64,000 nt of DNA, taken from assembly GCA_900317155.1 (NCBI GenBank), contig ONFO01000021.1, forward strand, positions 73,865-137,864, in the 5' to 3' direction. Both the position numbers and the translations under genes were made by a program. Positions 1-64,000 of the stretch are shown here, one piece after another. This DNA comes from an uncultured Bacteroidales bacterium (lineage in GTDB: Bacteria; Bacteroidota; Bacteroidia; Bacteroidales; F082). Position 1 is the stretch's first letter. Every line of letters begins with the position of its first letter. The notes under the pieces were generated by a model. It searched no databases, was not told the origin of the DNA, and was given only the letters and a program-made list of their open reading frames with translations.

Positions 1-8
1 ATGGATGA

Positions 9-398
9 CTGGGAGGAAGGCCAAAAAAGAACACAAAACCCCAAGAAGAACCCCTTAATGTATATGTAAATGATTATGAAAATGATAATTACAATGTAAA
101 TGAGAAGGTATATGATAATCCTAATGGTTATGTAAAAGAAAATGAAAGCCTGCATGAAAACGGGAATGACGTTTCTGTTCAGGACAGCATCATCAACATA
201 GGAAGCGTTGATAGTATCGCAAATCAAAATCAATCAAAGGATGAAAACCATCTTCAAGTTGAAGATGATTTCATTTCGTCTCAAGAGACGGAAGACAATC
301 ATATAGGCAGTTCAAATAGTTGTTTATCAATTCAAAAATCAAATGAAAACGATGATTTCATGGATGCACTCTTTGAATTTCAAGACCTTGATGGATAG
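9..398 (+). pseudogene. Start-less ~130-codon open frame encoding an Asn/Asp/Glu-rich low-complexity tail. Probably the 3' part of a gene that is frameshifted or cut by the window edge.
   Basis: Frame 3 has no stop from 9 to TAG 396-398 despite AT-rich DNA, and no ATG/GTG/TTG until ~360. Frame 1 opens with ATG at 1 and stops at TAA 67-69. An A6 run at 23-28 lies where the two frames could be joined. Confidence 0.3.
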
Positions 399-639
399 CC
401 ATACCAAGGGATAGGATTATTTCTACCAATTTATTACTGCTTCCGACCCTCTATTATCATTCCAAGTAAATGTATAATAGGGGGCTTTTGTTTTCCATAG
501 ATAACAGGTGGGTTCCGCCTGTGGCCGTTGCGCCAGTTGGATAACTAATACAATACTCTCAATTAGAATTTCTGACTTTTTTCTGATGCCTATTAGATTT
601 TTTAAACCTACTTGATATTTATATAAAAAGCATGTAGAT

Positions 640-1020
640 ATGGCACTATTACGATTTGAGCCAGAAACAACGAAACTCACGGAATACGAGTTGAAGCTTG
701 TCCCGATTGTCGTAAATATATTGAAGAGTAGATTGGGCAGAGAGAACGCAATCACCAACAAAAATCTTGTGAATAGGATGAGTAAACTGGGCTTTAGCTC
801 CATTACACCAGAAAGAATGAGAAAACTTATAAACCACATACGAATTTACGACCTATTAGACTGCTTGGTGGCCTCCAGTAAAGGCTATTACATTTCCAAC
901 GATGAGAAAGAAATATCTGACTACATCGACAGTTTGAGAGGTAGAGAAGAGGCTATACGTGCGGTTAGATTAGCTCTGGAAGCTCAACTTGGCAGACTTG
1001 AAAAGGAACAATTAGAATAA
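640..1020 (+). CDS. Hypothetical protein (126 aa), helical, possibly winged-helix-like
   Basis: ATG ORF from the track with no recognisable catalytic motif. It forms a same-strand pair with 1065..1487 (44-nt gap). Confidence 0.45.
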   Translation: MALLRFEPETTKLTEYELKLVPIVVNILKSRLGRENAITNKNLVNRMSKLGFSSITPERMRKLINHIRIYDLLDCLVASSKGYYISNDEKEISDYIDSLRGREEAIRAVRLALEAQLGRLEKEQLE

Positions 1021-1064
1021 AATGTATAAAACTTTTGCGGTAGGTTGGTAAACCGCTATTTGAT

Positions 1065-1487
1065 ATGACTTTAGATGAATTAAAAGCGAAGAAAGAAACA
1101 GTGAAACACTTGGCAGGCTTTATCATTGACGATGGTGATGCAAGGATTGGTGTATTTGATACCAGCACACTTGCGGAATTGTTCAACACACAGAAAATAT
1201 TTCTGTTCTTATATGAGGAAGACGTTATGCTTTTGACATACCAGAAAGGTCTTTTGGGCTTCGGGTCATTCCTTCTTAGAACCCATATCTATGAAGGAGG
1301 GGATTATCCAACAGGAGAGTACCAAATTGAGAATTATTATGGGGATGTCAAAGAAATCCTCAATGGTGAAGTGAATGTTTTCCAAATGATTGCGGATGAC
1401 ATAGAAAATGAGTACGGCATGGAAATGAGCCAAAATAGCAAATGGCTTGATGACCTGAAAAACATCCTCGGCCAGTTAGGAAGATAA
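1065..1487 (+). CDS. Hypothetical acidic protein (140 aa)
   Basis: ATG ORF directly downstream of 640..1020. A weak hairpin (AAGCAG/CTGCTT followed by a T-run) lies ~40 nt after the stop. No family recognised. Confidence 0.45.
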   Translation: MTLDELKAKKETVKHLAGFIIDDGDARIGVFDTSTLAELFNTQKIFLFLYEEDVMLLTYQKGLLGFGSFLLRTHIYEGGDYPTGEYQIENYYGDVKEILNGEVNVFQMIADDIENEYGMEMSQNSKWLDDLKNILGQLGR

Positions 1488-1680
1488 CAATATTCTTATA
1501 ATCCGAATATATTACATTGTTTATGAAGCAGTTAATCAGTCGATTGGCTGCTTTTATCTCGACCAATAGGCGGCTTGTCTTGAAAAAGGCGGTCGCCTAT
1601 GTCCTTTAATTGAGAATTAATCTGAAATAAAATAGGCTCCCGATATGGAAGCCTAAATTAAACAAGGATTGAATATTAAA

Positions 1681-2091
1681 TTATTGTTTCTTTTTTAGAA
1701 CTAACTGGCCTTCAATATAGCCATCACTAATTATTAATGTTGAACTTGTTAGCTCATCTATAATAAATGTCGTATTACCACCTTTTGCTCCCCAACCTAT
1801 TAAAGTTAGCGAACTGCCTTCTATTTCATAGGGAATGGCATCTCCATCAGGGAAAGTAGTTAATCCATCGGCGGTAAAAACAAACGTCTCGCCTTCATAT
1901 ACTGAGAAGCTATGATAACCATGAACAGTATTTGTGGCTTCCCATTTACCAACAATCAATTCTGCGTAGGTGTTGCCACCTCCTCCGTTATTGCCTCCAT
2001 TGCCCCCATTATTCGGGTCTTTCGTACAAGAGGCCATAATTGCCATACTCAAACCAAGCAGGAGTATTACTGCATACTTTAATCTTTTCAT
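1681..2091 (-). CDS. Lipoprotein with lipocalin-like domain
   Basis: Lipobox signal MKRLKYAVILLLGLSMAIMASC, a Gly/Asn linker (NNGGNGGNNGGGGN), then the GKWE...TFTADG...SSLTL...STLII pattern typical of Bacteroidetes lipocalin-like lipoproteins. Confidence 0.7.
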   Translation of the reverse strand: MKRLKYAVILLLGLSMAIMASCTKDPNNGGNGGNNGGGGNTYAELIVGKWEATNTVHGYHSFSVYEGETFVFTADGLTTFPDGDAIPYEIEGSSLTLIGWGAKGGNTTFIIDELTSSTLIISDGYIEGQLVLKKKQ

Positions 2092-2522
2092 AGTGTGTAA
2101 TTTTTATTGTTGAACTTTATTTTTCTCTTTTGTCCCTAACGGCTCAAACGGGAAACCTTATACTTTGAAAAAAGTGGAGCCATTCACCTTCACAATATCT
2201 TGTCGGTGAAGGGCTTGGACACCCCTATAAGAACAAAATAAAGTTAAATGATTGCTCCACAGGGATGTATCGTATATTGAAACGATTACAAACCGATGGA
2301 AGCTACCATCTTCCTTCATTCCAATTCTTATAGTAAAATTGTCCAAGTTTCACCGAATGGAATAAAGCGAAAATTGAGCTTTCTTCATCAACCCGTTTTC
2401 TCTCGGATTGACAGGGCAAATATACGGAGATTTTGGATTGAGTAAGAAAAAAAATGAAAAATGATTGTATTTGCACCGCAAATGAACCACTATTTACGTT
2501 GGTAGAAAGCCTGGGAAAAGAT

Positions 2523-2556
2523 GGGCGGCTCTCTTCGGAGGGTTGCCCTTTCTTTT
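2523..2556 (+). terminator. Intrinsic-terminator-like hairpin that folds much better on the plus strand. It sits at the 3' end of the minus-strand defence operon.
   Basis: gggcggctctc-ttcg-gagggttgccc followed by tttctttt. On plus-strand RNA this gives an 11-bp stem (8 Watson-Crick plus 3 G-U) with a UUCG loop and U tail. On the minus strand the three G-U pairs become A-C or C-A mismatches. Confidence 0.5.
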
Positions 2557-4639
2557 AGAATAATTTCTTTATTTCCATTGGGTTATCTATGGTCTCGCCT
2601 CGTTTCTTCAACTCTTCCGCTTCCTTGCTGTCCCATAAAGCACCGACAAACCTAATATTCCCAGCCCTTGACATTACTTCATCGGTTATCGTGCTGCCAA
2701 TTGAAACCATGTTCTCCTTGGCTACATTTAATTCCTGAATGGCGAAATCAACCAGTATTGGGCATGGCTTTTCGTAATATGGCCTATAGCCAATTACTGT
2801 ATCGCATTTGAGATTGAAATGTTCAAGTGCCATTTCTATAAGCTCACGCTTTGCCTCGCTGATAATTCCAATTTTGATGTTGTTCTCTTTAGCCCAATCA
2901 AAGACCTCTCTCCATCCATCATATAGCCTGTATTGTGGGATAAGAGGATAAATGTCCTTTTCCCAGTTTTTTTCTCCTTTTGCGTTTTTACGAACTTCAT
3001 CGTCAGCCGATGTGTCGAAAAGGGTGTAATCGAAGTCAAGGATAAGACATTTTGTTTCCATGTCCTTCACTGGTGGAGCTTTATATTCTGGATGTCTGCT
3101 TCTGACTTTTGAGATTTTCAGTTTTTTGAACAACTCGATGATTTTTTTGGTGTCTTTGATGACAGTTTCATCGTTGTCCATCTTTTGCCTCATTTGGGCA
3201 TAAAGAGCCTCGTACACGGCTTCTCGTTCCTCGTCCGACAACTCCCTGCCTTTCCGCTTCGTTTCTTTCTCTACGGCCTTGTTTTCCAGCGAAAACATCA
3301 TATCTCTAACCATCATTGTAGTTATGCCAGAACAATTGTGGCCTTCAAAGATATTGCTGTCAAGGTCTTGAACTGCCCCAAAATGGTCATCATGCCCATT
3401 CGGACATTCCACAAGGTCACGGGGATAGGTCTCACGCAATCTGTCTCTATAAGGCTTGTATGAAAGATATTTGTAAAAATGGCATAAAGCAATGTGTCTA
3501 TAACAAGTCGCCCTTGCATCCCAATTCCTATTGTCGCTTATGTTTTTGCATAATGATTTTGCATCTAATGGGGTCGTTTGCTCCATTATGCCTTTAATTA
3601 TTTCTGGACTTTCCGAAAACTGCAATACATGAAACAACTGTTCAACACCATAAAACTCAAATCCTTTGAAATTGATAATGCAGTCTTCGTGATTACTTAA
3701 CACTTGGTTTTCAGGTTCCGCATGGCTGTGAAACTGAATACAATCTTTGAGAGGGTATTTATGCCATTCGTTAGGTTTGAGTTTTATTCCTCCAAGTATT
3801 TCAACCTCATCGAAATCCTCTACAGTATAAATGGGCTTTTGCTGGTTTTTCATCCATTTTAATTCAGTCGTTCCCTTGTAGCCCTTCTCCCACACACACC
3901 AGACATATTCTCTGGCTTCCGATTGGCTGTATTTTGGCACATCCACTGGCTTTGCCCTGCACACATCGAAAATGTTTTGGTATATCCTGACTGGAGGATG
4001 TTTCTTTAAGATGCCCTTGAAACTTTCCTCGCCAGACAAGAACTGCATAGGCATAAACAAGGCCACTTTCTTCTTGCAGATGTTGAGACAAGCCTGAACA
4101 ACAACATGGATGTCATCAGTGTATGGCAGCACTGAAACCACATCACACTTCTTTTTGGGCTTGTAATCGTCAAGGATGTCTTTGTCTGGCTTGTTTGGTG
4201 TCTTGCCGCTTTTGCGCATCACTTCCCAAACTGGGCTGTCGGCATCGTAGAAAGGCTCTGTTATTTCATCAGTAAAAGTTTCAGCATGAAGAATGTCCCA
4301 AATCACGTATGGATGGATGTCAAGGTCATCAAACTTTTTCTTGGGAGGGCGTTTTCTACTGATTTCTGACAGTTTTTTTTCTCCCTTGGCCACATCCCAA
4401 TACTTTCTGACAGTGTTGATTGAGATTTTGGCTTTTTTTGACACCTCCACCTTTTTGGCATTGGGGTTTTTCTTCAAGTAAGCCTTGATTTTATCAACGA
4501 TATTGGCACTTCTTTGGTGCTTCCTGTCGATGCCTCTGGTCTTGATGAAATAACGAATACCCTCAATGGTAACGCCGTTGTTTTTGGCGTTTTCGGCTGG
4601 GGTCTTCGTTTCGTCATATTTGATTTTACTGGTTCTCAT
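2555..4639 (-). CDS. 694-aa multidomain protein: N-terminal HTH-like region, degenerate Rossmann/methyltransferase-like module, NADAR (YbiA/DUF1768) domain, C-terminal HAD-superfamily phosphatase
   Basis: NADAR-like signature LSNHEDCIINFKGFEFYGVEQLFHVLQF...DAKSL...NRNWD...DLVECPNGHDDHFGAVQD. HAD motif I is LILDFDYTLFDT, with later IGIISEA and a C-terminal GST.TDE region. The MTase-like block EPFYDADSPVW...CDVVSVLPYTDD...YVWCVWEKGY has degenerate motifs I and IV. The ATG at 4639 overlaps the hsdR stop by 14 nt. Confidence 0.7.
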   Translation of the reverse strand: MRTSKIKYDETKTPAENAKNNGVTIEGIRYFIKTRGIDRKHQRSANIVDKIKAYLKKNPNAKKVEVSKKAKISINTVRKYWDVAKGEKKLSEISRKRPPKKKFDDLDIHPYVIWDILHAETFTDEITEPFYDADSPVWEVMRKSGKTPNKPDKDILDDYKPKKKCDVVSVLPYTDDIHVVVQACLNICKKKVALFMPMQFLSGEESFKGILKKHPPVRIYQNIFDVCRAKPVDVPKYSQSEAREYVWCVWEKGYKGTTELKWMKNQQKPIYTVEDFDEVEILGGIKLKPNEWHKYPLKDCIQFHSHAEPENQVLSNHEDCIINFKGFEFYGVEQLFHVLQFSESPEIIKGIMEQTTPLDAKSLCKNISDNRNWDARATCYRHIALCHFYKYLSYKPYRDRLRETYPRDLVECPNGHDDHFGAVQDLDSNIFEGHNCSGITTMMVRDMMFSLENKAVEKETKRKGRELSDEEREAVYEALYAQMRQKMDNDETVIKDTKKIIELFKKLKISKVRSRHPEYKAPPVKDMETKCLILDFDYTLFDTSADDEVRKNAKGEKNWEKDIYPLIPQYRLYDGWREVFDWAKENNIKIGIISEAKRELIEMALEHFNLKCDTVIGYRPYYEKPCPILVDFAIQELNVAKENMVSIGSTITDEVMSRAGNIRFVGALWDSKEAEELKKRGETIDNPMEIKKLF

Positions 4640-7600
4640 CCTTCTTCTCGTTCTCTTTCAACTGGAAATCATAATACATCGCCTTGGCCATTTCGCCCAT
4701 TACTCGCTTGTAAAATTCTTCATCCTCAAAGAGCTTTGAAAAAGCGTCCATCTGTTCCATATAACAGGCTTGCGCCACCTTGGAGAACTCTTTCGGGAAA
4801 ATGTCGTTGGCAAACATATTGCCATCGCTGTTCTTCGCCTGTTTCTTCAAGGTCTTGTTCGACTTCTGCAACTTGTCATAGATGGTCTCGACAATAACAC
4901 GGTCAGCCTCGGTGAACTTGCCAGCATACATGATGTTAATCTTGTCGATGATGTTCTTCAACAAGTCCCTGCTGACCTCCACGGGTTTGCCATCGCCGCC
5001 TTTCTCACCCTTGATGGTCTTTGTCTTCTCGGTCGGTGATAGCTTGATGCTTCCAGAAAAACCTTCGGTCAGCTTGTTGTTGATAAGTGCCAGTTTGTTC
5101 GTCAAATCGACTTTTTCATGGGGTGTCTTGGGCAACAGCTTGTATAGGAACTCGGTGAAGATATAGGTTTTGTATAGCTCGGCATCGAAAGTCCTTGCCA
5201 CTTGCGCCATGAAAGCATAGAAACGGTTGAAAGCCTTGACATTGAAGCGCAATCTGAACTGGTCTTCCTCTGCCAGCTCATTGAACAATGCCAGAATGGG
5301 CTTGTAGGCACTGGCCAGCTTGCCCAAATCAACACTGGACTGCTTCTTTGCAGAATATATTTTATAGACTTTCTCGACATCTTCATTGCTCCACAAATGG
5401 AAAGCATCAAGTATGGTCTTGTACTTGTAAACCATGTTCACATCAACGGCATCGGAAAGCAGTGTGTCTTCATAGAACGGCTCAAATGATGCCTTGATGC
5501 TGTCGGCTGTGTTGGCGAAATCAAGGATGTAGGTGTCAATCTTTCCAGCGCAACTACGGTTGACCCTCGATAGTGTCTGGACTGCCTTAACGCCTTTCAG
5601 CTTCTTATCGACAAACATTGTGTGCAGCAATGGCTCATCGAAACCCGTCTGGTATTTGTCGGCCACAATCAGCATATTGTACATGTCGGAGCCAAAGTAC
5701 AGGGGAAGGCTCTTCTCGCTTATATACAGGTCTTCTGTTGCGTTTAGTTTCGGCTCGGTGTATTCCACTCCATTATAGGTGACAGTGCCAGAGAAAGCCA
5801 CTAACGGGCGTACATCGGTATATCCTTTCTGCTTGCAATACTCCTTCATCAGGAAATAATACCTGACAGCATGCGCCCTCGATGGCGAAACCAGCATAGC
5901 TTTTGCCGTGCCGTTGATTTTAGTTAGTGTGATTTCCCTGAATTTCTCAACAATGACCGCTATCTTCTGTTGCAACACGGCTTCATGGTTGTCGTGGTAC
6001 TGCTTGATGGCCAATGTCGCTGGCGGTTCCTCGTATTCTGGGTTCTCGCTGATGGTCTTGGCTATCTCGTAGGATGTCTCAATGGTGGTGTAATATAAAA
6101 GAACATCTTTGATAAACTCTTCATCAATGGCTTGGCGCATTGAATAATGGTGGTAGGCATCATAACGGCCATCTGGCAACAGTTCTCCAAAGGTCTGCAA
6201 GGTCTTGGGCTTGGGTGTGGCCGTGAAAGCGTAGAAGAACAGGTTCTTGTGCTGCCCTTGGGTCAACAGGGTTTCCAGCATTTCGTCCATTTCGTCCCTG
6301 ACTTCCTCTTCGGTCTTTTCCTCCAGCTCGGCATACTCCCTCAATGCCTCGTCCGTGTCCGCAAGAGCAGCCTTCAGCTTTTCGGCTGACTTGCCCGACT
6401 GACTGGAATGTGCCTCGTCAATGATGATGGCGAAGTTCTTCCCAGCATGTTCGTCAAGTTGCTTGTAGATAAGTGGAAAACGGTGCAAAGTGGTGATGAT
6501 GATGCGTTTCTTGTCGTTGATGGCATCCTTCAGCTTGCTTGAATTGTCCTTATCTTCTATGGTCTCAATCTGGCCTTCGTAATGGTCGAAGCCAAGGATT
6601 GTGTTCTGGAGCTGCTGGTTCAGGATGCGCCTGTCGGTGATGACAAAGACGGACTGGAAGATTTGCTTGTCGTTTGTGTCGTGCAATGAAGCCAGCCTGT
6701 ATGTAAGCCATGCAATGCTGTTCGACTTGCCAGAGCCAGCACTATGTTGAATGAGGAAATTACGGCCAGCGGTTGCGTTCTTGGTGTCTGCTATCAGCTT
6801 CTCCACCACATCCAACTGGTGATACCTTGGGAATATCAATGAAGTGCTTTTTTCCTTGACCTGTTTGCCATTCTTGATTTTAATTTTTTCCTCTTTTTGG
6901 AGGCTGATATAGCCCTTGACCAGCGAAAGCAACATATCTCGTTGCAGAACCCTTTCCCAGAGGTATGCCGTGGGATAGCCTCCTTCGTTTAGCGGATTGC
7001 CGCCATCGCCAATGTTGCCAGCTCCGTTGCTGCCTTGGTTGAACGGCAAAAAGCGTGTCTTCTCGCCTCGTAGCCATGTGGTCATTTCCACCTCGTACAA
7101 GTCAACGGCAAAGTAAACGAGAATACGGGTGTTGAAACGGAAAAGAAGCTCTTTCGGGTCTCTGTCATTGATGTATTGGGTGATTGAATTGCCCACATCC
7201 TGACCCGTAATCTGGTTTTTCAGTTCCATCGCCACAATCGGGATGCCATTCAACGAAAGCACCATGTCAATGGAATTGTGGTTTTCGGTGGAATAAAAGA
7301 ACTGGCGTGTGCAAGTCAAGATGTTGCTGTTGTAGCGTTCAACCACTTCTTCGTTCAGTCCTGACGATGGGGCTGGATAATAGAAGTGGATGGCCACACC
7401 ACGGTCTTTGATGCCGTTGCGAAGCACATGTATCAGGCCGTAAGAAGCCACATCGTTCTGGAAAGTCTTGTAGAGTTGGCTTTCAGCATTGTCGCCGTAG
7501 ATGTTCTGGTAGCGTTTCCACATCTTCGGCTGGGTCTTGCTGATAAACTCCACAAGTACGGGCATATCAATTGCTTTGGCCTTGTCGTAGGTCTTCATGT

Positions 7601-7676
7601 CGCCCTTGCGATAGCCGCCTTTCGTAAGCAAAAAGGCTTCAATGTCGGCTTCAAAGTTCTTTTCCTTGGTTTCCAT
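4626..7676 (-). CDS. hsdR: Type I restriction enzyme, R (endonuclease/translocase) subunit
   Basis: 1016 aa. Walker A HSAGSGKSNS, DEAH box IIIDEAHSSQ, and the typical HsdR N-terminus METKEKNFEADIEAFL. Shares an operon with hsdM and hsdS. Confidence 0.95.
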   Translation of the reverse strand: METKEKNFEADIEAFLLTKGGYRKGDMKTYDKAKAIDMPVLVEFISKTQPKMWKRYQNIYGDNAESQLYKTFQNDVASYGLIHVLRNGIKDRGVAIHFYYPAPSSGLNEEVVERYNSNILTCTRQFFYSTENHNSIDMVLSLNGIPIVAMELKNQITGQDVGNSITQYINDRDPKELLFRFNTRILVYFAVDLYEVEMTTWLRGEKTRFLPFNQGSNGAGNIGDGGNPLNEGGYPTAYLWERVLQRDMLLSLVKGYISLQKEEKIKIKNGKQVKEKSTSLIFPRYHQLDVVEKLIADTKNATAGRNFLIQHSAGSGKSNSIAWLTYRLASLHDTNDKQIFQSVFVITDRRILNQQLQNTILGFDHYEGQIETIEDKDNSSKLKDAINDKKRIIITTLHRFPLIYKQLDEHAGKNFAIIIDEAHSSQSGKSAEKLKAALADTDEALREYAELEEKTEEEVRDEMDEMLETLLTQGQHKNLFFYAFTATPKPKTLQTFGELLPDGRYDAYHHYSMRQAIDEEFIKDVLLYYTTIETSYEIAKTISENPEYEEPPATLAIKQYHDNHEAVLQQKIAVIVEKFREITLTKINGTAKAMLVSPSRAHAVRYYFLMKEYCKQKGYTDVRPLVAFSGTVTYNGVEYTEPKLNATEDLYISEKSLPLYFGSDMYNMLIVADKYQTGFDEPLLHTMFVDKKLKGVKAVQTLSRVNRSCAGKIDTYILDFANTADSIKASFEPFYEDTLLSDAVDVNMVYKYKTILDAFHLWSNEDVEKVYKIYSAKKQSSVDLGKLASAYKPILALFNELAEEDQFRLRFNVKAFNRFYAFMAQVARTFDAELYKTYIFTEFLYKLLPKTPHEKVDLTNKLALINNKLTEGFSGSIKLSPTEKTKTIKGEKGGDGKPVEVSRDLLKNIIDKINIMYAGKFTEADRVIVETIYDKLQKSNKTLKKQAKNSDGNMFANDIFPKEFSKVAQACYMEQMDAFSKLFEDEEFYKRVMGEMAKAMYYDFQLKENEKKDENQ

Positions 7677-7701
7677 TGGATTGTATTGTGATTGAGTTTA
7701 A

Positions 7702-9534
7702 TTACAAGAAAATTTCTTCTTCGTTGTTTTCGTCAGGCATGGCTTCATCAATATCTTCCAGCTTCTTGTCTCGACCTGCAATTTCTTTTCCAGTAGCTTT
7801 TTCAATCAGGTCGAAAATAGCAGCTTCACGTTTGCTGAAATACGTCTCAAAGTCATCCTTCCTTATAGCTTCTACGTCTATCAAATGCGATTGGAGATAT
7901 GTATTCAGGTCTTCTGGAGAAACGCCGTGATTTCGTTCTATGCTGCTGATGTATCTTGTTGGCGCAACACCGCCAATAATACGGTTGGTTCTCGCATAGA
8001 TTGGGGTCTTATTGATGACAGAGTTCCATTTCTTTATCTCATAACCTTGTTGTGTGCAGTAATTGGCTGGAAAGATATGATGAATGTCTGTGGCTTCGTC
8101 AACATACATTGCAAAATCCATTTCCGTTCCCGTAATGAAATCCTTGCAGTGCTGTTTTAATATCAATGCCATGACACCTTTGTATGCAGCACTATTACGG
8201 GTCGTTAGTTGTCCTAATCTTGCGGCAAAGAAATTTGAACGTGCCACTGTTTCTGGCTTGTCATCATCGTCTTTTGCCCAGCGCATCAATCCTTGAACGT
8301 CATTGACGTATCTTGTTTCATTTGCACCTCCGTACAATTCGCCAAATACGCCACACCAATACCATTTGGCCAGTTTTGCCCTATTAGTGGAGTTATACCA
8401 TAAGTGTTTGTCTATGGCAAAAACAACAGAAAGCGGTATAAGCTGCGAAGTATATGGTAAATCAACTGACGTGTAAACGCCCTGTTCCTTGATGAATTTT
8501 ACTGCCTCCTGCAAACCGTCTATCAACTGGTTTTTGTACTTGTCATATTCACGATATTCCAGTTTAAGAACATCTTTCTTTTTGCAACTAACACCAGCCC
8601 GTTGGCCGCTTTGAACTTGCATATAGCTGTTCAACAGGGTAATCGCCGTGAGGAAATCCGTTCCAGTGAAAGCAGGTTGGCTGTTCTTGTATTTCATCAG
8701 GGCATCTTTCTTAAAACGTCCCCAAATCAAATCCCAGTCTTTTCTTAATTCAAAATTGTCGGCTGCGAAAGTTGCTGTTATTAGTTCAAACACTGTCAAA
8801 GAAACGCCTCCTTGGTTGACATTTTCAAACACTTGACAAACCGCCTCTTTTGGAACATCGTTACCCAGCTCAATCACGGGTATTTGATATTGCGACATGG
8901 GGTTTAATATCTTGTCGAAGAAAGCATCCCAGTTGTTTTCAGCCTCTTCCGTGTTGTGATACCTGCAATACTTTCTTTGCCATTGCATTGTGGCGGCAGG
9001 GTCAAATACGATATTCAACGGGAAACAGTGTTCCTTGTATTCCTGTTCTGGTGTCGAAAGGTCAAGTTTGATGTCTCTGCCAATATTTTCCCTGATTATT
9101 CTGTCTTCGGGAACTGAAATGACTGCATCTATTCTGTCGGTCAGCGTATCTAAACACTTGGGAATGTCCAAATAATAAAACCTTGAAATGGGTTTCTTTT
9201 TAAAATCCACTGTCTGTACCACCGATTTGCTGTACATGGAGCGGTAAATCGAAGTAATTCTTTGCTGACCATCCAGCACCAGTGTTTTCGGAATAACATT
9301 GGAATATGAGGCATCTACACCTTCAAACAATCGGTTCTTGAAATGAACATTATCGCCAGTAGCGTCCAGAAACATTGCCGCACCAATAGGATAGGCGTTG
9401 CTGATACTGGCTATCAAAGCTCTAATTCTATTGTCTTCCCATACCCATCCACGTTGAAAATCGGGTAGTTGAATTGTGCCATTGCCGATACTCTTTAGGA
9501 TGTCAGCTATTGGAGTGTCATTTGATTTTATCAT
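7702..9534 (-). CDS. DUF262 (ParB-like NTPase) plus DUF1524 (His-Me/HNH-like nuclease) protein. GmrSD-family, putative modification-dependent type IV restriction enzyme.
   Basis: N-terminal LPDFQRGWVWEDNRIRALIASISNAYPIG and LVLDGQQRITS motifs. C-terminal DIHHIFPANY motif. Confidence 0.85.
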   Translation of the reverse strand: MIKSNDTPIADILKSIGNGTIQLPDFQRGWVWEDNRIRALIASISNAYPIGAAMFLDATGDNVHFKNRLFEGVDASYSNVIPKTLVLDGQQRITSIYRSMYSKSVVQTVDFKKKPISRFYYLDIPKCLDTLTDRIDAVISVPEDRIIRENIGRDIKLDLSTPEQEYKEHCFPLNIVFDPAATMQWQRKYCRYHNTEEAENNWDAFFDKILNPMSQYQIPVIELGNDVPKEAVCQVFENVNQGGVSLTVFELITATFAADNFELRKDWDLIWGRFKKDALMKYKNSQPAFTGTDFLTAITLLNSYMQVQSGQRAGVSCKKKDVLKLEYREYDKYKNQLIDGLQEAVKFIKEQGVYTSVDLPYTSQLIPLSVVFAIDKHLWYNSTNRAKLAKWYWCGVFGELYGGANETRYVNDVQGLMRWAKDDDDKPETVARSNFFAARLGQLTTRNSAAYKGVMALILKQHCKDFITGTEMDFAMYVDEATDIHHIFPANYCTQQGYEIKKWNSVINKTPIYARTNRIIGGVAPTRYISSIERNHGVSPEDLNTYLQSHLIDVEAIRKDDFETYFSKREAAIFDLIEKATGKEIAGRDKKLEDIDEAMPDENNEEEIFL

Positions 9535-9562
9535 AACGTCAATATTAATCGGTTAAAAGCAA

Positions 9563-10030
9563 TCAGTATATCCTCATTACCCCTCTATTATCTGGTTCCG
9601 TATTCCATTGGACTTGCCAGCATCGACCGTCTATCTGGTCAAGTAGGATGAAGTTATACATGTTGTCGGTCGCATATAGAGTGAAGCGGCCACAGATAGG
9701 GTCATCAAAATACTCTGATATTCTTGGACTTGTATCAAGTGCTGTCTCAAACCTGTAATCACTTCCTTTTGTGCTAAACTGCACTTGCCAAATCTGGCCA
9801 GTCATTGTGTCCAATTTCAAGAATGTCCACATGTTCTGTGTCTTGAACAATTGGTATCTCGGCTCTCTCAATTGGTTCATATAGGCATCCATGTAATAAA
9901 ACATCAGCGTGTCCTTGGATGTAAGGTTAAGGTTCTTGAAGAAATCTTCTTCTTTGGATGTGGGCGATTGGGCATTTGCCGTAAAACCAATGCCGCATAC
10001 AATCATCAGTGTCATCAATAGTTTCTTCAT
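9563..10030 (-). CDS. Secreted 155-aa protein with an internal ~30-aa duplication (WQVQ repeats)
   Basis: Signal peptide MKKLLMTLMIVCGIGFTANA-QS. Two homologous segments: RYQLFKTQNMWTFLKLDTMTGQIWQVQFST and RFTLYATDNMYNFILLDQIDGRCWQVQWNT. Lies 28 and 33 nt from the neighbouring operon genes. Confidence 0.6.
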   Translation of the reverse strand: MKKLLMTLMIVCGIGFTANAQSPTSKEEDFFKNLNLTSKDTLMFYYMDAYMNQLREPRYQLFKTQNMWTFLKLDTMTGQIWQVQFSTKGSDYRFETALDTSPRISEYFDDPICGRFTLYATDNMYNFILLDQIDGRCWQVQWNTEPDNRGVMRIY

Positions 10031-10063
10031 AACATATCAGTTTTAATTGTTCCTTATGATTTT

Positions 10064-11035
10064 TTATTCTACACTCGCAATATAACTGGGCTTCATGTCG
10101 ATGGTCAGGGCGATAGATGTGTCATCCTCTGACACCCATGCTTTCTGGCTCTCGTCCCACAAGAACACGATAAGTTGAGGGGCTTTGACCGCATTGATGA
10201 CCACACATAGGCGATAGTTGTCTTTGTCGGCCATCATTTCGGAATGTTCGTTTTGCGTGATATGTACGCTAATGGTGCTTTGAGCAAGTCCCTTGGCTTC
10301 TAATTTCAATTTGATTTTCCCTTGCCATGCATCCAAATCCCAACCCAAGTTTTCCTTTTCTCTGGATTTCACTTTGTAGCCTTGCGCCTCGTATTGCTTG
10401 ATTACATAGTCAACGGCGGCTTCTTCAACCTGTTTCCTTGCCTCGGCATTGACTTGGATGGCGTGCTTTGACACATACTTTTTATCAGCAGAATAGTTCT
10501 CGATATAGTCGATAACCTTGTCTCTGAACTGGCGAACTTTCTTTTCGTCTGCATCAGCGTACCAGACATTTGACTGTCCAAGAAATCCCACTCCTTGGGA
10601 TTTCGCTCTCGGCACAAGAAATGTCCTTTTGTCCACAGGCAGCAAAACACCGTCTGAACTTTTGGCAACGATATTGTAAGTGTATTCCTTCCGCTCTTTC
10701 CTGTCGGATGATTGGAAGTCGGCGTACACGGTGGCATGATTGTACCAACCCACCACATAAGTACCGCTGCCTTTGGGTCTATTGGCAATCCATACTACCA
10801 GCACATCCTTCAGGCTTTCTTGGTCTGCCTTGCATCCTTTGTCGATGCGTTTCAAGTTGATTTTGCCAAACCTGACAGGCTGGACATAACCATAATACTT
10901 GCCTTTCAAATTCTGGAAATTGTAGGCTTCGTGCTTTTCTTCATTTCGATAGCTACCGCCGCCCACAATCATATCTTTGGCTGAATTGCCCTGATAATGG
11001 GTCATCCATCCGATGTTTGCAAACAAAACTCTCAT
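10064..11035 (-). CDS. Putative nuclease: unassigned ~190-aa N-terminal domain plus C-terminal DUF3883-type (PD-(D/E)xK restriction-endonuclease-like) domain
   Basis: The C-terminus AVDYVIKQYEAQGYKVKSREKENLGWDLDAWQGKIKLKLEAKG...NYRLCVV matches the DUF3883 D...ExK pattern. The start overlaps the hsdS stop by 4 nt. Confidence 0.7.
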   Translation of the reverse strand: MRVLFANIGWMTHYQGNSAKDMIVGGGSYRNEEKHEAYNFQNLKGKYYGYVQPVRFGKINLKRIDKGCKADQESLKDVLVVWIANRPKGSGTYVVGWYNHATVYADFQSSDRKERKEYTYNIVAKSSDGVLLPVDKRTFLVPRAKSQGVGFLGQSNVWYADADEKKVRQFRDKVIDYIENYSADKKYVSKHAIQVNAEARKQVEEAAVDYVIKQYEAQGYKVKSREKENLGWDLDAWQGKIKLKLEAKGLAQSTISVHITQNEHSEMMADKDNYRLCVVINAVKAPQLIVFLWDESQKAWVSEDDTSIALTIDMKPSYIASVE

Positions 11036-12333
11036 ACGACCTCCTTTTTGCCCGTGATATATTCGTATATGATTGATTTCTTGTAGTCTTTCAATTCCTC
11101 TATCTTCTGCTGCTTAATGGCTATCATGGCATCAATATCAGAACATTTACTGTCAAGATAATTTCCAATTGCCTTTTGCTCTTCAATTGGTGGAACTATT
11201 ACGGATGTTGAACCAAGAAGCCTTTGGGGAACACTAAACACTTTGACCCCATTGACCACAGAACGAATTTGTATTCTCCAACAATCAGTTTTGAACAAAT
11301 AACTAAAGTAATTGTTGGGATTATCATTCAGATATTTGGCTATGATTGTGTGATAACCAGCGAACATGGTAATGTCTCGGTCGATATAAATGCAGTTTCC
11401 GCAACCATCCAAATCCTCTGATGTGTCAGCAAATATTAAATCACCGACTTTTACGAGTGATGAAGCGTTTCCTTCAAGGTAATAATCAGGAACAAACCGT
11501 ATCAATTCATCTTTAATGGCTGTGCCTGTGTTTGACTTGGAATGTATCTGGCCATAACTAATTACTGGAATACCTTTCTGCACCAAATCAGCCTTGGTAA
11601 TTGAAAGTCCTTTTCCAAGTTCATACAATTGCTTGAAAGGCTCGACCTCCCATCCTTCAGGTATTTTCCCAATCCATTCAACACCGCTGTCTTTCATTTC
11701 GACATCAGGGTTCAAGCCTTTGCAAACGGCCTCGGTAATAATGGCTTGCTTGTAGGCTTTCAGTTCCTCAATAATTTTTTCCTGCAATGACACCATTTCG
11801 TCAACCTCGCCACATTTCTGGTCAAGGAAATCGGCTATGCGCTGCTGCTCTTTTGATGGAGGTAAAATAAACTCAAGTTCTGATATTTTATTCCACCTTA
11901 AATCGCAACTACGCTCCCTAATGCCTGTCGCCAGAGCAACAAAAACATTGGTCATGGCTAAAGAACGAAGATAATAAACAACATATTCAGGTATTGCATC
12001 ATATTTCGGGGAGCATACGATTAGAACAGGAGAACCTTTGCCTGTTGATTTTGAAACACCCATCGCACCAGCAAAACCATCCATCCCATGAATTACAATA
12101 TCTCCTTTGTTTATTCCTTGATAACCGATTTCTTTATCCGACATTGTAAAGCCGTCAGTCCTTCTTTCACTACGAAGAACAACTTCGCCATCACGAAAAC
12201 AGGTTATTACTTCATCGTCTTCTCTAACAGGACGTTTGTGAAGTAATAACACATTCTTGCCTCGTTCAACATTCCACTGTTCTGGAATAGCTTTTAACCA
12301 CGGGATGCCGCTGTCTTTCATTTGTCTGCTCAT
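11032..12333 (-). CDS. hsdS: Type I R-M specificity subunit
   Basis: Two target-recognition halves that each open with KDSG(I/V)xW(L/I)xxIPExWxVE. Two conserved helical spacers (LPPSKEQQRIADFLDQKC..., VPPIEEQKAIGNYLDSKC...). 4-nt overlaps with both neighbours. Confidence 0.9.
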   Translation of the reverse strand: MSRQMKDSGIPWLKAIPEQWNVERGKNVLLLHKRPVREDDEVITCFRDGEVVLRSERRTDGFTMSDKEIGYQGINKGDIVIHGMDGFAGAMGVSKSTGKGSPVLIVCSPKYDAIPEYVVYYLRSLAMTNVFVALATGIRERSCDLRWNKISELEFILPPSKEQQRIADFLDQKCGEVDEMVSLQEKIIEELKAYKQAIITEAVCKGLNPDVEMKDSGVEWIGKIPEGWEVEPFKQLYELGKGLSITKADLVQKGIPVISYGQIHSKSNTGTAIKDELIRFVPDYYLEGNASSLVKVGDLIFADTSEDLDGCGNCIYIDRDITMFAGYHTIIAKYLNDNPNNYFSYLFKTDCWRIQIRSVVNGVKVFSVPQRLLGSTSVIVPPIEEQKAIGNYLDSKCSDIDAMIAIKQQKIEELKDYKKSIIYEYITGKKEVV

Positions 12334-14096
12334 CTTCCCATGATTTTGGCCATTAACGCTGCTTCCTGTTTGTCAAGCTCCTGAAGGTGGCTGTAGATGT
12401 CATCACTCTTCCGTGGCTCAACATACTTGTAGAACTCACGGGTGAAGGGTATTTCATAGCCTATCTTGCTCTTGTTGGTGTCAATCCAAGCATCTGGAGC
12501 GTATGGCAGTACATTCTTTTCCATGTAGGCATCAATGTCTTCCTTGAACGGTATGCTTTCCGTATCACGGCGGCTGCTGTCAGGCTGGGGCTTGCCTTTC
12601 TTCAAGATGGGCTTGCCAGCCTCGTCAAGCAATGGTCGTTCAACAACGACCTTGGTATATTTGAAGTCCTCGTTGTCCTTCACTTTGCTTTCAACAATCA
12701 GGTCGCCATCAGTGAAAACACCATCCTTGAAGGCGTTGTAGGCTTCCACCACCAGACGGATGCAATCTTCCGAAAACTCGTTGCGCTTGTTGCCTATGGG
12801 TTTACGGCGTTTCACACAGCATTTGGAGGCATCAATCAGTTGCACCTTGCCAGCCCGTTCAACGGCCTTGTCCTTGCTGACCAGCCAGATATAGGTGGCT
12901 ATGCCAGTGTTGTAGAACATATCGTTAGGCATTTGAACGATGGCCTCCAGCCAGTCGTTTTCAATCAACTCGCCACGGATTTCGCTCTCGCCGCTCCCAG
13001 CATCGCCCTTGAACAATGGCGAACCGTTCTGGATGATGGCCATTCGGCCAGTTTCCTTCAACTTGGCCGTGCCATTCATCACAAAGAGCTGCTGGCTGTC
13101 GCCGATGGCTGGAAGCCCAGCACCGAAACGCCCAGCCTTGCCCTGCTTGTGTTCCTTCTCGACATCGGCCTTTTCGTTCTTCCATTCGATGCCAAAAGGC
13201 GGATTGCTGATGATGTAGTCGAACAGATAGCCTTCAAACTTGTCATCGTTCAATGTGTTTCCGTATCTCATATTGTCGGCATTGCCGCCCTTGATAAGCA
13301 TATTGGCCTTGGCAATGGCAAAGGTCTGTTCGTTCAACTCTTGTCCAAACTCGGTAAGGCTGGCCTCTGGGTCGATGGCCTTCAGTCGCTCGTCCATGCA
13401 GTCAAGCATCTGTGAGGTTCCCATCGTCATATCATAGATGGAGGCCGTGATACCGTCTTTCTTAATGCGCTCACGGTCTGGAGCAATAAGCAACTCCACC
13501 ATCAAATAAATGATGTCTCTGGCCGTGAAATGCGCTCCTGCCTGTTCGTCATAGCTTTCAGAAAACTTTCTTACCAGCTCTTCAAATATGTAGCCCATAT
13601 CAACGGCACTGATTTCATCGGCTCCCATATACGCCTTCTTGCTGCAAAACTCTTGGATGACATTATAGAGGATGCCATGATTGCCCAATTTGGTGATTTC
13701 CTTATCGAAGTCGAACTTTTCAATGATGTCGATGACATTGTTGGAAAAGTGGTTCAGGTAGCTACGGAAGTTGTCGGTCAGGTTCTCTGCATCGCTCAAC
13801 AAGCCTTCAAAGGTAAATGGCGAAGTGTTGTAGAAGTCGAAGCCAGAGGCGGTTTTCAGAAAACCATCCTTGACCTTAACACCTCGTTTGTCAAGCGTCT
13901 TGTCCATGTCGATGACCTTTTGCTTGGTCTCGGCCAGCGTGTCGCTAAAACGCTTGATGACACACATAGGCAAAATGACATTGCCATACTCATGTGGCTT
14001 ATATGTTCCAACCAGTTTGTCTGCAATTGCCCAGATAAGGTTGGCTTTTTCTTGTATGTTGACGGTTGTCCTTCTGCTTAAAACATCGGTTTGCAT
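12330..14096 (-). CDS. hsdM: Type I R-M N6-adenine DNA methyltransferase subunit
   Basis: 588 aa with an HsdM N-terminal domain. Catalytic motif IV is IISNPPFG, and the AdoMet region is D.TMGT. Confidence 0.95.
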   Translation of the reverse strand: MQTDVLSRRTTVNIQEKANLIWAIADKLVGTYKPHEYGNVILPMCVIKRFSDTLAETKQKVIDMDKTLDKRGVKVKDGFLKTASGFDFYNTSPFTFEGLLSDAENLTDNFRSYLNHFSNNVIDIIEKFDFDKEITKLGNHGILYNVIQEFCSKKAYMGADEISAVDMGYIFEELVRKFSESYDEQAGAHFTARDIIYLMVELLIAPDRERIKKDGITASIYDMTMGTSQMLDCMDERLKAIDPEASLTEFGQELNEQTFAIAKANMLIKGGNADNMRYGNTLNDDKFEGYLFDYIISNPPFGIEWKNEKADVEKEHKQGKAGRFGAGLPAIGDSQQLFVMNGTAKLKETGRMAIIQNGSPLFKGDAGSGESEIRGELIENDWLEAIVQMPNDMFYNTGIATYIWLVSKDKAVERAGKVQLIDASKCCVKRRKPIGNKRNEFSEDCIRLVVEAYNAFKDGVFTDGDLIVESKVKDNEDFKYTKVVVERPLLDEAGKPILKKGKPQPDSSRRDTESIPFKEDIDAYMEKNVLPYAPDAWIDTNKSKIGYEIPFTREFYKYVEPRKSDDIYSHLQELDKQEAALMAKIMGR

Positions 14097-14155
14097 TGTA
14101 TCTCTTTTAATATCTCGACCACCAAAACTGTTATTTCTTGGTAGTTATCATGCTC

Positions 14156-14163
14156 CAAAAATA
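14156..14163 (-). promoter_or_regulatory. Bacteroides-type -7 promoter box (TATTTTTG on the minus strand) for the hsdM operon
   Basis: Matches the TAnnTTTG consensus, ~60 nt upstream of the hsdM ATG (14096). Confidence 0.55.
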
Positions 14164-14259
14164 CGAATAATTTCAACCCGAAATAAAATGATAAATAGAT
14201 TTTTTCTCGTATCAAATAAAAATATCATTTTTGGGTAGTTATAAATCCATGATTTTTTG

Positions 14260-14267
14260 TATCTTTG
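14260..14267 (+). promoter_or_regulatory. -7 promoter box TATCTTTG for the recombinase gene
   Basis: TAnnTTTG, 25 nt upstream of ATG 14292. Divergent from the hsdM promoter. Confidence 0.55.
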
Positions 14268-14291
14268 CAGCGTGATTAAAACGTGGTAGAT

Positions 14292-14924
14292 ATGAAAAAC
14301 ACAGTTTTACTTTGTAGATGCTCAACGAACAGGCAGGACTACAATCGCCAGATTGACGAATTGACCGATTATTGCGAAAAGAACAATTGGAACATCCTGA
14401 AGGTTTTCGCCAACAAAGTCAGTGGCGCAAAGAAGCTTGAAGAAAGGCCAGAAATCCAAGAAATGATTTCGTTTGTCAAGAACAATCAGGTGGACATGGT
14501 GGTGGTGCTTTCCATCGACCGCCTTGGGAGAAACACACTTGAAGCATTGAAACTCATTCAGCTACTCAACGAGAACCATATTGCGCTTTATGTCAAGAAC
14601 TACAATCTTTGCACCCTCGATGAAAATGGCAAGCCCAATCCAGTAGCCAGCCTTATTTCGACAATCCTACTTGAAGTCGCCCAGATGGAAAGATTGACCA
14701 TTGCAGAACGCATGGAAAGTGGTAGGAATAGATATATCAAGATTTGTAAGGAAGAAGGCATCAAAATGGGAAGGCCATCCACTTACAGGAAAAGTGATGA
14801 CAAGTATAAAGAGCAATATTCCAAGGAAATTTCATTGCTCCGCAAGAATATCAGCCTCCGCAACGTCCAGAAGCTCACAGGCACATCCGTTGGGACATTG
14901 AGGAAATTGCAGAAATTTGTGTAG
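14292..14924 (+). CDS. Serine recombinase (resolvase/invertase family) with C-terminal HTH
   Basis: Catalytic-serine region VLLCRCSTNRQD, plus SIDRLGRN and AQMERLTIAERMESGR motifs, and a C-terminal HTH (NVQKLTGTSVGTLRKL). I moved the start from the track's GTG at 14283 to ATG 14292 because of the promoter position. Confidence 0.85.
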   Translation: MKNTVLLCRCSTNRQDYNRQIDELTDYCEKNNWNILKVFANKVSGAKKLEERPEIQEMISFVKNNQVDMVVVLSIDRLGRNTLEALKLIQLLNENHIALYVKNYNLCTLDENGKPNPVASLISTILLEVAQMERLTIAERMESGRNRYIKICKEEGIKMGRPSTYRKSDDKYKEQYSKEISLLRKNISLRNVQKLTGTSVGTLRKLQKFV

Positions 14925-14962
14925 CTACCAACCAAAACAATATAAAGATTATGAAAAGAGAA

Positions 14963-14997
14963 AACGCTCGGCCATTACGGTCGGGCGTTTCTCATTC
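14963..14997 (+). terminator. Intrinsic terminator of the recombinase gene
   Basis: aacgctcggcc-attac-ggtcgggcgtt forms an 11-bp stem (including 2 G-U pairs that exist only on the plus strand), followed by a T-rich tail. Confidence 0.55.
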
Positions 14998-15034
14998 ACA
15001 AAGTTGATGGTACAATTTATCATTTTGTTATAAG

Positions 15035-15106
15035 ATGACACACTTGGTATATTCCCAGAATGTATCAGTAGATTTTAAAATGTATCAAACTTAAAATGAC
15101 ACACTT
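15035..15106. repeat. Nested direct repeats in the order A-B-B-A (A = ATGACACACTT, B = AATGTATCA)
   Basis: A at 15035-15045 and 15096-15106. B at 15059-15067 and 15079-15087 (20-bp spacing). Located in the convergent gap just after the recombinase terminator. Confidence 0.7.
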
Positions 15107-15143
15107 TTCTATTGAGATATACGCTATTGCGTACATTTTTGGG

Positions 15144-15473
15144 TTAGGCCACCAATCGGATGTCCTCTATTAGTTCTGACCCGATAATATCATTAGTAAT
15201 AAGCTCAATTATATCAGGTTCTAATTCATCGTAATATTCTTCTATGTGAGAAGAAAGACATGCTGCTATCAGATTGATTGTGGATAGAAATTGGTCGGTC
15301 GATACTTGTTCACTACTCATAAGCTGACATAAAGTAAATACTTGGCGTTTTGCAAAATCACAAACATCACTCTCGTAAATATCATCAATGATTTCATACA
15401 CTTCTTCTGCGCTGGTCGCTACGCTATTCTGGCCATCTTCAAATTTTTCATTCATGGTTTTAAAATTTTCCAT
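15144..15473 (-). CDS. Hypothetical, strongly acidic 109-aa protein
   Basis: ATG ORF rich in Asp/Glu (EEVYEIIDDIYESD, EEYYDELEPDIIELITNDIIGSELIED). No family recognised. Confidence 0.45.
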   Translation of the reverse strand: MENFKTMNEKFEDGQNSVATSAEEVYEIIDDIYESDVCDFAKRQVFTLCQLMSSEQVSTDQFLSTINLIAACLSSHIEEYYDELEPDIIELITNDIIGSELIEDIRLVA

Positions 15474-15703
15474 TTCTTATAAATTTTAATTCGATTTCAA
15501 ATTTTAGCGCAAGCTATCGCAAGGCATCATCAGATGTCTTTTTGTGAGTGCGATAAATGATGGGTAGTGTCTGAAAGGTCTGGGTGTTATTTCAGCTCTA
15601 TCATCTTCCATCCCCTTAACCTTCGTTTCAAATATACAAACAATTTTCGTAAAAAGCAAAAATTGCTATGAAAAAAATTGATATTTTTTACACACCTGTT
15701 TTA

Positions 15704-15748
15704 TAAATAAAAAGACCCAGCGGCCTTTTAACTATGGTCGTGGGTCTT
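15704..15748 (-). terminator. Intrinsic terminator after the NUMOD3-like gene
   Basis: 8-bp stem AAGACCCA/TGGGTCTT (15712-15719 / 15741-15748) with a T-run on the minus strand (A-run 15706-15713 on plus). The loop is large (~21 nt), so confidence is moderate. Confidence 0.45.
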
Positions 15749-15777
15749 CTGAAGGGGAACGAGTTACTAACTATTAC

Positions 15778-15945
15778 CTAAACTTCGTATTTAGATTTTA
15801 CGGTTGACCAATAACTCTTTAAGCTGTCGGCAATAGCTTTACGATGGCTGGTTGATAACTGTCTGCCCTTCAGCGATTTTGAAATCTTGCTTTTGGTCTC
15901 TTCTGATAGTTCTCGGTACTGTCTTTTGTATTGCTGTTTCTTCAT
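15778..15945 (-). CDS. 55-aa basic protein with two NUMOD3-like DNA-binding motifs
   Basis: MKKQQYKRQYRELSEETKSKISKSLKGRQLSTSHRKAIADSLKSYW. Both LSEETKSKISKSLKG and LSTSHRKAIADSLKS resemble the NUMOD3 motif of homing endonucleases. The longer track ORF (to 16119) runs through promoter-like DNA, so I chose the internal ATG at 15945. Confidence 0.35.
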   Translation of the reverse strand: MKKQQYKRQYRELSEETKSKISKSLKGRQLSTSHRKAIADSLKSYWSTVKSKYEV

Positions 15946-16076
15946 GGGTAAAGTTTTGTAATTCAAATTATTATTCAAGTTATTACTGGATTTATCCATA
16001 AATAGGAGATAGGAACAAAAAAGATGCTGGGAAAAGTAAGTATTCGGAACCTGTTGCGGCGAAAACAGAATTGCGG

Positions 16077-16084
16077 TATCTTTG
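16077..16084 (+). promoter_or_regulatory. -7 promoter box TATCTTTG
   Basis: TAnnTTTG, ~107 nt upstream of ATG 16191. Confidence 0.45.
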
Positions 16085-16190
16085 CACCGCAATAAAACAT
16101 CAAGAGTGTCAGTAGGCACACCAACCGAGTTAGAGTTATACTACGGTGGTAAAATGATGTGAGTTAGGAACTTAACTAAAACTATAACTT

Positions 16191-16895
16191 ATGCAATACG
16201 ACAGAATTGTTTTGAATGAACCTCACGCCTCTATTGAAGGCTTGTTTGATAAAAAATTGAGCGGATGGAGCATTGATGACCGCTTCCTTAACGAAATAGT
16301 GTTCCCATTAACTGACTGGCACACAGATTACTTGTTTCATGGTTTCAGTCACCCAAACATTAAGACGGTGCGTTTCCCATTTTCACGTTTCATCGTGGAT
16401 GCAGAACGCCTGTGGAACGACCCGATGGAACGTATAGGGCAAGGTGTCATTTATCGTTATTTTGGTGATTATCAACGCATACTGACCAAACGGCAAGAAT
16501 GGTCTTTAGGTTCTCTCTGGACAAAACACCAGAATAATCTAAAGAAAAATCTATGCGAAAATGCTCTTTTGCTGGATTGCCATTCGTTCCCAGAAGACAT
16601 GGGCGATGTTGACATCTGTATCGGATTTAATGACGACTGGTCGAGGCCGAATATGAAATTATTGAGTTATACCTTCAACCTTTTTAAAGATAACGGCTAT
16701 ACCATCGGCATCAACTATCCATATAGCAATTCAGAGGCTCCAGAATGTCCGTTTAAGTACCAATCCATGATGATTGAGATAAACAAAAGGGTGTACCTTG
16801 AACGGCGGTCTATATACTTGAAAACACATCACGAACAGAAGAAAAGTATTCGTGAAGTTATCGGCCAGCTAATTGAAACTCTGGTTAATTCTTAA
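16191..16895 (+). CDS. N-formylglutamate amidohydrolase (FGase) family hydrolase
   Basis: LNEPHAS...TDWHTDYLF...RFIVDAERL...LLDCHSFP pattern typical of the FGase family. Monocistronic, with its own promoter and terminator. Confidence 0.65.
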   Translation: MQYDRIVLNEPHASIEGLFDKKLSGWSIDDRFLNEIVFPLTDWHTDYLFHGFSHPNIKTVRFPFSRFIVDAERLWNDPMERIGQGVIYRYFGDYQRILTKRQEWSLGSLWTKHQNNLKKNLCENALLLDCHSFPEDMGDVDICIGFNDDWSRPNMKLLSYTFNLFKDNGYTIGINYPYSNSEAPECPFKYQSMMIEINKRVYLERRSIYLKTHHEQKKSIREVIGQLIETLVNS

Positions 16896-16907
16896 TTGGA
16901 ATAAAAT

Positions 16908-16929
16908 CTATCAGATTGTGATAGTTTTT
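16908..16929 (+). terminator. Small intrinsic terminator after the FGase-family gene
   Basis: CTATCA-gattg-TGATAG followed by TTTTT. Confidence 0.45.
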
Positions 16930-17430
16930 ACATGGGAAAATTTTTTCGATGTAGGTACTACTTTGGGATTTTAGGCCACCCCCTTGAAAAAATCCAAAAT
17001 TCTGGAGAAAATTTTCGGAAGCAACTGTTTGGCCTAAAGGTAAAATGCTGGGTCATGGGTAGGCGGAGAGGGGGATAACACCGCCACCCAGATGCCAGCC
17101 CGTATTGGGCTGGCAAAAAAATCGCCAGAGAATTTTCATTTCTGATGGTTTCTTACATAAAATCGACAATGTGATTTGCCAAGAAATTATTTGCTTGCAC
17201 GGCCACCTTTTGATGGAAATGCAACCTTTGGAACCACATTAATATATTAATAAGGAGCTGGGATTTGTGTTTTTATGGGCTGGCCAATGGACTGGTCATT
17301 TAATTCAAATCATATCATTAAAGTCATACATAGAAAAATGACGATTGTTGATATTCAAATCAGTAATCCCAAATAATACGTATGAATATGGCTGTTTTTC
17401 TGATGGATGCTTGTAATAAATAGGAAAATA

Positions 17431-17451
17431 AACTTGGGTATAACTTGGGTA
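17431..17451. repeat. Tandem direct repeat AACTTGGGTA x2 (11-bp period)
   Basis: Read directly: aacttgggta t aacttgggta. Confidence 0.8.
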
Positions 17452-17526
17452 ATATTGGAAAATTATAATCTAAATTGTTGATAATCAATATTTATGGATA
17501 ATCTTCAACGAGGATGAGTATTAATC

Positions 17527-17546
17527 TGATAATCAAATGATTATCA
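17527..17546. repeat. Perfect 9-bp inverted repeat TGATAATCA-aa-TGATTATCA (operator-like palindrome). A third copy, TGATAATCAA, is at 17479-17488.
   Basis: Read directly from the sequence. Confidence 0.8.
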
Positions 17547-17558
17547 AAGAAACTAAAG

Positions 17559-17588
17559 AGGCTGTTGGGTTAACTAACAGCTTTTTTT
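17559..17588 (+). terminator. Orphan plus-strand intrinsic terminator with no annotated upstream gene
   Basis: GCTGTT-gggttaact-AACAGC followed by T7. Confidence 0.55.
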
Positions 17589-17769
17589 GTGTTCATAAGT
17601 AAAAGTTATAAACTTAAATGAATACAGCAAGTCGAATAATCATTTCCCTAGAGTGTTGGCATAGTACCTTCTTGTAATTTACTTTAATGGAGTCACTGGA
17701 GATCTTACAAATTTTATTGGCGACTTCATTTTGAGGGAATTGTATCTTCCTGTTATGATGATAATTCGA

Positions 17770-19212
17770 TTAGTAATCGAACAAATCCTCCATCGTAATC
17801 GGTATCGGCGAGATTTCAGAATACATGTTCTCCTGGAGTCCGTATGTGGTCACGATACTCGCTTGGATTCCGCCTTTGTGACCGGTTTCCTTTTGGAAGG
17901 TTTCCATACGTCGAACTATATTTCTGTATTCCTTCTCGGTAAGAGTGTAATCGTCTTTAGAGTATTTCATTTCACAAATGGTGACAATTCCGTCGGCCCG
18001 ATCAATAACCAAATCTATCTGAACCGCGGGCTGACTGTTCTGGCTGCGCCACGAATAATACTCATGACGGATGGTGTCAAGACGCAAGCCGCGTACAATC
18101 TGTCTCACATGCCACAAGCAGACGCGTTCAAATGTGAGCCCGTACCAATTATTTTGCTCTGGGGTGCCAAGCGCATTGCGCCAGAAATGTTCGTCCGTCA
18201 CTCTTCGTGTGCAGAATTTGTAATGGAAAAGCGAGAAGAAATCAACCAATTGATAGATACCGTTTTTCTGTAGTGTGCCGTTGTTATATCTTCGCACAAA
18301 ATCACAATGTTCCAAGTCGTCCAACATGTCGGTGAGATGTCCGTTGTCTGGAATCTTCAATTCGTTAGCTATCTCAATACGAGTATAGCCATCTCTACGC
18401 GTGCAAAGCAAACGGATTATTTCCATATAGGCATCAGCATTTTTGAACAAGGAATTGAAAAGCCTTTGAAATTCATTTTCTAGTTCGGGCTCTGCTGAAA
18501 AGAAAAGCGTGTCAATGTTATCAGGAACATTTTTCTTTGGGTCAAGCAGGCTTAGGTAATATGGTACACCTCCCATAATCATGTATGCCTGCAATACGGC
18601 AATCCTTGGCCAGTGGAATTTCCTGCTTTTAAGGTATTCTTCGGTTTGCCCTAGCGAGAACGGTCGCAGATGCATGGTATGTGTGGTGCGTTTGTGAAGT
18701 CCGGCTTTGTTGTTGACAATATTACGCATCATCCAAGAGGTGGCGGAGCCACACACTACAAAGTATATGTTGTCAATCCATGAAGCACGGCTGTTCCAAA
18801 ACAGATCCAGGGCTTGTAAGAAGCCAGAGCGAGGTGTGTCAAAGCAGGGGAGCTCGTCAATGAATACGACCAAACGACGTTTGCGATTCCTGTTTTTTCG
18901 TTCCAGCAGTTCTGCGAGTTGTGTAAATGCGCCAATCCACGTGGTGGCTTTCTCACCTTTATATCCATAACGTACCAAAGCATTGTAGAAAGCCTCCATT
19001 TCTGTTTCTCTTGACCCTTCTATAACGCCAGTTGCGTAAAAGTCAAACTGGTCTTTGAAGAAATTTCGGATTAAGAAAGTCTTACCGACACGACGGCGAC
19101 CATATAAGGCAATGAACTCGCTTTTTTCTGATTCAAAATAGTCCGCGAGCTTTCCCAGCTCTGCTTCTCTGCCTATTATCTTTTCCATGTGTACAGTTAT
19201 TTGTTGCTGCAA
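17770..19212 (-). CDS. AAA-type ATPase, Arch_ATPase plus DUF234 family
   Basis: Walker A LYGRRRVGKTF, Walker B VVFIDELP, and a C-terminal DUF234-like region. Confidence 0.8.
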   Translation of the reverse strand: MQQQITVHMEKIIGREAELGKLADYFESEKSEFIALYGRRRVGKTFLIRNFFKDQFDFYATGVIEGSRETEMEAFYNALVRYGYKGEKATTWIGAFTQLAELLERKNRNRKRRLVVFIDELPCFDTPRSGFLQALDLFWNSRASWIDNIYFVVCGSATSWMMRNIVNNKAGLHKRTTHTMHLRPFSLGQTEEYLKSRKFHWPRIAVLQAYMIMGGVPYYLSLLDPKKNVPDNIDTLFFSAEPELENEFQRLFNSLFKNADAYMEIIRLLCTRRDGYTRIEIANELKIPDNGHLTDMLDDLEHCDFVRRYNNGTLQKNGIYQLVDFFSLFHYKFCTRRVTDEHFWRNALGTPEQNNWYGLTFERVCLWHVRQIVRGLRLDTIRHEYYSWRSQNSQPAVQIDLVIDRADGIVTICEMKYSKDDYTLTEKEYRNIVRRMETFQKETGHKGGIQASIVTTYGLQENMYSEISPIPITMEDLFDY

Positions 19213-19243
19213 AGGTACAAAGAATCTCTAGATTCAAAACATA

Positions 19244-19286
19244 AAACGGGCGGAAACTTCAAAAAAATGCAAGTTTCCGCCCGTTT
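19244..19286. repeat. Perfect 16-bp inverted repeat (hairpin) with an 11-nt A-rich loop
   Basis: AAACGGGCGGAAACTT-caaaaaaatgc-AAGTTTCCGCCCGTTT, 32 nt upstream of the ATPase start codon. Confidence 0.85.
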
Positions 19287-19635
19287 AACACTAATCACAA
19301 TGGAAGCAGGAACCGATAAGAAACATAATGAAGGCATTCGGCGGTAAGGGAGATGAGAAGGGGGAGACGGACGAGAAGTCGATAAAGAAGTTGCGGGAGA
19401 ACAACAAATTATTATCCGTATCCACGAAGCTGCATGATGTTTCATCATTAATTCATTATTTTGCAGTCTCAATTATGGTTACATAATAGCAAAAAAAGGC
19501 TATAAGAAAGCCAAGAAAAAACTTGCCGAGCTTGGCGTGTAAGGACTTGTTTGTTAGATTTTACAAAGAAGAAGAGTGCTAAACCGAAGTTGCTTGTAAA
19601 TTGTTGGTAACGACTGCATTTTAAACTTTTTTTTG

Positions 19636-19643
19636 TATTTTTG
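19636..19643 (+). promoter_or_regulatory. -7 promoter box TATTTTTG for the giant surface-protein gene
   Basis: TAnnTTTG, 45 nt upstream of ATG 19688. Confidence 0.55.
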
Positions 19644-19687
19644 CGGCTTCTTTTGAAAAGCAATAAAACAATCGTATATTCAACGAA

Positions 19688-22600
19688 ATGAAGAACTTAC
19701 TAAAATCTTTATTCCTGTTTATCGCTCTCTTCGCCTTCACACAAGGCGTTTGGGCGGAGACCTTTATCACCGATGTGATGGTCATCTCTGGCAACCAAAG
19801 CCAAACTGATGGTTACAAAACCCAATATCAAAATGAGGGTTGGACGGTTATCGACAACGACCTGAACGCGGGTGCAGGCGGCAACTTTATATACTTGCTC
19901 TATAAGACGAATGAAAGTTCGGGAAGCAGTGACACGGCCGTCACGGGCTTCTATCTCAAAACGGGGAATGACGATCATCCCAACTCCATAACCCACGACG
20001 GACACACCTACAGCCTCGTTCCTGCGGTCGGTTCCAACGACCTCAACTGCGGGGCCAGTGGTGCCTACATCTTTCTCTATTATACCAAGGAAGCCTTTTC
20101 ACCGGGTCGCATTGTCACCGACATCTTCTTTAACAACAATTCAAATGGTGCATTGGGTGCCAATGGTAACACATCCAGTGGCTTCGACCTCAACAGCGGT
20201 GCGGGCGGCGACTACATCTACATGCACGTTGTCACCATCACTACCGATGACATCATTAACGTTTACACGGAAGCCGAGTTGAGGAATGCGGTGATGCTCA
20301 ACGATGCCAACATCCGGATGATGGCCGACATCAATATTAGTTCGGAGGTTGAAATCAACAACAACCGTATGGTCACGCTCGACCTGAACGGCCACACGCT
20401 CGACCGTGGCTTGAGCAGTTCCACCAATTACGGCCATGTGCTGAAGGTCATCAGCGGCAGCACGCTCACCATCAACGATGCCAGCGGTGACAACAGCGGC
20501 ATCATCAAGGGAGCTTACACGGGACAAGGCGGAGGCATCCGCAACTATGGCACAATCATCATCAACGGCGGCACCATCCGCGACAACCATAGCGGCACCA
20601 AGGGCGGCGGCATTAACAACCACAACGGAGCCTCGCTCACCATCAACGGCGGTGTCATCACGAATAACGAAGCGCAAGACGGCGCTGGCATTTATAACGA
20701 AGCCAACGGAACGATAACGATCAATAATGGCTCCATCACTGGCAATACCACTAACAGATATGGTGGGGGAGGAATCACCAACTACGGTACCCTTGCCTTA
20801 TGCGGCGGCACGATCTCCAACAATACCGCCATTATGGATGGTGGAGGCATTTGGACCGACAAATCACTTACTGTCAATGGGGCTACCATAGAGGGGAATA
20901 GCGCCAAAAATGGCGGCGGCATTTGCATCTCCCATGGAACGACCGATCTCACCAACGTCACCATCAGCGGCAACACTTCAAAAGACGGCGGTGGCATCTA
21001 CATCTATGAAGACGGCACCCTCACTTTCAACAGCGGCTCCATTTCTGACAACACGACTACAGAGTACGGTGGAGGTGGCATTGCCAATCACGGCAACACT
21101 ACGATTATCGGTGGATCCATAACCGGCAACACCGCTATGGAAAACGGAGGGGGCATCTGGAGTGGAAAGACACTTACCATCAAGGGAGGCACTATCACGG
21201 GCAACCGCACTGGTAACGGCAGACTTGGCGACGGCGTCCATTTCTATGGTGGTACCTTCAATTTGGAAGGCAATCCGCAAATCTATGGAAATCTGAAAAC
21301 CAATGGACAGCCGGGTACTAATGCCTTTCTCCCAAGTGGCAAGAAGATTACCGTCAGCGGTGCCTTCACGGAAGGAGCCGATGTGAATATTGCCATGGAA
21401 AACCATGGCGTTTTCACTACGGGCTTCAAGAGCCATAACACTGTTTCCCCTGTTGCGATCTTCACACCCGACAACGCCACTTTCTATGTAACTTTGGATG
21501 GCGAAGAAGCACGTTTGAATATCGACCTCAGTGTGGTGTCGTATGTTGATCGCGCATGGGATTCAGTGAACCGAGTAGTGACAGCGCAGGTCAAGACATG
21601 TACCAACTTCACCAAATTGGAGGGCAGCAACTCCAACAGTTGCACTGAACTTGGCGACGGGTGGTATGTGGTTTACAAAAATGTCAGCTACAAGAAATGC
21701 TTGAAGATGGTTGGCGACGTGCACCTCATCCTTGTGGACGGGGCCACGCTCAACGTCAAGGATGGCATCTACATTAAGAAGGACAATACCTTTACTGTGT
21801 ATGCGCAAGAGGCTGGGCTGGGCAAGATTTATGCCCACCCTGATAGCGGCCCAGGCATCGGTGGCATGAAAAACAAAACGGCTGGGCATTTTGTCGTCAA
21901 AGGCGGTATCATCGACGCCAGGGCAGGTGCGAACAGAAACGCTGGCATCGGCGGGGGCTACGACCATAGTGGCATCCAAAGCGTCACCATATATAGCGGC
22001 AACGTCAAAGCCGTAGGCGAAGATGATGGTGCTGGCATCGGCAAAGGAAAATATAACAATGTCCATGAAGTTGTGACCATCTACGATGGCGATGTGTATG
22101 CTGAAGGTGGCGATTTTGGTGCAGGTATCGGTGGCGGCTTGGAGCGAGGCAATGGCGAAGTCATCATCTGGGGCGGCAATGTGAAAGCCAAGGGCTATAG
22201 TGGTGCAGGCATTGGAGGGGGATGTGGAGGAGACCAAGACAATCCTATCACCATTCATGGCGGCACCGTCTATGCCAAGGGCGGCGCCGGTGCAGCAGGT
22301 ATCGGTGGGGGAGATAGCTATGCCTATGCGCATTGTGACTTCTTTCCTCTCCAAGGAGGTCTGGCTGGAACCATTACTATCAACGGTGGCAACGTCACAG
22401 CCATCGGCGGTTATCTTCACGGTGCCGGTATAGGTAATGGAGGTGCACCTGAAAGTAGAACTAGAGGAAGGATTACCATTAACGGAGGTTTTGTACAAGC
22501 TTATACTGATGATTATAGAGATTGTACAAGTTCGGCCATTGAAGCGGGTGATGACTGGGGATACATCCATATCAACGGCGGTGAGGTCGTTGCCATATCC

Positions 22601-25600
22601 TACGGCTATGGGGCCGGCATCGGCAGCCACAACAAGCCTAGAATTCGTATCGATGGTGGTGATGTGACGGCAATGAGTGTTTACGGCGCTGGCATCGGTT
22701 CATACGGCTCCACTCATGATGAAGTAGGAGGTGATGGTGGCTCTATCTACATTAATGGTGGTAATATTTTTGCCATGTCAGCTGGGAAAGGCGCTGGTAT
22801 CGGTGGCGGCAATGGCCGTCATGGTGGAGAAATTCATATCAACGGTGGCAACGTGAATGCCATCGGCGGCTATTGCGAATACAGTTACTTTGCGGATCAT
22901 GGTCCTACCTTCATCAACCTTGGGTATGATGTGAACCCCGCTTATAGCATGGCCGCCACTGCCTTGATGACTTTTTTCGAAGAGTGGCTTCACTCAGGTA
23001 CCTTCGGCGGAGCGGGTATTGGCGGTGGTGACCATGGGAGCGGTGCTACGGTCAACATCACCGGAGGTACTGTCAAGGCCCAAGGTGGCATGAACTCTTG
23101 CCGGGCCATCGGCAAGGGCAATGGCGGCCGTAACAACGGCAGTTTGAGTATCTACAATAAAGCCAGAGTGTATGTCGGTGTCGGTAACGATTCCGTTGTC
23201 CAATGGAAAGGCGACCGCATAACGGCTTGCCAAGGTAACAAGGCAGCTGCAGTCACGCATTGTATCCACGACAGCCTGACCTACGCTATTTTCGATGGTG
23301 AAAAACATGTTGAACAATGTTTCCATTGCGATCATATAGCTATGAAATTCCACGTGTTTGACGATCAGGACAGATGCACCCTTTGCGGCTATGGCAAGCC
23401 GACGTATACGGTCACGGTGTATATGCCGGCTGAGAGTTGCGACGGTACCTACGAGTCGGTCACTTACACGGTGGGGCAAGGGAAAGACTTCCAGCTCCCC
23501 GAAAGCATCTCCCGCATCGGAGCACTTCAGTTTGTGGGATGGATGCTGGGTACCCCGGCCGATGTCCAAGGCTACGAGTGGATTGACTACGAGCCCTTGT
23601 GCGCTGAGAACGGCATCTATTCCAACGTCACATCCGACCTTTCTTTCATTGCCCGCTACGCAGAATATTGGGATGGAACAGGAATGGGAACTATCGGTGA
23701 CCCCTATCTGGTTGCCACCACCGCTGACCTTGACCAGCTGGCAACTCGTGTGAACGAAGGCCAGGACTTCCTCGACAAGTATTTCCTTCTTGTCGAAGAC
23801 CTAGCATACGATGGTACGGCCAACAACTACACTAGCATCGGTGGGACACGTCTCTATAACCGTTATGCTAGTTTCAACGGCACTTTCGACGGCGATGGCC
23901 ACAGCATCAGTGGCATCAACATCCAAAGCGGCATTTTCAGAGGCGTGTTCGGCTATCTGGGAGCCAACGGCAACATCACCCGATTGACGGTCAGCGACTG
24001 CACTTTCAAGGGGTCTGCGTTTATTGGCAGCATTGTTGGCTCCAATGAAGGTACCGTTGACCATTGTCTGGTGCTTGGTGGCACGGTGCAAGGTTCCACC
24101 AGTTGCGGTCATGTCATTGGCTACAACATCAAAAAGGCTCTTTTCAATTACTACACTGCCAACGACAACTTGGGCGGCATCGGTGAGAGCAATTCAGCCA
24201 GCACCGAGGTCAACCTCTTTGGCGGCGACAAAGGTTATACCATCCACTGTGCAGAGGGTTTGTCCTTAGAATATGTCAATGGATCGGCTGCAGGTAGTTA
24301 CGATGATGCCCTCATCGTACATGATGGAACCCTTTATGCCGCAGCGGGTGTCACCATTTCCTTTAAGGTGAGTCCCGCCATGGGCTTCGGCATCGAATCC
24401 CTTATGTGCAATGGTACGGAAATCACACCCAATAGTCATGGTGTCTATACCTTCACCATGCCTGCCGCCGATGTGTCAATCACCTCAATCTTGCTGCAAA
24501 CCACCTTCATTACCGAAGGCAATTGGCATGATGAAGCCAACTGGAGCCATGGCCTTCCTAGTGAGGGTAGCGATGTCGTCATCGCCGCACCGGCCACCAT
24601 TCATGGCATCGTCAATGTGGGCTATGTCACTTTTGAGAACGGAGGTAGCATCACCATCGCCGATGGTGGACAACTAATCCATGTCGACAATGTGCGGGCC
24701 ACCTTGCAGAAGGAAATCATCGGCTATGATGAAGACAACGAAGGATGGTACACCATAGCATCGCCTTCCACCAGTCCTGTCTCCACTGCCAACCTTATCA
24801 CGGAAAGTGAATACGATCTTTACCTTTACCATGAACCTACGCACTATTGGTGGAACTCTGAAGACACCCTACACAACTTCAACACCCTGAGAGATCTCGA
24901 AGGCTATCTTTATGCCAATGAAGAAAAGGTCACGCTGTCGCTCACTGGCAACATGCAAGCCACCGACAATACGGTCACCATTCCGTTAAGCTATAATAAT
25001 TCCGCTGGTAGATTGAAGGGTTTCAACCTGGTGGGCAATCCTTTCACGAGAGGACTCACACAAGGTGATCTTATCACCATTGGTGATGATGCCCTTACCA
25101 CTTACCTTTTGGCCGACGGCGATGGTGAATTGGTTTCATACGCCCTTGCCGAAAGGCCCATCGAGCCAGGTGAGGGATTCTTCGTGCAAGCCACTGAGCC
25201 TGGCCAAAACCTAGTCATCAACTCCGCCACCCGTGGGGAACAAGCGAAAGGACAACCCGCATACTTCCGCATTGAGGTGGGCAAGGAAGGCTACTACGAC
25301 CATGCCTACGTGCAGTTTGGCGGCGGCAACACCCTGCGCAAGATGAAACTCAGCGACAATATACCGAGCGTTAGTGTGTTGCACGACGGCGAAGACTGGG
25401 CAGCAGTCACCATCGGAAGTGCCACAGGCGAATTGCCTGTCAACTTCAAGGCCACGGAGAACGGAACCTATACCATTAGCATCAGCACCGAGGGCTTGGA
25501 GGTGGAGTATCTGCACCTTATTGATAATATGACGGGAGTCGACACAGACCTGCTCCAGACCCCGAGCTACAGTTTTGAGGCCAAGACGACTGACTATGAA

Positions 25601-25852
25601 TCACATTTCAAGCTGGCGTTTGCCGCAGACGAGGCCGTCTGCAGACCCAGTGAGGCCTTCGCCTTCATCAACAACGGTGAAATCATTGTCAATGGAGAAG
25701 GCATGTTGCAGGTCATTGACATGATGGGGCGCATTATCGTCAGTAGAGTCGCGGCGGGCCACATCTCTACCAACGGGATAACACCTGGCGTTTATGTGTT
25801 GCGCCTTATCAATGGTGACGATGTGAAGACACAGAAGATGGTCCTTCCATAA
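19688..25852 (+). CDS. 2054-aa mosaic T9SS-secreted surface protein (beta-helix adhesin-like)
   Basis: Signal peptide MKNLLKSLFLFIALFAFTQGVWA. Domain blocks are listed as separate features. The C-terminal T9SS type-A sorting domain is ...VIDMMGRIIVSRV...GVYVLRLINGDDVKTQKMVLP. Confidence 0.9.
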   Translation: MKNLLKSLFLFIALFAFTQGVWAETFITDVMVISGNQSQTDGYKTQYQNEGWTVIDNDLNAGAGGNFIYLLYKTNESSGSSDTAVTGFYLKTGNDDHPNSITHDGHTYSLVPAVGSNDLNCGASGAYIFLYYTKEAFSPGRIVTDIFFNNNSNGALGANGNTSSGFDLNSGAGGDYIYMHVVTITTDDIINVYTEAELRNAVMLNDANIRMMADINISSEVEINNNRMVTLDLNGHTLDRGLSSSTNYGHVLKVISGSTLTINDASGDNSGIIKGAYTGQGGGIRNYGTIIINGGTIRDNHSGTKGGGINNHNGASLTINGGVITNNEAQDGAGIYNEANGTITINNGSITGNTTNRYGGGGITNYGTLALCGGTISNNTAIMDGGGIWTDKSLTVNGATIEGNSAKNGGGICISHGTTDLTNVTISGNTSKDGGGIYIYEDGTLTFNSGSISDNTTTEYGGGGIANHGNTTIIGGSITGNTAMENGGGIWSGKTLTIKGGTITGNRTGNGRLGDGVHFYGGTFNLEGNPQIYGNLKTNGQPGTNAFLPSGKKITVSGAFTEGADVNIAMENHGVFTTGFKSHNTVSPVAIFTPDNATFYVTLDGEEARLNIDLSVVSYVDRAWDSVNRVVTAQVKTCTNFTKLEGSNSNSCTELGDGWYVVYKNVSYKKCLKMVGDVHLILVDGATLNVKDGIYIKKDNTFTVYAQEAGLGKIYAHPDSGPGIGGMKNKTAGHFVVKGGIIDARAGANRNAGIGGGYDHSGIQSVTIYSGNVKAVGEDDGAGIGKGKYNNVHEVVTIYDGDVYAEGGDFGAGIGGGLERGNGEVIIWGGNVKAKGYSGAGIGGGCGGDQDNPITIHGGTVYAKGGAGAAGIGGGDSYAYAHCDFFPLQGGLAGTITINGGNVTAIGGYLHGAGIGNGGAPESRTRGRITINGGFVQAYTDDYRDCTSSAIEAGDDWGYIHINGGEVVAISYGYGAGIGSHNKPRIRIDGGDVTAMSVYGAGIGSYGSTHDEVGGDGGSIYINGGNIFAMSAGKGAGIGGGNGRHGGEIHINGGNVNAIGGYCEYSYFADHGPTFINLGYDVNPAYSMAATALMTFFEEWLHSGTFGGAGIGGGDHGSGATVNITGGTVKAQGGMNSCRAIGKGNGGRNNGSLSIYNKARVYVGVGNDSVVQWKGDRITACQGNKAAAVTHCIHDSLTYAIFDGEKHVEQCFHCDHIAMKFHVFDDQDRCTLCGYGKPTYTVTVYMPAESCDGTYESVTYTVGQGKDFQLPESISRIGALQFVGWMLGTPADVQGYEWIDYEPLCAENGIYSNVTSDLSFIARYAEYWDGTGMGTIGDPYLVATTADLDQLATRVNEGQDFLDKYFLLVEDLAYDGTANNYTSIGGTRLYNRYASFNGTFDGDGHSISGINIQSGIFRGVFGYLGANGNITRLTVSDCTFKGSAFIGSIVGSNEGTVDHCLVLGGTVQGSTSCGHVIGYNIKKALFNYYTANDNLGGIGESNSASTEVNLFGGDKGYTIHCAEGLSLEYVNGSAAGSYDDALIVHDGTLYAAAGVTISFKVSPAMGFGIESLMCNGTEITPNSHGVYTFTMPAADVSITSILLQTTFITEGNWHDEANWSHGLPSEGSDVVIAAPATIHGIVNVGYVTFENGGSITIADGGQLIHVDNVRATLQKEIIGYDEDNEGWYTIASPSTSPVSTANLITESEYDLYLYHEPTHYWWNSEDTLHNFNTLRDLEGYLYANEEKVTLSLTGNMQATDNTVTIPLSYNNSAGRLKGFNLVGNPFTRGLTQGDLITIGDDALTTYLLADGDGELVSYALAERPIEPGEGFFVQATEPGQNLVINSATRGEQAKGQPAYFRIEVGKEGYYDHAYVQFGGGNTLRKMKLSDNIPSVSVLHDGEDWAAVTIGSATGELPVNFKATENGTYTISISTEGLEVEYLHLIDNMTGVDTDLLQTPSYSFEAKTTDYESHFKLAFAADEAVCRPSEAFAFINNGEIIVNGEGMLQVIDMMGRIIVSRVAAGHISTNGITPGVYVLRLINGDDVKTQKMVLP
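19757..20270 (+). other. Three-fold repeat DLNxGAGGxxIYLxY, reminiscent of an MABP-type beta-prism
   Basis: DLNAGAGGNFIYLLY, DLNCGASGAYIFLYY and DLNSGAGGDYIYMHV, spaced ~55-60 aa apart. Confidence 0.4.
20528..21270 (+). other. About 9 Pmp-like (GGGI / polymorphic outer membrane protein type) parallel beta-helix repeats
   Basis: Recurrent GGGI(R/N/Y/W/C/A)N...G(T/S)(L/I)TINGG.I..N units with a ~24-aa period. Confidence 0.7.
21840..23130 (+). other. Second repeat array: I.I.GG.V.A.GG..GAGIGGG units (about 15 copies)
   Basis: GPGIGGM, NAGIGGGY, GAGIGKGK, GAGIGGGL, GAGIGGGC, AAGIGGGD, GAGIGNGG, GAGIGSH, GAGIGSYG, GAGIGGGN, GAGIGGGD and others. Confidence 0.7.
23228..23395 (+). other. Cys/His cluster (possible Zn-binding knuckle) followed by a Listeria-Bacteroides (Flg_new-like) repeat
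   Basis: C..(8)..HC.H...(17)...CFHCDH...(15)...CTLCGYG, then YTVTVY...GKDFQLPE...FVGW. Confidence 0.4.
23870..24130 (+). other. GLUG-motif domain
   Basis: FNGTFDGDGHSISGINI...GVFGYLG.NGNITRLTVSDCTFKGS.FIGSIVGSNEGTVDHCLV. Confidence 0.6.
25650..25849 (+). other. T9SS C-terminal sorting domain (type A)
   Basis: AFAFINNGEIIVNGEGMLQVIDMMGRIIVSRVAAGHISTNGITPGVYVLRLINGDDVKTQKMVLP. Confidence 0.8.
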
Positions 25853-25910
25853 AGTCAACCTAAATTCAAATGAAGCCTTGGGGTAAAAAAGGATCTACAG
25901 GGCATTCACA

Positions 25911-26132
25911 ATGCCAAAAGGCAGCGCAAAAAAAGTTTGCCCTTTTCCATTGCAAAAAGCTGGAAAAAAACACGGCTTGACCTTTTGCGCGTGTGAAAAG
26001 GTCGACCAAACGCTTTTTCTGCCGATTTTCATGGTAAAAAGCCAGCGCAGAAAAAAAGTCCGCCTTTTTCCATGCAAAAAGCTGGAAAAAAACACAGGTC
26101 TGCCTTTTTGCATTGCAAAAAGGCAGACCTGG
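25911..26132. repeat. Two ~80-bp imperfect direct repeats (25911-25990 and 26031-26110), each ending in a strong A/T-run hairpin
   Basis: Shared core CCAT(T)GCAAAAAGCTGGAAAAAAACAC. Hairpins are GACCTTTT-gcgcgtgtg-AAAAGGTC (25979-26003) and a perfect 17-bp palindrome, AGGTCTGCCTTTTTGCA-t-TGCAAAAAGGCAGACCT (26096-26130). Confidence 0.8.
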
Positions 26133-26314
26133 CATTTTGCCTTCCCGTGAGCATTCCGAAATAGCACGTTTATTGCATGTCTATTACGCGGATATGTAAT
26201 AAACACCCGCTGTGGTATTTTCATGTCTTTTGGTTTGCAAAAATACAAAATATTTGTAAAACGCAAACTAAAGTTAGAAAAAAATACAATATCTAAGCTG
26301 CTCCTAAACGCTCT

Positions 26315-26485
26315 TTATTCTCCTTCCACTACTTTGATTTCGTCGGGGGTGAGGCCGTAAAGTTCGTAAACCATGCGGTCTATTTCTTTGTCGGTGGCGG
26401 CAATTTGGGTGGTGAGGGCGTAGATAGGAAAATAATCATTATAAGTTTTTGGTCTCACAAGAAAGTGTGTATCTTTGCCCCCATG
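26315..26485 (-). pseudogene. C-terminal remnant (56 codons plus stop, no proper start) of an R-M/BREX-type N6-adenine DNA methyltransferase
   Basis: The minus-strand frame reads HGGKDTHFLVRPKTYNDYFPIYALTTQIAATDKEIDRMVYELYGLTPDEIKVVEGE*. The tail ID..VYELYGLT..EI..VE is the characteristic C-terminus of Eco57I-like type IIG and PglX-like methyltransferases. The frame is closed upstream by TAA (26486-26488). Confidence 0.5.
26470..26477 (+). promoter_or_regulatory. -7 promoter box TATCTTTG
   Basis: TAnnTTTG only 5 nt before ATG 26483. This implies a leaderless or very short leader, or a different true start. Confidence 0.35.
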
Positions 26486-27037
26486 TTATCTAATCATTAT
26501 AACCGTTTCCAACTCGCTGCCCAACTCACCCAAGGCCTCTTCCTGACCGACTCCAAACGTTCAACGATAGGCCGCGTATGGCAGCTCCTTTCAAGGTTCA
26601 CATGGGAGCTTCCGCAGACCTTTGTGGGATGGCTTTATTCAGTGTCACGGGCACTCGCTGGTCATGTCAATCGTGTCGATACTTTGGGCGGCATCACCTT
26701 CGCGACGAAATTGGGATGTGGCTATGGTATGGGTGTGTCGTTGGGTACTTTTGTCGACCTTTGGGCTGGCCCTTGGATGCGTGGGGAAGGAGAGGCATAT
26801 ATCCTTGGCAACCAAATCTGTATGCATGAGTTTGGCCATACCGCCGATAGCCAGCTTTTTGGTTGGCTCTATCTGCCTCTCATCGGGCTGCCCAGCCTGC
26901 TGAGTGCCTTTGGTAAAGGCGACCACAACGTGTTTTGGACCGAGATACGCGCCAACAGGCATGCCAAACGGTATTTCGGCAAGTATTATGGCATCGCATG
27001 GAACGAGAATGGCTACCCGACAAAAAACTTGACTTAA
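26483..27037 (+). CDS. Hypothetical protein with HExxH zinc-metallopeptidase motif
   Basis: ICMHEFGHTADSQ motif. I chose ATG 26483 (MLSNHYNRF...) over the track's TTG at 26405 because that one lies upstream of the promoter box. Confidence 0.55.
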   Translation: MLSNHYNRFQLAAQLTQGLFLTDSKRSTIGRVWQLLSRFTWELPQTFVGWLYSVSRALAGHVNRVDTLGGITFATKLGCGYGMGVSLGTFVDLWAGPWMRGEGEAYILGNQICMHEFGHTADSQLFGWLYLPLIGLPSLLSAFGKGDHNVFWTEIRANRHAKRYFGKYYGIAWNENGYPTKNLT

Positions 27038-27043
27038 CGGTTA

Positions 27044-27589
27044 TTAAATCACCTTTTCATTTACTACACGCCACTCGCCAGGCTGTAAGTCACCCAGCGC
27101 TATGTTGCCAATCTTGACGCGGATCAGACGCAATGTGGGAAACCCCACAGCGGCGGTCATGTGGCGCACCTGCCGGTTCTTGCCTTCGATGAGGGTGAGA
27201 CGCACCCAGCTGGTCGGGATGTTGGCACGGTAGCGGATAGGTGGCACACGCTCCCAAAGGTTTTCAGGTGCTTCCACGATTTCCGCTTGGCAGGGTTTGG
27301 TGCGGTAGCCTTTGATGGTCACACCTCTTTTCAACTGGTTGACCGCCTCTTGCGTGATTTGTCCATCGACTTGGGCAAGATAAGTACGCGGATGCTCAAA
27401 CTTCGGGTCAAGTAGCTTTTTGATGAGCGGTCCGTTGTCGGTGAGGAGTAAGGCCCCCTCGCTGTCGTGGTCGAGGCGGCCTGCGGCATAGATATTAGGC
27501 GGGAAACCGAACTCGTCGAGGGCGCGATGTCCGGCCTCGGGAGTGAACTGGCTGAGTACGCCAAAGGGCTTGTTGAAGATAATCACCAT
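27044..27589 (-). CDS. rluE: 23S rRNA pseudouridine synthase, RluE-like (RsuA family)
   Basis: IIFNKPFGVLSQFT and catalytic AAGRLDHDSEGALLLTDNG, at the expected RluE length of 181 aa. Confidence 0.8.
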   Translation of the reverse strand: MVIIFNKPFGVLSQFTPEAGHRALDEFGFPPNIYAAGRLDHDSEGALLLTDNGPLIKKLLDPKFEHPRTYLAQVDGQITQEAVNQLKRGVTIKGYRTKPCQAEIVEAPENLWERVPPIRYRANIPTSWVRLTLIEGKNRQVRHMTAAVGFPTLRLIRVKIGNIALGDLQPGEWRVVNEKVI

Positions 27590-27642
27590 GGCGCAAAATT
27601 ACATTTTATTTTCTTTTCCTGCCCTTTGAATGATAAAATCCC

Positions 27643-27650
27643 TATCTTTG
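27643..27650 (+). promoter_or_regulatory. -7 promoter box TATCTTTG
   Basis: TAnnTTTG, 37 nt upstream of ATG 27687. Confidence 0.55.
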
Positions 27651-27686
27651 CAAGTTCGAAACATAGTTTCTACAGGCTTAACAACC

Positions 27687-29474
27687 ATGCGAAAAGTAGT
27701 AACCCTTTCGGATCTTAAGAATGCCCTCGGCTTAAAAGGCTTCTTCGGCACTTGTATCGCAGGAGCGGCTTATGGATATCTCCGTCTTGGAAAAATCAAC
27801 CGTTTGTTCGACGGAGCTGCTGATTATCAAGGCCGTGAGTTTGCCGACCATCTGCTTCAAAATATGAACATCACTATTGATGTCAGTCCCGAGCAGTTGG
27901 AGAACATTCCCAAAGAAGGCGGTTTTGTCGTGGTGAGCAACCATCCTTTTGGTGGCATCGAAGGCGTGATGCTGTTGAGCGTCATCGCCAAGGTGCGTCC
28001 CGATTTCAAGGTCATGGCCAACTTTATTCTTTCGCATATCCCCAACCTCAAGGAGTGTTTCTTCGCCGTCAACCCGTTCGAGAAAAACCCGGAATGGAAG
28101 AGCAGCGTGGGGGGCATCAAAGGAGCCATCTTGCATATCGCCGAAGGCAATGGCTTGGGTGTGTTTCCCGCGGGAGAGGTTTCGCGCTATCATGGACATG
28201 ACTATCCCGAGGACCTGCCTTGGAGTACTTCCATCGCTCGTATCATCAAGAATGCAGGTGTGCCTGTGATTCCCGTGTTTTGGGAGGGCCATAATTCGAA
28301 GTTGTTCTACATGGTCGACAAGATCCATCCTATGTTGGGCACAGCCCGCCTGACTAAGGAATTGATTAATAAACACGACCAGCGTTTCAACCTTCAAATA
28401 GGCAAACCGATCCTGCCTGCTGAGGTCGCCCTCTACGACAAACCTGCTGACTTGGCGGCCTATCTGCGTAGCCGTTCCTATGCGCTTGAGGCCAATATAC
28501 CAGTCAAATCCGGTGAGAAGAAAGAAGTGAAACAGGATGAGATTGATGCTCCGACGGATTTGTCATTGATGGTAGCCGAATTAAATGCCATTCGCGAGAA
28601 GTCATTCTTGTATTCAACAGCTAACTATGATTGTTATTTGGCGGATTGTGAGGATATTCCGAATATCATGCATGAGATTGCACGGCTGCGCGAGGAGACT
28701 TTCCGCGCCATCGGCGAAGGCACGGGCAAGCGTCTCGACCAAGATGAATTTGATGGGTATTTCAAGCAGATGTTTCTTTGGGATACGGTCAAGCAGAAGA
28801 TTGCAGGTTGTTATCGTCTGGGCATCGGCAGCGAGATTATTCCCAAATATGGTATTAAGGGCTTCTATGTAAGCACTTTGGTGAATATCCAAGAGTCTTT
28901 TTCCGACAAGTTGTTGCATACCATCGAGTTGGGGCGTTCTTTCGTTGCTCTTGATTATCAAAAGGAAGTCCTGCCGATGATGCTTTTGTTGCGCGGCCTT
29001 TCGGATGTGGTGGTGCGTTACCCCGAAATCAATCATTTCATTGGTCCAGTAAGCATCAGCGCATGGTATCCGAAGTTCTATCTCAGCTTGATTGCACGCT
29101 TTGTGTCGGAAAAACATGCTGTTGAGGATGAGTTGAAAGGCAAGGTGACACCAAAGACCCCCTTTGTTCCCGATTATTTGAAGGTGGATTTCGATGTGTT
29201 ACTGAAAAACAACATGAATGGTGTCGATAAGTTCGACAAGTTCCTGTTCCGCATCAGCAACGGTGAGTATCGTCTGCCTACTTTGTATAAGAAGTATTTG
29301 AAGCTTAATGCCAAGTTCCTCTGCTTCAACGTCGACCCCGACTTCAACGACACATTAGATAGCCTTTTGTTCCTTACTTTCACCGACTTCCCCGAAGACG
29401 AAGTGATGCCGCTCTTCCGCGACAGCAGCGATGAGGAGAAGGAAATCGTCAGGAAACGCTTCGGATATATTTGA
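27687..29474 (+). CDS. Bifunctional acyltransferase, OlsF-like: N-terminal PlsC-type O-acyltransferase plus C-terminal OlsB/GNAT-type N-acyltransferase (aminoacyl-lipid synthesis)
   Basis: The N-terminal part has VVSNHPFGGIEG (HX4D-type region) and FPAGEVSR. The C-terminal part has ETFRAIGEGTGKRLDQDEFDGYF...GCYRLG, typical of OlsB/hemolysin-like N-acyltransferases. The start is set downstream of the promoter box. Confidence 0.7.
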   Translation: MRKVVTLSDLKNALGLKGFFGTCIAGAAYGYLRLGKINRLFDGAADYQGREFADHLLQNMNITIDVSPEQLENIPKEGGFVVVSNHPFGGIEGVMLLSVIAKVRPDFKVMANFILSHIPNLKECFFAVNPFEKNPEWKSSVGGIKGAILHIAEGNGLGVFPAGEVSRYHGHDYPEDLPWSTSIARIIKNAGVPVIPVFWEGHNSKLFYMVDKIHPMLGTARLTKELINKHDQRFNLQIGKPILPAEVALYDKPADLAAYLRSRSYALEANIPVKSGEKKEVKQDEIDAPTDLSLMVAELNAIREKSFLYSTANYDCYLADCEDIPNIMHEIARLREETFRAIGEGTGKRLDQDEFDGYFKQMFLWDTVKQKIAGCYRLGIGSEIIPKYGIKGFYVSTLVNIQESFSDKLLHTIELGRSFVALDYQKEVLPMMLLLRGLSDVVVRYPEINHFIGPVSISAWYPKFYLSLIARFVSEKHAVEDELKGKVTPKTPFVPDYLKVDFDVLLKNNMNGVDKFDKFLFRISNGEYRLPTLYKKYLKLNAKFLCFNVDPDFNDTLDSLLFLTFTDFPEDEVMPLFRDSSDEEKEIVRKRFGYI

Positions 29475-29475
29475 T

Positions 29476-29592
29476 GTTTCACGCAGGAACTGATTTTTGT
29501 TTCACGCAGAATACGCTGAATGCGCTGAACCTTCCGGACGAAAGGTAGGCATCGCTTTGCGCTTCATAAAGATCTGCGCGTTCTGCGTGCTA
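29476..29592. repeat. Palindromic intergenic repeat element, copy 1, with an extra partial 5' end at 29476-29498
   Basis: Termini TTCACGCAGAA (29501-29511) and TTCTGCGTGC (29581-29590) are inverted repeats. Homologous to 36868-36960. Fills the gap between two convergent genes. Confidence 0.8.
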
Positions 29593-30156
29593 CTAAATAT
29601 CTTCCTCAGATTCTTCCTCGATGGTTTGGGCAAAGAAGCTGAAGTTCACCTTGCCGTAGTGTCGTTGCTCCATGAAGTGAGGATGCTCCTCAAAATGCTG
29701 ATACTTATCGTGTTCAAGGATAAACATGCCGCCCTCACGTAAGAGGTTGTTGTCGAAAATCAGTTGCACCAGCGTGTCGTAGTGTTGGCAATCATAAGGT
29801 GGGTCGGCAAAGATGAGGTCGTATTGCATCTTGTGCTTTTCGAGGAAACGGAATACATCCGAACGGACGACGAGCAACTCTTTCATGTCGAGTTTGTTGG
29901 CGGTCTCGCGGATGAACTTCACACAGCCGAAGTCTTGGTCGACGGAAACGACTTTTGGACAGCCTCTTGAGACCAGTTCGTAAGAGATGTTGCCCGTTCC
30001 GGCAAACAAGTCCATGGCTTCGACCTCTTCAAAGTCGAAATGGTTTTCAATGATGTTGAACAGGCTTTCCTTGGCCATGTCAGTGGTGGGACGCACGGGC
30101 AGGTTGGCAGGAGCGGTGATTTGCCGGCGTTGGTATCTTCCTCTTATGATTCTCAT
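29593..30156 (-). CDS. rsmD: 16S rRNA (guanine966-N2)-methyltransferase
   Basis: RIIRGRYQRRQI..P....RPT, DLFAGTGNISYELVSRG and FADPPY motifs. Confidence 0.85.
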   Translation of the reverse strand: MRIIRGRYQRRQITAPANLPVRPTTDMAKESLFNIIENHFDFEEVEAMDLFAGTGNISYELVSRGCPKVVSVDQDFGCVKFIRETANKLDMKELLVVRSDVFRFLEKHKMQYDLIFADPPYDCQHYDTLVQLIFDNNLLREGGMFILEHDKYQHFEEHPHFMEQRHYGKVNFSFFAQTIEEESEEDI

Positions 30157-30178
30157 CTTTTTTCTTTTTGACTCGGGA

Positions 30179-31051
30179 CTATTGGTTTCGTGTCTCGAGC
30201 CCTAGTGAATGGTAAAGTGTGTAATAATACTGGAACGGCACATCCTTCAACGCATCGCTGACTTGCAGGACATGAGGGTCGTCTACAAAAATGAGGTTCT
30301 TTACATAGTGTCTACACAGGTCAATGATTTCTGAAGAGGGTAGGATAAGTCCTGACAATTGCACGGTGGTTTCTTGTCGCGAAAGGCCGTTTTGCTCCAT
30401 GGCAAAGAATAGAAAATAAGCAAAGTCTTCTTTCGTGTCGTATTTGAAGTTGTTGAAAAAAAGCAGATGGCCTTCTTTCAGGATGACCATATCGAAATCA
30501 TGGTTGCGCACATTGACAAAGACTTGGGCTTCTTGTTTTGGGTCATGTGTCACACTGTTGATGAACAAGGTGCTTGAATGGGTGAAGGTAGCGTTTCCCC
30601 ATCTGGCTAACACTTTTTCTTTCAGTGTGTTCGGCATGGCGAAGACATTAAAACAGGGCATGGAAGCCATTTTCTCAGAATGGATGGCATATCCATCAGG
30701 GATTTGGAAAGCAAATTCAAGGTATTTGTCTTTGTCGGCATCATTGAAAATGGGTTCGGGTATCAAGGTGTTGATGCGTTCGTCATAAATGCAGGTTACC
30801 GACAGGAAAGCCTTGTTGTTCAACCCTTTTTGCTCTAAAGCTTGGTCTAAGGTGCGGAACAGGAACTGGCTGTCGGTCAGCATCTCTGAATGATAGCATT
30901 CCAAGGCGATGAGGCGGGAGCTTTGGGTATCGAGAAGGGCATAAGAAAGACCATCCAATGCGAATTGGATGGTCAGTCTGTATTGCGATGACTTCCCGGC
31001 ATCAAATACCTCGTCAAATTTGGAGATATTGGGGATTAACGATGCCGTCAT
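30179..31051 (-). CDS. DUF3822-family protein
   Basis: QYRLTIQFALDGLSYALLD N-terminus, plus the conserved Bacteroidetes position next to rsmD. Confidence 0.6.
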   Translation of the reverse strand: MTASLIPNISKFDEVFDAGKSSQYRLTIQFALDGLSYALLDTQSSRLIALECYHSEMLTDSQFLFRTLDQALEQKGLNNKAFLSVTCIYDERINTLIPEPIFNDADKDKYLEFAFQIPDGYAIHSEKMASMPCFNVFAMPNTLKEKVLARWGNATFTHSSTLFINSVTHDPKQEAQVFVNVRNHDFDMVILKEGHLLFFNNFKYDTKEDFAYFLFFAMEQNGLSRQETTVQLSGLILPSSEIIDLCRHYVKNLIFVDDPHVLQVSDALKDVPFQYYYTLYHSLGLETRNQ

Positions 31052-31062
31052 TCATGCAGTGA

Positions 31063-31704
31063 TTAGAGTTTCTCCCAGTTACCATCGGTGGTGGCTTCTT
31101 CCATGGAGCCAACCTTCAGACCGGCATAACGGTTGATGCTTTCCTTTTCAGCTTTGGCGTTGTCGCGGCGCTGATTCCATTCTTTTTCGCTGAAGGCATC
31201 ACCTGGGGTGGCCAAGTAGACTTCATAAGGAGTGCGGGCCTCGAACACCGGGATTTTAATGCCGTTGCGTTCGATGGTACCAGCTTCGAGTTCGTACTGA
31301 TGCTGAGGTTGGCTGAATGGCACCCACTTGATGTCGTTGATGTTGAAGTTGTCGCGTTTGCCTCTGAGGGAATCCATCACTTTCACGAAACCGATGGTGT
31401 CGTTAATGGTGCGCGTGAATGTAGTGTCGGTCGGGTCGGGAACAATCTTCACAATCGGGATTTCGGCCGTCTGGCAGAATTTGATGAGCGTGTCGAAACT
31501 GTTCGTGTACTGGCTTGTGGCGTTCTTGTAAAGCACCTCGGCATTACGGATGTCGATGAGGCGCTCAACGACTTTGGTTTCACGGGCTTTCTGCTCGGTG
31601 TTGAATTTGATGGGAGCCTGGATGCTCTTCACGACTTGTAGTGCTAAGACCACAATAATGGCAAACAACAGAATGTTGATGACGATGGATAATCCTTTTT
31701 TCAT
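31063..31704 (-). CDS. Membrane-anchored hypothetical protein
   Basis: N-terminal TM anchor MKKGLSIVINILLFAIIVVLAL. Lies 11 nt from the DUF3822 gene. Confidence 0.6.
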   Translation of the reverse strand: MKKGLSIVINILLFAIIVVLALQVVKSIQAPIKFNTEQKARETKVVERLIDIRNAEVLYKNATSQYTNSFDTLIKFCQTAEIPIVKIVPDPTDTTFTRTINDTIGFVKVMDSLRGKRDNFNINDIKWVPFSQPQHQYELEAGTIERNGIKIPVFEARTPYEVYLATPGDAFSEKEWNQRRDNAKAEKESINRYAGLKVGSMEEATTDGNWEKL

Positions 31705-31795
31705 TGTAGTATGATTTTCTAATTATTCACTCTTTCTGAATGGCGGCAAAGTTAGGATTTTTTCCGTTATGTAGGACAAAAAAAATCGTTTCATT

Positions 31796-32197
31796 TTAAA
31801 AATGGATTTTGTGGAAATTTAAATATTTGTCATCCAAATACTTGCGAATCTTATCGGCAAGAACGATAAAAACCTGAAGTTCGTTTTTTTCGAGCCAAAC
31901 GATGGCATCGTCATCGCGATTAATGGCTCTTGCGAATGCCAAATTGATTTCAAAGTGGTTTTTGATGAGCCATTCCTCGGCTTTTTCTTCCTTGTCGATG
32001 ACGCTGTCGATGGCGGCCAAGTGGGGGAAGCCGTGTTCCATGAGCCAGTCCTTGGCCTTGGTGTCGCCTTGGATAGTTTGGCTCAAGGCACCCAATTCGG
32101 GGTAGCCGTTTCGCATCAGCCATTCGAAAAACTCGTCGCCCTCAGGCTCAAAGGTGCAGCCGAAAGCCATCAGTATTTTTACAGGATAATGGGTCAT
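31796..32197 (-). CDS. Hypothetical 133-aa repeat protein (four ~25-aa WL-x-x-N/H-x-F/Y-P repeats)
   Basis: WLMRNGYPELGALSQ..., WLMEHGFPHLAAIDS..., WLIKNHFEINLAFAR..., WLEKNELQVFIVLAD... Confidence 0.55.
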   Translation of the reverse strand: MTHYPVKILMAFGCTFEPEGDEFFEWLMRNGYPELGALSQTIQGDTKAKDWLMEHGFPHLAAIDSVIDKEEKAEEWLIKNHFEINLAFARAINRDDDAIVWLEKNELQVFIVLADKIRKYLDDKYLNFHKIHF

Positions 32198-32418
32198 TGA
32201 AACTAGATTTCATACCTTTTCATAATGCTCTATTATTATCTCATTTAGCAAGTCCTGGAACTCCACAAAAGAGAAGCATCCTTTCAAAGTTTTAGGATAG
32301 ACCTTTTTCTTTGCGCGATAAGTGGTTGTGTCTGTTTTTCTTATTGTAGTTGCAGTAGTTTGCATCGGATATAATTTTACTCTGCAAAAATAGAGTATTT
32401 TTCAATAGGTCGCATTTA

Positions 32419-33636
32419 TTACGGCCTATTCTTCTCTCCATTCCCTGCACTATCAGAAATGTTGTTCTTCCAGCCATTGCTCAATTGTTCAAATAGATAT
32501 GGAATGTGGGCATAAGTATCATCCTTCAGCCCCAGCCTGACCATAATCAGTTTTTTGTAGGGATTCACAAAGAGAACCTGCCCCCTGATACCCATTGCAT
32601 AGTAACCCGGATATTCGGGTTTGTCAGCCCCAACGCTGCTTGTATTATACCAACAGAAGTGGTAGCCTTCATTCTCTTCCGAATAGGTCGTTGATTGCTC
32701 AACCCAGGACTCACTGACAATCCTTTTGCCATCCCATACGCCCTCATTCAGATAAAGCCGACCAATCTTCGCCAAATCCAGCATTGTCAAGGCAAGCCCC
32801 CCGAAAGCGTGAGGCACATGATGCTTCTTGCTATCGAATGAAAGGAAGGCTGGAGACTCCATTCCGAGAGGCGTCCAAACTTTTTCTTCGAGGTAATCGG
32901 CATAACTGCGGCCTGTGGCTCTCTCAATGACAATTCCCAGAATCTCGGTGGTCATACTCTCGTAATTATACTCGGTGCCTGGTTCACAGTGAAACTTCAA
33001 CTTTTTGACTTGGTACATGATGTTGCGCCCATAGTTCAACTTGGCCATTGCGTTCAGCCTCTTCAAATCCTTCAGCCTCAGCGAATAGGTGTCGTCGAAG
33101 TCAAGACCACTTCGCATATCAAGCAGATGCCGGATGGTAAGTTTTTGCCACATTGAATCTGCCTTCAGCAGTTCGGGCAGGTAATCAGTTACCGGATCAT
33201 CAATGCTCTTGATGTATCCCTCATCCACCGCAATCCCGCAAAGCAGAGACGTGACGGACTTGGTAACAGAGAACACACCAGCAATCTTATCAACGGACAT
33301 ATCGCCAATGCATTTCTCATAAACAATGCTGTCGTTCTGGATAATCAGCACGCCCTGCGTCTCCGTCTTCGGGCCAATGGCTTCCCACATCGAATTATTC
33401 ACGTAAAACTTGCCCTGGTTGAAGAAATGCAAAGTATCTATCCAGTCGCATTGATTCTCCGCACGATTGAAAGTGAAGACCTCGCCACGATTAGTAATAG
33501 TATCCTTCAACTGTTTCTCATAGCTGAAACTTGTTGGCCCATAAGCACCGTCAGACATATAGCCACGCACAATCGAGCAGGATGTAAGTAAAGTCAACGC
33601 AATGTAGAGCACGGGGATAAAAAGCAGTTTTTTCAT
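32419..33636 (-). CDS. Serine hydrolase, class C beta-lactamase/PBP-like lipoprotein
   Basis: Lipoprotein signal MKKLLFIPVLYIALTLLTSC and SxxK motif FSVTKSVTS. The start is moved to ATG 33636; the longer track ORF runs into the divergent promoter. Confidence 0.8.
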   Translation of the reverse strand: MKKLLFIPVLYIALTLLTSCSIVRGYMSDGAYGPTSFSYEKQLKDTITNRGEVFTFNRAENQCDWIDTLHFFNQGKFYVNNSMWEAIGPKTETQGVLIIQNDSIVYEKCIGDMSVDKIAGVFSVTKSVTSLLCGIAVDEGYIKSIDDPVTDYLPELLKADSMWQKLTIRHLLDMRSGLDFDDTYSLRLKDLKRLNAMAKLNYGRNIMYQVKKLKFHCEPGTEYNYESMTTEILGIVIERATGRSYADYLEEKVWTPLGMESPAFLSFDSKKHHVPHAFGGLALTMLDLAKIGRLYLNEGVWDGKRIVSESWVEQSTTYSEENEGYHFCWYNTSSVGADKPEYPGYYAMGIRGQVLFVNPYKKLIMVRLGLKDDTYAHIPYLFEQLSNGWKNNISDSAGNGEKNRP

Positions 33637-33818
33637 TATGGTTGAAATTTGATGTTGAACACGGGTAATACGGATTTGGCTCGAAAAAGTTACACATTTA
33701 CAGGCTGCAAAGGAAGCGAATAGTCCAGACCGCATTGTTACCCAAACGGGTAATAATGGTTTGAAGAGCGAAGAATTACCCTTTTGGGTAAGGAATGGCC
33801 ATGAATGGCCATTTTTTG

Positions 33819-33826
33819 TAATTTTG
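33819..33826 (+). promoter_or_regulatory. -7 promoter box TAATTTTG
   Basis: TAnnTTTG, 20 nt upstream of ATG 33846. Confidence 0.55.
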
Positions 33827-33845
33827 CGAAACGAAAGCAACAATT

Positions 33846-34601
33846 ATGACCCAAATTGAAGACTTTTTCAACGAGAAAAACCGCGTGGAAAGCATCACGG
33901 AGGCGGATTACCTGCGAATCAAGCCATATATCGAAACAGCTAAAGCCTTTGCGCAAACGACTTACCAGTCTATATACATCATCGATTACTTCAAGAAAAG
34001 ATTTCTGTATGTATCTGACAATCCGATATTTCTTTGCGGGCATTCTGCCAAAGAGGTGATGGAGATGGGCTATGGTTTTTATCTGAACCACGTGCCTGAG
34101 GCCGAACTTCCGATGTTGACAGAGCTTAATCAGGCAGGATTTTCGGCCTTCAATGCCACGCCACGCGAAGAAAAAAAACATTGCTTGATGTCGTATGATT
34201 TCCATATCCTTTCAGGTGGGAAGAAATTGCTTATCAATCATAAAATCACGCCGCTGGTGCTGAATGATTTGGGACAAGTGTGGCTGGCACTTTGCACGGT
34301 GTCACTTTCCTCACGTAAGGAGGCTGGACACATTGAATTTCGTCATTGGGGAACCAGCCAATACAGCGTGTATACTTTGACCGAGCATCAATGGATAGAT
34401 CAAGACGAAATCAAGTTGAAGCCCGAAGAGAAGGAAGTTTTGGTGCTTTCGGCTCAAGGTTATACGATGAAGGAAATCGCCGAAAAGGTATGCAAATCCA
34501 TCGACACGGTAAAGTTTTATCGCAAGCAAGTGTTTGAGAAATTGGAGGTTGAGAATATTACTGAAGCATTGTCGTTTGCTATTAATTATGGGTTGTTATA
34601 G
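33846..34601 (+). CDS. LuxR-family transcriptional regulator with PAS-like N-terminal domain
   Basis: C-terminal GerE/LuxR HTH: EKEVLVLSAQGYTMKEIAEKVCKSIDTVKFYRKQVFEKLEV. Confidence 0.8.
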   Translation: MTQIEDFFNEKNRVESITEADYLRIKPYIETAKAFAQTTYQSIYIIDYFKKRFLYVSDNPIFLCGHSAKEVMEMGYGFYLNHVPEAELPMLTELNQAGFSAFNATPREEKKHCLMSYDFHILSGGKKLLINHKITPLVLNDLGQVWLALCTVSLSSRKEAGHIEFRHWGTSQYSVYTLTEHQWIDQDEIKLKPEEKEVLVLSAQGYTMKEIAEKVCKSIDTVKFYRKQVFEKLEVENITEALSFAINYGLL

Positions 34602-34610
34602 TTTTTTTCT

Positions 34611-34618
34611 TATTTTTG
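34611..34618 (+). promoter_or_regulatory. -7 promoter box TATTTTTG
   Basis: TAnnTTTG, 20 nt upstream of ATG 34638. Confidence 0.55.
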
Positions 34619-34637
34619 CACAAATAATTGAAAGCAA

Positions 34638-35408
34638 ATGAAAACCAAGCAAGAAATAGTTGAAAACTGGCTGCCGCGCTATACTGGCCTGTCGCTGGAT
34701 AAATTCGGGAAATACATCCTGCTGACCAACTTCCAAAACTATGTGGACCGCTTTGCCGAATGGCAGGGCGTGGAAGTCGTGGGGCGTGACCGCTCCATGC
34801 CTTGCGCCACTGATGGAGAAATCACCATCATCAACTTCAGCATGGGTAGTGCCAATGCGGCTACCATCATGGACCTGTTGAGTGCCATCCAACCCAAGGC
34901 AGTATTGTTTCTCGGCAAATGCGGTGGCATCAAGAAAATCAACAAGGTCGGTGACCTGATTCTTCCTATTGCTGCCATCCGTGGTGAAGGTACATCAAAT
35001 GACTATTTCCCGCCTGAAGTGCCTGCGCTGCCGGCATTCAGCCTCGAAAAAGCCATCTCCACCACCATTCGCGACTATGGCCGCGACTATTGGACAGGAA
35101 CGGTCTACACCACCAACCGCCGCGTGTGGGAACACGATGACGAGTTCAAGGACTATCTCCGCAAGATTCGCTGCATGGCTGTTGATATGGAAACGGCCAC
35201 CATTTTCACGGTCGGGTTCCACAACGAAATTCCGACGGGAGCATTGCTTCTTGTGTCCGACAACCCCATGGTGCCAGAGGGCGTCAAGACCGAGGAAAGC
35301 GACAAGGTGGTCAGCAAAAACTATGTCGGCGAGCACCTTCGCATTGGCATCGACTCGCTGAGACAACTTATCAATAACGGTATCACCGTCAAGCACTTGA
35401 AGTTCTGA
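34638..35408 (+). CDS. amn: AMP nucleosidase (short form; PNP/UDP phosphorylase fold)
   Basis: 256 aa. N-terminus MKTKQEIVENWLPRYTG, then FLGKCGG...GD and MAVDMETATIF nucleoside-phosphorylase motifs. Confidence 0.65.
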   Translation: MKTKQEIVENWLPRYTGLSLDKFGKYILLTNFQNYVDRFAEWQGVEVVGRDRSMPCATDGEITIINFSMGSANAATIMDLLSAIQPKAVLFLGKCGGIKKINKVGDLILPIAAIRGEGTSNDYFPPEVPALPAFSLEKAISTTIRDYGRDYWTGTVYTTNRRVWEHDDEFKDYLRKIRCMAVDMETATIFTVGFHNEIPTGALLLVSDNPMVPEGVKTEESDKVVSKNYVGEHLRIGIDSLRQLINNGITVKHLKF

Positions 35409-36406
35409 TGACTTACGACCAGATCCTATCCGACATTCATAAGAAGAATTTCGCGCCCATCTATTTCCTGACGGGCGATGAGCCCTATTTCATCGACATG
35501 ATTTCCGACACCATCGAGAACGAGGCTCTGGATGAGGCCGACCGCGCCTTCAACCAAATCGTGGTTTATGGCCGCGACGTGGATGTGGAGACCATCGCCA
35601 ACCACGCCCGCAGCTTCCCGATGATGGGCGAACGCATGGTGGTCATAGTCAAGGAGGCCCAGGATGTGAAGGACTTGGAGAAATTTGAGGCTTATCTCGA
35701 TACCATTCCTGAGACCACGCTCCTTGTTTTCGTCTATAAATACAAGAAGTTCGACAAGCGCAAGACCCTGGCCAAGAAGATTGACAAGAAGGGCGTCTGG
35801 TTTGAGTCGAAGAAGCTGTACGACAGCAACATCCCAGGCTGGATTCAGAATTACCTGAAAGCCGAAGGCTACAGCATCACGCCGAAGGCCACACAGATGT
35901 TAGCTGACTTTCTTGGCACCGACCTCCACAAAATCGCCAACGAACTGAAGAAACTCACCATCGCCCTGCCCAAGAACAAGAGCATCGATGACGCAGACGT
36001 GGAGCGCAACATCGGTATCTCGAAGGATTATAATGTCTTCGAGTTGCAGAATGCCATCGGTAGCCGCGACGTGCTGAAAGCCAACCGCATCGTGAACTAT
36101 TTCGGCGACAACGGCAAGGACAATCCGCTGTTGGTCACGGCGATAACGTTGTATGGTTATTTCACTAAAATCCTAAAGCTACATTTTGCCACCGACAAGT
36201 CGCAGGGCGCTTTGGCAAGTATGTTGGGCGTGAATCCTTATTTCGTAAAGGACTACCAGTTGGCTGCCCGCAACTATCCGCCTGGAGCCTGCATCCGTTG
36301 CATCTCCATCCTCCGCGAGTTCGACATGAAGTCGAAAGGCTATGAGAGTGGCGAGGTGAGCGAGAAGGACTTGTATAGAGAGATGATTTTCAAACTAATG
36401 CACTAA
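35408..36406 (+). CDS. holA: DNA polymerase III delta subunit
   Basis: N-terminus ...APIYFLTGDEPYFID at the typical length (332 aa). The start overlaps the previous stop. Confidence 0.85.
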   Translation: MTYDQILSDIHKKNFAPIYFLTGDEPYFIDMISDTIENEALDEADRAFNQIVVYGRDVDVETIANHARSFPMMGERMVVIVKEAQDVKDLEKFEAYLDTIPETTLLVFVYKYKKFDKRKTLAKKIDKKGVWFESKKLYDSNIPGWIQNYLKAEGYSITPKATQMLADFLGTDLHKIANELKKLTIALPKNKSIDDADVERNIGISKDYNVFELQNAIGSRDVLKANRIVNYFGDNGKDNPLLVTAITLYGYFTKILKLHFATDKSQGALASMLGVNPYFVKDYQLAARNYPPGACIRCISILREFDMKSKGYESGEVSEKDLYREMIFKLMH

Positions 36407-36411
36407 AGATT

Positions 36412-36864
36412 ATGCGTATTGTAGCACAACGAGTAACTCACGCATCCGTCACGATTGACGGCAAAGTGAAATCGGAAATCGGTTTGGGAATGCTGATACT
36501 GCTCGGCATAGAGGAAGCCGATACGCAAGAGGATGTGGAATGGCTCTGCACCAAACTCACCAAACTCCGCATCTTCGACGATGGCAACGACTCGATGAAC
36601 TTGGACATCAACCAAGTGGAAGGCTCGTTCCTCGTGGTGAGCCAGTTCACGCTCCATGCCTTAACCAAGAAAGGCAACCGCCCAAGCTTCATCCGTGCCG
36701 CCCGCCCCGAGCAGGCGATACCACTTTATGAATTGTTCCTAAAACGTCTCGCCGAAATCTCAGGCCGTGAGGTTCAAAGCGGTGAATTTGGTGCCATGAT
36801 GGCTGTAGAACTGCTTAATGATGGGCCGGTGACGATTTTGATGGACTCGAAGCGGAAAGAGTGA
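36412..36864 (+). CDS. dtd: D-aminoacyl-tRNA deacylase
   Basis: MRIVAQRV..ASV.IDG, SQFTL and GPVT motifs; 150 aa. Confidence 0.9.
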   Translation: MRIVAQRVTHASVTIDGKVKSEIGLGMLILLGIEEADTQEDVEWLCTKLTKLRIFDDGNDSMNLDINQVEGSFLVVSQFTLHALTKKGNRPSFIRAARPEQAIPLYELFLKRLAEISGREVQSGEFGAMMAVELLNDGPVTILMDSKRKE

Positions 36865-36867
36865 TTT

Positions 36868-36960
36868 TTTTCACGCAGAAAACGCAGAATTCACAGAACC
36901 TGTCGGACATATTCTTGTCGTCGCTTCGCGCTTCACACAATTCAGCGGATTCTGCGTGCG
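36868..36960. repeat. Palindromic intergenic repeat element, copy 2
   Basis: TTCACGCAGAA (36870-36880) ... TCGCTTCGCGCTTCA ... TTCTGCGTGC (36950-36959). Homologous to 29499-29592. Again fills a convergent-gene gap, here between dtd and the S8 peptidase. Confidence 0.8.
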
Positions 36961-36964
36961 AATA

Positions 36965-39055
36965 TTATTCCACCACAATTTTCCGCGTTTCGCCGCCCAA
37001 AGTCACAAAATACATTCCTTGCGGCAATACTAATTTTTCTTTTCCCTTGATTTCCTTGGTCAGGATGGTTTGGCCGAGGGCATTCGATATGGTCATATTG
37101 CCTGTGCCTTCAATGATAATATATCCCTTGGCAGGATTAGGATAGACTTTGAAGGTGCTTCTATGGTTCTCGCAAAGATGATCATAGGGCATCGTGCAAT
37201 ATACCGCTTCAGGACTCACTGGCGAGGCATAATGCGATCTTGTTTCCTTCTTGCGTTGAGTGAAAAAATAGGAAGTGTTTGGCATTAAGCCTTCAAATAC
37301 TGGAGATGGTTGCCACTCGCTGCCATTGATGTTATATTCACCATCTTCTATAGCAACAAGAGTTATGCTAGTGTCGGTGTTGCTCTCCATTTGTGGAGCT
37401 TCGGGCATGGGCTGTTCCGCTTTTTTGATAGGGCCAAAAAGAGGTGAAGTTATGGCTCCTGTGCAGTTTTCGGCCGTGACTTGCACACAGACTTTCTCGA
37501 AAATGTCATCTTCGGTCAAAGTGTAGGTTGAATAGACAGCTCCTTCGATAGCTGTTGTGTCTCTTCGCCATTGGTAATGCAACTCGCCTAAATCAGGAAT
37601 GGATGGCGTAGAACCCAAATTTGTTTCGGCGGTCAAGGTTTCTCCGAAGAAAGGTTCTCCAGAAATATTGACTTCGCCTGTTAAAGTGGGTATAATGCTG
37701 TCATATAAAACACTTTCGATTGCACCGTAGGCATTCAATCGCCTTCCTGAGGCAACCAAACCATCGAGCGAAGGCAAGTGGTCGGCACCGTTAAGAAGGT
37801 GATGCCTCATTGAAAGACAGAAATTTGCTGGGTCGTTTTTGCATGCTATCATCATCTCCTCGGGCAAGGCAGCATACATCAGTGCAATGGTTCCAGAGAC
37901 TTGTGGAGTGGCCATTGAGGTTCCAGTCATATTGCCGTAATTGTTGTTAGGAAGTGTAGAATAGATAGATGTGCCGGGTGCACCAAGGTCGATGTTGTTG
38001 ACACCATATCCAGCGTTTCCATATTTTTTGTCGGAAGAAGTGGTGTTGGTGATGCCTATGAGATAATTTCCAGGACAGGCGGATGGGACATCACCCACCA
38101 CATCAACATTCACATTCATGTTGGGACCGGCGCCGCAACTCAAAATGCCGACATTGCCCATCTCGTCATACATTGAGCACCAGATAGGATAATCGTCAGG
38201 ATTCCCGTAATCGACCCCAAAAGAAGAATTAGTAGCCACGATGAAAGCACCTTCCTCTCCATCAGTTTCATTGTACCGCGCACGCATCTCCAAAACATAG
38301 GAATAGGCTTCTACAACGATAGACTCGTTACTCGAACTGCCGCCGATGGGCATGATTTTTACATTCCAATTCACGCCGCAAACGCCTTTTCCATTGTTTC
38401 CGACAGCACCGATGATGCCCGAAACATGAGTGCCATGGTTGTTGCTGCCGACATATCCGTTATGGTTGTATGCGTTCCAACCGTGATAGTCGTCGATATA
38501 ACCGTTGCCATCGTCATCGATGTAATTGTTGGGAATCTCATGGGTGTTCACCCAGCAATTCAGGTCTTCATGGGTCCAATCAGCACCCCCGTCGATGACT
38601 GCAACCACGATGGTGTCGCCAGTCGCCGTGACACCGCCTGTGGTAAATTCCTCCCAGGCTTGCGGCAGGTTCATAATGGCAGGTGCCCATTGTTGGCCAA
38701 AGAAGGGATCGTCTGGAATCGCTTCGCGTAATGTGATGTTGGTATGGTTGTTTTGTATGACACGCACATCGGGATTCTTCGATAGTTGCTCCATCTTTAA
38801 TTCTCGTGATATAGCCTTGTCATCAATTTCGAAAAGCCAGATGTTCAGTCTTTTGGATAGCATTCTTTTTGGCGTGATTCCTGCATTCGAATTGGTGGCA
38901 AAAGTCGCGGCATCCACATCTTGCTCTAGCCAGATGATGAATTCGTTCTCCACATAGGTGGTTGATTCTTGGCTTTGCTCTGGCTCCTGCGCGTATGAAA
39001 ACACGGACAAAGCCATTAAGGCCAAGATGAATAGTGGTTTAATGATTGATTTCAT
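36965..39055 (-). CDS. S8 (subtilisin-family) serine peptidase with T9SS C-terminal sorting domain
   Basis: Catalytic triad motifs VAVIDGG, HGTHVSG and GTSMATPQVSG. Signal peptide present. The C-terminal domain is FKVYPNPAKGYIIIEG...GMYFVTLGGETRKIVVE. Confidence 0.9.
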   Translation of the reverse strand: MKSIIKPLFILALMALSVFSYAQEPEQSQESTTYVENEFIIWLEQDVDAATFATNSNAGITPKRMLSKRLNIWLFEIDDKAISRELKMEQLSKNPDVRVIQNNHTNITLREAIPDDPFFGQQWAPAIMNLPQAWEEFTTGGVTATGDTIVVAVIDGGADWTHEDLNCWVNTHEIPNNYIDDDGNGYIDDYHGWNAYNHNGYVGSNNHGTHVSGIIGAVGNNGKGVCGVNWNVKIMPIGGSSSNESIVVEAYSYVLEMRARYNETDGEEGAFIVATNSSFGVDYGNPDDYPIWCSMYDEMGNVGILSCGAGPNMNVNVDVVGDVPSACPGNYLIGITNTTSSDKKYGNAGYGVNNIDLGAPGTSIYSTLPNNNYGNMTGTSMATPQVSGTIALMYAALPEEMMIACKNDPANFCLSMRHHLLNGADHLPSLDGLVASGRRLNAYGAIESVLYDSIIPTLTGEVNISGEPFFGETLTAETNLGSTPSIPDLGELHYQWRRDTTAIEGAVYSTYTLTEDDIFEKVCVQVTAENCTGAITSPLFGPIKKAEQPMPEAPQMESNTDTSITLVAIEDGEYNINGSEWQPSPVFEGLMPNTSYFFTQRKKETRSHYASPVSPEAVYCTMPYDHLCENHRSTFKVYPNPAKGYIIIEGTGNMTISNALGQTILTKEIKGKEKLVLPQGMYFVTLGGETRKIVVE

Positions 39056-39143
39056 GGGAATGTTATTATTTATGTTTCAGTTCGCAAAAATAAACATTTT
39101 CAGTTTACTGAACTCTTTTCCGAAAGATTTCAAAAGAATTGCC

Positions 39144-39151
39144 TATTTTTG
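39144..39151 (+). promoter_or_regulatory. -7 promoter box TATTTTTG
   Basis: TAnnTTTG, 60 nt upstream of the rbfA ATG (39211). Confidence 0.5.
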
Positions 39152-39210
39152 CACTTTCATAAATTTTTGAATCTTAAATCTTTAAATTTTGAATCTTTGA
39201 ATTTGGAGTT

Positions 39211-39555
39211 ATGGAAGGAAAGCGATTAGAAAAAGTAAACAAACTGCTACTGAAAGAATTAGGCGATATATTCCAGAAGGAACTGAAACCAAAAGTGCCT
39301 TCGCTGATGATTACCGTGACCCGAGTCAATGTCACTTCCGACTTGTCGTATGCGCGTGTGTATCTGAGCGTGTTTGGCGTGGATGAGAAGAAAAAGGTCG
39401 TGGAGGAGGTAGGCCAAAACGCTAAAGCCATCCGGGGCTTGCTGGGCAACCGTATCCGTCACCAGATGCGCGTGGTGCCTGAGTTGCGTTTCATCGAGGA
39501 CGATTCGCTCGACTATATCGAAAACATCGATAACCTGCTGCATCCCGAAAAGTGA
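39211..39555 (+). CDS. rbfA: Ribosome-binding factor A
   Basis: R.EKVN.LL.KELG.I......ITVT.V.V..DLS.A.VY.S pattern; 114 aa. Confidence 0.85.
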   Translation: MEGKRLEKVNKLLLKELGDIFQKELKPKVPSLMITVTRVNVTSDLSYARVYLSVFGVDEKKKVVEEVGQNAKAIRGLLGNRIRHQMRVVPELRFIEDDSLDYIENIDNLLHPEK

Positions 39556-40778
39556 GACTGCCGCTATTCATAGCAAACCGTTATCTGCTGGCCAAAAAGA
39601 GCCACAACCTCATTAATATCATCACGTGGATTTCCATTTTGGGTATTAGTGTCGGCTCGTTTGCGCTTATTGTGGTGCTGTCGGCATTCAATGGCTTGGA
39701 GAAGGTTATTTCTTCGATGAACAACCGCCTCACACCTGACCTGCAGATCGCACCGGTGAAAGGCAAGACCATCGACTTGACAGCTTTTCCATTAGGTCAA
39801 CTCAAAGATATTCAAGGTGTTGATTATGTGATTCCAACAATTACCGAAGATGCACTTTTTCGTGCTAACGACAAGCAGCATATTGGGCAGGTGAAGGGTG
39901 TTGGCTTGGAGTACCAAAAGGTTGCTCGTTTGAAAGAAGTTGTTTTCGGTGGTGGTGATTTGGTTCTTTCAGATGAGGATGAACATTATTTCGCTATTCC
40001 CGGCGCAGGTGTGGCGTGGTATCTTGGTATTAATGCCTACAACCCATACGCAATGGTGCGCATTTATGTGCCCAAGCGTGGCAATGCCTCGCTGATGAGC
40101 CTCGAAAACAGTTTCAACTCCGATGTGCTGACTGTGCGTAGTGTCTTCTCCACTGAGCAAGAACAAGATGAAAAACTCGTACTTGTTCCTTTCGATTGGC
40201 TCTCGGAACTACTTGAATATGAGAATAAAGCTACGAATGTGGAACTTTTCGTTGCCCCAAACGCCGATATTAACAAGGTGAAAAAGGAAGTAAAAGCCGC
40301 GATAGGGGAGGACTTTACAGTGAAAAACCAACAAGAGCAGCAAGAAACGCTTTACCGAATCATGCGTTCCGAGAAATGGGCGGTCTATGTCATCCTCACT
40401 TTCATCCTGATTTTGGCCACATTCAATGTAGTTGGGTCGCTTTCCATGCTAATGATCGACAAGCGCAAGGATACTGAAATCCTAAAATCCATGGGAGCCG
40501 ACAAGCACTTGATTCAGCGCATTTTCCTCAATGAAGGCTTGCTGATTTCCGTGGCGGGTGGCATCATCGGCTTGCTGTTGGGCATCATTTTGGTGCTTTT
40601 GCAGCAGCAGTTCGGTTTCGTGAAGTTTGGCACGGGCGGCAACTATGTGGTGGAAGCCTATCCCGTGCTTTTGAAGTTGAAAGACGTATTGCTCATTTTC
40701 GCCACCATCCTCGTGGTGGGTTGCACTTCGGCCTTCCTCACGGTGCGCCATGCCATGCGGAAAGAGGTCAAAATTTAA
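39552..40778 (+). CDS. FtsX-like ABC transporter permease (LolE-like)
   Basis: N-terminus FIANRYLLAKKSHNLINIITWISILGI plus a C-terminal 3-TM FtsX domain. The GTG start overlaps the rbfA stop (GTGA). Confidence 0.8.
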   Translation: MRLPLFIANRYLLAKKSHNLINIITWISILGISVGSFALIVVLSAFNGLEKVISSMNNRLTPDLQIAPVKGKTIDLTAFPLGQLKDIQGVDYVIPTITEDALFRANDKQHIGQVKGVGLEYQKVARLKEVVFGGGDLVLSDEDEHYFAIPGAGVAWYLGINAYNPYAMVRIYVPKRGNASLMSLENSFNSDVLTVRSVFSTEQEQDEKLVLVPFDWLSELLEYENKATNVELFVAPNADINKVKKEVKAAIGEDFTVKNQQEQQETLYRIMRSEKWAVYVILTFILILATFNVVGSLSMLMIDKRKDTEILKSMGADKHLIQRIFLNEGLLISVAGGIIGLLLGIILVLLQQQFGFVKFGTGGNYVVEAYPVLLKLKDVLLIFATILVVGCTSAFLTVRHAMRKEVKI

Positions 40779-40939
40779 GGTTTTGTCCGCCTCAAGAACT
40801 ATATTTTTCATCCACCAAAATTGTAAAACTTGTTTTTTTGTCCGATTGATTTTCAGTTATTTATGATTTTTCTACGGAAAAATACTTGTAAAAACCGAAA
40901 AGAAGGCTGTAATTTTGGCAATCGCTTTTTTCCTTGCGC

Positions 40940-40947
40940 TACCTTTG
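40940..40947 (+). promoter_or_regulatory. -7 promoter box TACCTTTG
   Basis: TAnnTTTG, 57 nt upstream of ATG 41004. Confidence 0.5.
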
Positions 40948-41003
40948 CGCCAAAATTTGGTTTTATAAAACAAGCAAATACATTATTCCGTAATTTTGCC
41001 CTT

Positions 41004-42707
41004 ATGAAAATAAGTCATTTGATTTTTGGTAGTCTGTTGCTGGCCTTGGTTGCCTGCAACCCGTCACAACGCGAGGCGAAACGCTTGCTCCGCCAAGCCG
41101 AAAGCATTGTAGAAACCCATCCCGATAGTGCCTTGCGACTCATTGATAGTGTGATGCATTTGGAAATCTATTTCACCGAAGACGAGCGCATGGAGATGGC
41201 TTTGCTGCAAGGTCGCGCCATCTACGGTGCCGACCGCGATGCCACCGATCCAACTCAATCAAACGGCAACTTCTTGTTAGATAAGGTAATGAACCACATA
41301 TACACCTCGCCCGACCTCGACCACGCTTCTGCTTATTTTGCCCAAAAAGGTCAACCCCAGAAGGCGGCTTTGGCCGCGCTTTACAAAGGTTACGACTTGC
41401 AGACGATTTATGCCGATAGTTTGGCCTTGCTATCTTTTGAGGAAGCCACGAAATATGGCCTTCGTGCAGGTGACAGTCTGACCATTGCTCGCGCCTTTTT
41501 CCAGATGGGACGGCATTTGCACTGGATGGATAAATACAAGGAAGCCGCCGCTGCCTTAGACTCTGCCGACCGTTATTTCGGCCATCACCTTTATGAAAGA
41601 GCCTTCGTGCAGAATATGTTAGGCTTGAATTACCAGTTTTTGAATGATTTCGACAATGCCACGCTCGCTTTTGCCCAAAGCATTGATTTTGCATTTGAAA
41701 GCGGCAATGAAGATGCCCAGTGGCGTGCTATGTTCAACCAAGGAATAATGTTAGGCGACAAGCATTTTGATAACAGGGATGTTGGGATCCTGCTTTTGAA
41801 ACAATTGGAGACAGAAGACACTGGATTGAAACTGGCAACCAAGGCATACGGCATAAAAGAATTGTTTTTTGATCATAATGTCAGACACGATATTAAGCCA
41901 TTAAGCGACGATTCGACTGGTTATTATCTCCGAATTTGGGCGAGGGCAAAGTCGCGCAGTCAAAAGTATAAATTTAGTGGTGATGACTTGTTTTCTTGTT
42001 ATGGCCGACAACATGATCTTGTCCCTGTTTTTTTGTCGCATCGGATTATATCCGACGAAACATACTATGGTGCGAAATTTGGCGTGGTGCGAAATTATTG
42101 CCGTCAGCAACAACAAAACGATTATTTGAACTTGCGAAATATGATGGCTGAAAAGCAACTGCAAAAGCAGCATAAAACATTGGTTTTCTGCATCGTGGCT
42201 TTATTTGCACTAATAATAGGTGCGCTGCTGTTTTGGCTGAAACGCAAGCCGAAAGCGGAAACGGTTGAAACCCCAATGGAAGAACCAAAACCGGAAATCC
42301 AAGTGACGGAACCGAAGCAGCCCGAGGAGAATCCATTTGTGAAACAGGAACTTACGACCCGCCTCCGCCTGATTCTATTCGCCTCCCGCATTGAGAAAAA
42401 CGCCTACGACCCCAAAATGGAGTGGAAACCTTTGGTGCGACAGGTGATGAACGGGAAGGAGATCGCATTCGAGAGTGCCGCGTCCATCATCGAGGCGGCC
42501 TATCCTGGCTTGCAGTCAATGATTGCAGAGCAATTCCCCGACCTAAACGAAACCGATGCCAAGGTGTGTCTGCTTTCGTGTAGCGGCCTCTCCAACGCTG
42601 AAATGGGCGACCTGCTCGGTTTGAGCGTCTATTCTATCAACAAAAGCCGCAGCGAATTGCGCAAAAAATTGGGTTTCGAGCCTGACGAATTGAAGAACCG
42701 CTTGTAA
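41004..42707 (+). CDS. Membrane-spanning one-component regulator: exported TPR-like sensor region, one TM helix, cytoplasmic LuxR-type HTH
   Basis: Signal/lipobox MKISHLIFGSLLLALVAC, TM segment TLVFCIVALFALIIGALLFWL followed by KRKPK, and C-terminal HTH LSNAEMGDLLGLSVYSINKSRSELRKKLG. Confidence 0.7.
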   Translation: MKISHLIFGSLLLALVACNPSQREAKRLLRQAESIVETHPDSALRLIDSVMHLEIYFTEDERMEMALLQGRAIYGADRDATDPTQSNGNFLLDKVMNHIYTSPDLDHASAYFAQKGQPQKAALAALYKGYDLQTIYADSLALLSFEEATKYGLRAGDSLTIARAFFQMGRHLHWMDKYKEAAAALDSADRYFGHHLYERAFVQNMLGLNYQFLNDFDNATLAFAQSIDFAFESGNEDAQWRAMFNQGIMLGDKHFDNRDVGILLLKQLETEDTGLKLATKAYGIKELFFDHNVRHDIKPLSDDSTGYYLRIWARAKSRSQKYKFSGDDLFSCYGRQHDLVPVFLSHRIISDETYYGAKFGVVRNYCRQQQQNDYLNLRNMMAEKQLQKQHKTLVFCIVALFALIIGALLFWLKRKPKAETVETPMEEPKPEIQVTEPKQPEENPFVKQELTTRLRLILFASRIEKNAYDPKMEWKPLVRQVMNGKEIAFESAASIIEAAYPGLQSMIAEQFPDLNETDAKVCLLSCSGLSNAEMGDLLGLSVYSINKSRSELRKKLGFEPDELKNRL

Positions 42708-42819
42708 TTTCACTTCCTTATCTTATTGTTTTTTAGTTGTTTGCAAATCATTATTAAAGAAAGATTTGTAAGCCGCCAAATCAAAACTGTAATCCCGTTG
42801 ACAGGTCATCGGCTTGGGC

Positions 42820-42827
42820 TACTTTTG
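42820..42827 (+). promoter_or_regulatory. -7 promoter box TACTTTTG
   Basis: TAnnTTTG, 46 nt upstream of ATG 42873. Confidence 0.55.
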
Positions 42828-42872
42828 CCACAAAATCAACAATTAAACAGTTAAACAATCAACGATTCAACA

Positions 42873-45233
42873 ATGAAACACATTCCAACTTTAACACTTA
42901 TGCTAATGCTTTCAATGGCAGGCATAGCCCAGACCCATACGTTGAGCGGCACGGTCTGTGACGAACAAGGAACCTTGCCCTACGCCACCGTTATGGTATG
43001 GCAAGGCAACGACACGGTGAAAGCCACTTACGGCATTACCAACAAGCAAGGCGACTTTGCACTACACGGCCTAAAGGAAGGCCAATACAAAGGCTTGGTG
43101 AAGTTCACGGGCTTTGCGCATCTGCCTTTCTCGATCAATCTTGACAAAGATGTGCACTTGGACACGTTACGCCTACAGCCCGACGTGCATCAACTGAATG
43201 AGGTGCAAGTAACCGCCTCCAAGGTCTTTGAGGACAAGTTCGACAAACTGAAAATGAACATCAGCGAACTGAAACTGCCGCCTGCGGCCACTTACATTGA
43301 CGCGCTGCAGGAAATCCCCGGCTCGTTCTACAAGGTGAGCGAGAACACGCTGACCGTCCTGAACAAGCCAGTGCTCGTGCTACTTAACGGCAGGCCGCTT
43401 CGCGTTTCGTTCAGCCAAATCACCGATATGCTGCAAGGCGAAAAGGCCGAGGATATCGCCGAGGTGGAAATTATGTACGAAACGCCGCCACGCTTCGCGG
43501 GCGAGTGGGATGGCCCTGTGGTGAACATCATCACGAAGAAGAACTTGGCCACGGGTTTCTACGGCAGCGTTTCAGGCGACCTGCAACTGCGCAAACGCCT
43601 TGGTGCGAGGTCGTCGCTCAATCTCAATTTCAGAACATTGAAAACCAACACCTATCTGTATTTGTCGCAAAACTACAATCCGAAGGAGTATTCCTATCGC
43701 TATTGGCAGTATCGCGAGGGTGGCGACACGCTGATGCGGCGCGAGGCAAACCATACCAGCAATATGAACTCCTATTATTTGAACACGGGCACAGGCATCC
43801 AGTTTGACGACAACAACTCATTGGACATCAACTTCTCGGGAGACCTCGATTTCGACCACGACAACATTGATGAGTATATCCTCGACCGAGGAACGGCCAT
43901 CCATTCCACCGACACGGCGCGGAACGACTCGCGTTCTTATTGGGGCGACATCTATTACAAGCACAACTTCAACGACCCCAAGCATTACATCACCGTGGAT
44001 GCCAACTTGAGCCGCAACCTCAATGAGTCGGGCAACCTGCGCCAATACAACTATTTGCTTGATTCGGTGACTTACAACCGTGATGCTTCGCCCTATTCCG
44101 GTTGGCTTTTCTCGACCCGCGCCGACTATACCCGTGAATGGGACAAAATCCGAATCCAATCTGGTCTCTCTTACAACTATTCCGATTTGGAAAATGATTT
44201 CAGTTATGAAAATCTCATTGACGGCGTATGGCAACCTGACACTTTGGTAACCAACGATTTCAATTACAAGGAGAACTCCTTCATGGGCTATTTCATTTTT
44301 GACCATCAGGTGAGCGAGAAGTTCAGTTATGCCCTCACGCTTACCGATTCGTATGTGCGGACTTTAGGCGTCTCGGAGACCACAGGAATCAAAACACCGT
44401 ACAACTACAATGTCGTCCGTCCTTATTTCACCTTGCGTTACAAACCTCATGATGATCATTTCTTCACATTTGACTATGGGCGTTATTATACGAAGCCCAA
44501 TTTCACTTATTTGAATCCGTTCCGCAGATATGAAAGCCCTGTCTTTTATGTGGAGGGCAACCCCAACCTGAAGCCTTGCCTATATGATGCTGTCACTTTT
44601 AAGTATCGCTATCGTTATTGGCTGAATTTCGCCGTTTCGTACATGCATGTCGCGGATTATGTGTTGCAAGTGCCGCAATTGGATGCCGACGGCGCCACCA
44701 TCGGCTACACCTACGGCAATTTCGGCAAGAGAGACGAATTGTTGTTCATTCTGAATATGTCGAAAAGGTTCTTCGACAACCGGTTGAACATAGGTTTATT
44801 TGGTCAGGCGAAATATGAGAATTACAACAGCAGCGATGCCCTCGACTACCGCAATTCATTGTGGAGTTACTTTGGCGACCTTAATTTCTCGTATGTGCTC
44901 ATCAAGAAATACGATGTGGAATTGGGCGGCTATGCTTTGTACTATTCTTCGCATCTCAGTGGCTATGCCAAGACACAAGGTCATCCCAAGATGGGCTTGG
45001 ACCTTTCGGCAAGGTTCCTTGACGGCAACCTGCAAACCACGCTCAGCGTGAACGATGTGTTCAACACCGATATCAATAACCGTGAGAGTTTGTTGAATGG
45101 TATCGTCTCAAAAAGTGATAACATCATAGATGCGCGCTACATCCGCTTTTCCGTGCGCTACAGTTTCAATCGTAAGAACCTGAAGCGTTTCGAGAACCAT
45201 CAGGGGAGCAATGCGGATAGCGGTAGGTTGTGA
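42873..45233 (+). CDS. Outer-membrane beta-barrel protein with N-terminal carboxypeptidase-regulatory-like domain (TonB-dependent-receptor-like family)
   Basis: Signal peptide, then the CarboxypepD_reg-like segment LSGTVCDEQGTLPYATVMVW, then a long Tyr/Asn-rich beta-strand region. Confidence 0.75.
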   Translation: MKHIPTLTLMLMLSMAGIAQTHTLSGTVCDEQGTLPYATVMVWQGNDTVKATYGITNKQGDFALHGLKEGQYKGLVKFTGFAHLPFSINLDKDVHLDTLRLQPDVHQLNEVQVTASKVFEDKFDKLKMNISELKLPPAATYIDALQEIPGSFYKVSENTLTVLNKPVLVLLNGRPLRVSFSQITDMLQGEKAEDIAEVEIMYETPPRFAGEWDGPVVNIITKKNLATGFYGSVSGDLQLRKRLGARSSLNLNFRTLKTNTYLYLSQNYNPKEYSYRYWQYREGGDTLMRREANHTSNMNSYYLNTGTGIQFDDNNSLDINFSGDLDFDHDNIDEYILDRGTAIHSTDTARNDSRSYWGDIYYKHNFNDPKHYITVDANLSRNLNESGNLRQYNYLLDSVTYNRDASPYSGWLFSTRADYTREWDKIRIQSGLSYNYSDLENDFSYENLIDGVWQPDTLVTNDFNYKENSFMGYFIFDHQVSEKFSYALTLTDSYVRTLGVSETTGIKTPYNYNVVRPYFTLRYKPHDDHFFTFDYGRYYTKPNFTYLNPFRRYESPVFYVEGNPNLKPCLYDAVTFKYRYRYWLNFAVSYMHVADYVLQVPQLDADGATIGYTYGNFGKRDELLFILNMSKRFFDNRLNIGLFGQAKYENYNSSDALDYRNSLWSYFGDLNFSYVLIKKYDVELGGYALYYSSHLSGYAKTQGHPKMGLDLSARFLDGNLQTTLSVNDVFNTDINNRESLLNGIVSKSDNIIDARYIRFSVRYSFNRKNLKRFENHQGSNADSGRL

Positions 45234-45234
45234 T

Positions 45235-45999
45235 TTAGCCCCCAATCAGATTCGTCAAATCAATAAATTCCTGCACCGATAGCTGCTCAGGTCGTTTGTT
45301 GAAGACTTCGTTTTCAATGATTTCAGGGCTGAGCATGGGGCGCAGCGAGTTGCGCATGGTCTTGCGGCGCTGGTTGAAGGCCTGCTTCACGATGCTCACA
45401 AACAATTTCTCGTCGCAACCCAAATCGGTGACGGCATTGCGCCGCATCTTGATGACGGCAGACTTCACCTTTGGTGGCGGGTTGAAAACATTTTCGTGAA
45501 CGGTGAAAAGATAGTCGATGTCGTACCAAGCCTGCATCAGCACGCTGAGGATGCCATAGGTCTTGCTACCTTCCTTGGCGGCCATGCGCTCGGCCATTTC
45601 TTTCTGCACCATGCCGACCACTTCAACGACTTGCTCCTTGTATTTCAGCACTTGGAAGAAAATCTGGCTGCTGATGTTGTAAGGGAAGTTGCCAATGATG
45701 GCCATGTTCCGCTGCCCGAATTGGCTCAAATCGGTGCGGAGGAAGTCGCCCTCAATCAGTCGCTCACCGAGCATGGGGAAATGTTTCTCCAAATAGGCGA
45801 TAGACTCCTTGTCGATTTCGATGACATGGAATTTGTCGAGGACATCTTGCACGAGATATTGGGTCAAAACGCCCGTGCCGGCACCCACCTCAATAACACT
45901 CTCCACATCAGGCGACAACTGCTCCACAATGCGCTGGGCGATATTCTGGTCGGTCAGGAAATGCTGGCCTAAGGCTTTCTTGGGTCGGACCTCGTTCAT
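45235..45999 (-). CDS. rsmA: 16S rRNA (adenine1518/1519-N6)-dimethyltransferase
   Basis: KKALGQHFL, IEVGAGTGVLT and GNFPYNISS motifs. Confidence 0.9.
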   Translation of the reverse strand: MNEVRPKKALGQHFLTDQNIAQRIVEQLSPDVESVIEVGAGTGVLTQYLVQDVLDKFHVIEIDKESIAYLEKHFPMLGERLIEGDFLRTDLSQFGQRNMAIIGNFPYNISSQIFFQVLKYKEQVVEVVGMVQKEMAERMAAKEGSKTYGILSVLMQAWYDIDYLFTVHENVFNPPPKVKSAVIKMRRNAVTDLGCDEKLFVSIVKQAFNQRRKTMRNSLRPMLSPEIIENEVFNKRPEQLSVQEFIDLTNLIGG

Positions 46000-47855
46000 A
46001 GTTTTCGGTAATTCTTTTTCGCTTGTGCGGTATAAATACTCGTCGGGTATTCGTCTATCAGCTTCTCGTAATGCTGCTTGGCCAATTCTTTGTCTTTCAA
46101 TTCGTTTTGTTCAATTAGGGCAGCGTGCATTAAAGCGGCGTCAGCCATGTAACTTTGGGAATAGTTTTCCACGATTTGCAAATACATCTGCTCGGCGGCT
46201 TCAAACTCTTTCCGCTTTTCTGCAATCTCACCTTTGCGGAACAATGCGTGTGGTTTGCTGACTTCATTTCCCGTGGCGATGATGCCGTCAAGTAAAACGA
46301 TGGCTTCGTCCTCACGTTGCTGGTAGATTCTGTAATCGGCACGAGCCAATTTGTTGAGCTCCACGCCTGTAGTGTCTATTTCGAGATTGTCTTTGATGAC
46401 CAGCGAAAGCGTCATGGCATCGTTGGCAATGAGCTTGGAGGTGGCGGCTTTCAGTACTTTCAGTTGACTCTCAGCCCACTCATATTCACCGATGAAGTAT
46501 CGGAGTTGGGCGTTCTTGAAGCGGGCTTCGTGTCCGAGTGGCTCTTCCTTCAGGCTCTTGTCGACTTGACTATAAAGCAAGGTGGCTTCCCACACTTCGT
46601 CTTTGTAGAGATATATGTCGGCAAGTTTAAGTTTGAGTTCGGCCTTATCCTGTTTGCTGCCAACGGTCTCGATGGTCTGTGTAAGCATGGCAATGGCTTC
46701 CTCAGATTTACCAAGTTGATAGGTCATGATGTCGGCTTTAATCAAGATTAGCCTCGACAGGTCGTTAGTATTAATTACATTATAAGCCTCATCAATACGT
46801 TTTGTGAGCTTTTCGTAGGCTTTGATGTCGGTGTTGTTAGAGGACTTCAGTTTCAGGTAGTCGGTTTTGATGCTGCCGGTGAGGGCTTGTCCATAGAAGG
46901 GGTTGCTGGTTCCTTTATCCATGATGTAGGTGTAGCCTTGCTTCGCAATGTCATATTGCTTGTTGTTCAGGCAGATGCCCGACAAATTATTGATTTGGGC
47001 ATCTTGGTCGTGGGTCTTGCGATCGATGCTTTTGCATTGGGCCAAAGCGATGTCGTAGTCCTCTTGTTGCAGGGCAAACCAAACCAAAAGTTGGGCAAAC
47101 TCCAAGTTGTCGGGCTTTTTTTGGGTCTGTTTCAGCAAGGCCATGCGCATCTCGTCAGAAATGCTGTGGTTCACATCATAGAACAACATGGTTTGCAGAC
47201 GGTTGCGGATATTGTTATATTGCCCAGGATGGGCTTCCAACTCAAGGAAATAGTATCGGAATGCCTCTTGGTAGTTAAGCATCGATTGGTTGAGGTATGC
47301 CAAATCCAAATAGAAGTTTTCTTCGCCTTCAAGCAACTTGTTGCCTTTATCCAAAATAGCGATGGCCATATTATAGAGTCCTCTTGCTTGAAAAGCGTTG
47401 CTGAGGCCTCTGATGCTGGGAGCGTTAGCCGGGAGTTCTTTCAAAACTTCATTCAGCCTTTTTTCGGCTTTGTCGTTTTTGCCTTGGAGGGTGTAAACGT
47501 AAATGAGGTCGGCAATGCTTTTGGAATGGTTGGGATTCTTTTTGGAAAATGTTTTAAGCTCTTTTTCCGCTTGATCGAAGTCTTTCAGTTGGATGAGACA
47601 TTCCGTATATTGTTGGAAATAATGAGTTTGCCCGGTTTTCTGGTAGAGGCTTGCATAAATGTCGCGGGCCTTGTCAAACTCTTGTTCACGGAAATACTGT
47701 CCAGCCAGTTGGTCATCGATTTGAACTTGGTCCTTTTGCTTGGCGTCGACTTTCTTTCCTTTGGACTGCGTGCTGATTTGCGCGTCCATATGAAAAATGA
47801 ACGCAAACGACAGAAAGAATATGAGAAACCAACGTTGGAGCATCATACAGTTCAT
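45996..47855 (-). CDS. Tetratricopeptide-repeat protein (secreted)
   Basis: Signal peptide followed by multiple TPR-like helical repeats. 4-nt overlaps with both neighbours. Confidence 0.75.
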   Translation of the reverse strand: MNCMMLQRWFLIFFLSFAFIFHMDAQISTQSKGKKVDAKQKDQVQIDDQLAGQYFREQEFDKARDIYASLYQKTGQTHYFQQYTECLIQLKDFDQAEKELKTFSKKNPNHSKSIADLIYVYTLQGKNDKAEKRLNEVLKELPANAPSIRGLSNAFQARGLYNMAIAILDKGNKLLEGEENFYLDLAYLNQSMLNYQEAFRYYFLELEAHPGQYNNIRNRLQTMLFYDVNHSISDEMRMALLKQTQKKPDNLEFAQLLVWFALQQEDYDIALAQCKSIDRKTHDQDAQINNLSGICLNNKQYDIAKQGYTYIMDKGTSNPFYGQALTGSIKTDYLKLKSSNNTDIKAYEKLTKRIDEAYNVINTNDLSRLILIKADIMTYQLGKSEEAIAMLTQTIETVGSKQDKAELKLKLADIYLYKDEVWEATLLYSQVDKSLKEEPLGHEARFKNAQLRYFIGEYEWAESQLKVLKAATSKLIANDAMTLSLVIKDNLEIDTTGVELNKLARADYRIYQQREDEAIVLLDGIIATGNEVSKPHALFRKGEIAEKRKEFEAAEQMYLQIVENYSQSYMADAALMHAALIEQNELKDKELAKQHYEKLIDEYPTSIYTAQAKKNYRKL

Positions 47856-48355
47856 CTCTTTTTCTTGAATGTCTCCAGATCTTTTTTGCAGTCAACGAAG
47901 CGGTCCCTGAAGTATTCAACTTGGTTGTTGATTCGTGTGACGTGTTGCGATTCCATGTCAAGGAAGATGGCGGAAAGTGAGTCGGAAAGGTAATGGGTTT
48001 CAATGTCCGACTTGAGGTTGCCGAGTTGGGTCAGTGTGGTGTCGATGTTGGCTCGCATCACGGGACAGGTTTCCTCGAATTGAGTGATGTAGGCACTGAC
48101 CAACTGGAGCTGTTGAAAGATCTCATCAACTTCCTCGGGATGCAGGAATTGAAGCATGGAGTCACAGGTCATAAAGTCTTTTTTGAGCTGTACATGCTCT
48201 TTGTTTTCAAGTTCGTTAAGCGTAGTGACATCGTTTTGCACTTGTTTTATTAATGCATCAACGCGTTCAAGGTCAGTCTTGGGCTCCGACTGGCAAGCGA
48301 CAAGAGCCAAGGTTGTTATGATGAGGATTTTTGATACAATGGATTTGAGATTCAT
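47852..48355 (-). CDS. Lipoprotein, hypothetical
   Basis: Lipobox ILIITTLALVAC. First gene of the lipoprotein-TPR-rsmA operon. Confidence 0.65.
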   Translation of the reverse strand: MNLKSIVSKILIITTLALVACQSEPKTDLERVDALIKQVQNDVTTLNELENKEHVQLKKDFMTCDSMLQFLHPEEVDEIFQQLQLVSAYITQFEETCPVMRANIDTTLTQLGNLKSDIETHYLSDSLSAIFLDMESQHVTRINNQVEYFRDRFVDCKKDLETFKKKR

Positions 48356-48377
48356 TTTTCAAGTCTTGTTGCAACGG

Positions 48378-48385
48378 CAAAAATA
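48378..48385 (-). promoter_or_regulatory. -7 promoter box (TATTTTTG on the minus strand)
   Basis: 23 nt upstream of ATG 48355. Confidence 0.5.
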
Positions 48386-48419
48386 CACAATTTGCCGCAA
48401 ACGGGTTGTAAATGGGGCA

Positions 48420-48457
48420 TAAAAAATCCCGACCATCATAAGTAAGATAATCGGGAT
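48420..48457 (-). terminator. Intrinsic terminator of the rplU-rpmA operon
   Basis: ATCCCGA/TCGGGAT stem followed by a T6 run on the minus strand, ~25 nt after the rpmA stop. Confidence 0.55.
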
Positions 48458-48480
48458 AAAACGGTATACTATGAATACGA

Positions 48481-48753
48481 TTATTCAGTGACTTGTCCTT
48501 CGACGGGGAGGATGGAGACAAATGACTTGCCTTCTTTCTTCTTCCTGAAGTCGACAATGCCATCACACAATGCATACAGCGTGTGATCTTTGCCCATGCC
48601 GACATTCTTGCCAGGATAGTGCTTTGTGCCGCGCTGACGGACGATGATGTTGCCAGCAATGGCAGCTTGTCCACCGAAAAGTTTCACTCCGAGTCGCTTA
48701 CTAGCGGACTCACGACCGTTCTCTGAACTACCAACACCTTTTTTGTGTGCCAT
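48481..48753 (-). CDS. rpmA: 50S ribosomal protein L27
   Basis: [29 protein letters not shown]. Confidence 0.95.
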
Positions 48754-48776
48754 ATCTCTTTAGTTTTTTCGGGTTT

Positions 48777-49115
48777 TTACTCAGTGATGCTTTCAATTTG
48801 GATCTTGCTCAGATACTGACGGTGACCGTTAGAAGTCTGATATCCTTTTCTTCTTTTCTTCTTGAAAACGATAATCTTGTTGCCTTTGAGGTGTTGCAAC
48901 ACTGTGGCTTCGACATTGGCGCCGGCTACCGTCGGGGCTCCTACTTTCGTCGAACCTTCATTTCCAATCAATAACACTTTGTCGAAAGAAACCTTGCTTC
49001 CTTCTTCTTCATGCAGTCTGTTGACGAAGATTTGCTGACCCTTCTCAACTTTGAACTGTTGTCCTGCGATTTCTACTTTGAACTGTTGTCCTGCGATTTC
49101 TACTATTGCGTACAT
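48777..49115 (-). CDS. rplU: 50S ribosomal protein L21, carrying a 9-aa in-frame tandem duplication
   Basis: MYAIVEIAGQQFKVEIAGQQFKVEKGQQIFV...KKRRKGY...NGHRQ. Length is 112 aa instead of the 103 it would have without the duplicated VEIAGQQFK. Confidence 0.9.
   Translation of the reverse strand: MYAIVEIAGQQFKVEIAGQQFKVEKGQQIFVNRLHEEEGSKVSFDKVLLIGNEGSTKVGAPTVAGANVEATVLQHLKGNKIIVFKKKRRKGYQTSNGHRQYLSKIQIESITE
49048..49101 (-). repeat. Perfect 2 x 27-bp tandem duplication inside rplU
   Basis: actttgaactgttgtcctgcgatttct occurs at 49048-49074 and again at 49075-49101. Confidence 0.95.
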
Positions 49116-49163
49116 TTCTCGATATCTTTTAGTTAGATACTAACTCTCTTTTTTTTCGGACTG

Positions 49164-49171
49164 CAAAAATA
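49164..49171 (-). promoter_or_regulatory. -7 promoter box (TATTTTTG on the minus strand) for rplU-rpmA
   Basis: ~50 nt upstream of ATG 49115. Confidence 0.5.
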
Positions 49172-49302
49172 CAACTTTTTTCAATCGGAAAAGATTTTCT
49201 TTTGGTTTTTCTCATTAATTTTCTTGAAAAACTTGCATTATTGTTTGTAAATTGTTGATAAATAATAAAATATAAAAATGTTTTTTGTGCCATAAAAATA
49301 TG

Positions 49303-49310
49303 TATTTTTG
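49303..49310 (+). promoter_or_regulatory. -7 promoter box TATTTTTG for the ECF sigma operon
   Basis: TAnnTTTG, 41 nt upstream of ATG 49351. Confidence 0.55.
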
Positions 49311-49350
49311 CAGCCTGTTTTGTCATCGGTATTAATACCTTATATTAATA

Positions 49351-49893
49351 ATGAACGAAAACGAGCTCAAGGTTCTTGTTGAGAAGATGAAGGCAGGCGA
49401 TAGGGAAGCGTTCAACAACATTTTCCGTCGCTATTACGCACCTTTGGTGCGTTTTGGCATTCGTTTTGTCGCCGATGCCGACCAGTCTGCCGAAATTGTT
49501 CAGGACCTGTTTGTAAAATTGTGGACGGGTCGTGATAAGTTGACGGTCAATTCCTCTTTTGAATCCTATATGTTGCGCTCGGTGCGCAATGCTGCTATTA
49601 CTTTTATTAATAAGGAGCGCGCCCATGCCGAGGCCAACGAGCGAGTTTTTACCGATGATTCTGATGCCAACGACCCTTCTGAGACTTTGCAATCCAACAA
49701 TCTGGAGTCATCGTATCGAGCCATTTTGGCAAACATGCCTGAAAAGCGTCGCGAAGTGTTTCTTGCAAGCCGCTACGAAGGATTGAAATATGCTGAAATT
49801 GCTGATAAAATGGGGTTGTCGCAAAAGACCGTTGAAGCCCATATGACAGCAGCCATCAAGCAACTCAGAGAAGGACTGAAAGCTTATCTTTGA
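49351..49893 (+). CDS. ECF-type RNA polymerase sigma-70 factor
   Basis: Region 2 (FNNIFRRYYAPLVRFGIRFV...AEIVQDLFVKLW) and region 4 HTH (LKYAEIADKMGLSQKTVEAHM). Confidence 0.9.
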   Translation: MNENELKVLVEKMKAGDREAFNNIFRRYYAPLVRFGIRFVADADQSAEIVQDLFVKLWTGRDKLTVNSSFESYMLRSVRNAAITFINKERAHAEANERVFTDDSDANDPSETLQSNNLESSYRAILANMPEKRREVFLASRYEGLKYAEIADKMGLSQKTVEAHMTAAIKQLREGLKAYL

Positions 49894-49977
49894 AAATTAC
49901 TTTTTTTCGTTTTTCACTAAGGGTAAAATCAAAGTTATGAGTCATATAGGTGAATCGATGAGATAAAAACGATTAAG

Positions 49978-51000
49978 ATGAACTCGGTAAACAATAAATA
50001 TGAGGCTTTAATCTTGAGCTACTTGGACGGGCAATGCTCGGCTGAAGAAGCTCTTGAATTGCTTTCTTGGGTGGCCGAGTCGGAAGAGAATCGTCTTTAT
50101 TTCAAGGCACTTAAAGATCAGAACGAAGTGTGGAACCTCACCGATTTTGCCATGCCCGAGCTTGACGAATCCGATGTGAATGCTGCTCTTGATGCCGTCA
50201 ACACCAAGATAGATGCCATCGAGGAAACAGAGACCAAAGTCGTTCAGATGCCATGGATTCGCAGAAACTACAGATATGTTTCCGGTGTGGCTGCCGCTTT
50301 CCTCATCGCTCTATTCGTTGGCTTCCTGGTGCGCAATCCCTTTAATTCAACTGTAACATACGCCTTCAACGGACAAAACGAATCGTCATTTGTCCTGCCT
50401 GATGGCACTTCAGTCAACTTCGATTGCGAGAGTACCATTACCTATCCTGAACAATTCGACAAGTCGAGTCGCTCTGTCGATTTCGAAGGCGTCGCTTATT
50501 TTGATGTCACCAAGGACGAGAATAGACCTTTCGTCATCCATTGCAACAACATGGATGTGGAAGTGCTGGGTACCACTTTCCTTCTCAATGCCGATAAAGA
50601 TATGGAACGTTATTTCGTTGACCTTTACACGGGGAAGGTGAGTATGACCGCTTTCGATAAGAAAGGACGTGAATTGTCGAAGATAGAAGTCACTCCAGGC
50701 GAACGCGGTGTGTGGAATGCTGCCGAAGGCGAGCTGAAGACCATGAGCTATCCCGAGGTGAAGGAGGAGGAGTTGGCCAACAACCATGTGTTGGTATTCG
50801 ACAACGAGTCGCTTTCCAAGATTGTGGAGGCTTTGGAATACCTTTACAAGGTTGAGATTGAACTTGATGAAGCTTGTGCCGCCAAGAAGCTCACCGCGCG
50901 TTTCTCCGATGAGGAATCCATCGATGAAGTGCTGGAAACCATCGCGATAGTTTCAGAAGTCACGGTGACCAAGTCGGACGGTGCCTACCAGATCCGTTAA
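49978..51000 (+). CDS. FecR-family anti-sigma factor
   Basis: N-terminal anti-sigma region, one TM (VSGVAAAFLIALFVGFLV), FecR domain (LPDGTSV...FDV......PF.I......VEVLGTTF) and a DUF4974-like C-terminus. Confidence 0.85.
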   Translation: MNSVNNKYEALILSYLDGQCSAEEALELLSWVAESEENRLYFKALKDQNEVWNLTDFAMPELDESDVNAALDAVNTKIDAIEETETKVVQMPWIRRNYRYVSGVAAAFLIALFVGFLVRNPFNSTVTYAFNGQNESSFVLPDGTSVNFDCESTITYPEQFDKSSRSVDFEGVAYFDVTKDENRPFVIHCNNMDVEVLGTTFLLNADKDMERYFVDLYTGKVSMTAFDKKGRELSKIEVTPGERGVWNAAEGELKTMSYPEVKEEELANNHVLVFDNESLSKIVEALEYLYKVEIELDEACAAKKLTARFSDEESIDEVLETIAIVSEVTVTKSDGAYQIR

Positions 51001-51095
51001 TAGGATTAGTTTCCCAAATGTCATTTTTTTGTCTAAATGAGAGTCTTCTCATTTTTTTGTCGTATTTTAGCGGCCTATTTCGAACTGTTTTGGAG

Positions 51096-52412
51096 ATGAG
51101 ATTTTCCCTGCTGAATAGAATCGCTGATATACAAAAAGATAGAAAGCTTGTCGCGTTCTTCCTTACCTCGTTATTCTTACTTCTTCTCACTTTTGCACAG
51201 CCAAAGAGTGCTAATGCACAGACATTCAATCCTTTGATTTCGTTTTCTGTGGAGTCGTGCTCTCTGGATAAAGCCTTGGAAAAACTCTTTGCCGAGTACG
51301 AGCTGAATGTAGCTTTCAGCAAGGCGGAGATGAGCAAAATCCGTATAGAAAGTTATTCCTGTTCTTACAAATCAGTCGAAGAGGTGCTGACCGATTTGCT
51401 GAAAGGCACGGGCTATGGCTTCAAGAAGGTTGGAAAGCAATACGTTATCCGAAAGAATCAGCTGCTTGTAAATGAACCCGGTGCTACGGTTATCCCTCCT
51501 GCTGAGCCTATCACGGAAGTGGTTAAGCCCAAAACGGATACTATTGTCGACAAGTCAAGCGAGGTGATCCGTATTATTGACACGGTGCAGGTTATTCGTA
51601 CGGTAATGCGTTATGATACTGTCGAAAAACTGAAAGTGCTGCACGACACGGTCCGAACCATCGTGCATGAGGGACTGACGATTCCGTGGCCGAAGTTCAG
51701 GGATAATGGTTGGTTCATTGGAGCCTCTGTGGCTGCGAGCCCAACGAATTTCAAGTATGAAAAAGCTTTCCCCGAGATTGAAAACGGTTTGATGGATGTG
51801 GTTCCGGTTTCTGGCTATAGTATAGGATTGGATGGCGGTTATAAACAAAATCGCTTAAGTGTGGGCATGAATTTGTCCTACCGCTCGGTGCACTACCGTT
51901 TCTTGCTTGAGAAAACAGATTTCTTTGGCGACTACTATGTGAACGACACCTTGGATACCTATTATGTGGTACACGAAACCGACACGACCTATCAGTATTT
52001 GTTGGATTCCACATACGTGCCGTTGACCACCACGAATTACGCCTATCGTGACATCAATCAGCTTGATTACCTGAGCGTTGGACTTTTTACCACCTTCGAT
52101 TTTATCAAATTGGAGCATTTCAGAAGCTTCTTCAAAGCAGGAGTCTCAGCTGATTTTTTGGTCAATTATGCAGGTTCGCTCAATGCTTCCGAGTCGCCTT
52201 ACCATGCGCCAATTGTCAAGGAACAGGTGAATCCGATTCGTTTCACCTTCTTCGGAGGGATAGGAGCAGCCTTCAAAGTTGCCAACCGTATCGAACTCGT
52301 TCCCGAGATGTCATATCGCATGACTGGCGGCTCGCTCTATCGTGCTGACTTTCCATTCAATATGAAGCTACGGATGATGGATTTCCGACTTGGTCTGACT
52401 TATTATTTCTAA
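51096..52412 (+). CDS. STN (secretin/TonB N-terminal) signalling domain fused to a small porin-like beta-barrel. No TonB-dependent plug or 22-strand barrel.
   Basis: Signal peptide ...LLLLTFAQPKSANA-Q. The STN-like segment is ISFSVESCSLDKALEKLFAEYELNVAFS...SVEEVLTDLLKGTGYGFKKVGKQYVI. The C-terminal ~300 aa alternate in beta-strand fashion and end in RLGLTYYF. The start is set at ATG 51096 (MRFSLLN...). Confidence 0.65.
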   Translation: MRFSLLNRIADIQKDRKLVAFFLTSLFLLLLTFAQPKSANAQTFNPLISFSVESCSLDKALEKLFAEYELNVAFSKAEMSKIRIESYSCSYKSVEEVLTDLLKGTGYGFKKVGKQYVIRKNQLLVNEPGATVIPPAEPITEVVKPKTDTIVDKSSEVIRIIDTVQVIRTVMRYDTVEKLKVLHDTVRTIVHEGLTIPWPKFRDNGWFIGASVAASPTNFKYEKAFPEIENGLMDVVPVSGYSIGLDGGYKQNRLSVGMNLSYRSVHYRFLLEKTDFFGDYYVNDTLDTYYVVHETDTTYQYLLDSTYVPLTTTNYAYRDINQLDYLSVGLFTTFDFIKLEHFRSFFKAGVSADFLVNYAGSLNASESPYHAPIVKEQVNPIRFTFFGGIGAAFKVANRIELVPEMSYRMTGGSLYRADFPFNMKLRMMDFRLGLTYYF

Positions 52413-52415
52413 ACC

Positions 52416-55409
52416 ATGAAACCATTCAAGTTCATACGGCATCTCTTGGTCTTGTGGCTCATGACACAAGGCTTGTTGGTGGAAGCGCAGCATTATGTGC
52501 CCCTCAACGGTGAGATTGACACCGTATTGAACTTGCCCCGATTGGGTGCTGACTCAGTATATTTGGTGAGCGAGTCGCTGACCGTCGTCGAAGGCGGTGA
52601 CCTTCATGTTGCGGCAGGTACGAAGCTGTATTTCGGACAATCGTCTTATCTACGCGTGGATGGCGGAAGACTTGTGCTTGATGGGCAGAACAACGACTCG
52701 ATTTATCTGCTCTGTTACGAGTTCTCCCATGATTGGGCAGGCTTACAGCTGAAGAACGTTGATGAAGCTGATTCGTTGCGGCTATCTTATGTCAACGTGG
52801 TTGGTGCATTGACGGCAGTGAATGCCTCCACAAGTAGCCATGTTGTTGTCAACCATTGCACGTTCAACAACTATTATGCGGGCAAGGGCATTGAACTGAC
52901 TGATTGTAGCGATTTTTTGGTAGACAGCTGTTTCTTCTATCAATGTGTCTCTGGAATTGAGTTGAAGGCTCGGTCTAAAGACAGCGAGAATAATCGTTTT
53001 ACGCACAACATCTTCGATCAAGGTCAAATAAATATTGAGATTTCTAACGTCGGCTATGGATTTAAATGCAATCGTAATCATGTTTCAGACAACTGTTTCC
53101 AAGGTGCGGCTACTGCCATAAGCTTCGAGACGGTTGGAGGCATTTCTGACAAGGAAGCCACAAATTATATAGAGAACAACCTCATTTCATCCGACTTGCC
53201 GGAGGGAGGGTCGGGCTATTCCTCCTACGGCATCAAGGCGGCAATGGATACGCTTGTCATCCGCAACAATGTGTTTTGGAGCAACGATGAGGCCGTCAGA
53301 ATGATGCGAGTTTGTCATCTGGTTTTTGAAAAAAACACATTTTTTGAGAATGAGATGGTGTTGACCAACCTCCAATCTTCAGGCTCTGTCGTCTTCATAC
53401 GCAATACCATCAGTGAAGCCAAGAAGCGGATTGTGAGTTTCCCTTCTGAGAAGTCGCGGATGAATGCCAACAACTTCTTGCATTACAAAAAAGATTTGAC
53501 TCTATTTGCCAATGTTTCGACGGAGAATATTGATATGCAAGGAAATTATTGGGATGCCGAGTCTGTGGCTGAGATTGAATCTGTGATTCTTGATGGCCAT
53601 GATTCGCCTTCTTTGGGAGAGATTGTTTATGAACCCCGATTGACGGAATGTGATACCATGGCTCCAATAGCACCGCCGTTCAGAGTGAAGAAGCAGTTTG
53701 TGAACAACAAGTGGTTGATCTCGTGGGATGAGAACTTGGAACAGGATGTTGATCATTATGCACTGTTTTATGGTAATTTCAATTATTATAGATTTGCACA
53801 TTGCATCGATGGGATTGAAGAGAATTCCTACATGCTTACGCCTCAACAGACGGAAAACCTAGCAGTTGTGGCTTGCGACCGTGATTTTAATCCAGATGTT
53901 TATGCTTCTGTCGGTCAAAGTGCTTATGCATTTGCCACTTATTATCCTTATGCTGGTCCCGATGGGGATTTTTGTGCTTCACAGTCAGGCTATTTGGTTG
54001 ATAATGCCAGTATTCCATACCAGTATAGCTATTTTGTTTGGCGTACTTCAGGCACTGGGGTCTTTTCCGACTCTTTGTCGTTAAAGCCTAGATATTATCC
54101 CTCTGATGCCGATTATGAAGTGGGCGAGGTGACGCTGACTTTACGTGTTACAAGCAATGGCACTACCAAAACGGATGCGATGCATATTGAACTTTATAAA
54201 GCACTTGGTGTTTATGCTGGCGAAGATGGTTTCAGTGGAATGAACCGTCCGCTTCCCCTTGACCAGGCTGAAGCATACAACTATGATTCGTTGCGCTGGC
54301 ATTCCATGGGCGATGGTCGTTTCGAGGATTCGTTGGCATTACACACACTCTATTATCCTGGAGCCGTGGACAAGGAGCAGGGGTATGTGGAATTGGTGCT
54401 TGAGGTCTGGTCATTTTGTGGCCATTCCTCTGATGTGGTTCGTTTCGATTTGTTCAAGGACTATATCCTTGAGGGTAGGACATGGTCGGATGGAACACTA
54501 CGCCCTAATACCCAAGTGATTGCTGCGGCTATGGACGATGACAATCCTTTTGTCTCTGGATTCTATCGTACTGTTTCTGATGAGGATGGCTTCTTTAGAT
54601 TTGATGCTTTGCTGCCCGATACTTATGTTCTTTATGCTTTCCCCGACACTTTGGATGTCGATGCAGCTGGTTGCTACTATCTTGGAGACCTTAAATGGAA
54701 CGAATCGAACATGATTGAAGTGGACGGTGATGTCTACGATGTGGATATTGAATTACCCCTGCGGATGCAAGGTTTCAATACGGGAGATGGTTGTATCACA
54801 GGCATGTTTGATATGCCAGAGAATCCTTTCAAGGCACGTGATTTCTATTGTCAACCTTGGTTGAGGGAAGGGACGGATGCTGAGTATTGCTCTGATGGTC
54901 TGTCAAATGTCGGGGTGTTGCTTCTCAATGCTGGCAAGCAGAGGGTGTTGGGCTTTGCGCTCACCGACGAAGCTGGTCATTTTCGGTTCAACCACTTGCC
55001 TTTAGGCACCTATCAGGTGATGGCCGATTTGCCGCGTTATGGTCGGGGGATGTGTGAAGAAATCACCCTCTCTGTGGAGCAACCTTCTGTCTCGGGATTG
55101 CATCTGTTTGTCAATCAAGAGGGGAGGGTGAACATGAGGTATGAAGGACCTGTCTCAGAGAAGATAGCACTTTGTTTGTATCCCAATCCGACAGAGAAGG
55201 AATTGTTTGTGGGCGGGTTGAAAGAAAATGAAATGTATCAAGTGGCGATTTCGAATGGCCTTGGTGTGTGTGTGATGCCTGAAGTAAAAGTGAAAACCAA
55301 TCTTTTGGGTGAGTTCGACATTAAGGTTGACGAGTTGCAGGCAGGTGTTTATTTTATTCAAGTCAAAGGCGCTTCCGAAAGCGTGGTGGCCAAATTTGTG
55401 AAGCAATGA
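52416..55409 (+). CDS. 997-aa T9SS cargo protein: right-handed parallel beta-helix, FN3-like module, twin W.(T/S).G.G.F.DS repeats, carboxypeptidase-regulatory-like domains, T9SS CTD
   Basis: Signal peptide. Beta-helix repeats (CTFNNYYAGKGIELTDCSDFLVDSCFFYQCVSGIEL...). Repeats FVWRTSGTGVFSDSLSLKPRYYPS...GEVTLTL and LRWHSMGDGRFEDSLALHTLYYPG...GYVELVL. The CTD is LCLYPNPTEKELFV...GVYFIQVKGASESVVAKFVKQ. Confidence 0.85.
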   Translation: MKPFKFIRHLLVLWLMTQGLLVEAQHYVPLNGEIDTVLNLPRLGADSVYLVSESLTVVEGGDLHVAAGTKLYFGQSSYLRVDGGRLVLDGQNNDSIYLLCYEFSHDWAGLQLKNVDEADSLRLSYVNVVGALTAVNASTSSHVVVNHCTFNNYYAGKGIELTDCSDFLVDSCFFYQCVSGIELKARSKDSENNRFTHNIFDQGQINIEISNVGYGFKCNRNHVSDNCFQGAATAISFETVGGISDKEATNYIENNLISSDLPEGGSGYSSYGIKAAMDTLVIRNNVFWSNDEAVRMMRVCHLVFEKNTFFENEMVLTNLQSSGSVVFIRNTISEAKKRIVSFPSEKSRMNANNFLHYKKDLTLFANVSTENIDMQGNYWDAESVAEIESVILDGHDSPSLGEIVYEPRLTECDTMAPIAPPFRVKKQFVNNKWLISWDENLEQDVDHYALFYGNFNYYRFAHCIDGIEENSYMLTPQQTENLAVVACDRDFNPDVYASVGQSAYAFATYYPYAGPDGDFCASQSGYLVDNASIPYQYSYFVWRTSGTGVFSDSLSLKPRYYPSDADYEVGEVTLTLRVTSNGTTKTDAMHIELYKALGVYAGEDGFSGMNRPLPLDQAEAYNYDSLRWHSMGDGRFEDSLALHTLYYPGAVDKEQGYVELVLEVWSFCGHSSDVVRFDLFKDYILEGRTWSDGTLRPNTQVIAAAMDDDNPFVSGFYRTVSDEDGFFRFDALLPDTYVLYAFPDTLDVDAAGCYYLGDLKWNESNMIEVDGDVYDVDIELPLRMQGFNTGDGCITGMFDMPENPFKARDFYCQPWLREGTDAEYCSDGLSNVGVLLLNAGKQRVLGFALTDEAGHFRFNHLPLGTYQVMADLPRYGRGMCEEITLSVEQPSVSGLHLFVNQEGRVNMRYEGPVSEKIALCLYPNPTEKELFVGGLKENEMYQVAISNGLGVCVMPEVKVKTNLLGEFDIKVDELQAGVYFIQVKGASESVVAKFVKQ

Positions 55410-58363
55410 ACGGGAAAGTGAATTGTAAAATATGGTTATGGCTTGTCGTTATGGCTTTCACATTGATGAAGGCTCAAACTGCTTTTGGGGGTGTATGGGT
55501 GTATGGCAATGTCTACGAGCAAGATTCTATTACTCCGATTGAGAATGCAACAGTGACCTTTTCAGGAGTAGATGTTGCTGGTGATACCCTTGTCTATCAG
55601 TTGTTTACTGATTCTTTGGGCTTTTATTCCGATTCTATCAATGAAGGATTGTATTCGATTTGGGCTGCTGCAGTTGGATATGAGGATGATTATCTTCTTG
55701 ACTCATTGTATGTTGAAGAAGACCAATGGTTGTTTGGTCTTGATTTCTATCTTCATGAGGTCTTTGTCGCTGTGCGTTATGTGGCAGCACGACAATTCAC
55801 TGATGACTTGGTGCGTCTCAGTTGGTCGATGCACGATCCCGAACTGTATGAGGGTTTTGAGTCGGGCGATTTCAGCCGTTTCAACTGGAACCATACGCTT
55901 TCCGATTTTCCATGGGTCATCGACTCCATCCATGCCTATGAAGGCGTGTATTGCATGAAGTCGTCTTGTGAAGGACAAGGTAATGGCGTCTCTCAAATTG
56001 AAGTCTCGGTATATATCCCTATGGCAGGTCGGATGTGCTTCTTCAGCAAGATTTCTTCGGAAAGTCCATGGGACATGGGGCGTTTTTATCTTGATGGCGT
56101 GAAAAAGATGGAGTGCTCGGGCGAGGAAAGCTGGACGGAACATCAATTCGACATCACGGTGGGCGAGCATGTATTTCGTTGGACCTATCAGAAAGATGCT
56201 TCTACAGATTTGGGCGAGGATTGCTTTTATGTTGACGGCATTCATTTCTATCAAGAGGACAGTACGAAAGCGACACGCTCTTTTCAATACTACGACCTGT
56301 TCCGTAGCCGTTTTGAAGAAGAGCCTGTAATGATGGCTTCGCATTTGGCAGATACCGCCTTTATGGACATGAACTGGAACAGCCTGCCTTGGGGCCAATA
56401 CCGCTGGGGGGTGAGCTGCCATTACGAGGGCAACCGCGGTAATTCAGATACCATTTGGTCGGCTTATCTGGACAAAGATATGACTACGACTCTTGAAATC
56501 AATGCTACCACCAATGTTGGGCAGCCACCTTTGGGAGCAGTGGCGACGCTTCTCTCTCAACAAGGCCATGAGTATCAAGGCACATTTGATGCCAACGGGC
56601 ATCTATTGTTGAATGGTGTCTACCGTGACGAGTATGAATTGAGGGTGCATCTTGATGGCTTTGTGGATTATGTCTCAGATTCGATGTTTTCTGTTTTTGG
56701 TCCGACACAAGTCGAGATTGAGTTGATGGAGGCTACGAATGGCATCGACAGTCTGTATGTCTCTTCCACGGGTTGGGCGATTTGGACCTTGGAAAATGGT
56801 CGAATTCGTGATTTGCAGCATTACGAGGTCATGTTGAATGGAGTGTTTGTAGGAACTTCCACGACGAATGACTTCCAGTTTGACGTCAGCAACCTTTCAG
56901 GAGGCGATACCTGTTGGGCTCAAGTGCGTCCTGTTTATCTCTCCGACACTTGTGATTGGTACGCTTGCGAGTGGGTGTATCATCCTTGCTCTGATTTCCA
57001 AGGAAGTACTACAGGTTTGAATTGGTCGCTGCACAACGAGGCTCTCCTCTTGTCATGGACCTATCCAGAAGGCGAGTTTATGGGTGCATTCTTGTATCGT
57101 GATGGTACTTATCTTGGCTTTACTGATGCCGAAACGTACTTGGACGAGACCGTCACGATGCATGATGAGGTGACATATTGTTTGCGTTTGGTGTATGGTG
57201 GAGCATTGGATGGTACCTATTATTCCATGTCGTGTGAGGAATGTACGATGGCAACTTTTCCCGCTTATTGTGACCCGCCTGCGAAATTGGATGGTGAGAC
57301 CTATTACGAAAATGATTCCGATCATGGTGCGTTGGTTTCGTGGGGTGAACGTCCTGAGCCGATTGAGCAATGGCTTTATTACGACGATGGTGTCAATAAA
57401 AGTACTTTGGGCGGAGATGGTGAACCTCGCATCTTCTGGGCCATCCGCTTTGATGTTGAAGACTTGGTTGATTATGTTGGTACGGCTTTAAGGAAAGTGT
57501 CACTCTACGACGTGGGTGCCGGTACCTATCAACTGTGGATTTATGTGGGCGGCGAATTGGCACCGCGTACACTAGTCCGTTCACAAAACATGAGCTTGAC
57601 AAACGCCCATGCATGGCATGAGGAAACCATTAGTCCCGAATACGAAATCCCTGAAAACGAACCACTTTGGATTGTTGTTGGGCAGCAAGGTTTGGCGCGT
57701 CCTGCTGCAGCATGTCAGGACATGGGTGATGCCAATGGGCGTTGGGTGTCGTTGGACGGTGAAACCTGGACTGACATGCATACCTTCAACATGTACTACA
57801 CCTGGATGCTGCGCGCCTTTGTCACCAACCAAGCGGGACGCGAGATGGCAATCGACAAGGAAGGCTACATCTTGCAGCAATACAACTTGTATCGCTCGTT
57901 CGACAATACAGACTATGAGCAAGTGGCATCTATTCCCGCTGTTGATAGTCAGTTGTATTACGAATATCGCGACAATCTTGCTGAGGAGACCCATGATGAT
58001 GTCTACTACCGCTTGACGGCTTTCTATTTGGCTGATGATGGCGAGACCTGCGAGTCTGATTATGCTGCTACTCTGAACGACCCGGAACTCAATTATGTGG
58101 CCATTGACCTTACCTCGGCCAAAGAGAATCTGGAATCCTCTTTTAAGCTGTATCCCAATCCCACAAATGGACTTGTTACCCTCGAGTTAGAGGGTTTGCA
58201 AAAGGTGATGGTTTATAATGCTTTGGGTCAAGTAATGCTCAACAAAGAGGTGATTGGTGATTATTTGCAACTCGATTTGTTGGGCTTCGAGAATGGTTTG
58301 TATTGGCTGAGGGTCAGTTCGCAAAATGGAGTGGTAACGAGGCGTTTCGTGCTTTCTCGTTGA
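55406..58363 (+). CDS. 985-aa T9SS cargo protein: carboxypeptidase-regulatory-like domain, jelly-roll (MAM/choice-of-anchor-like) domain, Ig/FN3-like modules, T9SS CTD
   Basis: Signal peptide. N-terminal segment VYGNVYEQDSITPIENATVTF...GLYSIWAAAVGYED. The CTD is FKLYPNPTNGLVTLELEG...GLYWLRVSSQNGVVTRRFVLSR. 4-nt overlap with the previous gene. Confidence 0.85.
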   Translation: MNGKVNCKIWLWLVVMAFTLMKAQTAFGGVWVYGNVYEQDSITPIENATVTFSGVDVAGDTLVYQLFTDSLGFYSDSINEGLYSIWAAAVGYEDDYLLDSLYVEEDQWLFGLDFYLHEVFVAVRYVAARQFTDDLVRLSWSMHDPELYEGFESGDFSRFNWNHTLSDFPWVIDSIHAYEGVYCMKSSCEGQGNGVSQIEVSVYIPMAGRMCFFSKISSESPWDMGRFYLDGVKKMECSGEESWTEHQFDITVGEHVFRWTYQKDASTDLGEDCFYVDGIHFYQEDSTKATRSFQYYDLFRSRFEEEPVMMASHLADTAFMDMNWNSLPWGQYRWGVSCHYEGNRGNSDTIWSAYLDKDMTTTLEINATTNVGQPPLGAVATLLSQQGHEYQGTFDANGHLLLNGVYRDEYELRVHLDGFVDYVSDSMFSVFGPTQVEIELMEATNGIDSLYVSSTGWAIWTLENGRIRDLQHYEVMLNGVFVGTSTTNDFQFDVSNLSGGDTCWAQVRPVYLSDTCDWYACEWVYHPCSDFQGSTTGLNWSLHNEALLLSWTYPEGEFMGAFLYRDGTYLGFTDAETYLDETVTMHDEVTYCLRLVYGGALDGTYYSMSCEECTMATFPAYCDPPAKLDGETYYENDSDHGALVSWGERPEPIEQWLYYDDGVNKSTLGGDGEPRIFWAIRFDVEDLVDYVGTALRKVSLYDVGAGTYQLWIYVGGELAPRTLVRSQNMSLTNAHAWHEETISPEYEIPENEPLWIVVGQQGLARPAAACQDMGDANGRWVSLDGETWTDMHTFNMYYTWMLRAFVTNQAGREMAIDKEGYILQQYNLYRSFDNTDYEQVASIPAVDSQLYYEYRDNLAEETHDDVYYRLTAFYLADDGETCESDYAATLNDPELNYVAIDLTSAKENLESSFKLYPNPTNGLVTLELEGLQKVMVYNALGQVMLNKEVIGDYLQLDLLGFENGLYWLRVSSQNGVVTRRFVLSR

Positions 58364-58381
58364 GCAAAGCTCTAAAATTCT

Positions 58382-58389
58382 TATCTTTG
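58382..58389 (+). promoter_or_regulatory. -7 promoter box TATCTTTG
   Basis: TAnnTTTG, 21 nt upstream of ATG 58410. Confidence 0.55.
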
Positions 58390-58409
58390 CCGCCGCAAAA
58401 CGGTAAGCC

Positions 58410-60362
58410 ATGATTTCAATCCAAAACCTGAGTATGCACTTCACAGGTGAAGACCTCTTCACCGACATTTCCTTTTTGATTCGTGAGAAGGACCGCATTG
58501 GTCTAGTGGGCAAAAACGGCGCGGGCAAGACTACGCTATTGAAACTCATTTGCGGATTGGAACAACCTTCAAAAGGTGATGTTATTATCCCTCAAGGTGT
58601 TACTATTGGCTATCTGCCTCAGGAGAAAAATGTGAACAGCGCGAAAACGGTTTTGGATGAAGCCCTTTCCGCTTTCGATGAATACCATCAATTGGAACGT
58701 GATTCGGAACGCTTGCAACAGGAACTGGCCGAGCGTACCGATTATGAAAGCCCACAATACGAGAAGTTGATTGTCAAACTGAACAATTTGAACGACCGCA
58801 TTGCTTTGCTTGGAGGTAACAGTATCGAAGGCGAGGCGGAAAGGATCCTTGTTGGTTTGGGATTTGGCCACGAGGATATGCTGCGTCCCATGCGCGAGTT
58901 CAGCAACGGCTGGCAGATGCGCGTGGAGCTGGCCAAGATCCTGTTGAAAAAGCCCAATTTGCTTCTTCTCGACGAGCCTACCAACCATCTCGACATCGAG
59001 TCCATCCAATGGCTTGAAGGCTTCCTGAATGCCTATTACGGTGCCATTCTGATGGTGTCGCACGACCGTGCCTTCCTCGATAATATCACTATCCGCACGG
59101 TGGAAATCTCGAACGGCAAAATCTATGACTACAAGGTACCGTATTCTGATTATGTCAGCCTGCGTGAGGAGCGTGTCGATATGCAGCGTGCGGCCTACGA
59201 GAACCAGCAGCGCGAAATCAAGAACATCGAAGCGTTCATCGAGCGTTTCCGCTACAAGGCGACTAAGGCCAAGCAGGTGCAGAGCCGTGTGAAATTGCTC
59301 GAAAAGATGGATGAAATCGTTATCGACGACATCGACAGCACGGCCATCCACTTCAAGTTCCCGCCTGCACCACATTCCGGCAAGGTTACACTGGAGCTTA
59401 ATCATGTTGGCAAGTCTTACGGCGACCAAGTTATCCTCAAGGACATCAACCTGCTGATTCCGAGAGGTGAGAAAATAGCCTTTGTGGGGCGCAACGGCGA
59501 GGGTAAGTCTACGCTTTCAAAAATCATCTGCGGTGTGCTCGACCATGAAGGCGAGGTGAAACTGGGTCACGAGGTCAAAATCGGATATTATGCCCAAAAC
59601 CAGCAGGACATGCTCGACATGAACAAGACCGTCTTCGAGACTTTAGATGATGTGGCTGTCGGTGACATGCGCCTGAAAGTGAAGGCCTTGCTGGGTTCGT
59701 TCCTTTTCCGTGGTGACGACATCGACAAAAAGGTGAAGGTGCTCTCTGGTGGCGAGAAAGCGCGTCTTTCTTTAGCCAAGATGCTGCTCTTCCCGACAAA
59801 CCTTTTGGTTCTCGACGAGCCGACGAACCACTTGGACATGCTCTCCAAGGATATCCTGAAGAACGCCTTAATCCAATATGACGGCACGCTGATCATCGTC
59901 TCCCACGACCGCGACTTCCTTCAAGGTCTGACCACTAAGGTCTACGAATTCCGCAAGCCCAACATCAAGGAATACATCGGCGACATTTATGATTTCCTGG
60001 AACAAAAGAATCTCAGCCACTTGAAGGAGTTGGAGATTGCTGCCAAACAAACCAAAGTCCAAGAAGTCGTACCACAGTCACAAAACAAGATTAACTACGA
60101 GCGCAAGAAACAGATTGACGCCAAGCTCCGCAAGGTCGACAAGGAAATTCTACGCCTCGAAGAAGCCATCGGCAAATTGGAAGCCGAGTTAGCCGAGCAG
60201 GATGCTATCATGGCGCATCCTGACGAGCATCCCGATATCAAGATCGACAACGACTGGTATTGGGCTTACGGCCAAAAGAAGGAGCAACTCCAAAGGTTAA
60301 TGGACGATTGGGGCGAGAAGCAGATGGAACGTGACGAGGTTTTGGCGGGATATGATAAATAA
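58410..60362 (+). CDS. ABC-F family ATPase (two ABC domains, no TM domain)
   Basis: Walker A GKNGAGKTT and GRNGEGKST, signature LSGGEKARL, and a coiled-coil C-terminal extension. Confidence 0.9.
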   Translation: MISIQNLSMHFTGEDLFTDISFLIREKDRIGLVGKNGAGKTTLLKLICGLEQPSKGDVIIPQGVTIGYLPQEKNVNSAKTVLDEALSAFDEYHQLERDSERLQQELAERTDYESPQYEKLIVKLNNLNDRIALLGGNSIEGEAERILVGLGFGHEDMLRPMREFSNGWQMRVELAKILLKKPNLLLLDEPTNHLDIESIQWLEGFLNAYYGAILMVSHDRAFLDNITIRTVEISNGKIYDYKVPYSDYVSLREERVDMQRAAYENQQREIKNIEAFIERFRYKATKAKQVQSRVKLLEKMDEIVIDDIDSTAIHFKFPPAPHSGKVTLELNHVGKSYGDQVILKDINLLIPRGEKIAFVGRNGEGKSTLSKIICGVLDHEGEVKLGHEVKIGYYAQNQQDMLDMNKTVFETLDDVAVGDMRLKVKALLGSFLFRGDDIDKKVKVLSGGEKARLSLAKMLLFPTNLLVLDEPTNHLDMLSKDILKNALIQYDGTLIIVSHDRDFLQGLTTKVYEFRKPNIKEYIGDIYDFLEQKNLSHLKELEIAAKQTKVQEVVPQSQNKINYERKKQIDAKLRKVDKEILRLEEAIGKLEAELAEQDAIMAHPDEHPDIKIDNDWYWAYGQKKEQLQRLMDDWGEKQMERDEVLAGYDK

Positions 60363-60387
60363 AAAACGGGGTTAAACCCCGTTTTTT
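60363..60387. terminator. Bidirectional intrinsic terminator between the ABC-F gene and sppA
   Basis: AAAACGGGG-ttaaa-CCCCGTTTT, with an A-run on one side and a T-run on the other. Confidence 0.8.
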
Positions 60388-60388
60388 A

Positions 60389-62176
60389 TCATTCAATAAT
60401 CATATCAAACGGCAACCGTGCTTGGATGCCTGTGTTCTTTTGCAGGTTGTCCAAGCTTTTGAAGTAATCGTAGTATGCTCCAAGTCTTTGCTTCATGGCA
60501 GCATCAAGTTGGTCGGAGCCGTTGCTGTTCATCGACTCCATGATGCGGGTGAAGAAGTCCTTCTGCTTGGGCCATTCGGTCACCTTGTAGTCATTGCCGA
60601 GGTTGGCTTTTTGGGCCGCGTAGGCGATGGCGTCTTCCATGTCGCCCAATTGGTCGACAAGGCCCAAACCAATGGCATCGGCACCTGCCCACACACGGCC
60701 TTGACCGATGCTGTCGACATAGCTTTGGGTCAAGCCGCGACCTTCGGCCACGCGTTTGGTGAAGTGGTCATAGGTGTTAACCACACTTTCTTGTAATTTG
60801 TTGTATTGGAACTCGGTGAGCGGCTCGGTGAAGTTGGGGAATTCTGCATTTTCGTTGGTTTTGGCCACATCGAAAGTCAGGCCGACCTTGTCGTTCAAAA
60901 AGCCCTTTGCATTCGGGAAGGTGCCGAACACACCGATGGAACCTGTGAGCGTGGTGGGGTCGGCGAAGATGTAGTCGCCCTTGGCTGAAATCCAGTAACC
61001 ACCAGAGGCAGCATAGTTGCCCATCGAGACGATGACGGGCTTCACTTCCTTAGTGAGGTCGAGCTCACGACCGATGATGGCCGATGCCACGGCACTGCCA
61101 CCAGGCGAGTTGACGCGCAGCACAACGGCTTTCACGTTCTCGTCTTCGCGGGCCTTACGGATGGTCTTGGAGAGATTTTCGGAGTAGATGGCCATGGTTT
61201 CATCTCCCTTGCCGTCGAAGATTTGTCCCGAGGCATAGATGATGGCAACCTCGTTCTTGCTCACGTTCTTGTCTTTATAGGATTTGGCATAATTGGCATT
61301 GCCGATGGCGTTGATGCTCTTGTTGCTGCCCGTCAGGCCTTTCAGTTCGTCCAACACTTGATCTTTGTAGTACAGGTTGTCAACCAAGCCGTATTCGAGG
61401 GCTTTGTTTGCATCGAAAGAGGTCTCTAAATTGTCTGCAATCATATTGAGTTGCTCAACACTGATATTTCGGCTTTGGCTGATGCCTTGTAGGATTTGTC
61501 CCCAGACTGTGCCCAACAGTTTGTCCATCTGCTCGCGATTGGCTTCGCTCATTTTGTCCAAGAAATAAGGCTCCACGGCACTCTTGAAGCGGTTGTTGGG
61601 ACCGCGGACAATCTGCATCTCAACATCGAGCTTGTCAAACAGGTGTTTGTAAAACGTGATTTGTGTGGCCATACCGTGCAAGTCGAGGGCACCTTCCGGA
61701 TTCAGGAGAATCTTGTCGGCAATGGAGGCTAAATAATAAGCGCTTTGCGAATAGCTTTCACCATAAGTGACAATGAATTTCCCCGATTCCTTGAACTCAA
61801 TGAGTTTGTCGCGGATTTCTTGCAAGGTAGCGGTGGAAGTGGGGATGCTGCTCAATTCCATGTAGATACCCTTGATGTTCGGGTCGGTCTTGGCATGTTC
61901 GATGTTGCGCAAGATGTCGTTCATACCTGTAGCATCAATCGATTCCATCGACTGAAAATCAATGGCTCCGAAAGGATTGTCAACCGTTCGGTCTGGAATA
62001 TCATAGTTAAGTTTCATGTAAAGCACGGAATTAGGCTTTACAGTAGTGGAAGTCTCCGTGTTTTTTGACATGTTGGAGATCATGGAAGAGACCACACCAA
62101 CCTTAATGAAGAAATTGATTACCAAAGCAATAAGAGTGCCGATGAATGCGGCGAGAACAACTTTTCCGAATTTCAT
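60389..62176 (-). CDS. sppA: Signal peptide peptidase SppA, 67K type
   Basis: N-terminal TM anchor and two ClpP/crotonase-like halves (second half ...VVLRVNSPGGSAVAS...GNYAASGGYWIS). The start is set at ATG 62176 (MKFGKVVLAAF). Confidence 0.85.
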   Translation of the reverse strand: MKFGKVVLAAFIGTLIALVINFFIKVGVVSSMISNMSKNTETSTTVKPNSVLYMKLNYDIPDRTVDNPFGAIDFQSMESIDATGMNDILRNIEHAKTDPNIKGIYMELSSIPTSTATLQEIRDKLIEFKESGKFIVTYGESYSQSAYYLASIADKILLNPEGALDLHGMATQITFYKHLFDKLDVEMQIVRGPNNRFKSAVEPYFLDKMSEANREQMDKLLGTVWGQILQGISQSRNISVEQLNMIADNLETSFDANKALEYGLVDNLYYKDQVLDELKGLTGSNKSINAIGNANYAKSYKDKNVSKNEVAIIYASGQIFDGKGDETMAIYSENLSKTIRKAREDENVKAVVLRVNSPGGSAVASAIIGRELDLTKEVKPVIVSMGNYAASGGYWISAKGDYIFADPTTLTGSIGVFGTFPNAKGFLNDKVGLTFDVAKTNENAEFPNFTEPLTEFQYNKLQESVVNTYDHFTKRVAEGRGLTQSYVDSIGQGRVWAGADAIGLGLVDQLGDMEDAIAYAAQKANLGNDYKVTEWPKQKDFFTRIMESMNSNGSDQLDAAMKQRLGAYYDYFKSLDNLQKNTGIQARLPFDMIIE

Positions 62177-62215
62177 GATGCTATGTTTTTGTTTGTTTTT
62201 AATCGAAATAGACCA

Positions 62216-62223
62216 CAAAAGTA
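62216..62223 (-). promoter_or_regulatory. -7 promoter box (TACTTTTG on the minus strand) for sppA
   Basis: 40 nt upstream of ATG 62176. Confidence 0.5.
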
Positions 62224-62256
62224 GCATTTTATTTATTAGTGTTTGTCACAAAACGT

Positions 62257-62264
62257 TATTTTTG
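62257..62264 (+). promoter_or_regulatory. -7 promoter box TATTTTTG for folK
   Basis: 15 nt upstream of ATG 62279. Confidence 0.5.
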
Positions 62265-62278
62265 CAAAAAATCTAGCA

Positions 62279-62791
62279 ATGGAAACCTGCTACATTCTCT
62301 TTGGAGCGAATATGGGTGACAAGAATCATATTTTTGCCCAGGCTTGCCAATTAATTAATAATAGGTGTGGCCGCATAGTGAAGGTTTCGGAGGCGTACGA
62401 GTCGGAACCATGGGGCTTTGAGGCTGATTCATGGTTTCTAAATCGTGTTATCGTATTGGAAACCGAACTAAATCCAGAATGCTTATTGGTTGAGTTGTTG
62501 GAGATTGAAAGTGAATTGGGACGTGTGAGATATGCCGACCGACAGGGATATGCTTCGCGTACAGCCGATTTGGATATCTTGTATTTTGGTAACCGCATCA
62601 TTAATACGGAGACACTAACAGTTCCCCATCCACGGTTGCATTTGCGTCGGTTCGCTTTGGAGCCGCTTTGTGAGGTGAACCCTGACTTCGTGCATCCGAT
62701 ATTGCAAATGACACAAGTGGAATTGCTGCAACTTTGTCCCGACGATTCTATTGTTAGAGTGATTAAGTCTAATAATGACGAAGAATTATGA
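62279..62791 (+). CDS. folK: 2-amino-4-hydroxy-6-hydroxymethyldihydropteridine diphosphokinase
   Basis: YILFGANMGD, TADLDILYFG and LTVPHPRLHLRRFALEPL motifs. The start is set at ATG 62279, downstream of the promoter box. Confidence 0.85.
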   Translation: METCYILFGANMGDKNHIFAQACQLINNRCGRIVKVSEAYESEPWGFEADSWFLNRVIVLETELNPECLLVELLEIESELGRVRYADRQGYASRTADLDILYFGNRIINTETLTVPHPRLHLRRFALEPLCEVNPDFVHPILQMTQVELLQLCPDDSIVRVIKSNNDEEL

Positions 62792-63429
62792 ATTACAACT
62801 ATATAGCTATCGAGGGAACGGTGGGAGCAGGCAAAACCACTCTGGCTACCCGCATCGCCAACGATTTCAACGGCAAATTAGTGTTGGAGGAGTTTGAAGG
62901 CGACAAGAATCCGTTTCTTCCCAAGTTTTACAAAGAGCCTGACAAATATTCATTTCAAGTGGAGATGACTTTTTTGGCCTTGCGTTATCAGCAGCTGAAA
63001 GACAAGCTGGGAGCACTCGACCTCTTTCACGACTTCATCATTTCAGATTATTATGTGGCCAAGTCGCTAATTTTCTCCAAGAATAATCTTCAGGATGACG
63101 AATACCAACTGTTTTCTCGTTTTTTCAACATTATTTTTTCGGACATGCCAAAGCCTGAATTGTTGGTATATCTTTATTCTGACGTGGAACGCCTTCAGGC
63201 TAACATTCGTAAGCGTGGACGCGCCTATGAGCAGGAAATTAGCGATACCTATTTGGATAATATTCAGCAAGGTTATTTCGATTTTCTTCGTCAGCAGCAA
63301 GGAAATATGCGCATCTTGCTGATTGACACCAACCGCCTTGATTTCGTGGCCAATGAAAAGGACTATCAAAGCATCATCGATGCCATAGACAAGCCCTATG
63401 ATATCGGGATGCATCGTGTGTCGTTTTGA
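62788..63429 (+). CDS. Deoxynucleoside kinase family protein
   Basis: P-loop IAIEGTVGAGKTTLA. dNK-like length and LID region (IRKRGRAYE). 4-nt overlap with folK. Confidence 0.8.
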   Translation: MNYNYIAIEGTVGAGKTTLATRIANDFNGKLVLEEFEGDKNPFLPKFYKEPDKYSFQVEMTFLALRYQQLKDKLGALDLFHDFIISDYYVAKSLIFSKNNLQDDEYQLFSRFFNIIFSDMPKPELLVYLYSDVERLQANIRKRGRAYEQEISDTYLDNIQQGYFDFLRQQQGNMRILLIDTNRLDFVANEKDYQSIIDAIDKPYDIGMHRVSF

Positions 63430-63453
63430 GTCTATACCGAATTTGGAACATAC

Positions 63454-63484
63454 AAAAAAAGCCGCTCATTGAGCGGCTTTTCTG
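63454..63484. terminator. Bidirectional intrinsic terminator
   Basis: AAAGCCGCTC-att-GAGCGGCTTT, flanked by A7 upstream and a T-rich tail. Confidence 0.8.
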
Positions 63485-63501
63485 TTGTCAAATGAAACGG
63501 A

Positions 63502-64000
63502 TTACTTCTTTTCCACTTTCACTTTGATGGTTCTGGAAACGACATCCTTGTAGGTTTCATTCACATAGACTTCAGCGCGACGGAGCTGCGGCAGAATATC
63601 CTTTTCGAGTTGAGGATAGATAGCGCACATTTCCTTGATGGTCTTCTGAGGATTGCTGGAGTTGTTGATGTTGTTCAGGATAGCATCCTTGTCTTTCAGG
63701 TCGGAGTCTTTAACGAGTTGTTTGAAGGTCTCCCAGTCTTCACCGTAACCTTTACCATTGATGGTGATTTCAGCTTTCTTGGCAAGCTTCATCATCTGCT
63801 TCTCAGCAGCATTGTCACGGTTGTTGGAGAGCTCGTTGTTGTGTCCTTCTTCGCCTTCAGGTGAAGCCCAAGCTCTGATTTCAAATTCCTTTTCACCAGC
63901 GTTCAGCAAGTCAGTGAAAGCTGCATCAGCTTCCTTGTTGAGTTTCTTTCTGTCAGCAATGTTGTATCTGTCCTTGTTGAAGAAATAAGTGAGCTTCTTG
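63502..64000 (-). CDS. OmpA-like domain protein, 3' part (the gene continues beyond the window end)
   Basis: The minus-strand frame is open to position 64000. The motif IRAWASPEGEEGHNNELSNNRDNAAEKQM resembles the OmpA-like peptidoglycan-binding core (ASPEG...N..LS..R). Confidence 0.5.
   Translation of the reverse strand, partial: KKLTYFFNKDRYNIADRKKLNKEADAAFTDLLNAGEKEFEIRAWASPEGEEGHNNELSNNRDNAAEKQMMKLAKKAEITINGKGYGEDWETFKQLVKDSDLKDKDAILNNINNSSNPQKTIKEMCAIYPQLEKDILPQLRRAEVYVNETYKDVVSRTIKVKVEKK

Follow-up and report, generated by a model that had tools for sequence, protein, structure and literature searches.

Several type I restriction-modification (R-M) loci are known to carry additional genes. 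PrrC is encoded between hsdS and hsdR of the type IC prr locus of E. coli (PMC12707154), and RloC is likewise an extra effector gene at this intergenic position. Genes of the GmrSD family (DUF262) have also been published inside hsd operons and in the same orientation, namely Vibrio cholerae VPI-2 TgvAB (PMC11411939) and Campylobacter jejuni RloF, which PMC4619093 cites as lying between hsdS and hsdR. Such an arrangement was proposed to cover modified-DNA phages that the type I enzyme cannot restrict, and this has been shown experimentally for TgvAB (PMC11411939); complementary coverage was similarly demonstrated for BrxU inside BREX (PMC8565348). Two further precedents concern single domains: DUF3883 is the catalytic domain of YenY4I, an assayed modification-dependent enzyme (PMC6765204), and NADAR domains can remove ADP-ribose from DNA and act as orphan counter-defence factors (PMC11825919).

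The cluster described here comes from an uncultured Bacteroidales bacterium and lies within a window of 64,000 nt, the whole stretch of DNA that was analysed. It consists of seven co-directional ORFs on the minus strand (2555-14096), which read 5' to 3' as hsdM, hsdS, a 323-aa gene, a 155-aa gene, a 610-aa gene, hsdR and a 694-aa gene, separated by junctions of -4, -4, +33, +28, +25 and -14 nt. Gene order, ORF lengths and spacings in the ORF list agree exactly with the initial annotation, whose description of a type I R-M locus bearing extra co-directional genes was borne out by ORFs and domains, and whose domain calls proved essentially correct by Pfam, PADLOC and NCBIfam profile matches and by motifs. 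It also saw no described system in this particular combination of genes, and that view stands. All seven ORFs are intact and their catalytic motifs are conserved. We consider it reasonably likely, at a probability of about 0.6, that the cluster is a nested mosaic on an integrative element, composed of a type I R-M system, captured genes in the slot between hsdS and hsdR, and a gene of the element backbone.

The spacing of the genes suggests that all seven may be co-transcribed. A match to the Bacteroidetes-type -7 promoter consensus (TATTTTTG, 14156-14163, minus strand) lies about 60 nt upstream of hsdM, where a single TAnnTTTG promoter had been claimed. The match itself is present but not unique: four further minus-strand matches fall within the cluster (at 13808, 4811, 3346 and 2647), and the motif is near chance frequency across the window (55 found, 44 expected). 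The internal match at 4811-4818 could serve as a separate promoter for the 694-aa gene, which counts against the mosaic reading. The hairpin reported after the last gene likewise exists (2523-2548, 7 nt past the last stop codon), but shuffled sequence folds just as stably (z -0.32).

The core of the cluster is an intact, ordinary type I R-M system as judged from its sequence. HsdM (588 aa, 12330-14096) has HsdM_N and N6_Mtase domains, an NPPF motif and a PADLOC MTase_I match (E 3e-221), and HsdR (1016 aa, 4626-7676; TIGR00348) has HSDR_N, ResIII/SWI2_SNF2 (SF2 helicase) and T1R_D3 domains with D..ELK and DEAH motifs. HsdS (433 aa, 11032-12333) contains two Methylase_S domains, corresponding to two target-recognition domains, and matches PADLOC Specificity_I over its full length. 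The third-position GC content (GC3) of hsdM and hsdR is alike at about 0.62-0.63 and that of the remaining genes is 0.36-0.53, with hsdS at 0.36.

The last gene (694 aa, 2555-4639) had been assigned to the layered restriction system, an assignment that did not survive the comparison of its homologues. In sister integrative elements these lie just downstream of a type III R-M system, another type I R-M system or a DUF4011 helicase-nuclease. Because its homologues follow unrelated cargo, we place the gene in the element backbone, outside the restriction operon proper: its linkage is to the resolvase and small ORFs of the carrier element and not to hsd or to any one cargo type. Among the 80 loci fetched for the HsdR family of this locus it was found in only one (L095), which is the same element. 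The backbone resolvase, a serine recombinase (PF00239, 14283-14924, plus strand), is divergent from hsdM and has homologues 57-59% identical in sister elements. Two ACCCAAGTT repeats (17431-17450, minus strand) are putative arm-type integrase sites that would mark one element end; three copies of this 9-mer lie just past the integrase on the same contig (L001, 17105-17187), and together with the integrase they support the putative ends. The integrative element that carries the cluster would span roughly 20 kb.

The 694-aa protein is a four-domain fusion. It begins with an HTH-like region (aa 1-100, 4340-4639), identified by family conservation and a weak Pfam HTH_24 match and kept in 1215-aa and 1079-aa variants of the family. 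A methyltransferase-like domain follows (aa 105-270, 3830-4327), which alignment with relatives indicates is intact in them (EPFCGxGS in motif I, NPPY in motif IV) and decayed in the window's protein (EPFYDADS and SVLPY). The NADAR domain (aa 295-452, 3284-3757) scores 37.8 bits against a PF08719 cut-off of 35.1, and the HAD-IA phosphatase domain (aa 488-694, 2555-3178; HAD_2 and Hydrolase) retains an intact DxDxT motif (LDFDYT) and matches PDB 2hdo, a phosphoglycolate-phosphatase-like protein. Relatives add an ADP-ribosylglycohydrolase (ARH) domain. The protein is predicted to reverse ADP-ribosylation, and its most likely role is counter-defence or self-protection rather than a backup to restriction.

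It is possible, but in our view unlikely, that the 694-aa protein is instead a defence component, either a DarG/DS-32-like NADAR antitoxin with an unrecognised toxin or an accessory that sustains cargo or host DNA under phage ADP-ribosylation. The family lies directly 3' of helicase-nuclease restriction cargo in five of seven independent contexts, with gaps of -14 to +95 nt; here the gene overlaps hsdR by 14 nt, and its homologue in an Alistipes element starts 1 nt past hsdR. This tight spacing is also compatible with a functional link to restriction cargo and counts against the mosaic reading. The added ARH domain, the absence of the family from viral contigs and a weak resemblance to the anti-phage NADAR family DS-32B (bioRxiv 10.1101/2025.01.08.631726) point the same way. 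However, the NCBIfam DS32_2 score is 42.8, far under the cut-off of 240, and neither DarT, PRTase nor any other toxin-like gene was detectable beside the 694-aa gene. Moreover, relatives carry an intact orphan methyltransferase domain, the kind of anti-restriction device that is typical of mobile elements, and the tie of the gene to the element backbone also speaks against a defence role.

Between hsdS and hsdR lie three genes. The 323-aa gene (10064-11035) encodes, as initially annotated, a DUF3883 PD-(D/E)xK nuclease with an unannotated sensor domain. In its C-terminal domain (10064-10450; NOV_C, E 4e-10) the whole family shares E246 and K248 without exception and D233 almost without, and Foldseek matched this domain to Hjc and SPARDA nucleases. 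The N-terminal domain (aa 1-177, 10505-11035; pLDDT 85.5) had no Pfam match; in Foldseek it gave YTH, TgMcrB-N and EVE on top, all of them weak (E 0.2-2, TM 0.22-0.37). It is present in 1901 clusters and is elsewhere fused to AAA_5 (McrB-like), SRA plus HNH/HNH_2, or HSDR_N. It takes the reader position in these proteins and most likely reads modified DNA, and the 323-aa protein is probably the second type IV enzyme of the cluster. The first is the 610-aa protein (7702-9534), a GmrSD-family candidate that would act as an NTP-dependent type IV nuclease. Of the initial DUF262/DUF1524 call, the N-terminal half stands (GmrSD_N, E 2e-29; DGQQR motif), but Pfam did not detect DUF1524/GmrSD_C, so that a DUF1524-like C-terminal half is suggested by a His-Me-like DIHHIFP...N...N motif and the HEC-05 alignment, a modest full-length PADLOC match (E 1e-19). 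Modification-dependent nucleases are plausible products of at least two of the extra genes, the GmrSD gene and the reader-DUF3883 gene. The 155-aa gene (9563-10030) encodes a putative exported protein with a directly read signal peptide (MKKLLMTLMIVCGIGFTANA, followed by Q) and two internal repeats (..FLKLDTMTGQIWQVQF.. and ..FILLDQIDGRCWQVQW..). Profile searches gave no family, and its more than 1300 homologous clusters are all without a Pfam family.

We surveyed this slot in an unbiased metagenomic sample of the HsdR family of this locus (80 loci fetched, 72 informative). Co-directional inserts of 0.5-9.5 kb were present in 44 of the 72, and 64 of their 65 called ORFs were co-directional. 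Most occupants belong to recognised defence and abortive-infection families: Fic/SoFic (25), ApeA-HEPN (5) and GmrSD (3), with AbiH, AbiGi/ii, Abi_alpha and Schlafen-AlbA2 among the others. Slot contents differ even among loci with 99% identical hsdR, turnover that is documented by loci L002, L004, L011 and L098. In L002 the hsdM, hsdR, 323-aa and 155-aa genes are 97-99% identical to ours, but hsdS is different (38% identical, though the locus is otherwise 99% identical) and the GmrSD is non-orthologous; in L098 hsdR is 99% identical and the slot genes differ; in L004 the 323-aa gene is the sole extra gene. In this HsdR family the junction is a fast-turnover hot spot for the capture of single-gene defence cassettes. 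The set of seven is not conserved as a unit, since loci with near-identical hsdR carry different slot genes. The exchange of one GmrSD for a non-orthologous one at the same position suggests selection for GmrSD function. One observation remains unexplained by the mosaic reading and counts against it: the 155-aa protein recurs in the slot (L002, L098, L111, L143 and L176/L177) and is retained while hsdR diverges down to 58% identity.

These data make it improbable that the cluster is one integrated system, as initially proposed, whose extra genes are guardians or backups that fire upon inhibition of the type I enzyme, in the manner of PrrC or PARIS. The tight spacings and overlaps would fit such a system, as would the published PrrC precedent and the recurrence of the order hsdM-hsdS-155aa-hsdR-NADAR/HAD in a diverged Alistipes element. 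However, the slot genes are exchangeable, the 694-aa gene trails unrelated cargo, and the 323-aa family occurred in none of the 72 informative loci. This family and GmrSD genes also stand alone or join type III R-M, BREX or other systems (PMC8565348): the 323-aa family directly follows type III R-M in seven loci (in an eighth, L017, with an intervening gene), and at least 7 of 80 genome loci have it inside or behind type I R-M. The domain search returned no ABC-ATPase or anticodon-nuclease-type sensor, and nothing indicates a PrrC-like trigger. What survives of the layered module is the plausible complementarity of its nucleases. The neighbourhood of the 323-aa family is strongly enriched in R-M genes. 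That the extra genes are passengers without a defence role (selfish insertions or unrelated functions tolerated at a permissive junction) is the least probable reading, since the occurrence of 155-aa homologues in glycogen and lysine-fermentation operons, the housekeeping genes adjoining many 323-aa homologues and the decayed methyltransferase domain are set against intact ORFs, conserved catalytic motifs, mostly defensive co-occupants, the replacement of GmrSD by GmrSD and the R-M enrichment.

For the mosaic that we favour, we propose three layers, in which the enzymatic activities, the DNA targets of the two type IV enzymes and the roles of the 155-aa and 694-aa proteins are predictions. The type I enzyme would methylate host sites and cut incoming unmethylated DNA. 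The junction would hold three captured genes, for the 323-aa enzyme, the small exported protein and the GmrSD nuclease; the two type IV enzymes would attack DNA whose base modifications evade the type I enzyme and so complement its methylation-blocked activity. Finally, the 694-aa protein would shield element or host DNA from ADP-ribosylating toxins.

Compared with PrrC and RloC, the extra genes share the intergenic position but lack the ABC-ATPase and anticodon-nuclease architecture. The 323-aa protein resembles YenY4I and McaZI (PUA-sf and/or DUF3427 plus DUF3883; PMC6765204) in placing a sensor domain before a C-terminal DUF3883 PD-(D/E)xK domain, an architecture often found in defence islands or beside methyltransferases; it is half their size, and its sensor belongs neither to DUF3427 nor to any PUA family recognised by Pfam, with YTH/EVE-like structure only weakly indicated. 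Like the AdfN orphan phage NADARs, the DarG1 antitoxin (PMC11825919) and DS-32B, the 694-aa protein is a mobile-element NADAR without a cognate DarT, but its activity is predicted, it is fused to three further domains, and it is carried by an integrative element rather than a phage, at a fixed position 3' of restriction cargo. BrxU and HEC-05 GmrSD enzymes in BREX or Hma loci (PMC8565348; PADLOC HEC-05) show the same nesting of a type IV enzyme in a methylation-based system; here the similarity is modest and the surrounding system is type I R-M. The closest parallels, TgvAB and RloF, differ in that this locus also encodes an exported protein and another putative type IV enzyme, unrelated to the first. 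Its GmrSD is a single chain where TgvAB is two proteins, its host is a Bacteroidales bacterium, and the whole cluster is the cargo of a small integrative element.

The seven minus-strand genes annotated initially as one cluster (2555-14096), namely hsdM, hsdS, genes for proteins of 323, 155 and 610 aa, hsdR and a gene for a 694-aa protein, were recovered in our ORF list with exactly the same coordinates and lengths, and the junctions of -4, -4, +33, +28, +25 and -14 nt were reproduced. Searches of Pfam, PADLOC and NCBIfam assigned HsdM_N and N6_Mtase domains to HsdM, which has an NPPF motif and matches PADLOC MTase_I at E 3e-221. HsdS carries two Methylase_S target-recognition domains (Pfam, PADLOC), and HsdR combines an N-terminal HSDR_N PD-(D/E)xK nuclease with an SF2 helicase motor containing DEAH and a T1R_D3 domain 3; by these domains and motifs, the three proteins are predicted to form a type I R-M system. 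No significant repeats were found within the operon, including hsdS-type inverted repeats for phase variation. GC3 was 0.62-0.63 in hsdM and hsdR versus 0.36-0.53 in the remaining five genes, a split that is consistent with a mosaic origin.

The initial annotation also described one TAnnTTTG promoter upstream of hsdM and a clear hairpin after the last gene. The TAnnTTTG match is present, but the cluster itself contains four more on that strand, and the frequency of the motif in the window is close to chance. The hairpin is present as well, but we rejected its reading as a clear terminator, as its stability equals that of shuffled sequence. Scans for sigma-70 promoters and intrinsic terminators across 1.5-15.5 kb returned chance-level results and thus give no basis for splitting or joining the cluster. 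Because the promoter motif is near chance and the hairpin no stabler than shuffled sequence, we infer co-transcription of the seven genes from their spacing only.

The hsdS-hsdR junction, hereafter the slot, which in the window holds the 323-, 155- and 610-aa genes, is a hot spot for insertions, and its contents turn over quickly. When metagenomes were scanned with HsdR as query, 80 loci were recovered (54-100% identity), 72 of which had both hsdS and hsdR; the slot was empty in 28 of the 72 and carried inserts of 0.5-9.5 kb in 44 (61% occupied). Nearly all insert ORFs were co-directional with the operon (64/65), and most belong to recognised single-gene defence or abortive-infection families. 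Fic/SoFic contributed 25 of the 65 ORFs, ApeA-HEPN five and GmrSD three; AbiH, AbiGi/ii, Abi_alpha, Schlafen-AlbA2 and RecD-like helicase families were also seen. When the window was compared with locus L002, hsdM, hsdR and the genes for the 323- and 155-aa proteins were 97-99% identical and hsdS only 38%, and the window's GmrSD gene (7702-9534) was replaced by a non-orthologous GmrSD (L002 11414-14112; 25% identity over 100 aa); L002 also has an additional 270-aa ORF. At L098, where hsdR is 99% identical, the slot (36-1801) is occupied by a lipoprotein form of the 155-aa family, followed by a 435-aa protein that, judged from reading its sequence, appears PD-(D/E)xK-nuclease-like, with an IIIENK motif. 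The slot of L004 contains the 323-aa gene only, and that of L011 a 44% identical homologue of this gene with two other ORFs. A second variable position was observed in the hsdM-hsdS gap, where many loci (L114-L139, L161, L166) have an insert of 0.45-1.7 kb.

The cluster had been proposed to be a layered defence system. The part of this proposal that holds is a type I R-M system with embedded effectors; the seven genes as a set are not conserved. HMM searches of the 80 HsdR-sampled loci found no member of the 323-aa family and a single locus with the 694-aa family, this one being the same element as the window's, which shows that the seven genes do not form a conserved system.

By direct sequence reading, the 155-aa protein carries two internal repeats behind a cleavable signal peptide. 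It matched no family in Pfam, PADLOC or NCBIfam, and a remote Pfam search with the mature protein at E 10 gave nothing usable, while its family comprises more than 1300 unannotated clusters in Bacteroidales. Some members lie in housekeeping operons for glycogen metabolism or lysine fermentation, and with these in mind we considered that the gene might be a random passenger; we dropped this reading because homologues occupy this slot repeatedly, in five configurations that are independent of one another (the window/L002 lineage, L098, L111, L143 and L176/L177). The homologue in L176/L177 is 41% identical and the adjoining hsdR 70% identical. The association of the family with the slot is real, and we speculate that the exported protein might act at the envelope in phage exclusion.

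Full-length homologues of the 323-aa protein are widespread across phyla. Its C-terminal DUF3883/NOV_C domain (PF13020) keeps D...ExK, with D233 nearly invariant and E246 and K248 invariant, and a full-length model gave fold matches only to this nuclease domain, which resembles Hjc and SPARDA-type PD-(D/E)xK nucleases. The N-terminal 177 residues had no Pfam match even at E 10, and the family profile matched nothing among PDB sequences. Modelled alone, the N-terminal domain was predicted with confidence (pLDDT 85.5), and about 30 of its top 50 Foldseek matches were to YTH domains, EVE proteins and TgMcrB-N (the m5C-binding N-domain of Thermococcus McrB), all weak (E 0.2-2, TM 0.22-0.37). A stronger argument for a reader role than these fold matches comes from domain architecture. 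The N-domain was found in about 1900 clusters (50% identity), and its fusion partners other than DUF3883 include an AAA_5 GTPase, where it takes the place of the McrB reader, an HSDR_N nuclease and TPR repeats; in a further architecture it lies between SRA and HNH_2.

The genomic neighbours of the family point the same way. A type III Mod-Res pair lies directly 5' of the 323-aa family gene in seven loci from unrelated taxa, with one gene intervening in an eighth (L017), and in at least seven further loci the family occurs within or after a type I operon; AbiH, TIR, Fic and BrxL genes are among its other neighbours. From sequence, predicted structure and context, we regard a modification-dependent (type IV) nuclease carrying a new reader domain as the most likely identity of the 323-aa protein. 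Given that the type I and type III methyltransferases alongside it form m6A, its target would more probably be a modified cytosine or hypermodified base than m6A. A near-identical layout of three genes, encoding type III Mod with EcoP15I_C, Res with RE_endonuc and a 323-aa-family nuclease, was seen in L012, L014, L015, L017-L020 and L023 (about 5000-10960 in each), which belong to Anaerovoracaceae, Campylobacteraceae, Traorella, Clostridium, Pelotomaculum, Syntrophaceticus and Brevibacillus, and such a layout across taxa suggests that the trio spread horizontally and recently. At L056 (11001-15572), a 1523-aa protein with Sacsin-like and NOV_C regions, a bacterial NO VEIN-like architecture, is encoded directly 3' of the 323-aa-family gene.

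Alignment of the 694-aa protein with 28 relatives divides it into four modules, starting with a conserved HTH-like region and continuing through a small methyltransferase domain and NADAR to a HAD-IA phosphatase. A remote Pfam search with the N-region at E 10 gave nothing usable; NADAR (PF08719) scored 37.8 bits against a cut-off of 35.1. The HAD domain has an intact DxDxT motif (LDFDYT) and matches the HAD_2 core PF13419 and also PF00702, and its closest solved relatives are small-molecule phosphatases (PDB 2hdo). Methyltransferase motifs I (EPFCGxGS) and IV (NPPY) are kept in most relatives, as well as in a stand-alone 285-aa protein encoded 3' of hsdR in L002. In the window protein and its closest clade they instead read EPFYDADS and SVLPY, and the methyltransferase domain of the window protein is for this reason probably inactive. 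In other relatives, the additional module is either an ADP-ribosylglycohydrolase domain or a complete Eco57I-type methyltransferase.

The position of the 694-aa gene beside hsdR would fit an accessory linked to the hsd genes, and in L176/L177 a homologue does lie directly 3' of another type I R-M system. We rejected this reading, as the family is carried by 1 of the 80 HsdR loci and its homologues follow unrelated cargo: they lie directly 3' of type III R-M genes in L082 and L086 and of a 1550-aa DUF4011 helicase-nuclease gene in L083/L084. In L175 the homologue sits beside a divergently transcribed Eco57I-type methyltransferase gene, and in L178 there is no adjacent restriction gene. All of these loci have a recombinase gene (resolvase or integrase) nearby, and almost all have WYL_2. 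These contexts, with varied restriction cargo, recombinases and WYL_2, lead us to conclude that the 694-aa gene is a backbone gene of a cargo-swapping family of integrative elements. No member of the family was found in viral contigs (IMG/VR). In the Alistipes sister element L176/L177 (3548-13648), the order is hsdM-hsdS-153aa-hsdR followed 1 nt on by a gene for a 1215-aa HTH-NADAR-HAD-NADAR-ARH protein; this protein has no methyltransferase-like domain, and a Mg-chelatase (comM-like) gene appears to be adjacent.

The carrier of the window's cluster shows further features of such an element. Six public contigs, all with this layout, encode the exact 694-aa protein. On one of them, L001, a gene for a tyrosine integrase with an arm-binding domain follows 3.6 kb past the 694-aa gene and falls just beyond the edge of the window. 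Divergent from hsdM is a serine recombinase (resolvase) gene (14283-14924), and this resolvase is common to sister elements L082-L084 at 57-59% identity. Two copies of the 9-mer ACCCAAGTT lie at window 17431-17450 and three more just past the integrase (L001 17105-17187); elsewhere it is almost absent. This distribution fits arm-type sites at both ends of an element of ~20 kb, and the clusters are probably integrase binding sites of this putative type. No tRNA genes were found in the window. On the minus strand, a 113-aa ORF (15778-16119) has a weak NUMOD3 motif; in sister elements, homologues with 35-43% identity are found in the interval from the NADAR-HAD gene to the integrase, a position suggesting that it may be an excisionase-like backbone gene. 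Just outside the element are genes for a 480-aa ATPase_2/STAND-like NTPase (17770-19212) and a 2054-aa beta-helix protein with a T9SS sorting domain (19688-25852).

We infer function throughout the cluster from sequence, predicted structure and context. Our most far-reaching reading has two parts: that the N-domain of the 323-aa protein founds a large, unannotated family of modified-DNA readers (about 1900 clusters) that serves McrB-like GTPases, SRA-HNH enzymes, HsdR_N nucleases and DUF3883 nucleases alike, and that the HTH-methyltransferase-NADAR-HAD protein is a hallmark of small Bacteroidales integrative elements whose restriction cargo can be exchanged and a multi-pronged shield that reverses ADP-ribosylation for any cargo or recipient the element encounters. 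Taken as a whole this reading is tentative, and we put it at roughly three chances in ten. If it is true, the N-domain would represent a new type IV specificity class that regularly accompanies R-M systems of types I and III, and a confirmed reader domain would widen the set of modified-base-recognising enzymes, which are useful as epigenomic tools. More broadly, the locus illustrates how anti-phage defence in gut Bacteroidales may be built by nesting, with a mobile element carrying a restriction system whose own hot spot, at a defined position, takes in additional restriction genes. Three leads emerge: the new reader domain of the 323-aa protein, the NADAR-HAD gene of the backbone and the exported protein of the slot. 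With 61% occupancy in this HsdR family, the slot offers a practical hunting ground for new gut-microbiome defence genes, with relevance to phage therapy and crAss-like phage ecology.

NADAR proteins strip ADP-ribose from DNA, and orphan copies in phages defeat DarTG1 (PMC11825919). By analogy, and considering the ancestral orphan methyltransferase, we favour a counter-defence or self-protection role for the 694-aa protein; given its constant position 3' of cargo, it may instead support the cargo. With a NADAR-HAD fusion of this kind, conflicts over DNA ADP-ribosylation would reach beyond phages to integrative elements. The protein shares its NADAR domain with DarTG/DS-32 but differs in lacking an adjacent toxin and an above-cut-off score: its DS32_2 match is 42.8 bits, below the cut-off of 240, and no DarT ADP-ribosyltransferase or PRTase toxin family was found among the neighbours of the gene.

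In the experimentally tested modification-dependent enzyme YenY4I, as in McaZI-like DUF3427-DUF3883 fusions, the catalytic domain is DUF3883 (PMC6765204). The 323-aa protein has in common with this type the C-terminal DUF3883 with its D...ExK triad; unlike it, the sensor is an unannotated domain, neither DUF3427 nor of the Pfam PUA superfamily. The ABC-ATPase N-domain and C-terminal anticodon nuclease of PrrC/RloC-type guardians were absent from all four extra proteins (Pfam, PADLOC, NCBIfam).

The 610-aa protein has a GmrSD_N/DUF262 domain (PF03235, E 2e-29), with DGQQR contained in VLDGQQRITS, and aligns over its full length with HEC-05/BrxU-type models (PADLOC HEC-05). Pfam did not detect GmrSD_C/DUF1524 (PF07510), including in a remote search at E 10; a DIHHIFP..N..N motif and the full-length HEC-05 alignment suggest that a C-terminal DUF1524/GmrD His-Me finger domain is present. 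Published work already places GmrSD homologues within type I loci: the neighbours most enriched around GmrSD are type I domains, and Campylobacter RloF is located between hsdS and hsdR (PMC4619093). TgvAB, within the type I operon of V. cholerae VPI-2, restricts phages with hypermodified cytosines (PMC11411939), and BrxU has the same role but inside BREX (PMC8565348). The locus represents a variant of this known arrangement, with effectors embedded in a type I R-M system, and is nested in a mobile element.

Follow-up and report, generated by a model that had tools for sequence, protein, structure and literature searches.

A rare NADAR-HAD phosphatase fusion with a DNA-binding head and methylase fold, found behind swapped restriction cassettes in Bacteroidia

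What does a 694-aa multi-domain protein contribute to a type I restriction-modification operon that has its own HsdM, HsdS and HsdR, and of which it is none? The question is raised by a gene in the window, by which we mean the whole stretch of 64,000 nucleotides analysed here, from an uncultured Bacteroidales bacterium. The open reading frame begins with ATG, is co-oriented with the type I operon and overlaps by 14 nt the stop of the gene for a 1016-aa HsdR. The overlap had been claimed in an earlier, sequence-only reading of this DNA, and the start and stop coordinates agree with it; all of the motifs quoted in that reading are likewise present (LSNH...VEQLFHVLQF...LVEC...DDHFGA at aa 314-422, DFDYTLFDT at aa 535-543, EPFYDADSPVW at aa 128-138 and DVVSVLPY at aa 166-173). 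Since dN/dS is ~0.1 in each segment, the gene is real and under selection. The gene and its surroundings are as follows:

1065..1487, plus strand: 140-aa gene, convergent with the gene under study
2523..2548, minus strand: GC-rich 11-bp hairpin, 7 nt past the stop of the gene under study, then a T-rich stretch
2555..4639, minus strand: the gene under study, 694 aa; HTH pair, dead methylase fold, divergent NADAR, helical linker and cap-less HAD
4626..7676, minus strand: hsdR, type I restriction subunit, its stop overlapping the start of the gene under study
7702..9534, minus strand: DUF262/GmrSD_N protein, HEC-05-like according to PADLOC, inserted in the type I operon
9563..11035, minus strand: two more genes inserted in the type I operon, encoding a 155-aa protein without a family match and a 323-aa NOV_C/DUF3883 protein
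11032..14096, minus strand: hsdS and hsdM of the same type I operon
14283..14924, plus strand: small serine recombinase (resolvase), divergent from hsdM

The hairpin resembles a terminator and probably marks the end of the operon. A 140-aa gene is also found in the equivalent place downstream of the homologues at L012 and L028. A sigma-70 promoter scan stayed at background, and neither the gene under study nor hsdM has an upstream site that fits the Bacteroides-type promoter pattern. An invertible promoter at the resolvase-hsdM junction was considered and rejected, the inverted repeats there being short and unconvincing. PADLOC returned no match for the 694-aa protein.

The protein consists of five segments, all encoded on the minus strand:

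4355..4639, minus strand: two HTH-like helix pairs, aa 1-95; AlphaFold2 (AF2) helices 14-21/25-34 and 63-70/74-84
3770..4342, minus strand: gamma-class N6-adenine DNA-methyltransferase fold with eroded motifs, aa 100-290; motif I EPFYDADSP, motif IV SVLPY
3290..3757, minus strand: divergent NADAR domain, aa 295-450; E333, E411 and D417 kept, Q340 at the canonical Lys position E+7
3065..3289, minus strand: helical linker between NADAR and HAD, aa 451-525; the AF2 helix runs on from aa 436
2558..3064, minus strand: HAD phosphatase core, aa 526-694, cap reduced to ~25 aa; D535xD537xT539, S594, K624, G648-S649...D653-E654

The homologue set comprises 77 sequences; conservation counts are taken from 73 and methylase motif counts from 35. 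The head (aa 1-95), proposed earlier to be HTH-like, is conserved in nearly all 77 homologues; its model contains two helix pairs, and homologue P0078 matches HTH_24 at 28.6 bits, above the cut-off of that family. The module that follows, described earlier as Rossmann-like with eroded SAM and NPPY motifs, proved to have a methylase fold: it matches PHROG 799 'DNA methyltransferase' (8e-10), and the best Foldseek matches of its model, which is of medium confidence (pLDDT 76), are M.TaqI, M.BseCI and CamA, with probability 1.00. Both the SAM-binding FxGxG and the catalytic (D/N/S)PP(Y/F) motif are missing from the query. Motif IV NPPY is kept in 21 of 35 homologues, 20 of which also keep EPFCGxG, and these intact motifs stand at positions matching those of the query. 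As dN/dS of the dead methylase fold is 0.10, the fold would appear to retain a non-catalytic role. In homologues P0030 and P0074 the methylase fold is replaced by a 400-aa module; we considered it as SIS-like from an SSSGKN seen by eye, and Pfam, PHROG and PDB searches gave that assignment no support.

The middle of the protein had been read as carrying a NADAR signature. Fold and family are borne out, but the domain is non-canonical in that it has no phosphate-binding Lys. Pfam PF08719 matches aa 303-447 with 37.8 bits, a small margin above its gathering threshold of 35.1, and the match spans profile positions 2-161 of 163; PHROG 1017 matches at 1e-15, and TIGR02464 matches at 33.3 bits against a cut-off of 73.7 (5e-8). 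The AF2 model of aa 292-462 has a pLDDT of 93.4, and only 8bau and 2b3w, both NADARs, fall below E=1 when it is compared with the PDB by Foldseek (TM 0.71-0.72). Among viral structures in BFVD, all 49 named significant matches are NADARs. For the NADAR-like region and the N-terminal region, profile searches of PDB sequences gave nothing useful; structure comparison alone worked. E333, invariant in 73 of 73 relatives, lies in an SxEQ motif equivalent to SEH/TES and is the counterpart of E88 of the E. coli C7 NADAR, which positions the distal ribose. Seven residues past that Glu, K95 of the C7 enzyme binds the phosphate of ADP-ribose and is essential (Schuller et al. 2023, PMC11543638). The query has Q340 at this E+7 position, which is T, N or Q in 64 of 73 relatives and K in only 3. 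In the C-terminal acidic segment, LVE...D..(F/W)G, E411 is invariant and D417 is kept in 71 of 73, their equivalence being drawn by motif alignment only. The invariant polar residues of the NADAR-HAD core are E310, N316, E333, E411, N435, S437 and R445; at position 439 the query has Ile where 71 of 73 relatives have Arg. The helical linker is present family-wide in the alignment and is less conserved.

The C-terminal HAD phosphatase was also called correctly, with the reservations that most of its cap is missing and that the first position of motif IV is S649. Pfam HAD_2 and Hydrolase match at ~1e-11, and profile searches support NADAR and HAD alike. The residues of motifs I-III (D535, D537, T539, S594 and K624) recur in 69-73 of 73 sequences. 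In motif IV, D653 and E654 are conserved, and the first position, S649 in the query, is D (38), N (25) or S (6) in relatives. The nearest HAD relatives, Gph and PpaX among them, are phosphatases of small molecules. Motifs I and II are only 56-63 aa apart family-wide, HAD_2 covers profile positions 76-177 only, and in a cap comparison with 2hi0, 26 profile positions correspond to 92 residues there. Judged from these alignments, the domain has lost most of the four-helix C1 cap that HAD subfamily IA (Gph/PpaX-like) carries after motif I, and the active site is predicted to be open.

The NADAR-HAD core is an obligate unit: it recurs in 73 proteins, at 41-57% identity outside the query's own clade, with DxDxT intact. 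To this core, relatives add a second, canonical NADAR (E-x6-K, ESLFMYLK), an ADP_ribosyl_GH domain (in about half of the family) or a predicted active Eco57I-type methylase; the constant NADAR of the core is the Lys-less one, not the canonical one that resembles known anti-DarT enzymes. One relative has a weak ART-PolyVal match. The family comprises 16 clusters among 1.84 billion proteins, a scan of 185,579 species-representative genomes found 1 locus, and 2.9 million viral contigs yielded no member. The earlier reading knew of no described defence gene of this kind, and our literature search likewise found no description of an arrangement of HTH, methylase fold, NADAR and HAD. The four-module combination is a rare architecture of Bacteroidia.

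Does the coupling to hsdR tell us what the protein does? At ~15 loci, the gene lies no more than 50 nt from, or overlaps, the last gene of a restriction-type cassette, which strongly reinforces the conflict or defence setting proposed for it. The cassettes differ in kind:

type I: the window, L006, L011 and L029
type ISP: L008, L015, L018, L020 and L030
type III: L004
AlwI with D12 methylases: L019, L032 and L034
helicase-nuclease: L001 and L028

Type IIS is among the restriction types that the gene follows, and defence types that do not target DNA were absent from the cassettes surveyed. Sampling could explain part of this restriction-only setting, since Bacteroidia carry R-M systems more commonly than any other defence. 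The loci share a Bacteroidia island with a resolvase, its left-hand landmark, and usually WYL_2 and an integrase. A 95%-identical copy of the gene sits behind an unrelated helicase cassette, and homology between the islands resumes 3 nt ahead of the ATG. The 14-nt overlap on which the earlier reading relied is thus present but is not specific to hsdR, since the cassette in the slot is swapped while the gene stays. That it is coupled to hsdR here is incidental: swapped restriction cassettes occupy a slot of which this gene is always the last, forming its flank on the right. At L033, L017, L016 and L026, it has no cassette directly upstream, or a small gene alone there, which suggests that no restriction partner is needed for it to function, or at least to persist. 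A 106-aa gene that often precedes it was considered as a nucleoside-deoxyribosyltransferase/SLOG fold (the LOG match reaches only 17 bits) and as a specific partner (with at least 8000 clusters, it is very abundant in Bacteroidales), and was rejected on both counts.

We tentatively favour a reading that we would place somewhat short of probable, namely that the protein is directed to DNA and erases ADP-ribosyl or phosphoribosyl adducts from its bases, working alongside whichever restriction cassette lies upstream. Anchorage on DNA would come from the HTH pair together with the inactive adenine-methylase fold, and these two may present a flipped base. The Lys-less NADAR would hydrolyse the N-glycosidic bond that joins the ribose to the exocyclic amine of the base, the open HAD would dephosphorylate the ribose-phosphate moiety, either ahead of the NADAR cut or following it, and together the modules would clear ADP-ribosyl- or phosphoribosyl-type adducts from DNA. 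In the longer relatives, the canonical NADAR and the ADP-ribosylglycohydrolase could deal with the ADP-ribose mark in its complete form. Overall, DNA would stay readable and cuttable for the cassette in front, either by unmasking an invader or by cleaning resident DNA after an ADP-ribosyltransferase attack. A phosphoribosyl-type substrate fits because the phosphate-binding Lys is absent and a phosphatase with an open active site is always fused; NUDIX and ENPP1 are known to leave a phosphoribosyl remnant on their targets (Schuller et al. 2023, PMC11543638). In support of an eraser, the fusion partners of the core are ADP-ribose erasers or DNA methylases, and the earlier suggestion of ribosyl reversal fits the fusion of the core to ADP-ribosylglycohydrolase and canonical NADAR in relatives.

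Several observations sit less easily with a DNA eraser. The gene behaves like a backbone flank of the island, with cassette-less copies persisting; most homologues have a predicted active methylase, which is awkward for exposing invader DNA; ADP-ribosylglycohydrolases usually act on proteins; and the query itself carries the unusual I439 and, in HAD motif IV, S649. In the literature, no Bacteroidia phage or element was found to ribosylate DNA.

The backbone position would fit a protein that acts on its own in immunity or counter-defence, protecting the DNA of island and cell, and in its longer forms proteins too, from ADP-ribosylating toxins. We consider this rather doubtful, but the strongest of the alternatives. 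The threats would be DarT-like systems of a new host, ARTs of phages or conjugative elements, and interbacterial toxins, with the methylase acting against foreign restriction, and a place behind restriction cassettes would reflect the co-packaging of conflict genes, not cooperation. The architecture comprises only erasers and a protective methylase, and the gene flanks the slot whatever the cassette, or with none. That NADARs counteract DarT1 has been proven for bacteria and for phages (PMC11543638, PMC11257639), and polyvalent proteins carry ARTs for which modification of host proteins upon entry has been postulated (PMC5512222). In addition, crAss-like phages encode giant proteins containing NADAR, which makes ADP-ribose conflicts plausible in this host group. 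Against independence, start-codon overlaps or gaps of at most 50 nt recur across the ~15 loci with very different cassettes, no relaxase, transfer or packaging genes lie beside the gene in any neighbourhood, the viral contigs are without the family, and the constant NADAR of the core is not of the canonical anti-DarT type. No DarT or ART match was found among the proteins of the window's operon and flanks or in the related loci for which Pfam tables were available.

A stronger form of cooperation, in which the protein is a universal restriction helper whose Lys-less NADAR and cap-less HAD strip a ribose-type mask from invader DNA that any cassette then cuts, seems to us unlikely; it would mean that ribosyl-type adducts mask the DNA of phages or mobile elements in gut and rumen Bacteroidia, a way round restriction that is undescribed so far.

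If, instead, NADAR and HAD acted on free nucleotides or NAD derivatives, for example by cleaving the base from a modified nucleotide specific to a phage, or from a signal derived from ADP-ribose, and then dephosphorylating the sugar phosphate, a phage might be deprived of restriction-resistant building blocks or a signal quenched. YbiA-type NADARs act on free 5-phosphoribosylamino-pyrimidines, and the TIGR02464 match and the kinship of the HAD with Gph and PpaX are in keeping with such substrates, as is a survey of the virus world that predicts soluble ADP-ribose derivatives as substrates of NADARs (PMC9503650). Nevertheless, small substrates are normally enclosed by the HAD cap, which is truncated here, and the conserved DNA-binding head, the methylase fold and the DNA-methylase fusions all point to DNA, making small-molecule processing distinctly unlikely.

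Repair of the restriction enzymes themselves, by removal of ADP-ribose placed on them by phage ARTs, would restore restriction and would account for the ADP_ribosyl_GH fusions and for co-translation with the R subunit; injected ARTs of the T4 Alt type are known (PMC5512222). We regard it as very unlikely, given that the window protein has no ADP-ribosylglycohydrolase, that NADARs are so far known only on base-linked or free substrates, and that the enzymes encoded upstream share no structural kinship, which argues against a specific protein client.

The NADARs include E. coli YbiA, and a HAD phosphatase is required to make riboflavin, but a housekeeping N-glycosidase and phosphatase for riboflavin intermediates, the metabolic alternative raised earlier on the YbiA precedent, is scarcely credible and was rejected on scores and context: the weak TIGR02464 score of 33 is far under the cut-off, rib genes were found in none of ~25 neighbourhoods, and the family is rare (the single locus in the genome scan), island-borne and equipped with DNA-binding and methylase modules.

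NADARs have recently been recognised as a third class of ADP-ribose erasers and are known so far as DarT antidotes or phage counter-defences. The NADAR described here is a distinct subfamily, Lys-less, joined to an open HAD and a DNA-reading head, and it constantly accompanies restriction systems of many unrelated kinds. A functional link to restriction would constitute a new accessory layer of restriction-based immunity and would predict a so far unrecognised ribose-type modification of DNA or protein in the arms race between phages and Bacteroidia. Even as an independent immunity factor, the family offers a natural series in which the methylase module is active or dead, forms with one NADAR or two, and a candidate remover of phosphoribosyl remnants, which no eraser known to us handles.

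Among the closest known systems are the DarG1-type NADAR antitoxins and AdfN, the orphan NADAR of T4-like phages. They share with our protein the NADAR fold, the conserved ribose-positioning Glu and C-terminal acidic residues, and a setting of phage-bacterium conflict; proven removal of ADP-ribose from guanine in DNA is theirs. In contrast, the protein described here has Gln in place of the E+7 Lys (K95 in the E. coli C7 NADAR and K43 in AdfN, essential in both), is fused to a HAD and a DNA-binding head, and sits behind restriction cassettes. It has no DarT partner gene, and membership of DarTG was rejected on that ground. DS-32 (DefensePredictor), reportedly a validated anti-phage system, pairs a NADAR-family protein with a phosphoribosyltransferase. 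Its model NF053876 is the best NCBIfam match of our protein (2.9e-11), a resemblance that hints at phosphoribosyl rather than ADP-ribosyl chemistry, but the 42.8 bits are far below the cut-off of 240, no phosphoribosyltransferase is adjacent and DS-32B is single-domain; membership was therefore rejected. E. coli YbiA and the plant riboflavin-fusion NADARs share the fold (TM 0.72 to 2b3w), and N-glycosidase chemistry on ribosyl-amine bonds is theirs, yet they keep the Lys of E-x6-K, are housekeeping enzymes and lack DNA-binding, methylase and HAD modules.

Other parallels lie in genomic setting. The anticodon nucleases PrrC and RloC are encoded by accessory genes in type I R-M operons, which our gene resembles as an extra gene, probably co-transcribed with hsd genes, that would form a second layer linked to restriction. 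They are nuclease effectors triggered by anti-restriction, whereas the protein described here has eraser, phosphatase and binding modules only and accompanies many restriction types, not type I alone. Tri1-type ADP-ribosylglycohydrolase immunity proteins protect broadly from toxins that ADP-ribosylate; their Pfam domain, PF03747, is fused to many relatives of our protein, but the window protein does not have it and no toxin gene is adjacent. The polyvalent proteins (Iyer et al. 2017), whose description makes no mention of NADAR or of this architecture, differ in being encoded by phages and conjugative elements beside packaging or transfer genes, and resemble the protein described here as multi-domain conflict proteins that mix methylases with domains of ADP-ribose systems.

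The gene for the 694-aa protein (2555..4639, minus strand) closes an operon and, from its ATG on, overlaps the last 14 nt of the 1016-aa gene before it (4626..7676), a type I HsdR with HSDR_N, ResIII/SWI2_SNF2 and T1R_D3 domains, which confirms the overlap with hsdR noted in the sequence-only reading. An 11-bp hairpin rich in GC begins 7 nt past the stop codon, and a T-rich stretch comes after it.

Genes of the operon, in order
12330-14096, minus strand: hsdM, first gene
11032-12333, minus strand: hsdS
10064-11035, minus strand: NOV_C/DUF3883 protein, matching the C-termini of PADLOC HmaA and TmtA
9563-10030, minus strand: 155-aa protein without a family
7702-9534, minus strand: DUF262/GmrSD_N protein, full-length match to PADLOC HEC-05 (1e-19)
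4626..7676, minus strand: hsdR, directly preceding the last gene
2555..4639, minus strand: gene of the 694-aa protein, last gene

Three additional genes (7702-11035, minus strand) separate hsdS from hsdR, which makes the type I operon a composite defence locus in its own right. Elsewhere in the window, a STAND-like ATPase (ATPase_2/AAA_16; 17770-19212, minus strand) sits beside a 2054-aa beta-helix protein (19688-25852, plus strand), whose type IX secretion sorting tail supports a host in the Bacteroidota.

All the motifs quoted in the sequence-only reading were found in the ORF where it placed them, and profiles and AlphaFold2 support its domain calls: an HTH-like head, a methylase-like fold, a NADAR and a HAD. 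The Pfam NADAR profile aligns nearly in full to aa 303-447, barely over threshold (37.8 vs 35.1 bits), and the same stretch is matched by PHROG 1017 (1e-15), NCBIfam NF053876 'NADAR family anti-phage protein' (2.9e-11) and TIGR02464 (5e-8). A profile of the region found no match among PDB sequences. The only significant PDB matches to a confident AlphaFold2 model of aa 292-462 (pLDDT 93.4) were 8bau, a Phytophthora NADAR bound to ADP-ribose, and 2b3w, E. coli YbiA (TM 0.71-0.72), and all 49 significant, named viral matches were NADAR proteins. Across 73 cores, E310, N316, C320, F324, E333, E411, P413, G433, N435, S437, G438 and R445 are invariant, with H317 kept in 72 and D417 in 71; E333 is the counterpart of the ribose-positioning Glu, and E411/D417 of the LVE...D..WG segment. 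As to whether the catalytic residues are intact, which the earlier reading had left to be checked, these NADAR residues and the DxDxT, S594, K624 and D653/E654 of the HAD are present, but the Lys seven residues after the Glu is replaced by Gln. That position holds T in 37 cores, N in 14, Q in 13 and K in only 3. This Lys (K95) is essential in NADAR, where it coordinates the ADP-ribose phosphate, and Lys and Glu are the sole residues conserved throughout the superfamily (Schuller et al. 2023, PMC11543638). By its sequence, then, the core NADAR of this family is non-canonical. Stand-alone NADARs from the profile search (P0090 and others) share its Lys-less EQLF motif; the Lys-less family proper is rare: in 1.84 billion 50%-identity clusters, 16 representatives reach E < 1e-30.

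The HAD domain is matched by HAD_2 and Hydrolase at ~1e-11, and its nearest solved structures are Gph-type subfamily IA phosphatases. D535xD537xT539, S594, K624 and D653/E654 are conserved, so that predicted catalytic motifs I-III are intact, but the cap is almost absent and the site would be open: motifs I and II lie 56-63 residues apart across the family, and where the profile has 26 positions the Gph-like 2hi0 has 92 residues. Cap-less HADs tend toward macromolecule-bound or otherwise large substrates, or borrow another domain's cap. The first motif-IV position can be D, N or S in the family, and this copy has S649 (nt 2693-2695); it also has I439 (nt 3323-3325), a position occupied by Arg in 71 of 73 relatives (NCSGRTTM motif). 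Both may be recent weakening substitutions in this copy.

In the model of the N-terminal 295 aa (pLDDT 76), two helix-turn-helix-like pairs (14-21/25-34 and 63-70/74-84) precede an alpha/beta Rossmann unit, for which M.TaqI, M.BseCI, CamA and TrmM rank top in Foldseek; PHROG 799 'DNA methyltransferase' matches aa 88-267 (8e-10). The fold is optional in the family. NPPY is kept in 21 of the 35 relatives that have it, 20 of which also keep EPFCGxG, and against these the motifs of the query clade (EPFYDADSP and SVLPY) are indeed eroded, as first read. P0040 has SVPPY and a third clade IPSV; because these eroded motifs differ, methylase catalysis was lost at least twice independently. The dead fold is nevertheless under purifying selection (dN/dS 0.10). 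In two relatives, P0030 and P0074, a conserved ~400-aa module (aa ~95-500; locus L033, 8001-10775) takes its place, with no match in Pfam, PHROG or PDB; its VGSGGK and LLSSSGKN motifs recall phosphosugar-binding SIS domains. The P0074 locus has no restriction cassette directly upstream.

Among 5.8 billion protein clusters, a search found 77 relatives. Their constant unit is the NADAR-HAD core (aa ~290-694; 41-57% identity outside the query's own clade), and all except a few share the ~95-aa HTH head. Many relatives carry added modules of eraser type after the HAD: a second NADAR (140-170 bits), in which E-x6-K is present, a PF03747 ADP-ribosylglycohydrolase, or, in 1212-aa relatives, both. P0039 carries a complete Eco57I-type methylase downstream of the HAD, and in P0076, which has no NADAR-HAD core, head and methylase fold are fused straight to a canonical NADAR and an ADP-ribosylglycohydrolase. 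Predicted ADP-ribose removal combined with DNA-directed modules is a recurring theme. P0082 (L026, 1322-3817) has an HTH_3-type head and, after the HAD, a weak match to ART-PolyVal/DUF3990 (22 bits vs a 31.2 cut-off), an ADP-ribosyltransferase of polyvalent proteins; if real, writer and eraser would be fused in one protein. One relative occurs among 185,579 species-representative genomes, in an uncultured rumen Bacteroidia MAG, and one further relative is named as Alistipes; a scan of 2.9 million viral contigs found none. Two uncultured crAss-like phages, cr131_1 and cr130_1, encode ~1400-aa proteins with a NADAR-like domain (BFVD A0A7M1RV35, A0A7M1RTM7), pointing to ADP-ribose-type conflicts among Bacteroidales phages. 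When the window gene is compared with its L012 homologue (3564-5681), dS varies strongly from segment to segment: the HTH head has 0.11, the methylase fold 0.71, the linker 0.35 and the HAD 0.22, and in the NADAR it is saturated; this mosaic indicates domain-wise recombination between alleles inside the gene.

Identical-protein look-ups together with a metagenome scan gave the loci that carry homologues. The gene holds a constant place behind DNA-cutting cassettes, co-oriented with the last cassette gene and overlapping it or at most 50 nt away.

Cassettes with the gene behind them
Type I: window, L012, L006/7, L011 (with an AIPR gene), L029
Type ISP, often with GmrSD or T5orf172-DUF4268: L008/9, L015, L018, L020, L030/31
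Type III: L004
D12 methylases and AlwI: L019, L032, L034
DUF4011/AAA_11/AAA_12/MTES_1575 helicase-nuclease: L001-3
DUF559-DEAD helicase with TPR and TerB-like genes: L028

The coupling to hsdR, offered earlier as an argument for a defence role, is thus real as an overlap but non-specific as a link. Common to the islands is a small serine recombinase (window copy 14283-14924, plus strand, divergent from hsdM as in most of the related islands); WYL_2, HTH_3 and tyrosine integrase genes are usually present too, and some islands adjoin comM or dprA. Homology between loci L002 and L004 stops where HTH_3 ends and resumes 3 nt ahead of the gene's ATG, and P0001, 95% identical to the window protein and followed by the same 140-aa gene, lies behind a helicase cassette instead of type I; cassettes have therefore been swapped before a constant gene. 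There are exceptions: a recognisable restriction gene is missing directly upstream in L033 and L016, where L017 has just two small genes and L026 just an HTH_3 gene; methylase or ISP genes are divergent in L010 and L023, a resolvase sits between cassette and gene in L024, and P0039 carries its own methylase. A candidate invertible promoter near resolvase-hsdM (13900-15300) is not supported, as the inverted repeats there are only short (12 nt at 14020 and 14902). L016 also has a stand-alone 189-aa NADAR-like gene (6031-6600; 23 bits, under cut-off) 2.5 kb upstream of the homologue. Often just upstream of the homologues, and absent from the window, is a 105-107-aa gene (81-96% identity; start/stop overlap in 4 of 5 loci).

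Copies of the 105-107-aa gene
L015: 9186-9506
L020: 3972-4292
L017: 1701-2018
L030: 9681-10001
L034: 5842-6165

It has a 17-bit match to a LOG-family structure and no Pfam family, and was rejected as a specific partner, being very common (at least 8000 Bacteroidales clusters).

An action of the protein on DNA is suggested by its HTH head, its methylase fold and the DNA-methylase fusions. Its task would be to take off ribose-type base adducts, with the Lys-less NADAR cutting the ribosyl-base bond and the open HAD dealing with the phosphate. NUDIX/ENPP1-type cleavage leaves a phosphoribosyl remnant on targets (Schuller et al. 2023, PMC11543638), and the scheme fits such a remnant. Because every cassette seen is a DNA-cutting system, we rank first, tentatively, a helper of restriction that would clean the invader's or the host's DNA. 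The strongest rival, somewhat doubtful, is that the gene gives immunity or counter-defence against ADP-ribosylating toxins independently of any cassette, to which the gene's island-backbone behaviour and its copies without a cassette point. Small-molecule processing is improbable, and repair of ADP-ribosylated restriction proteins more improbable still. The riboflavin role, already doubted as a purely metabolic explanation in the sequence-only reading, is effectively excluded by profile scores and genomic context.

Among characterised proteins, the nearest relatives are DarG1-type NADAR antitoxins and phage AdfN (PMC11543638, PMC11257639), the NADAR contained in the DS-32 defence system (bioRxiv 10.1101/2025.01.08.631726), and YbiA. 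Membership fails for each group: unlike DarG1-type antitoxins, the protein has no accompanying DarT and lacks the Lys; unlike DS-32, it has no phosphoribosyltransferase and scores far under the cut-off; against YbiA, it likewise scores far under the cut-off and lacks the Lys. In full-text literature searches, no paper connected NADAR or ADP-ribosylglycohydrolases to restriction-modification operons, and a polyvalent-protein survey does not mention NADAR. Set beside these systems, this predicted ADP-ribose-system eraser is new both in its architecture and in its genomic role.
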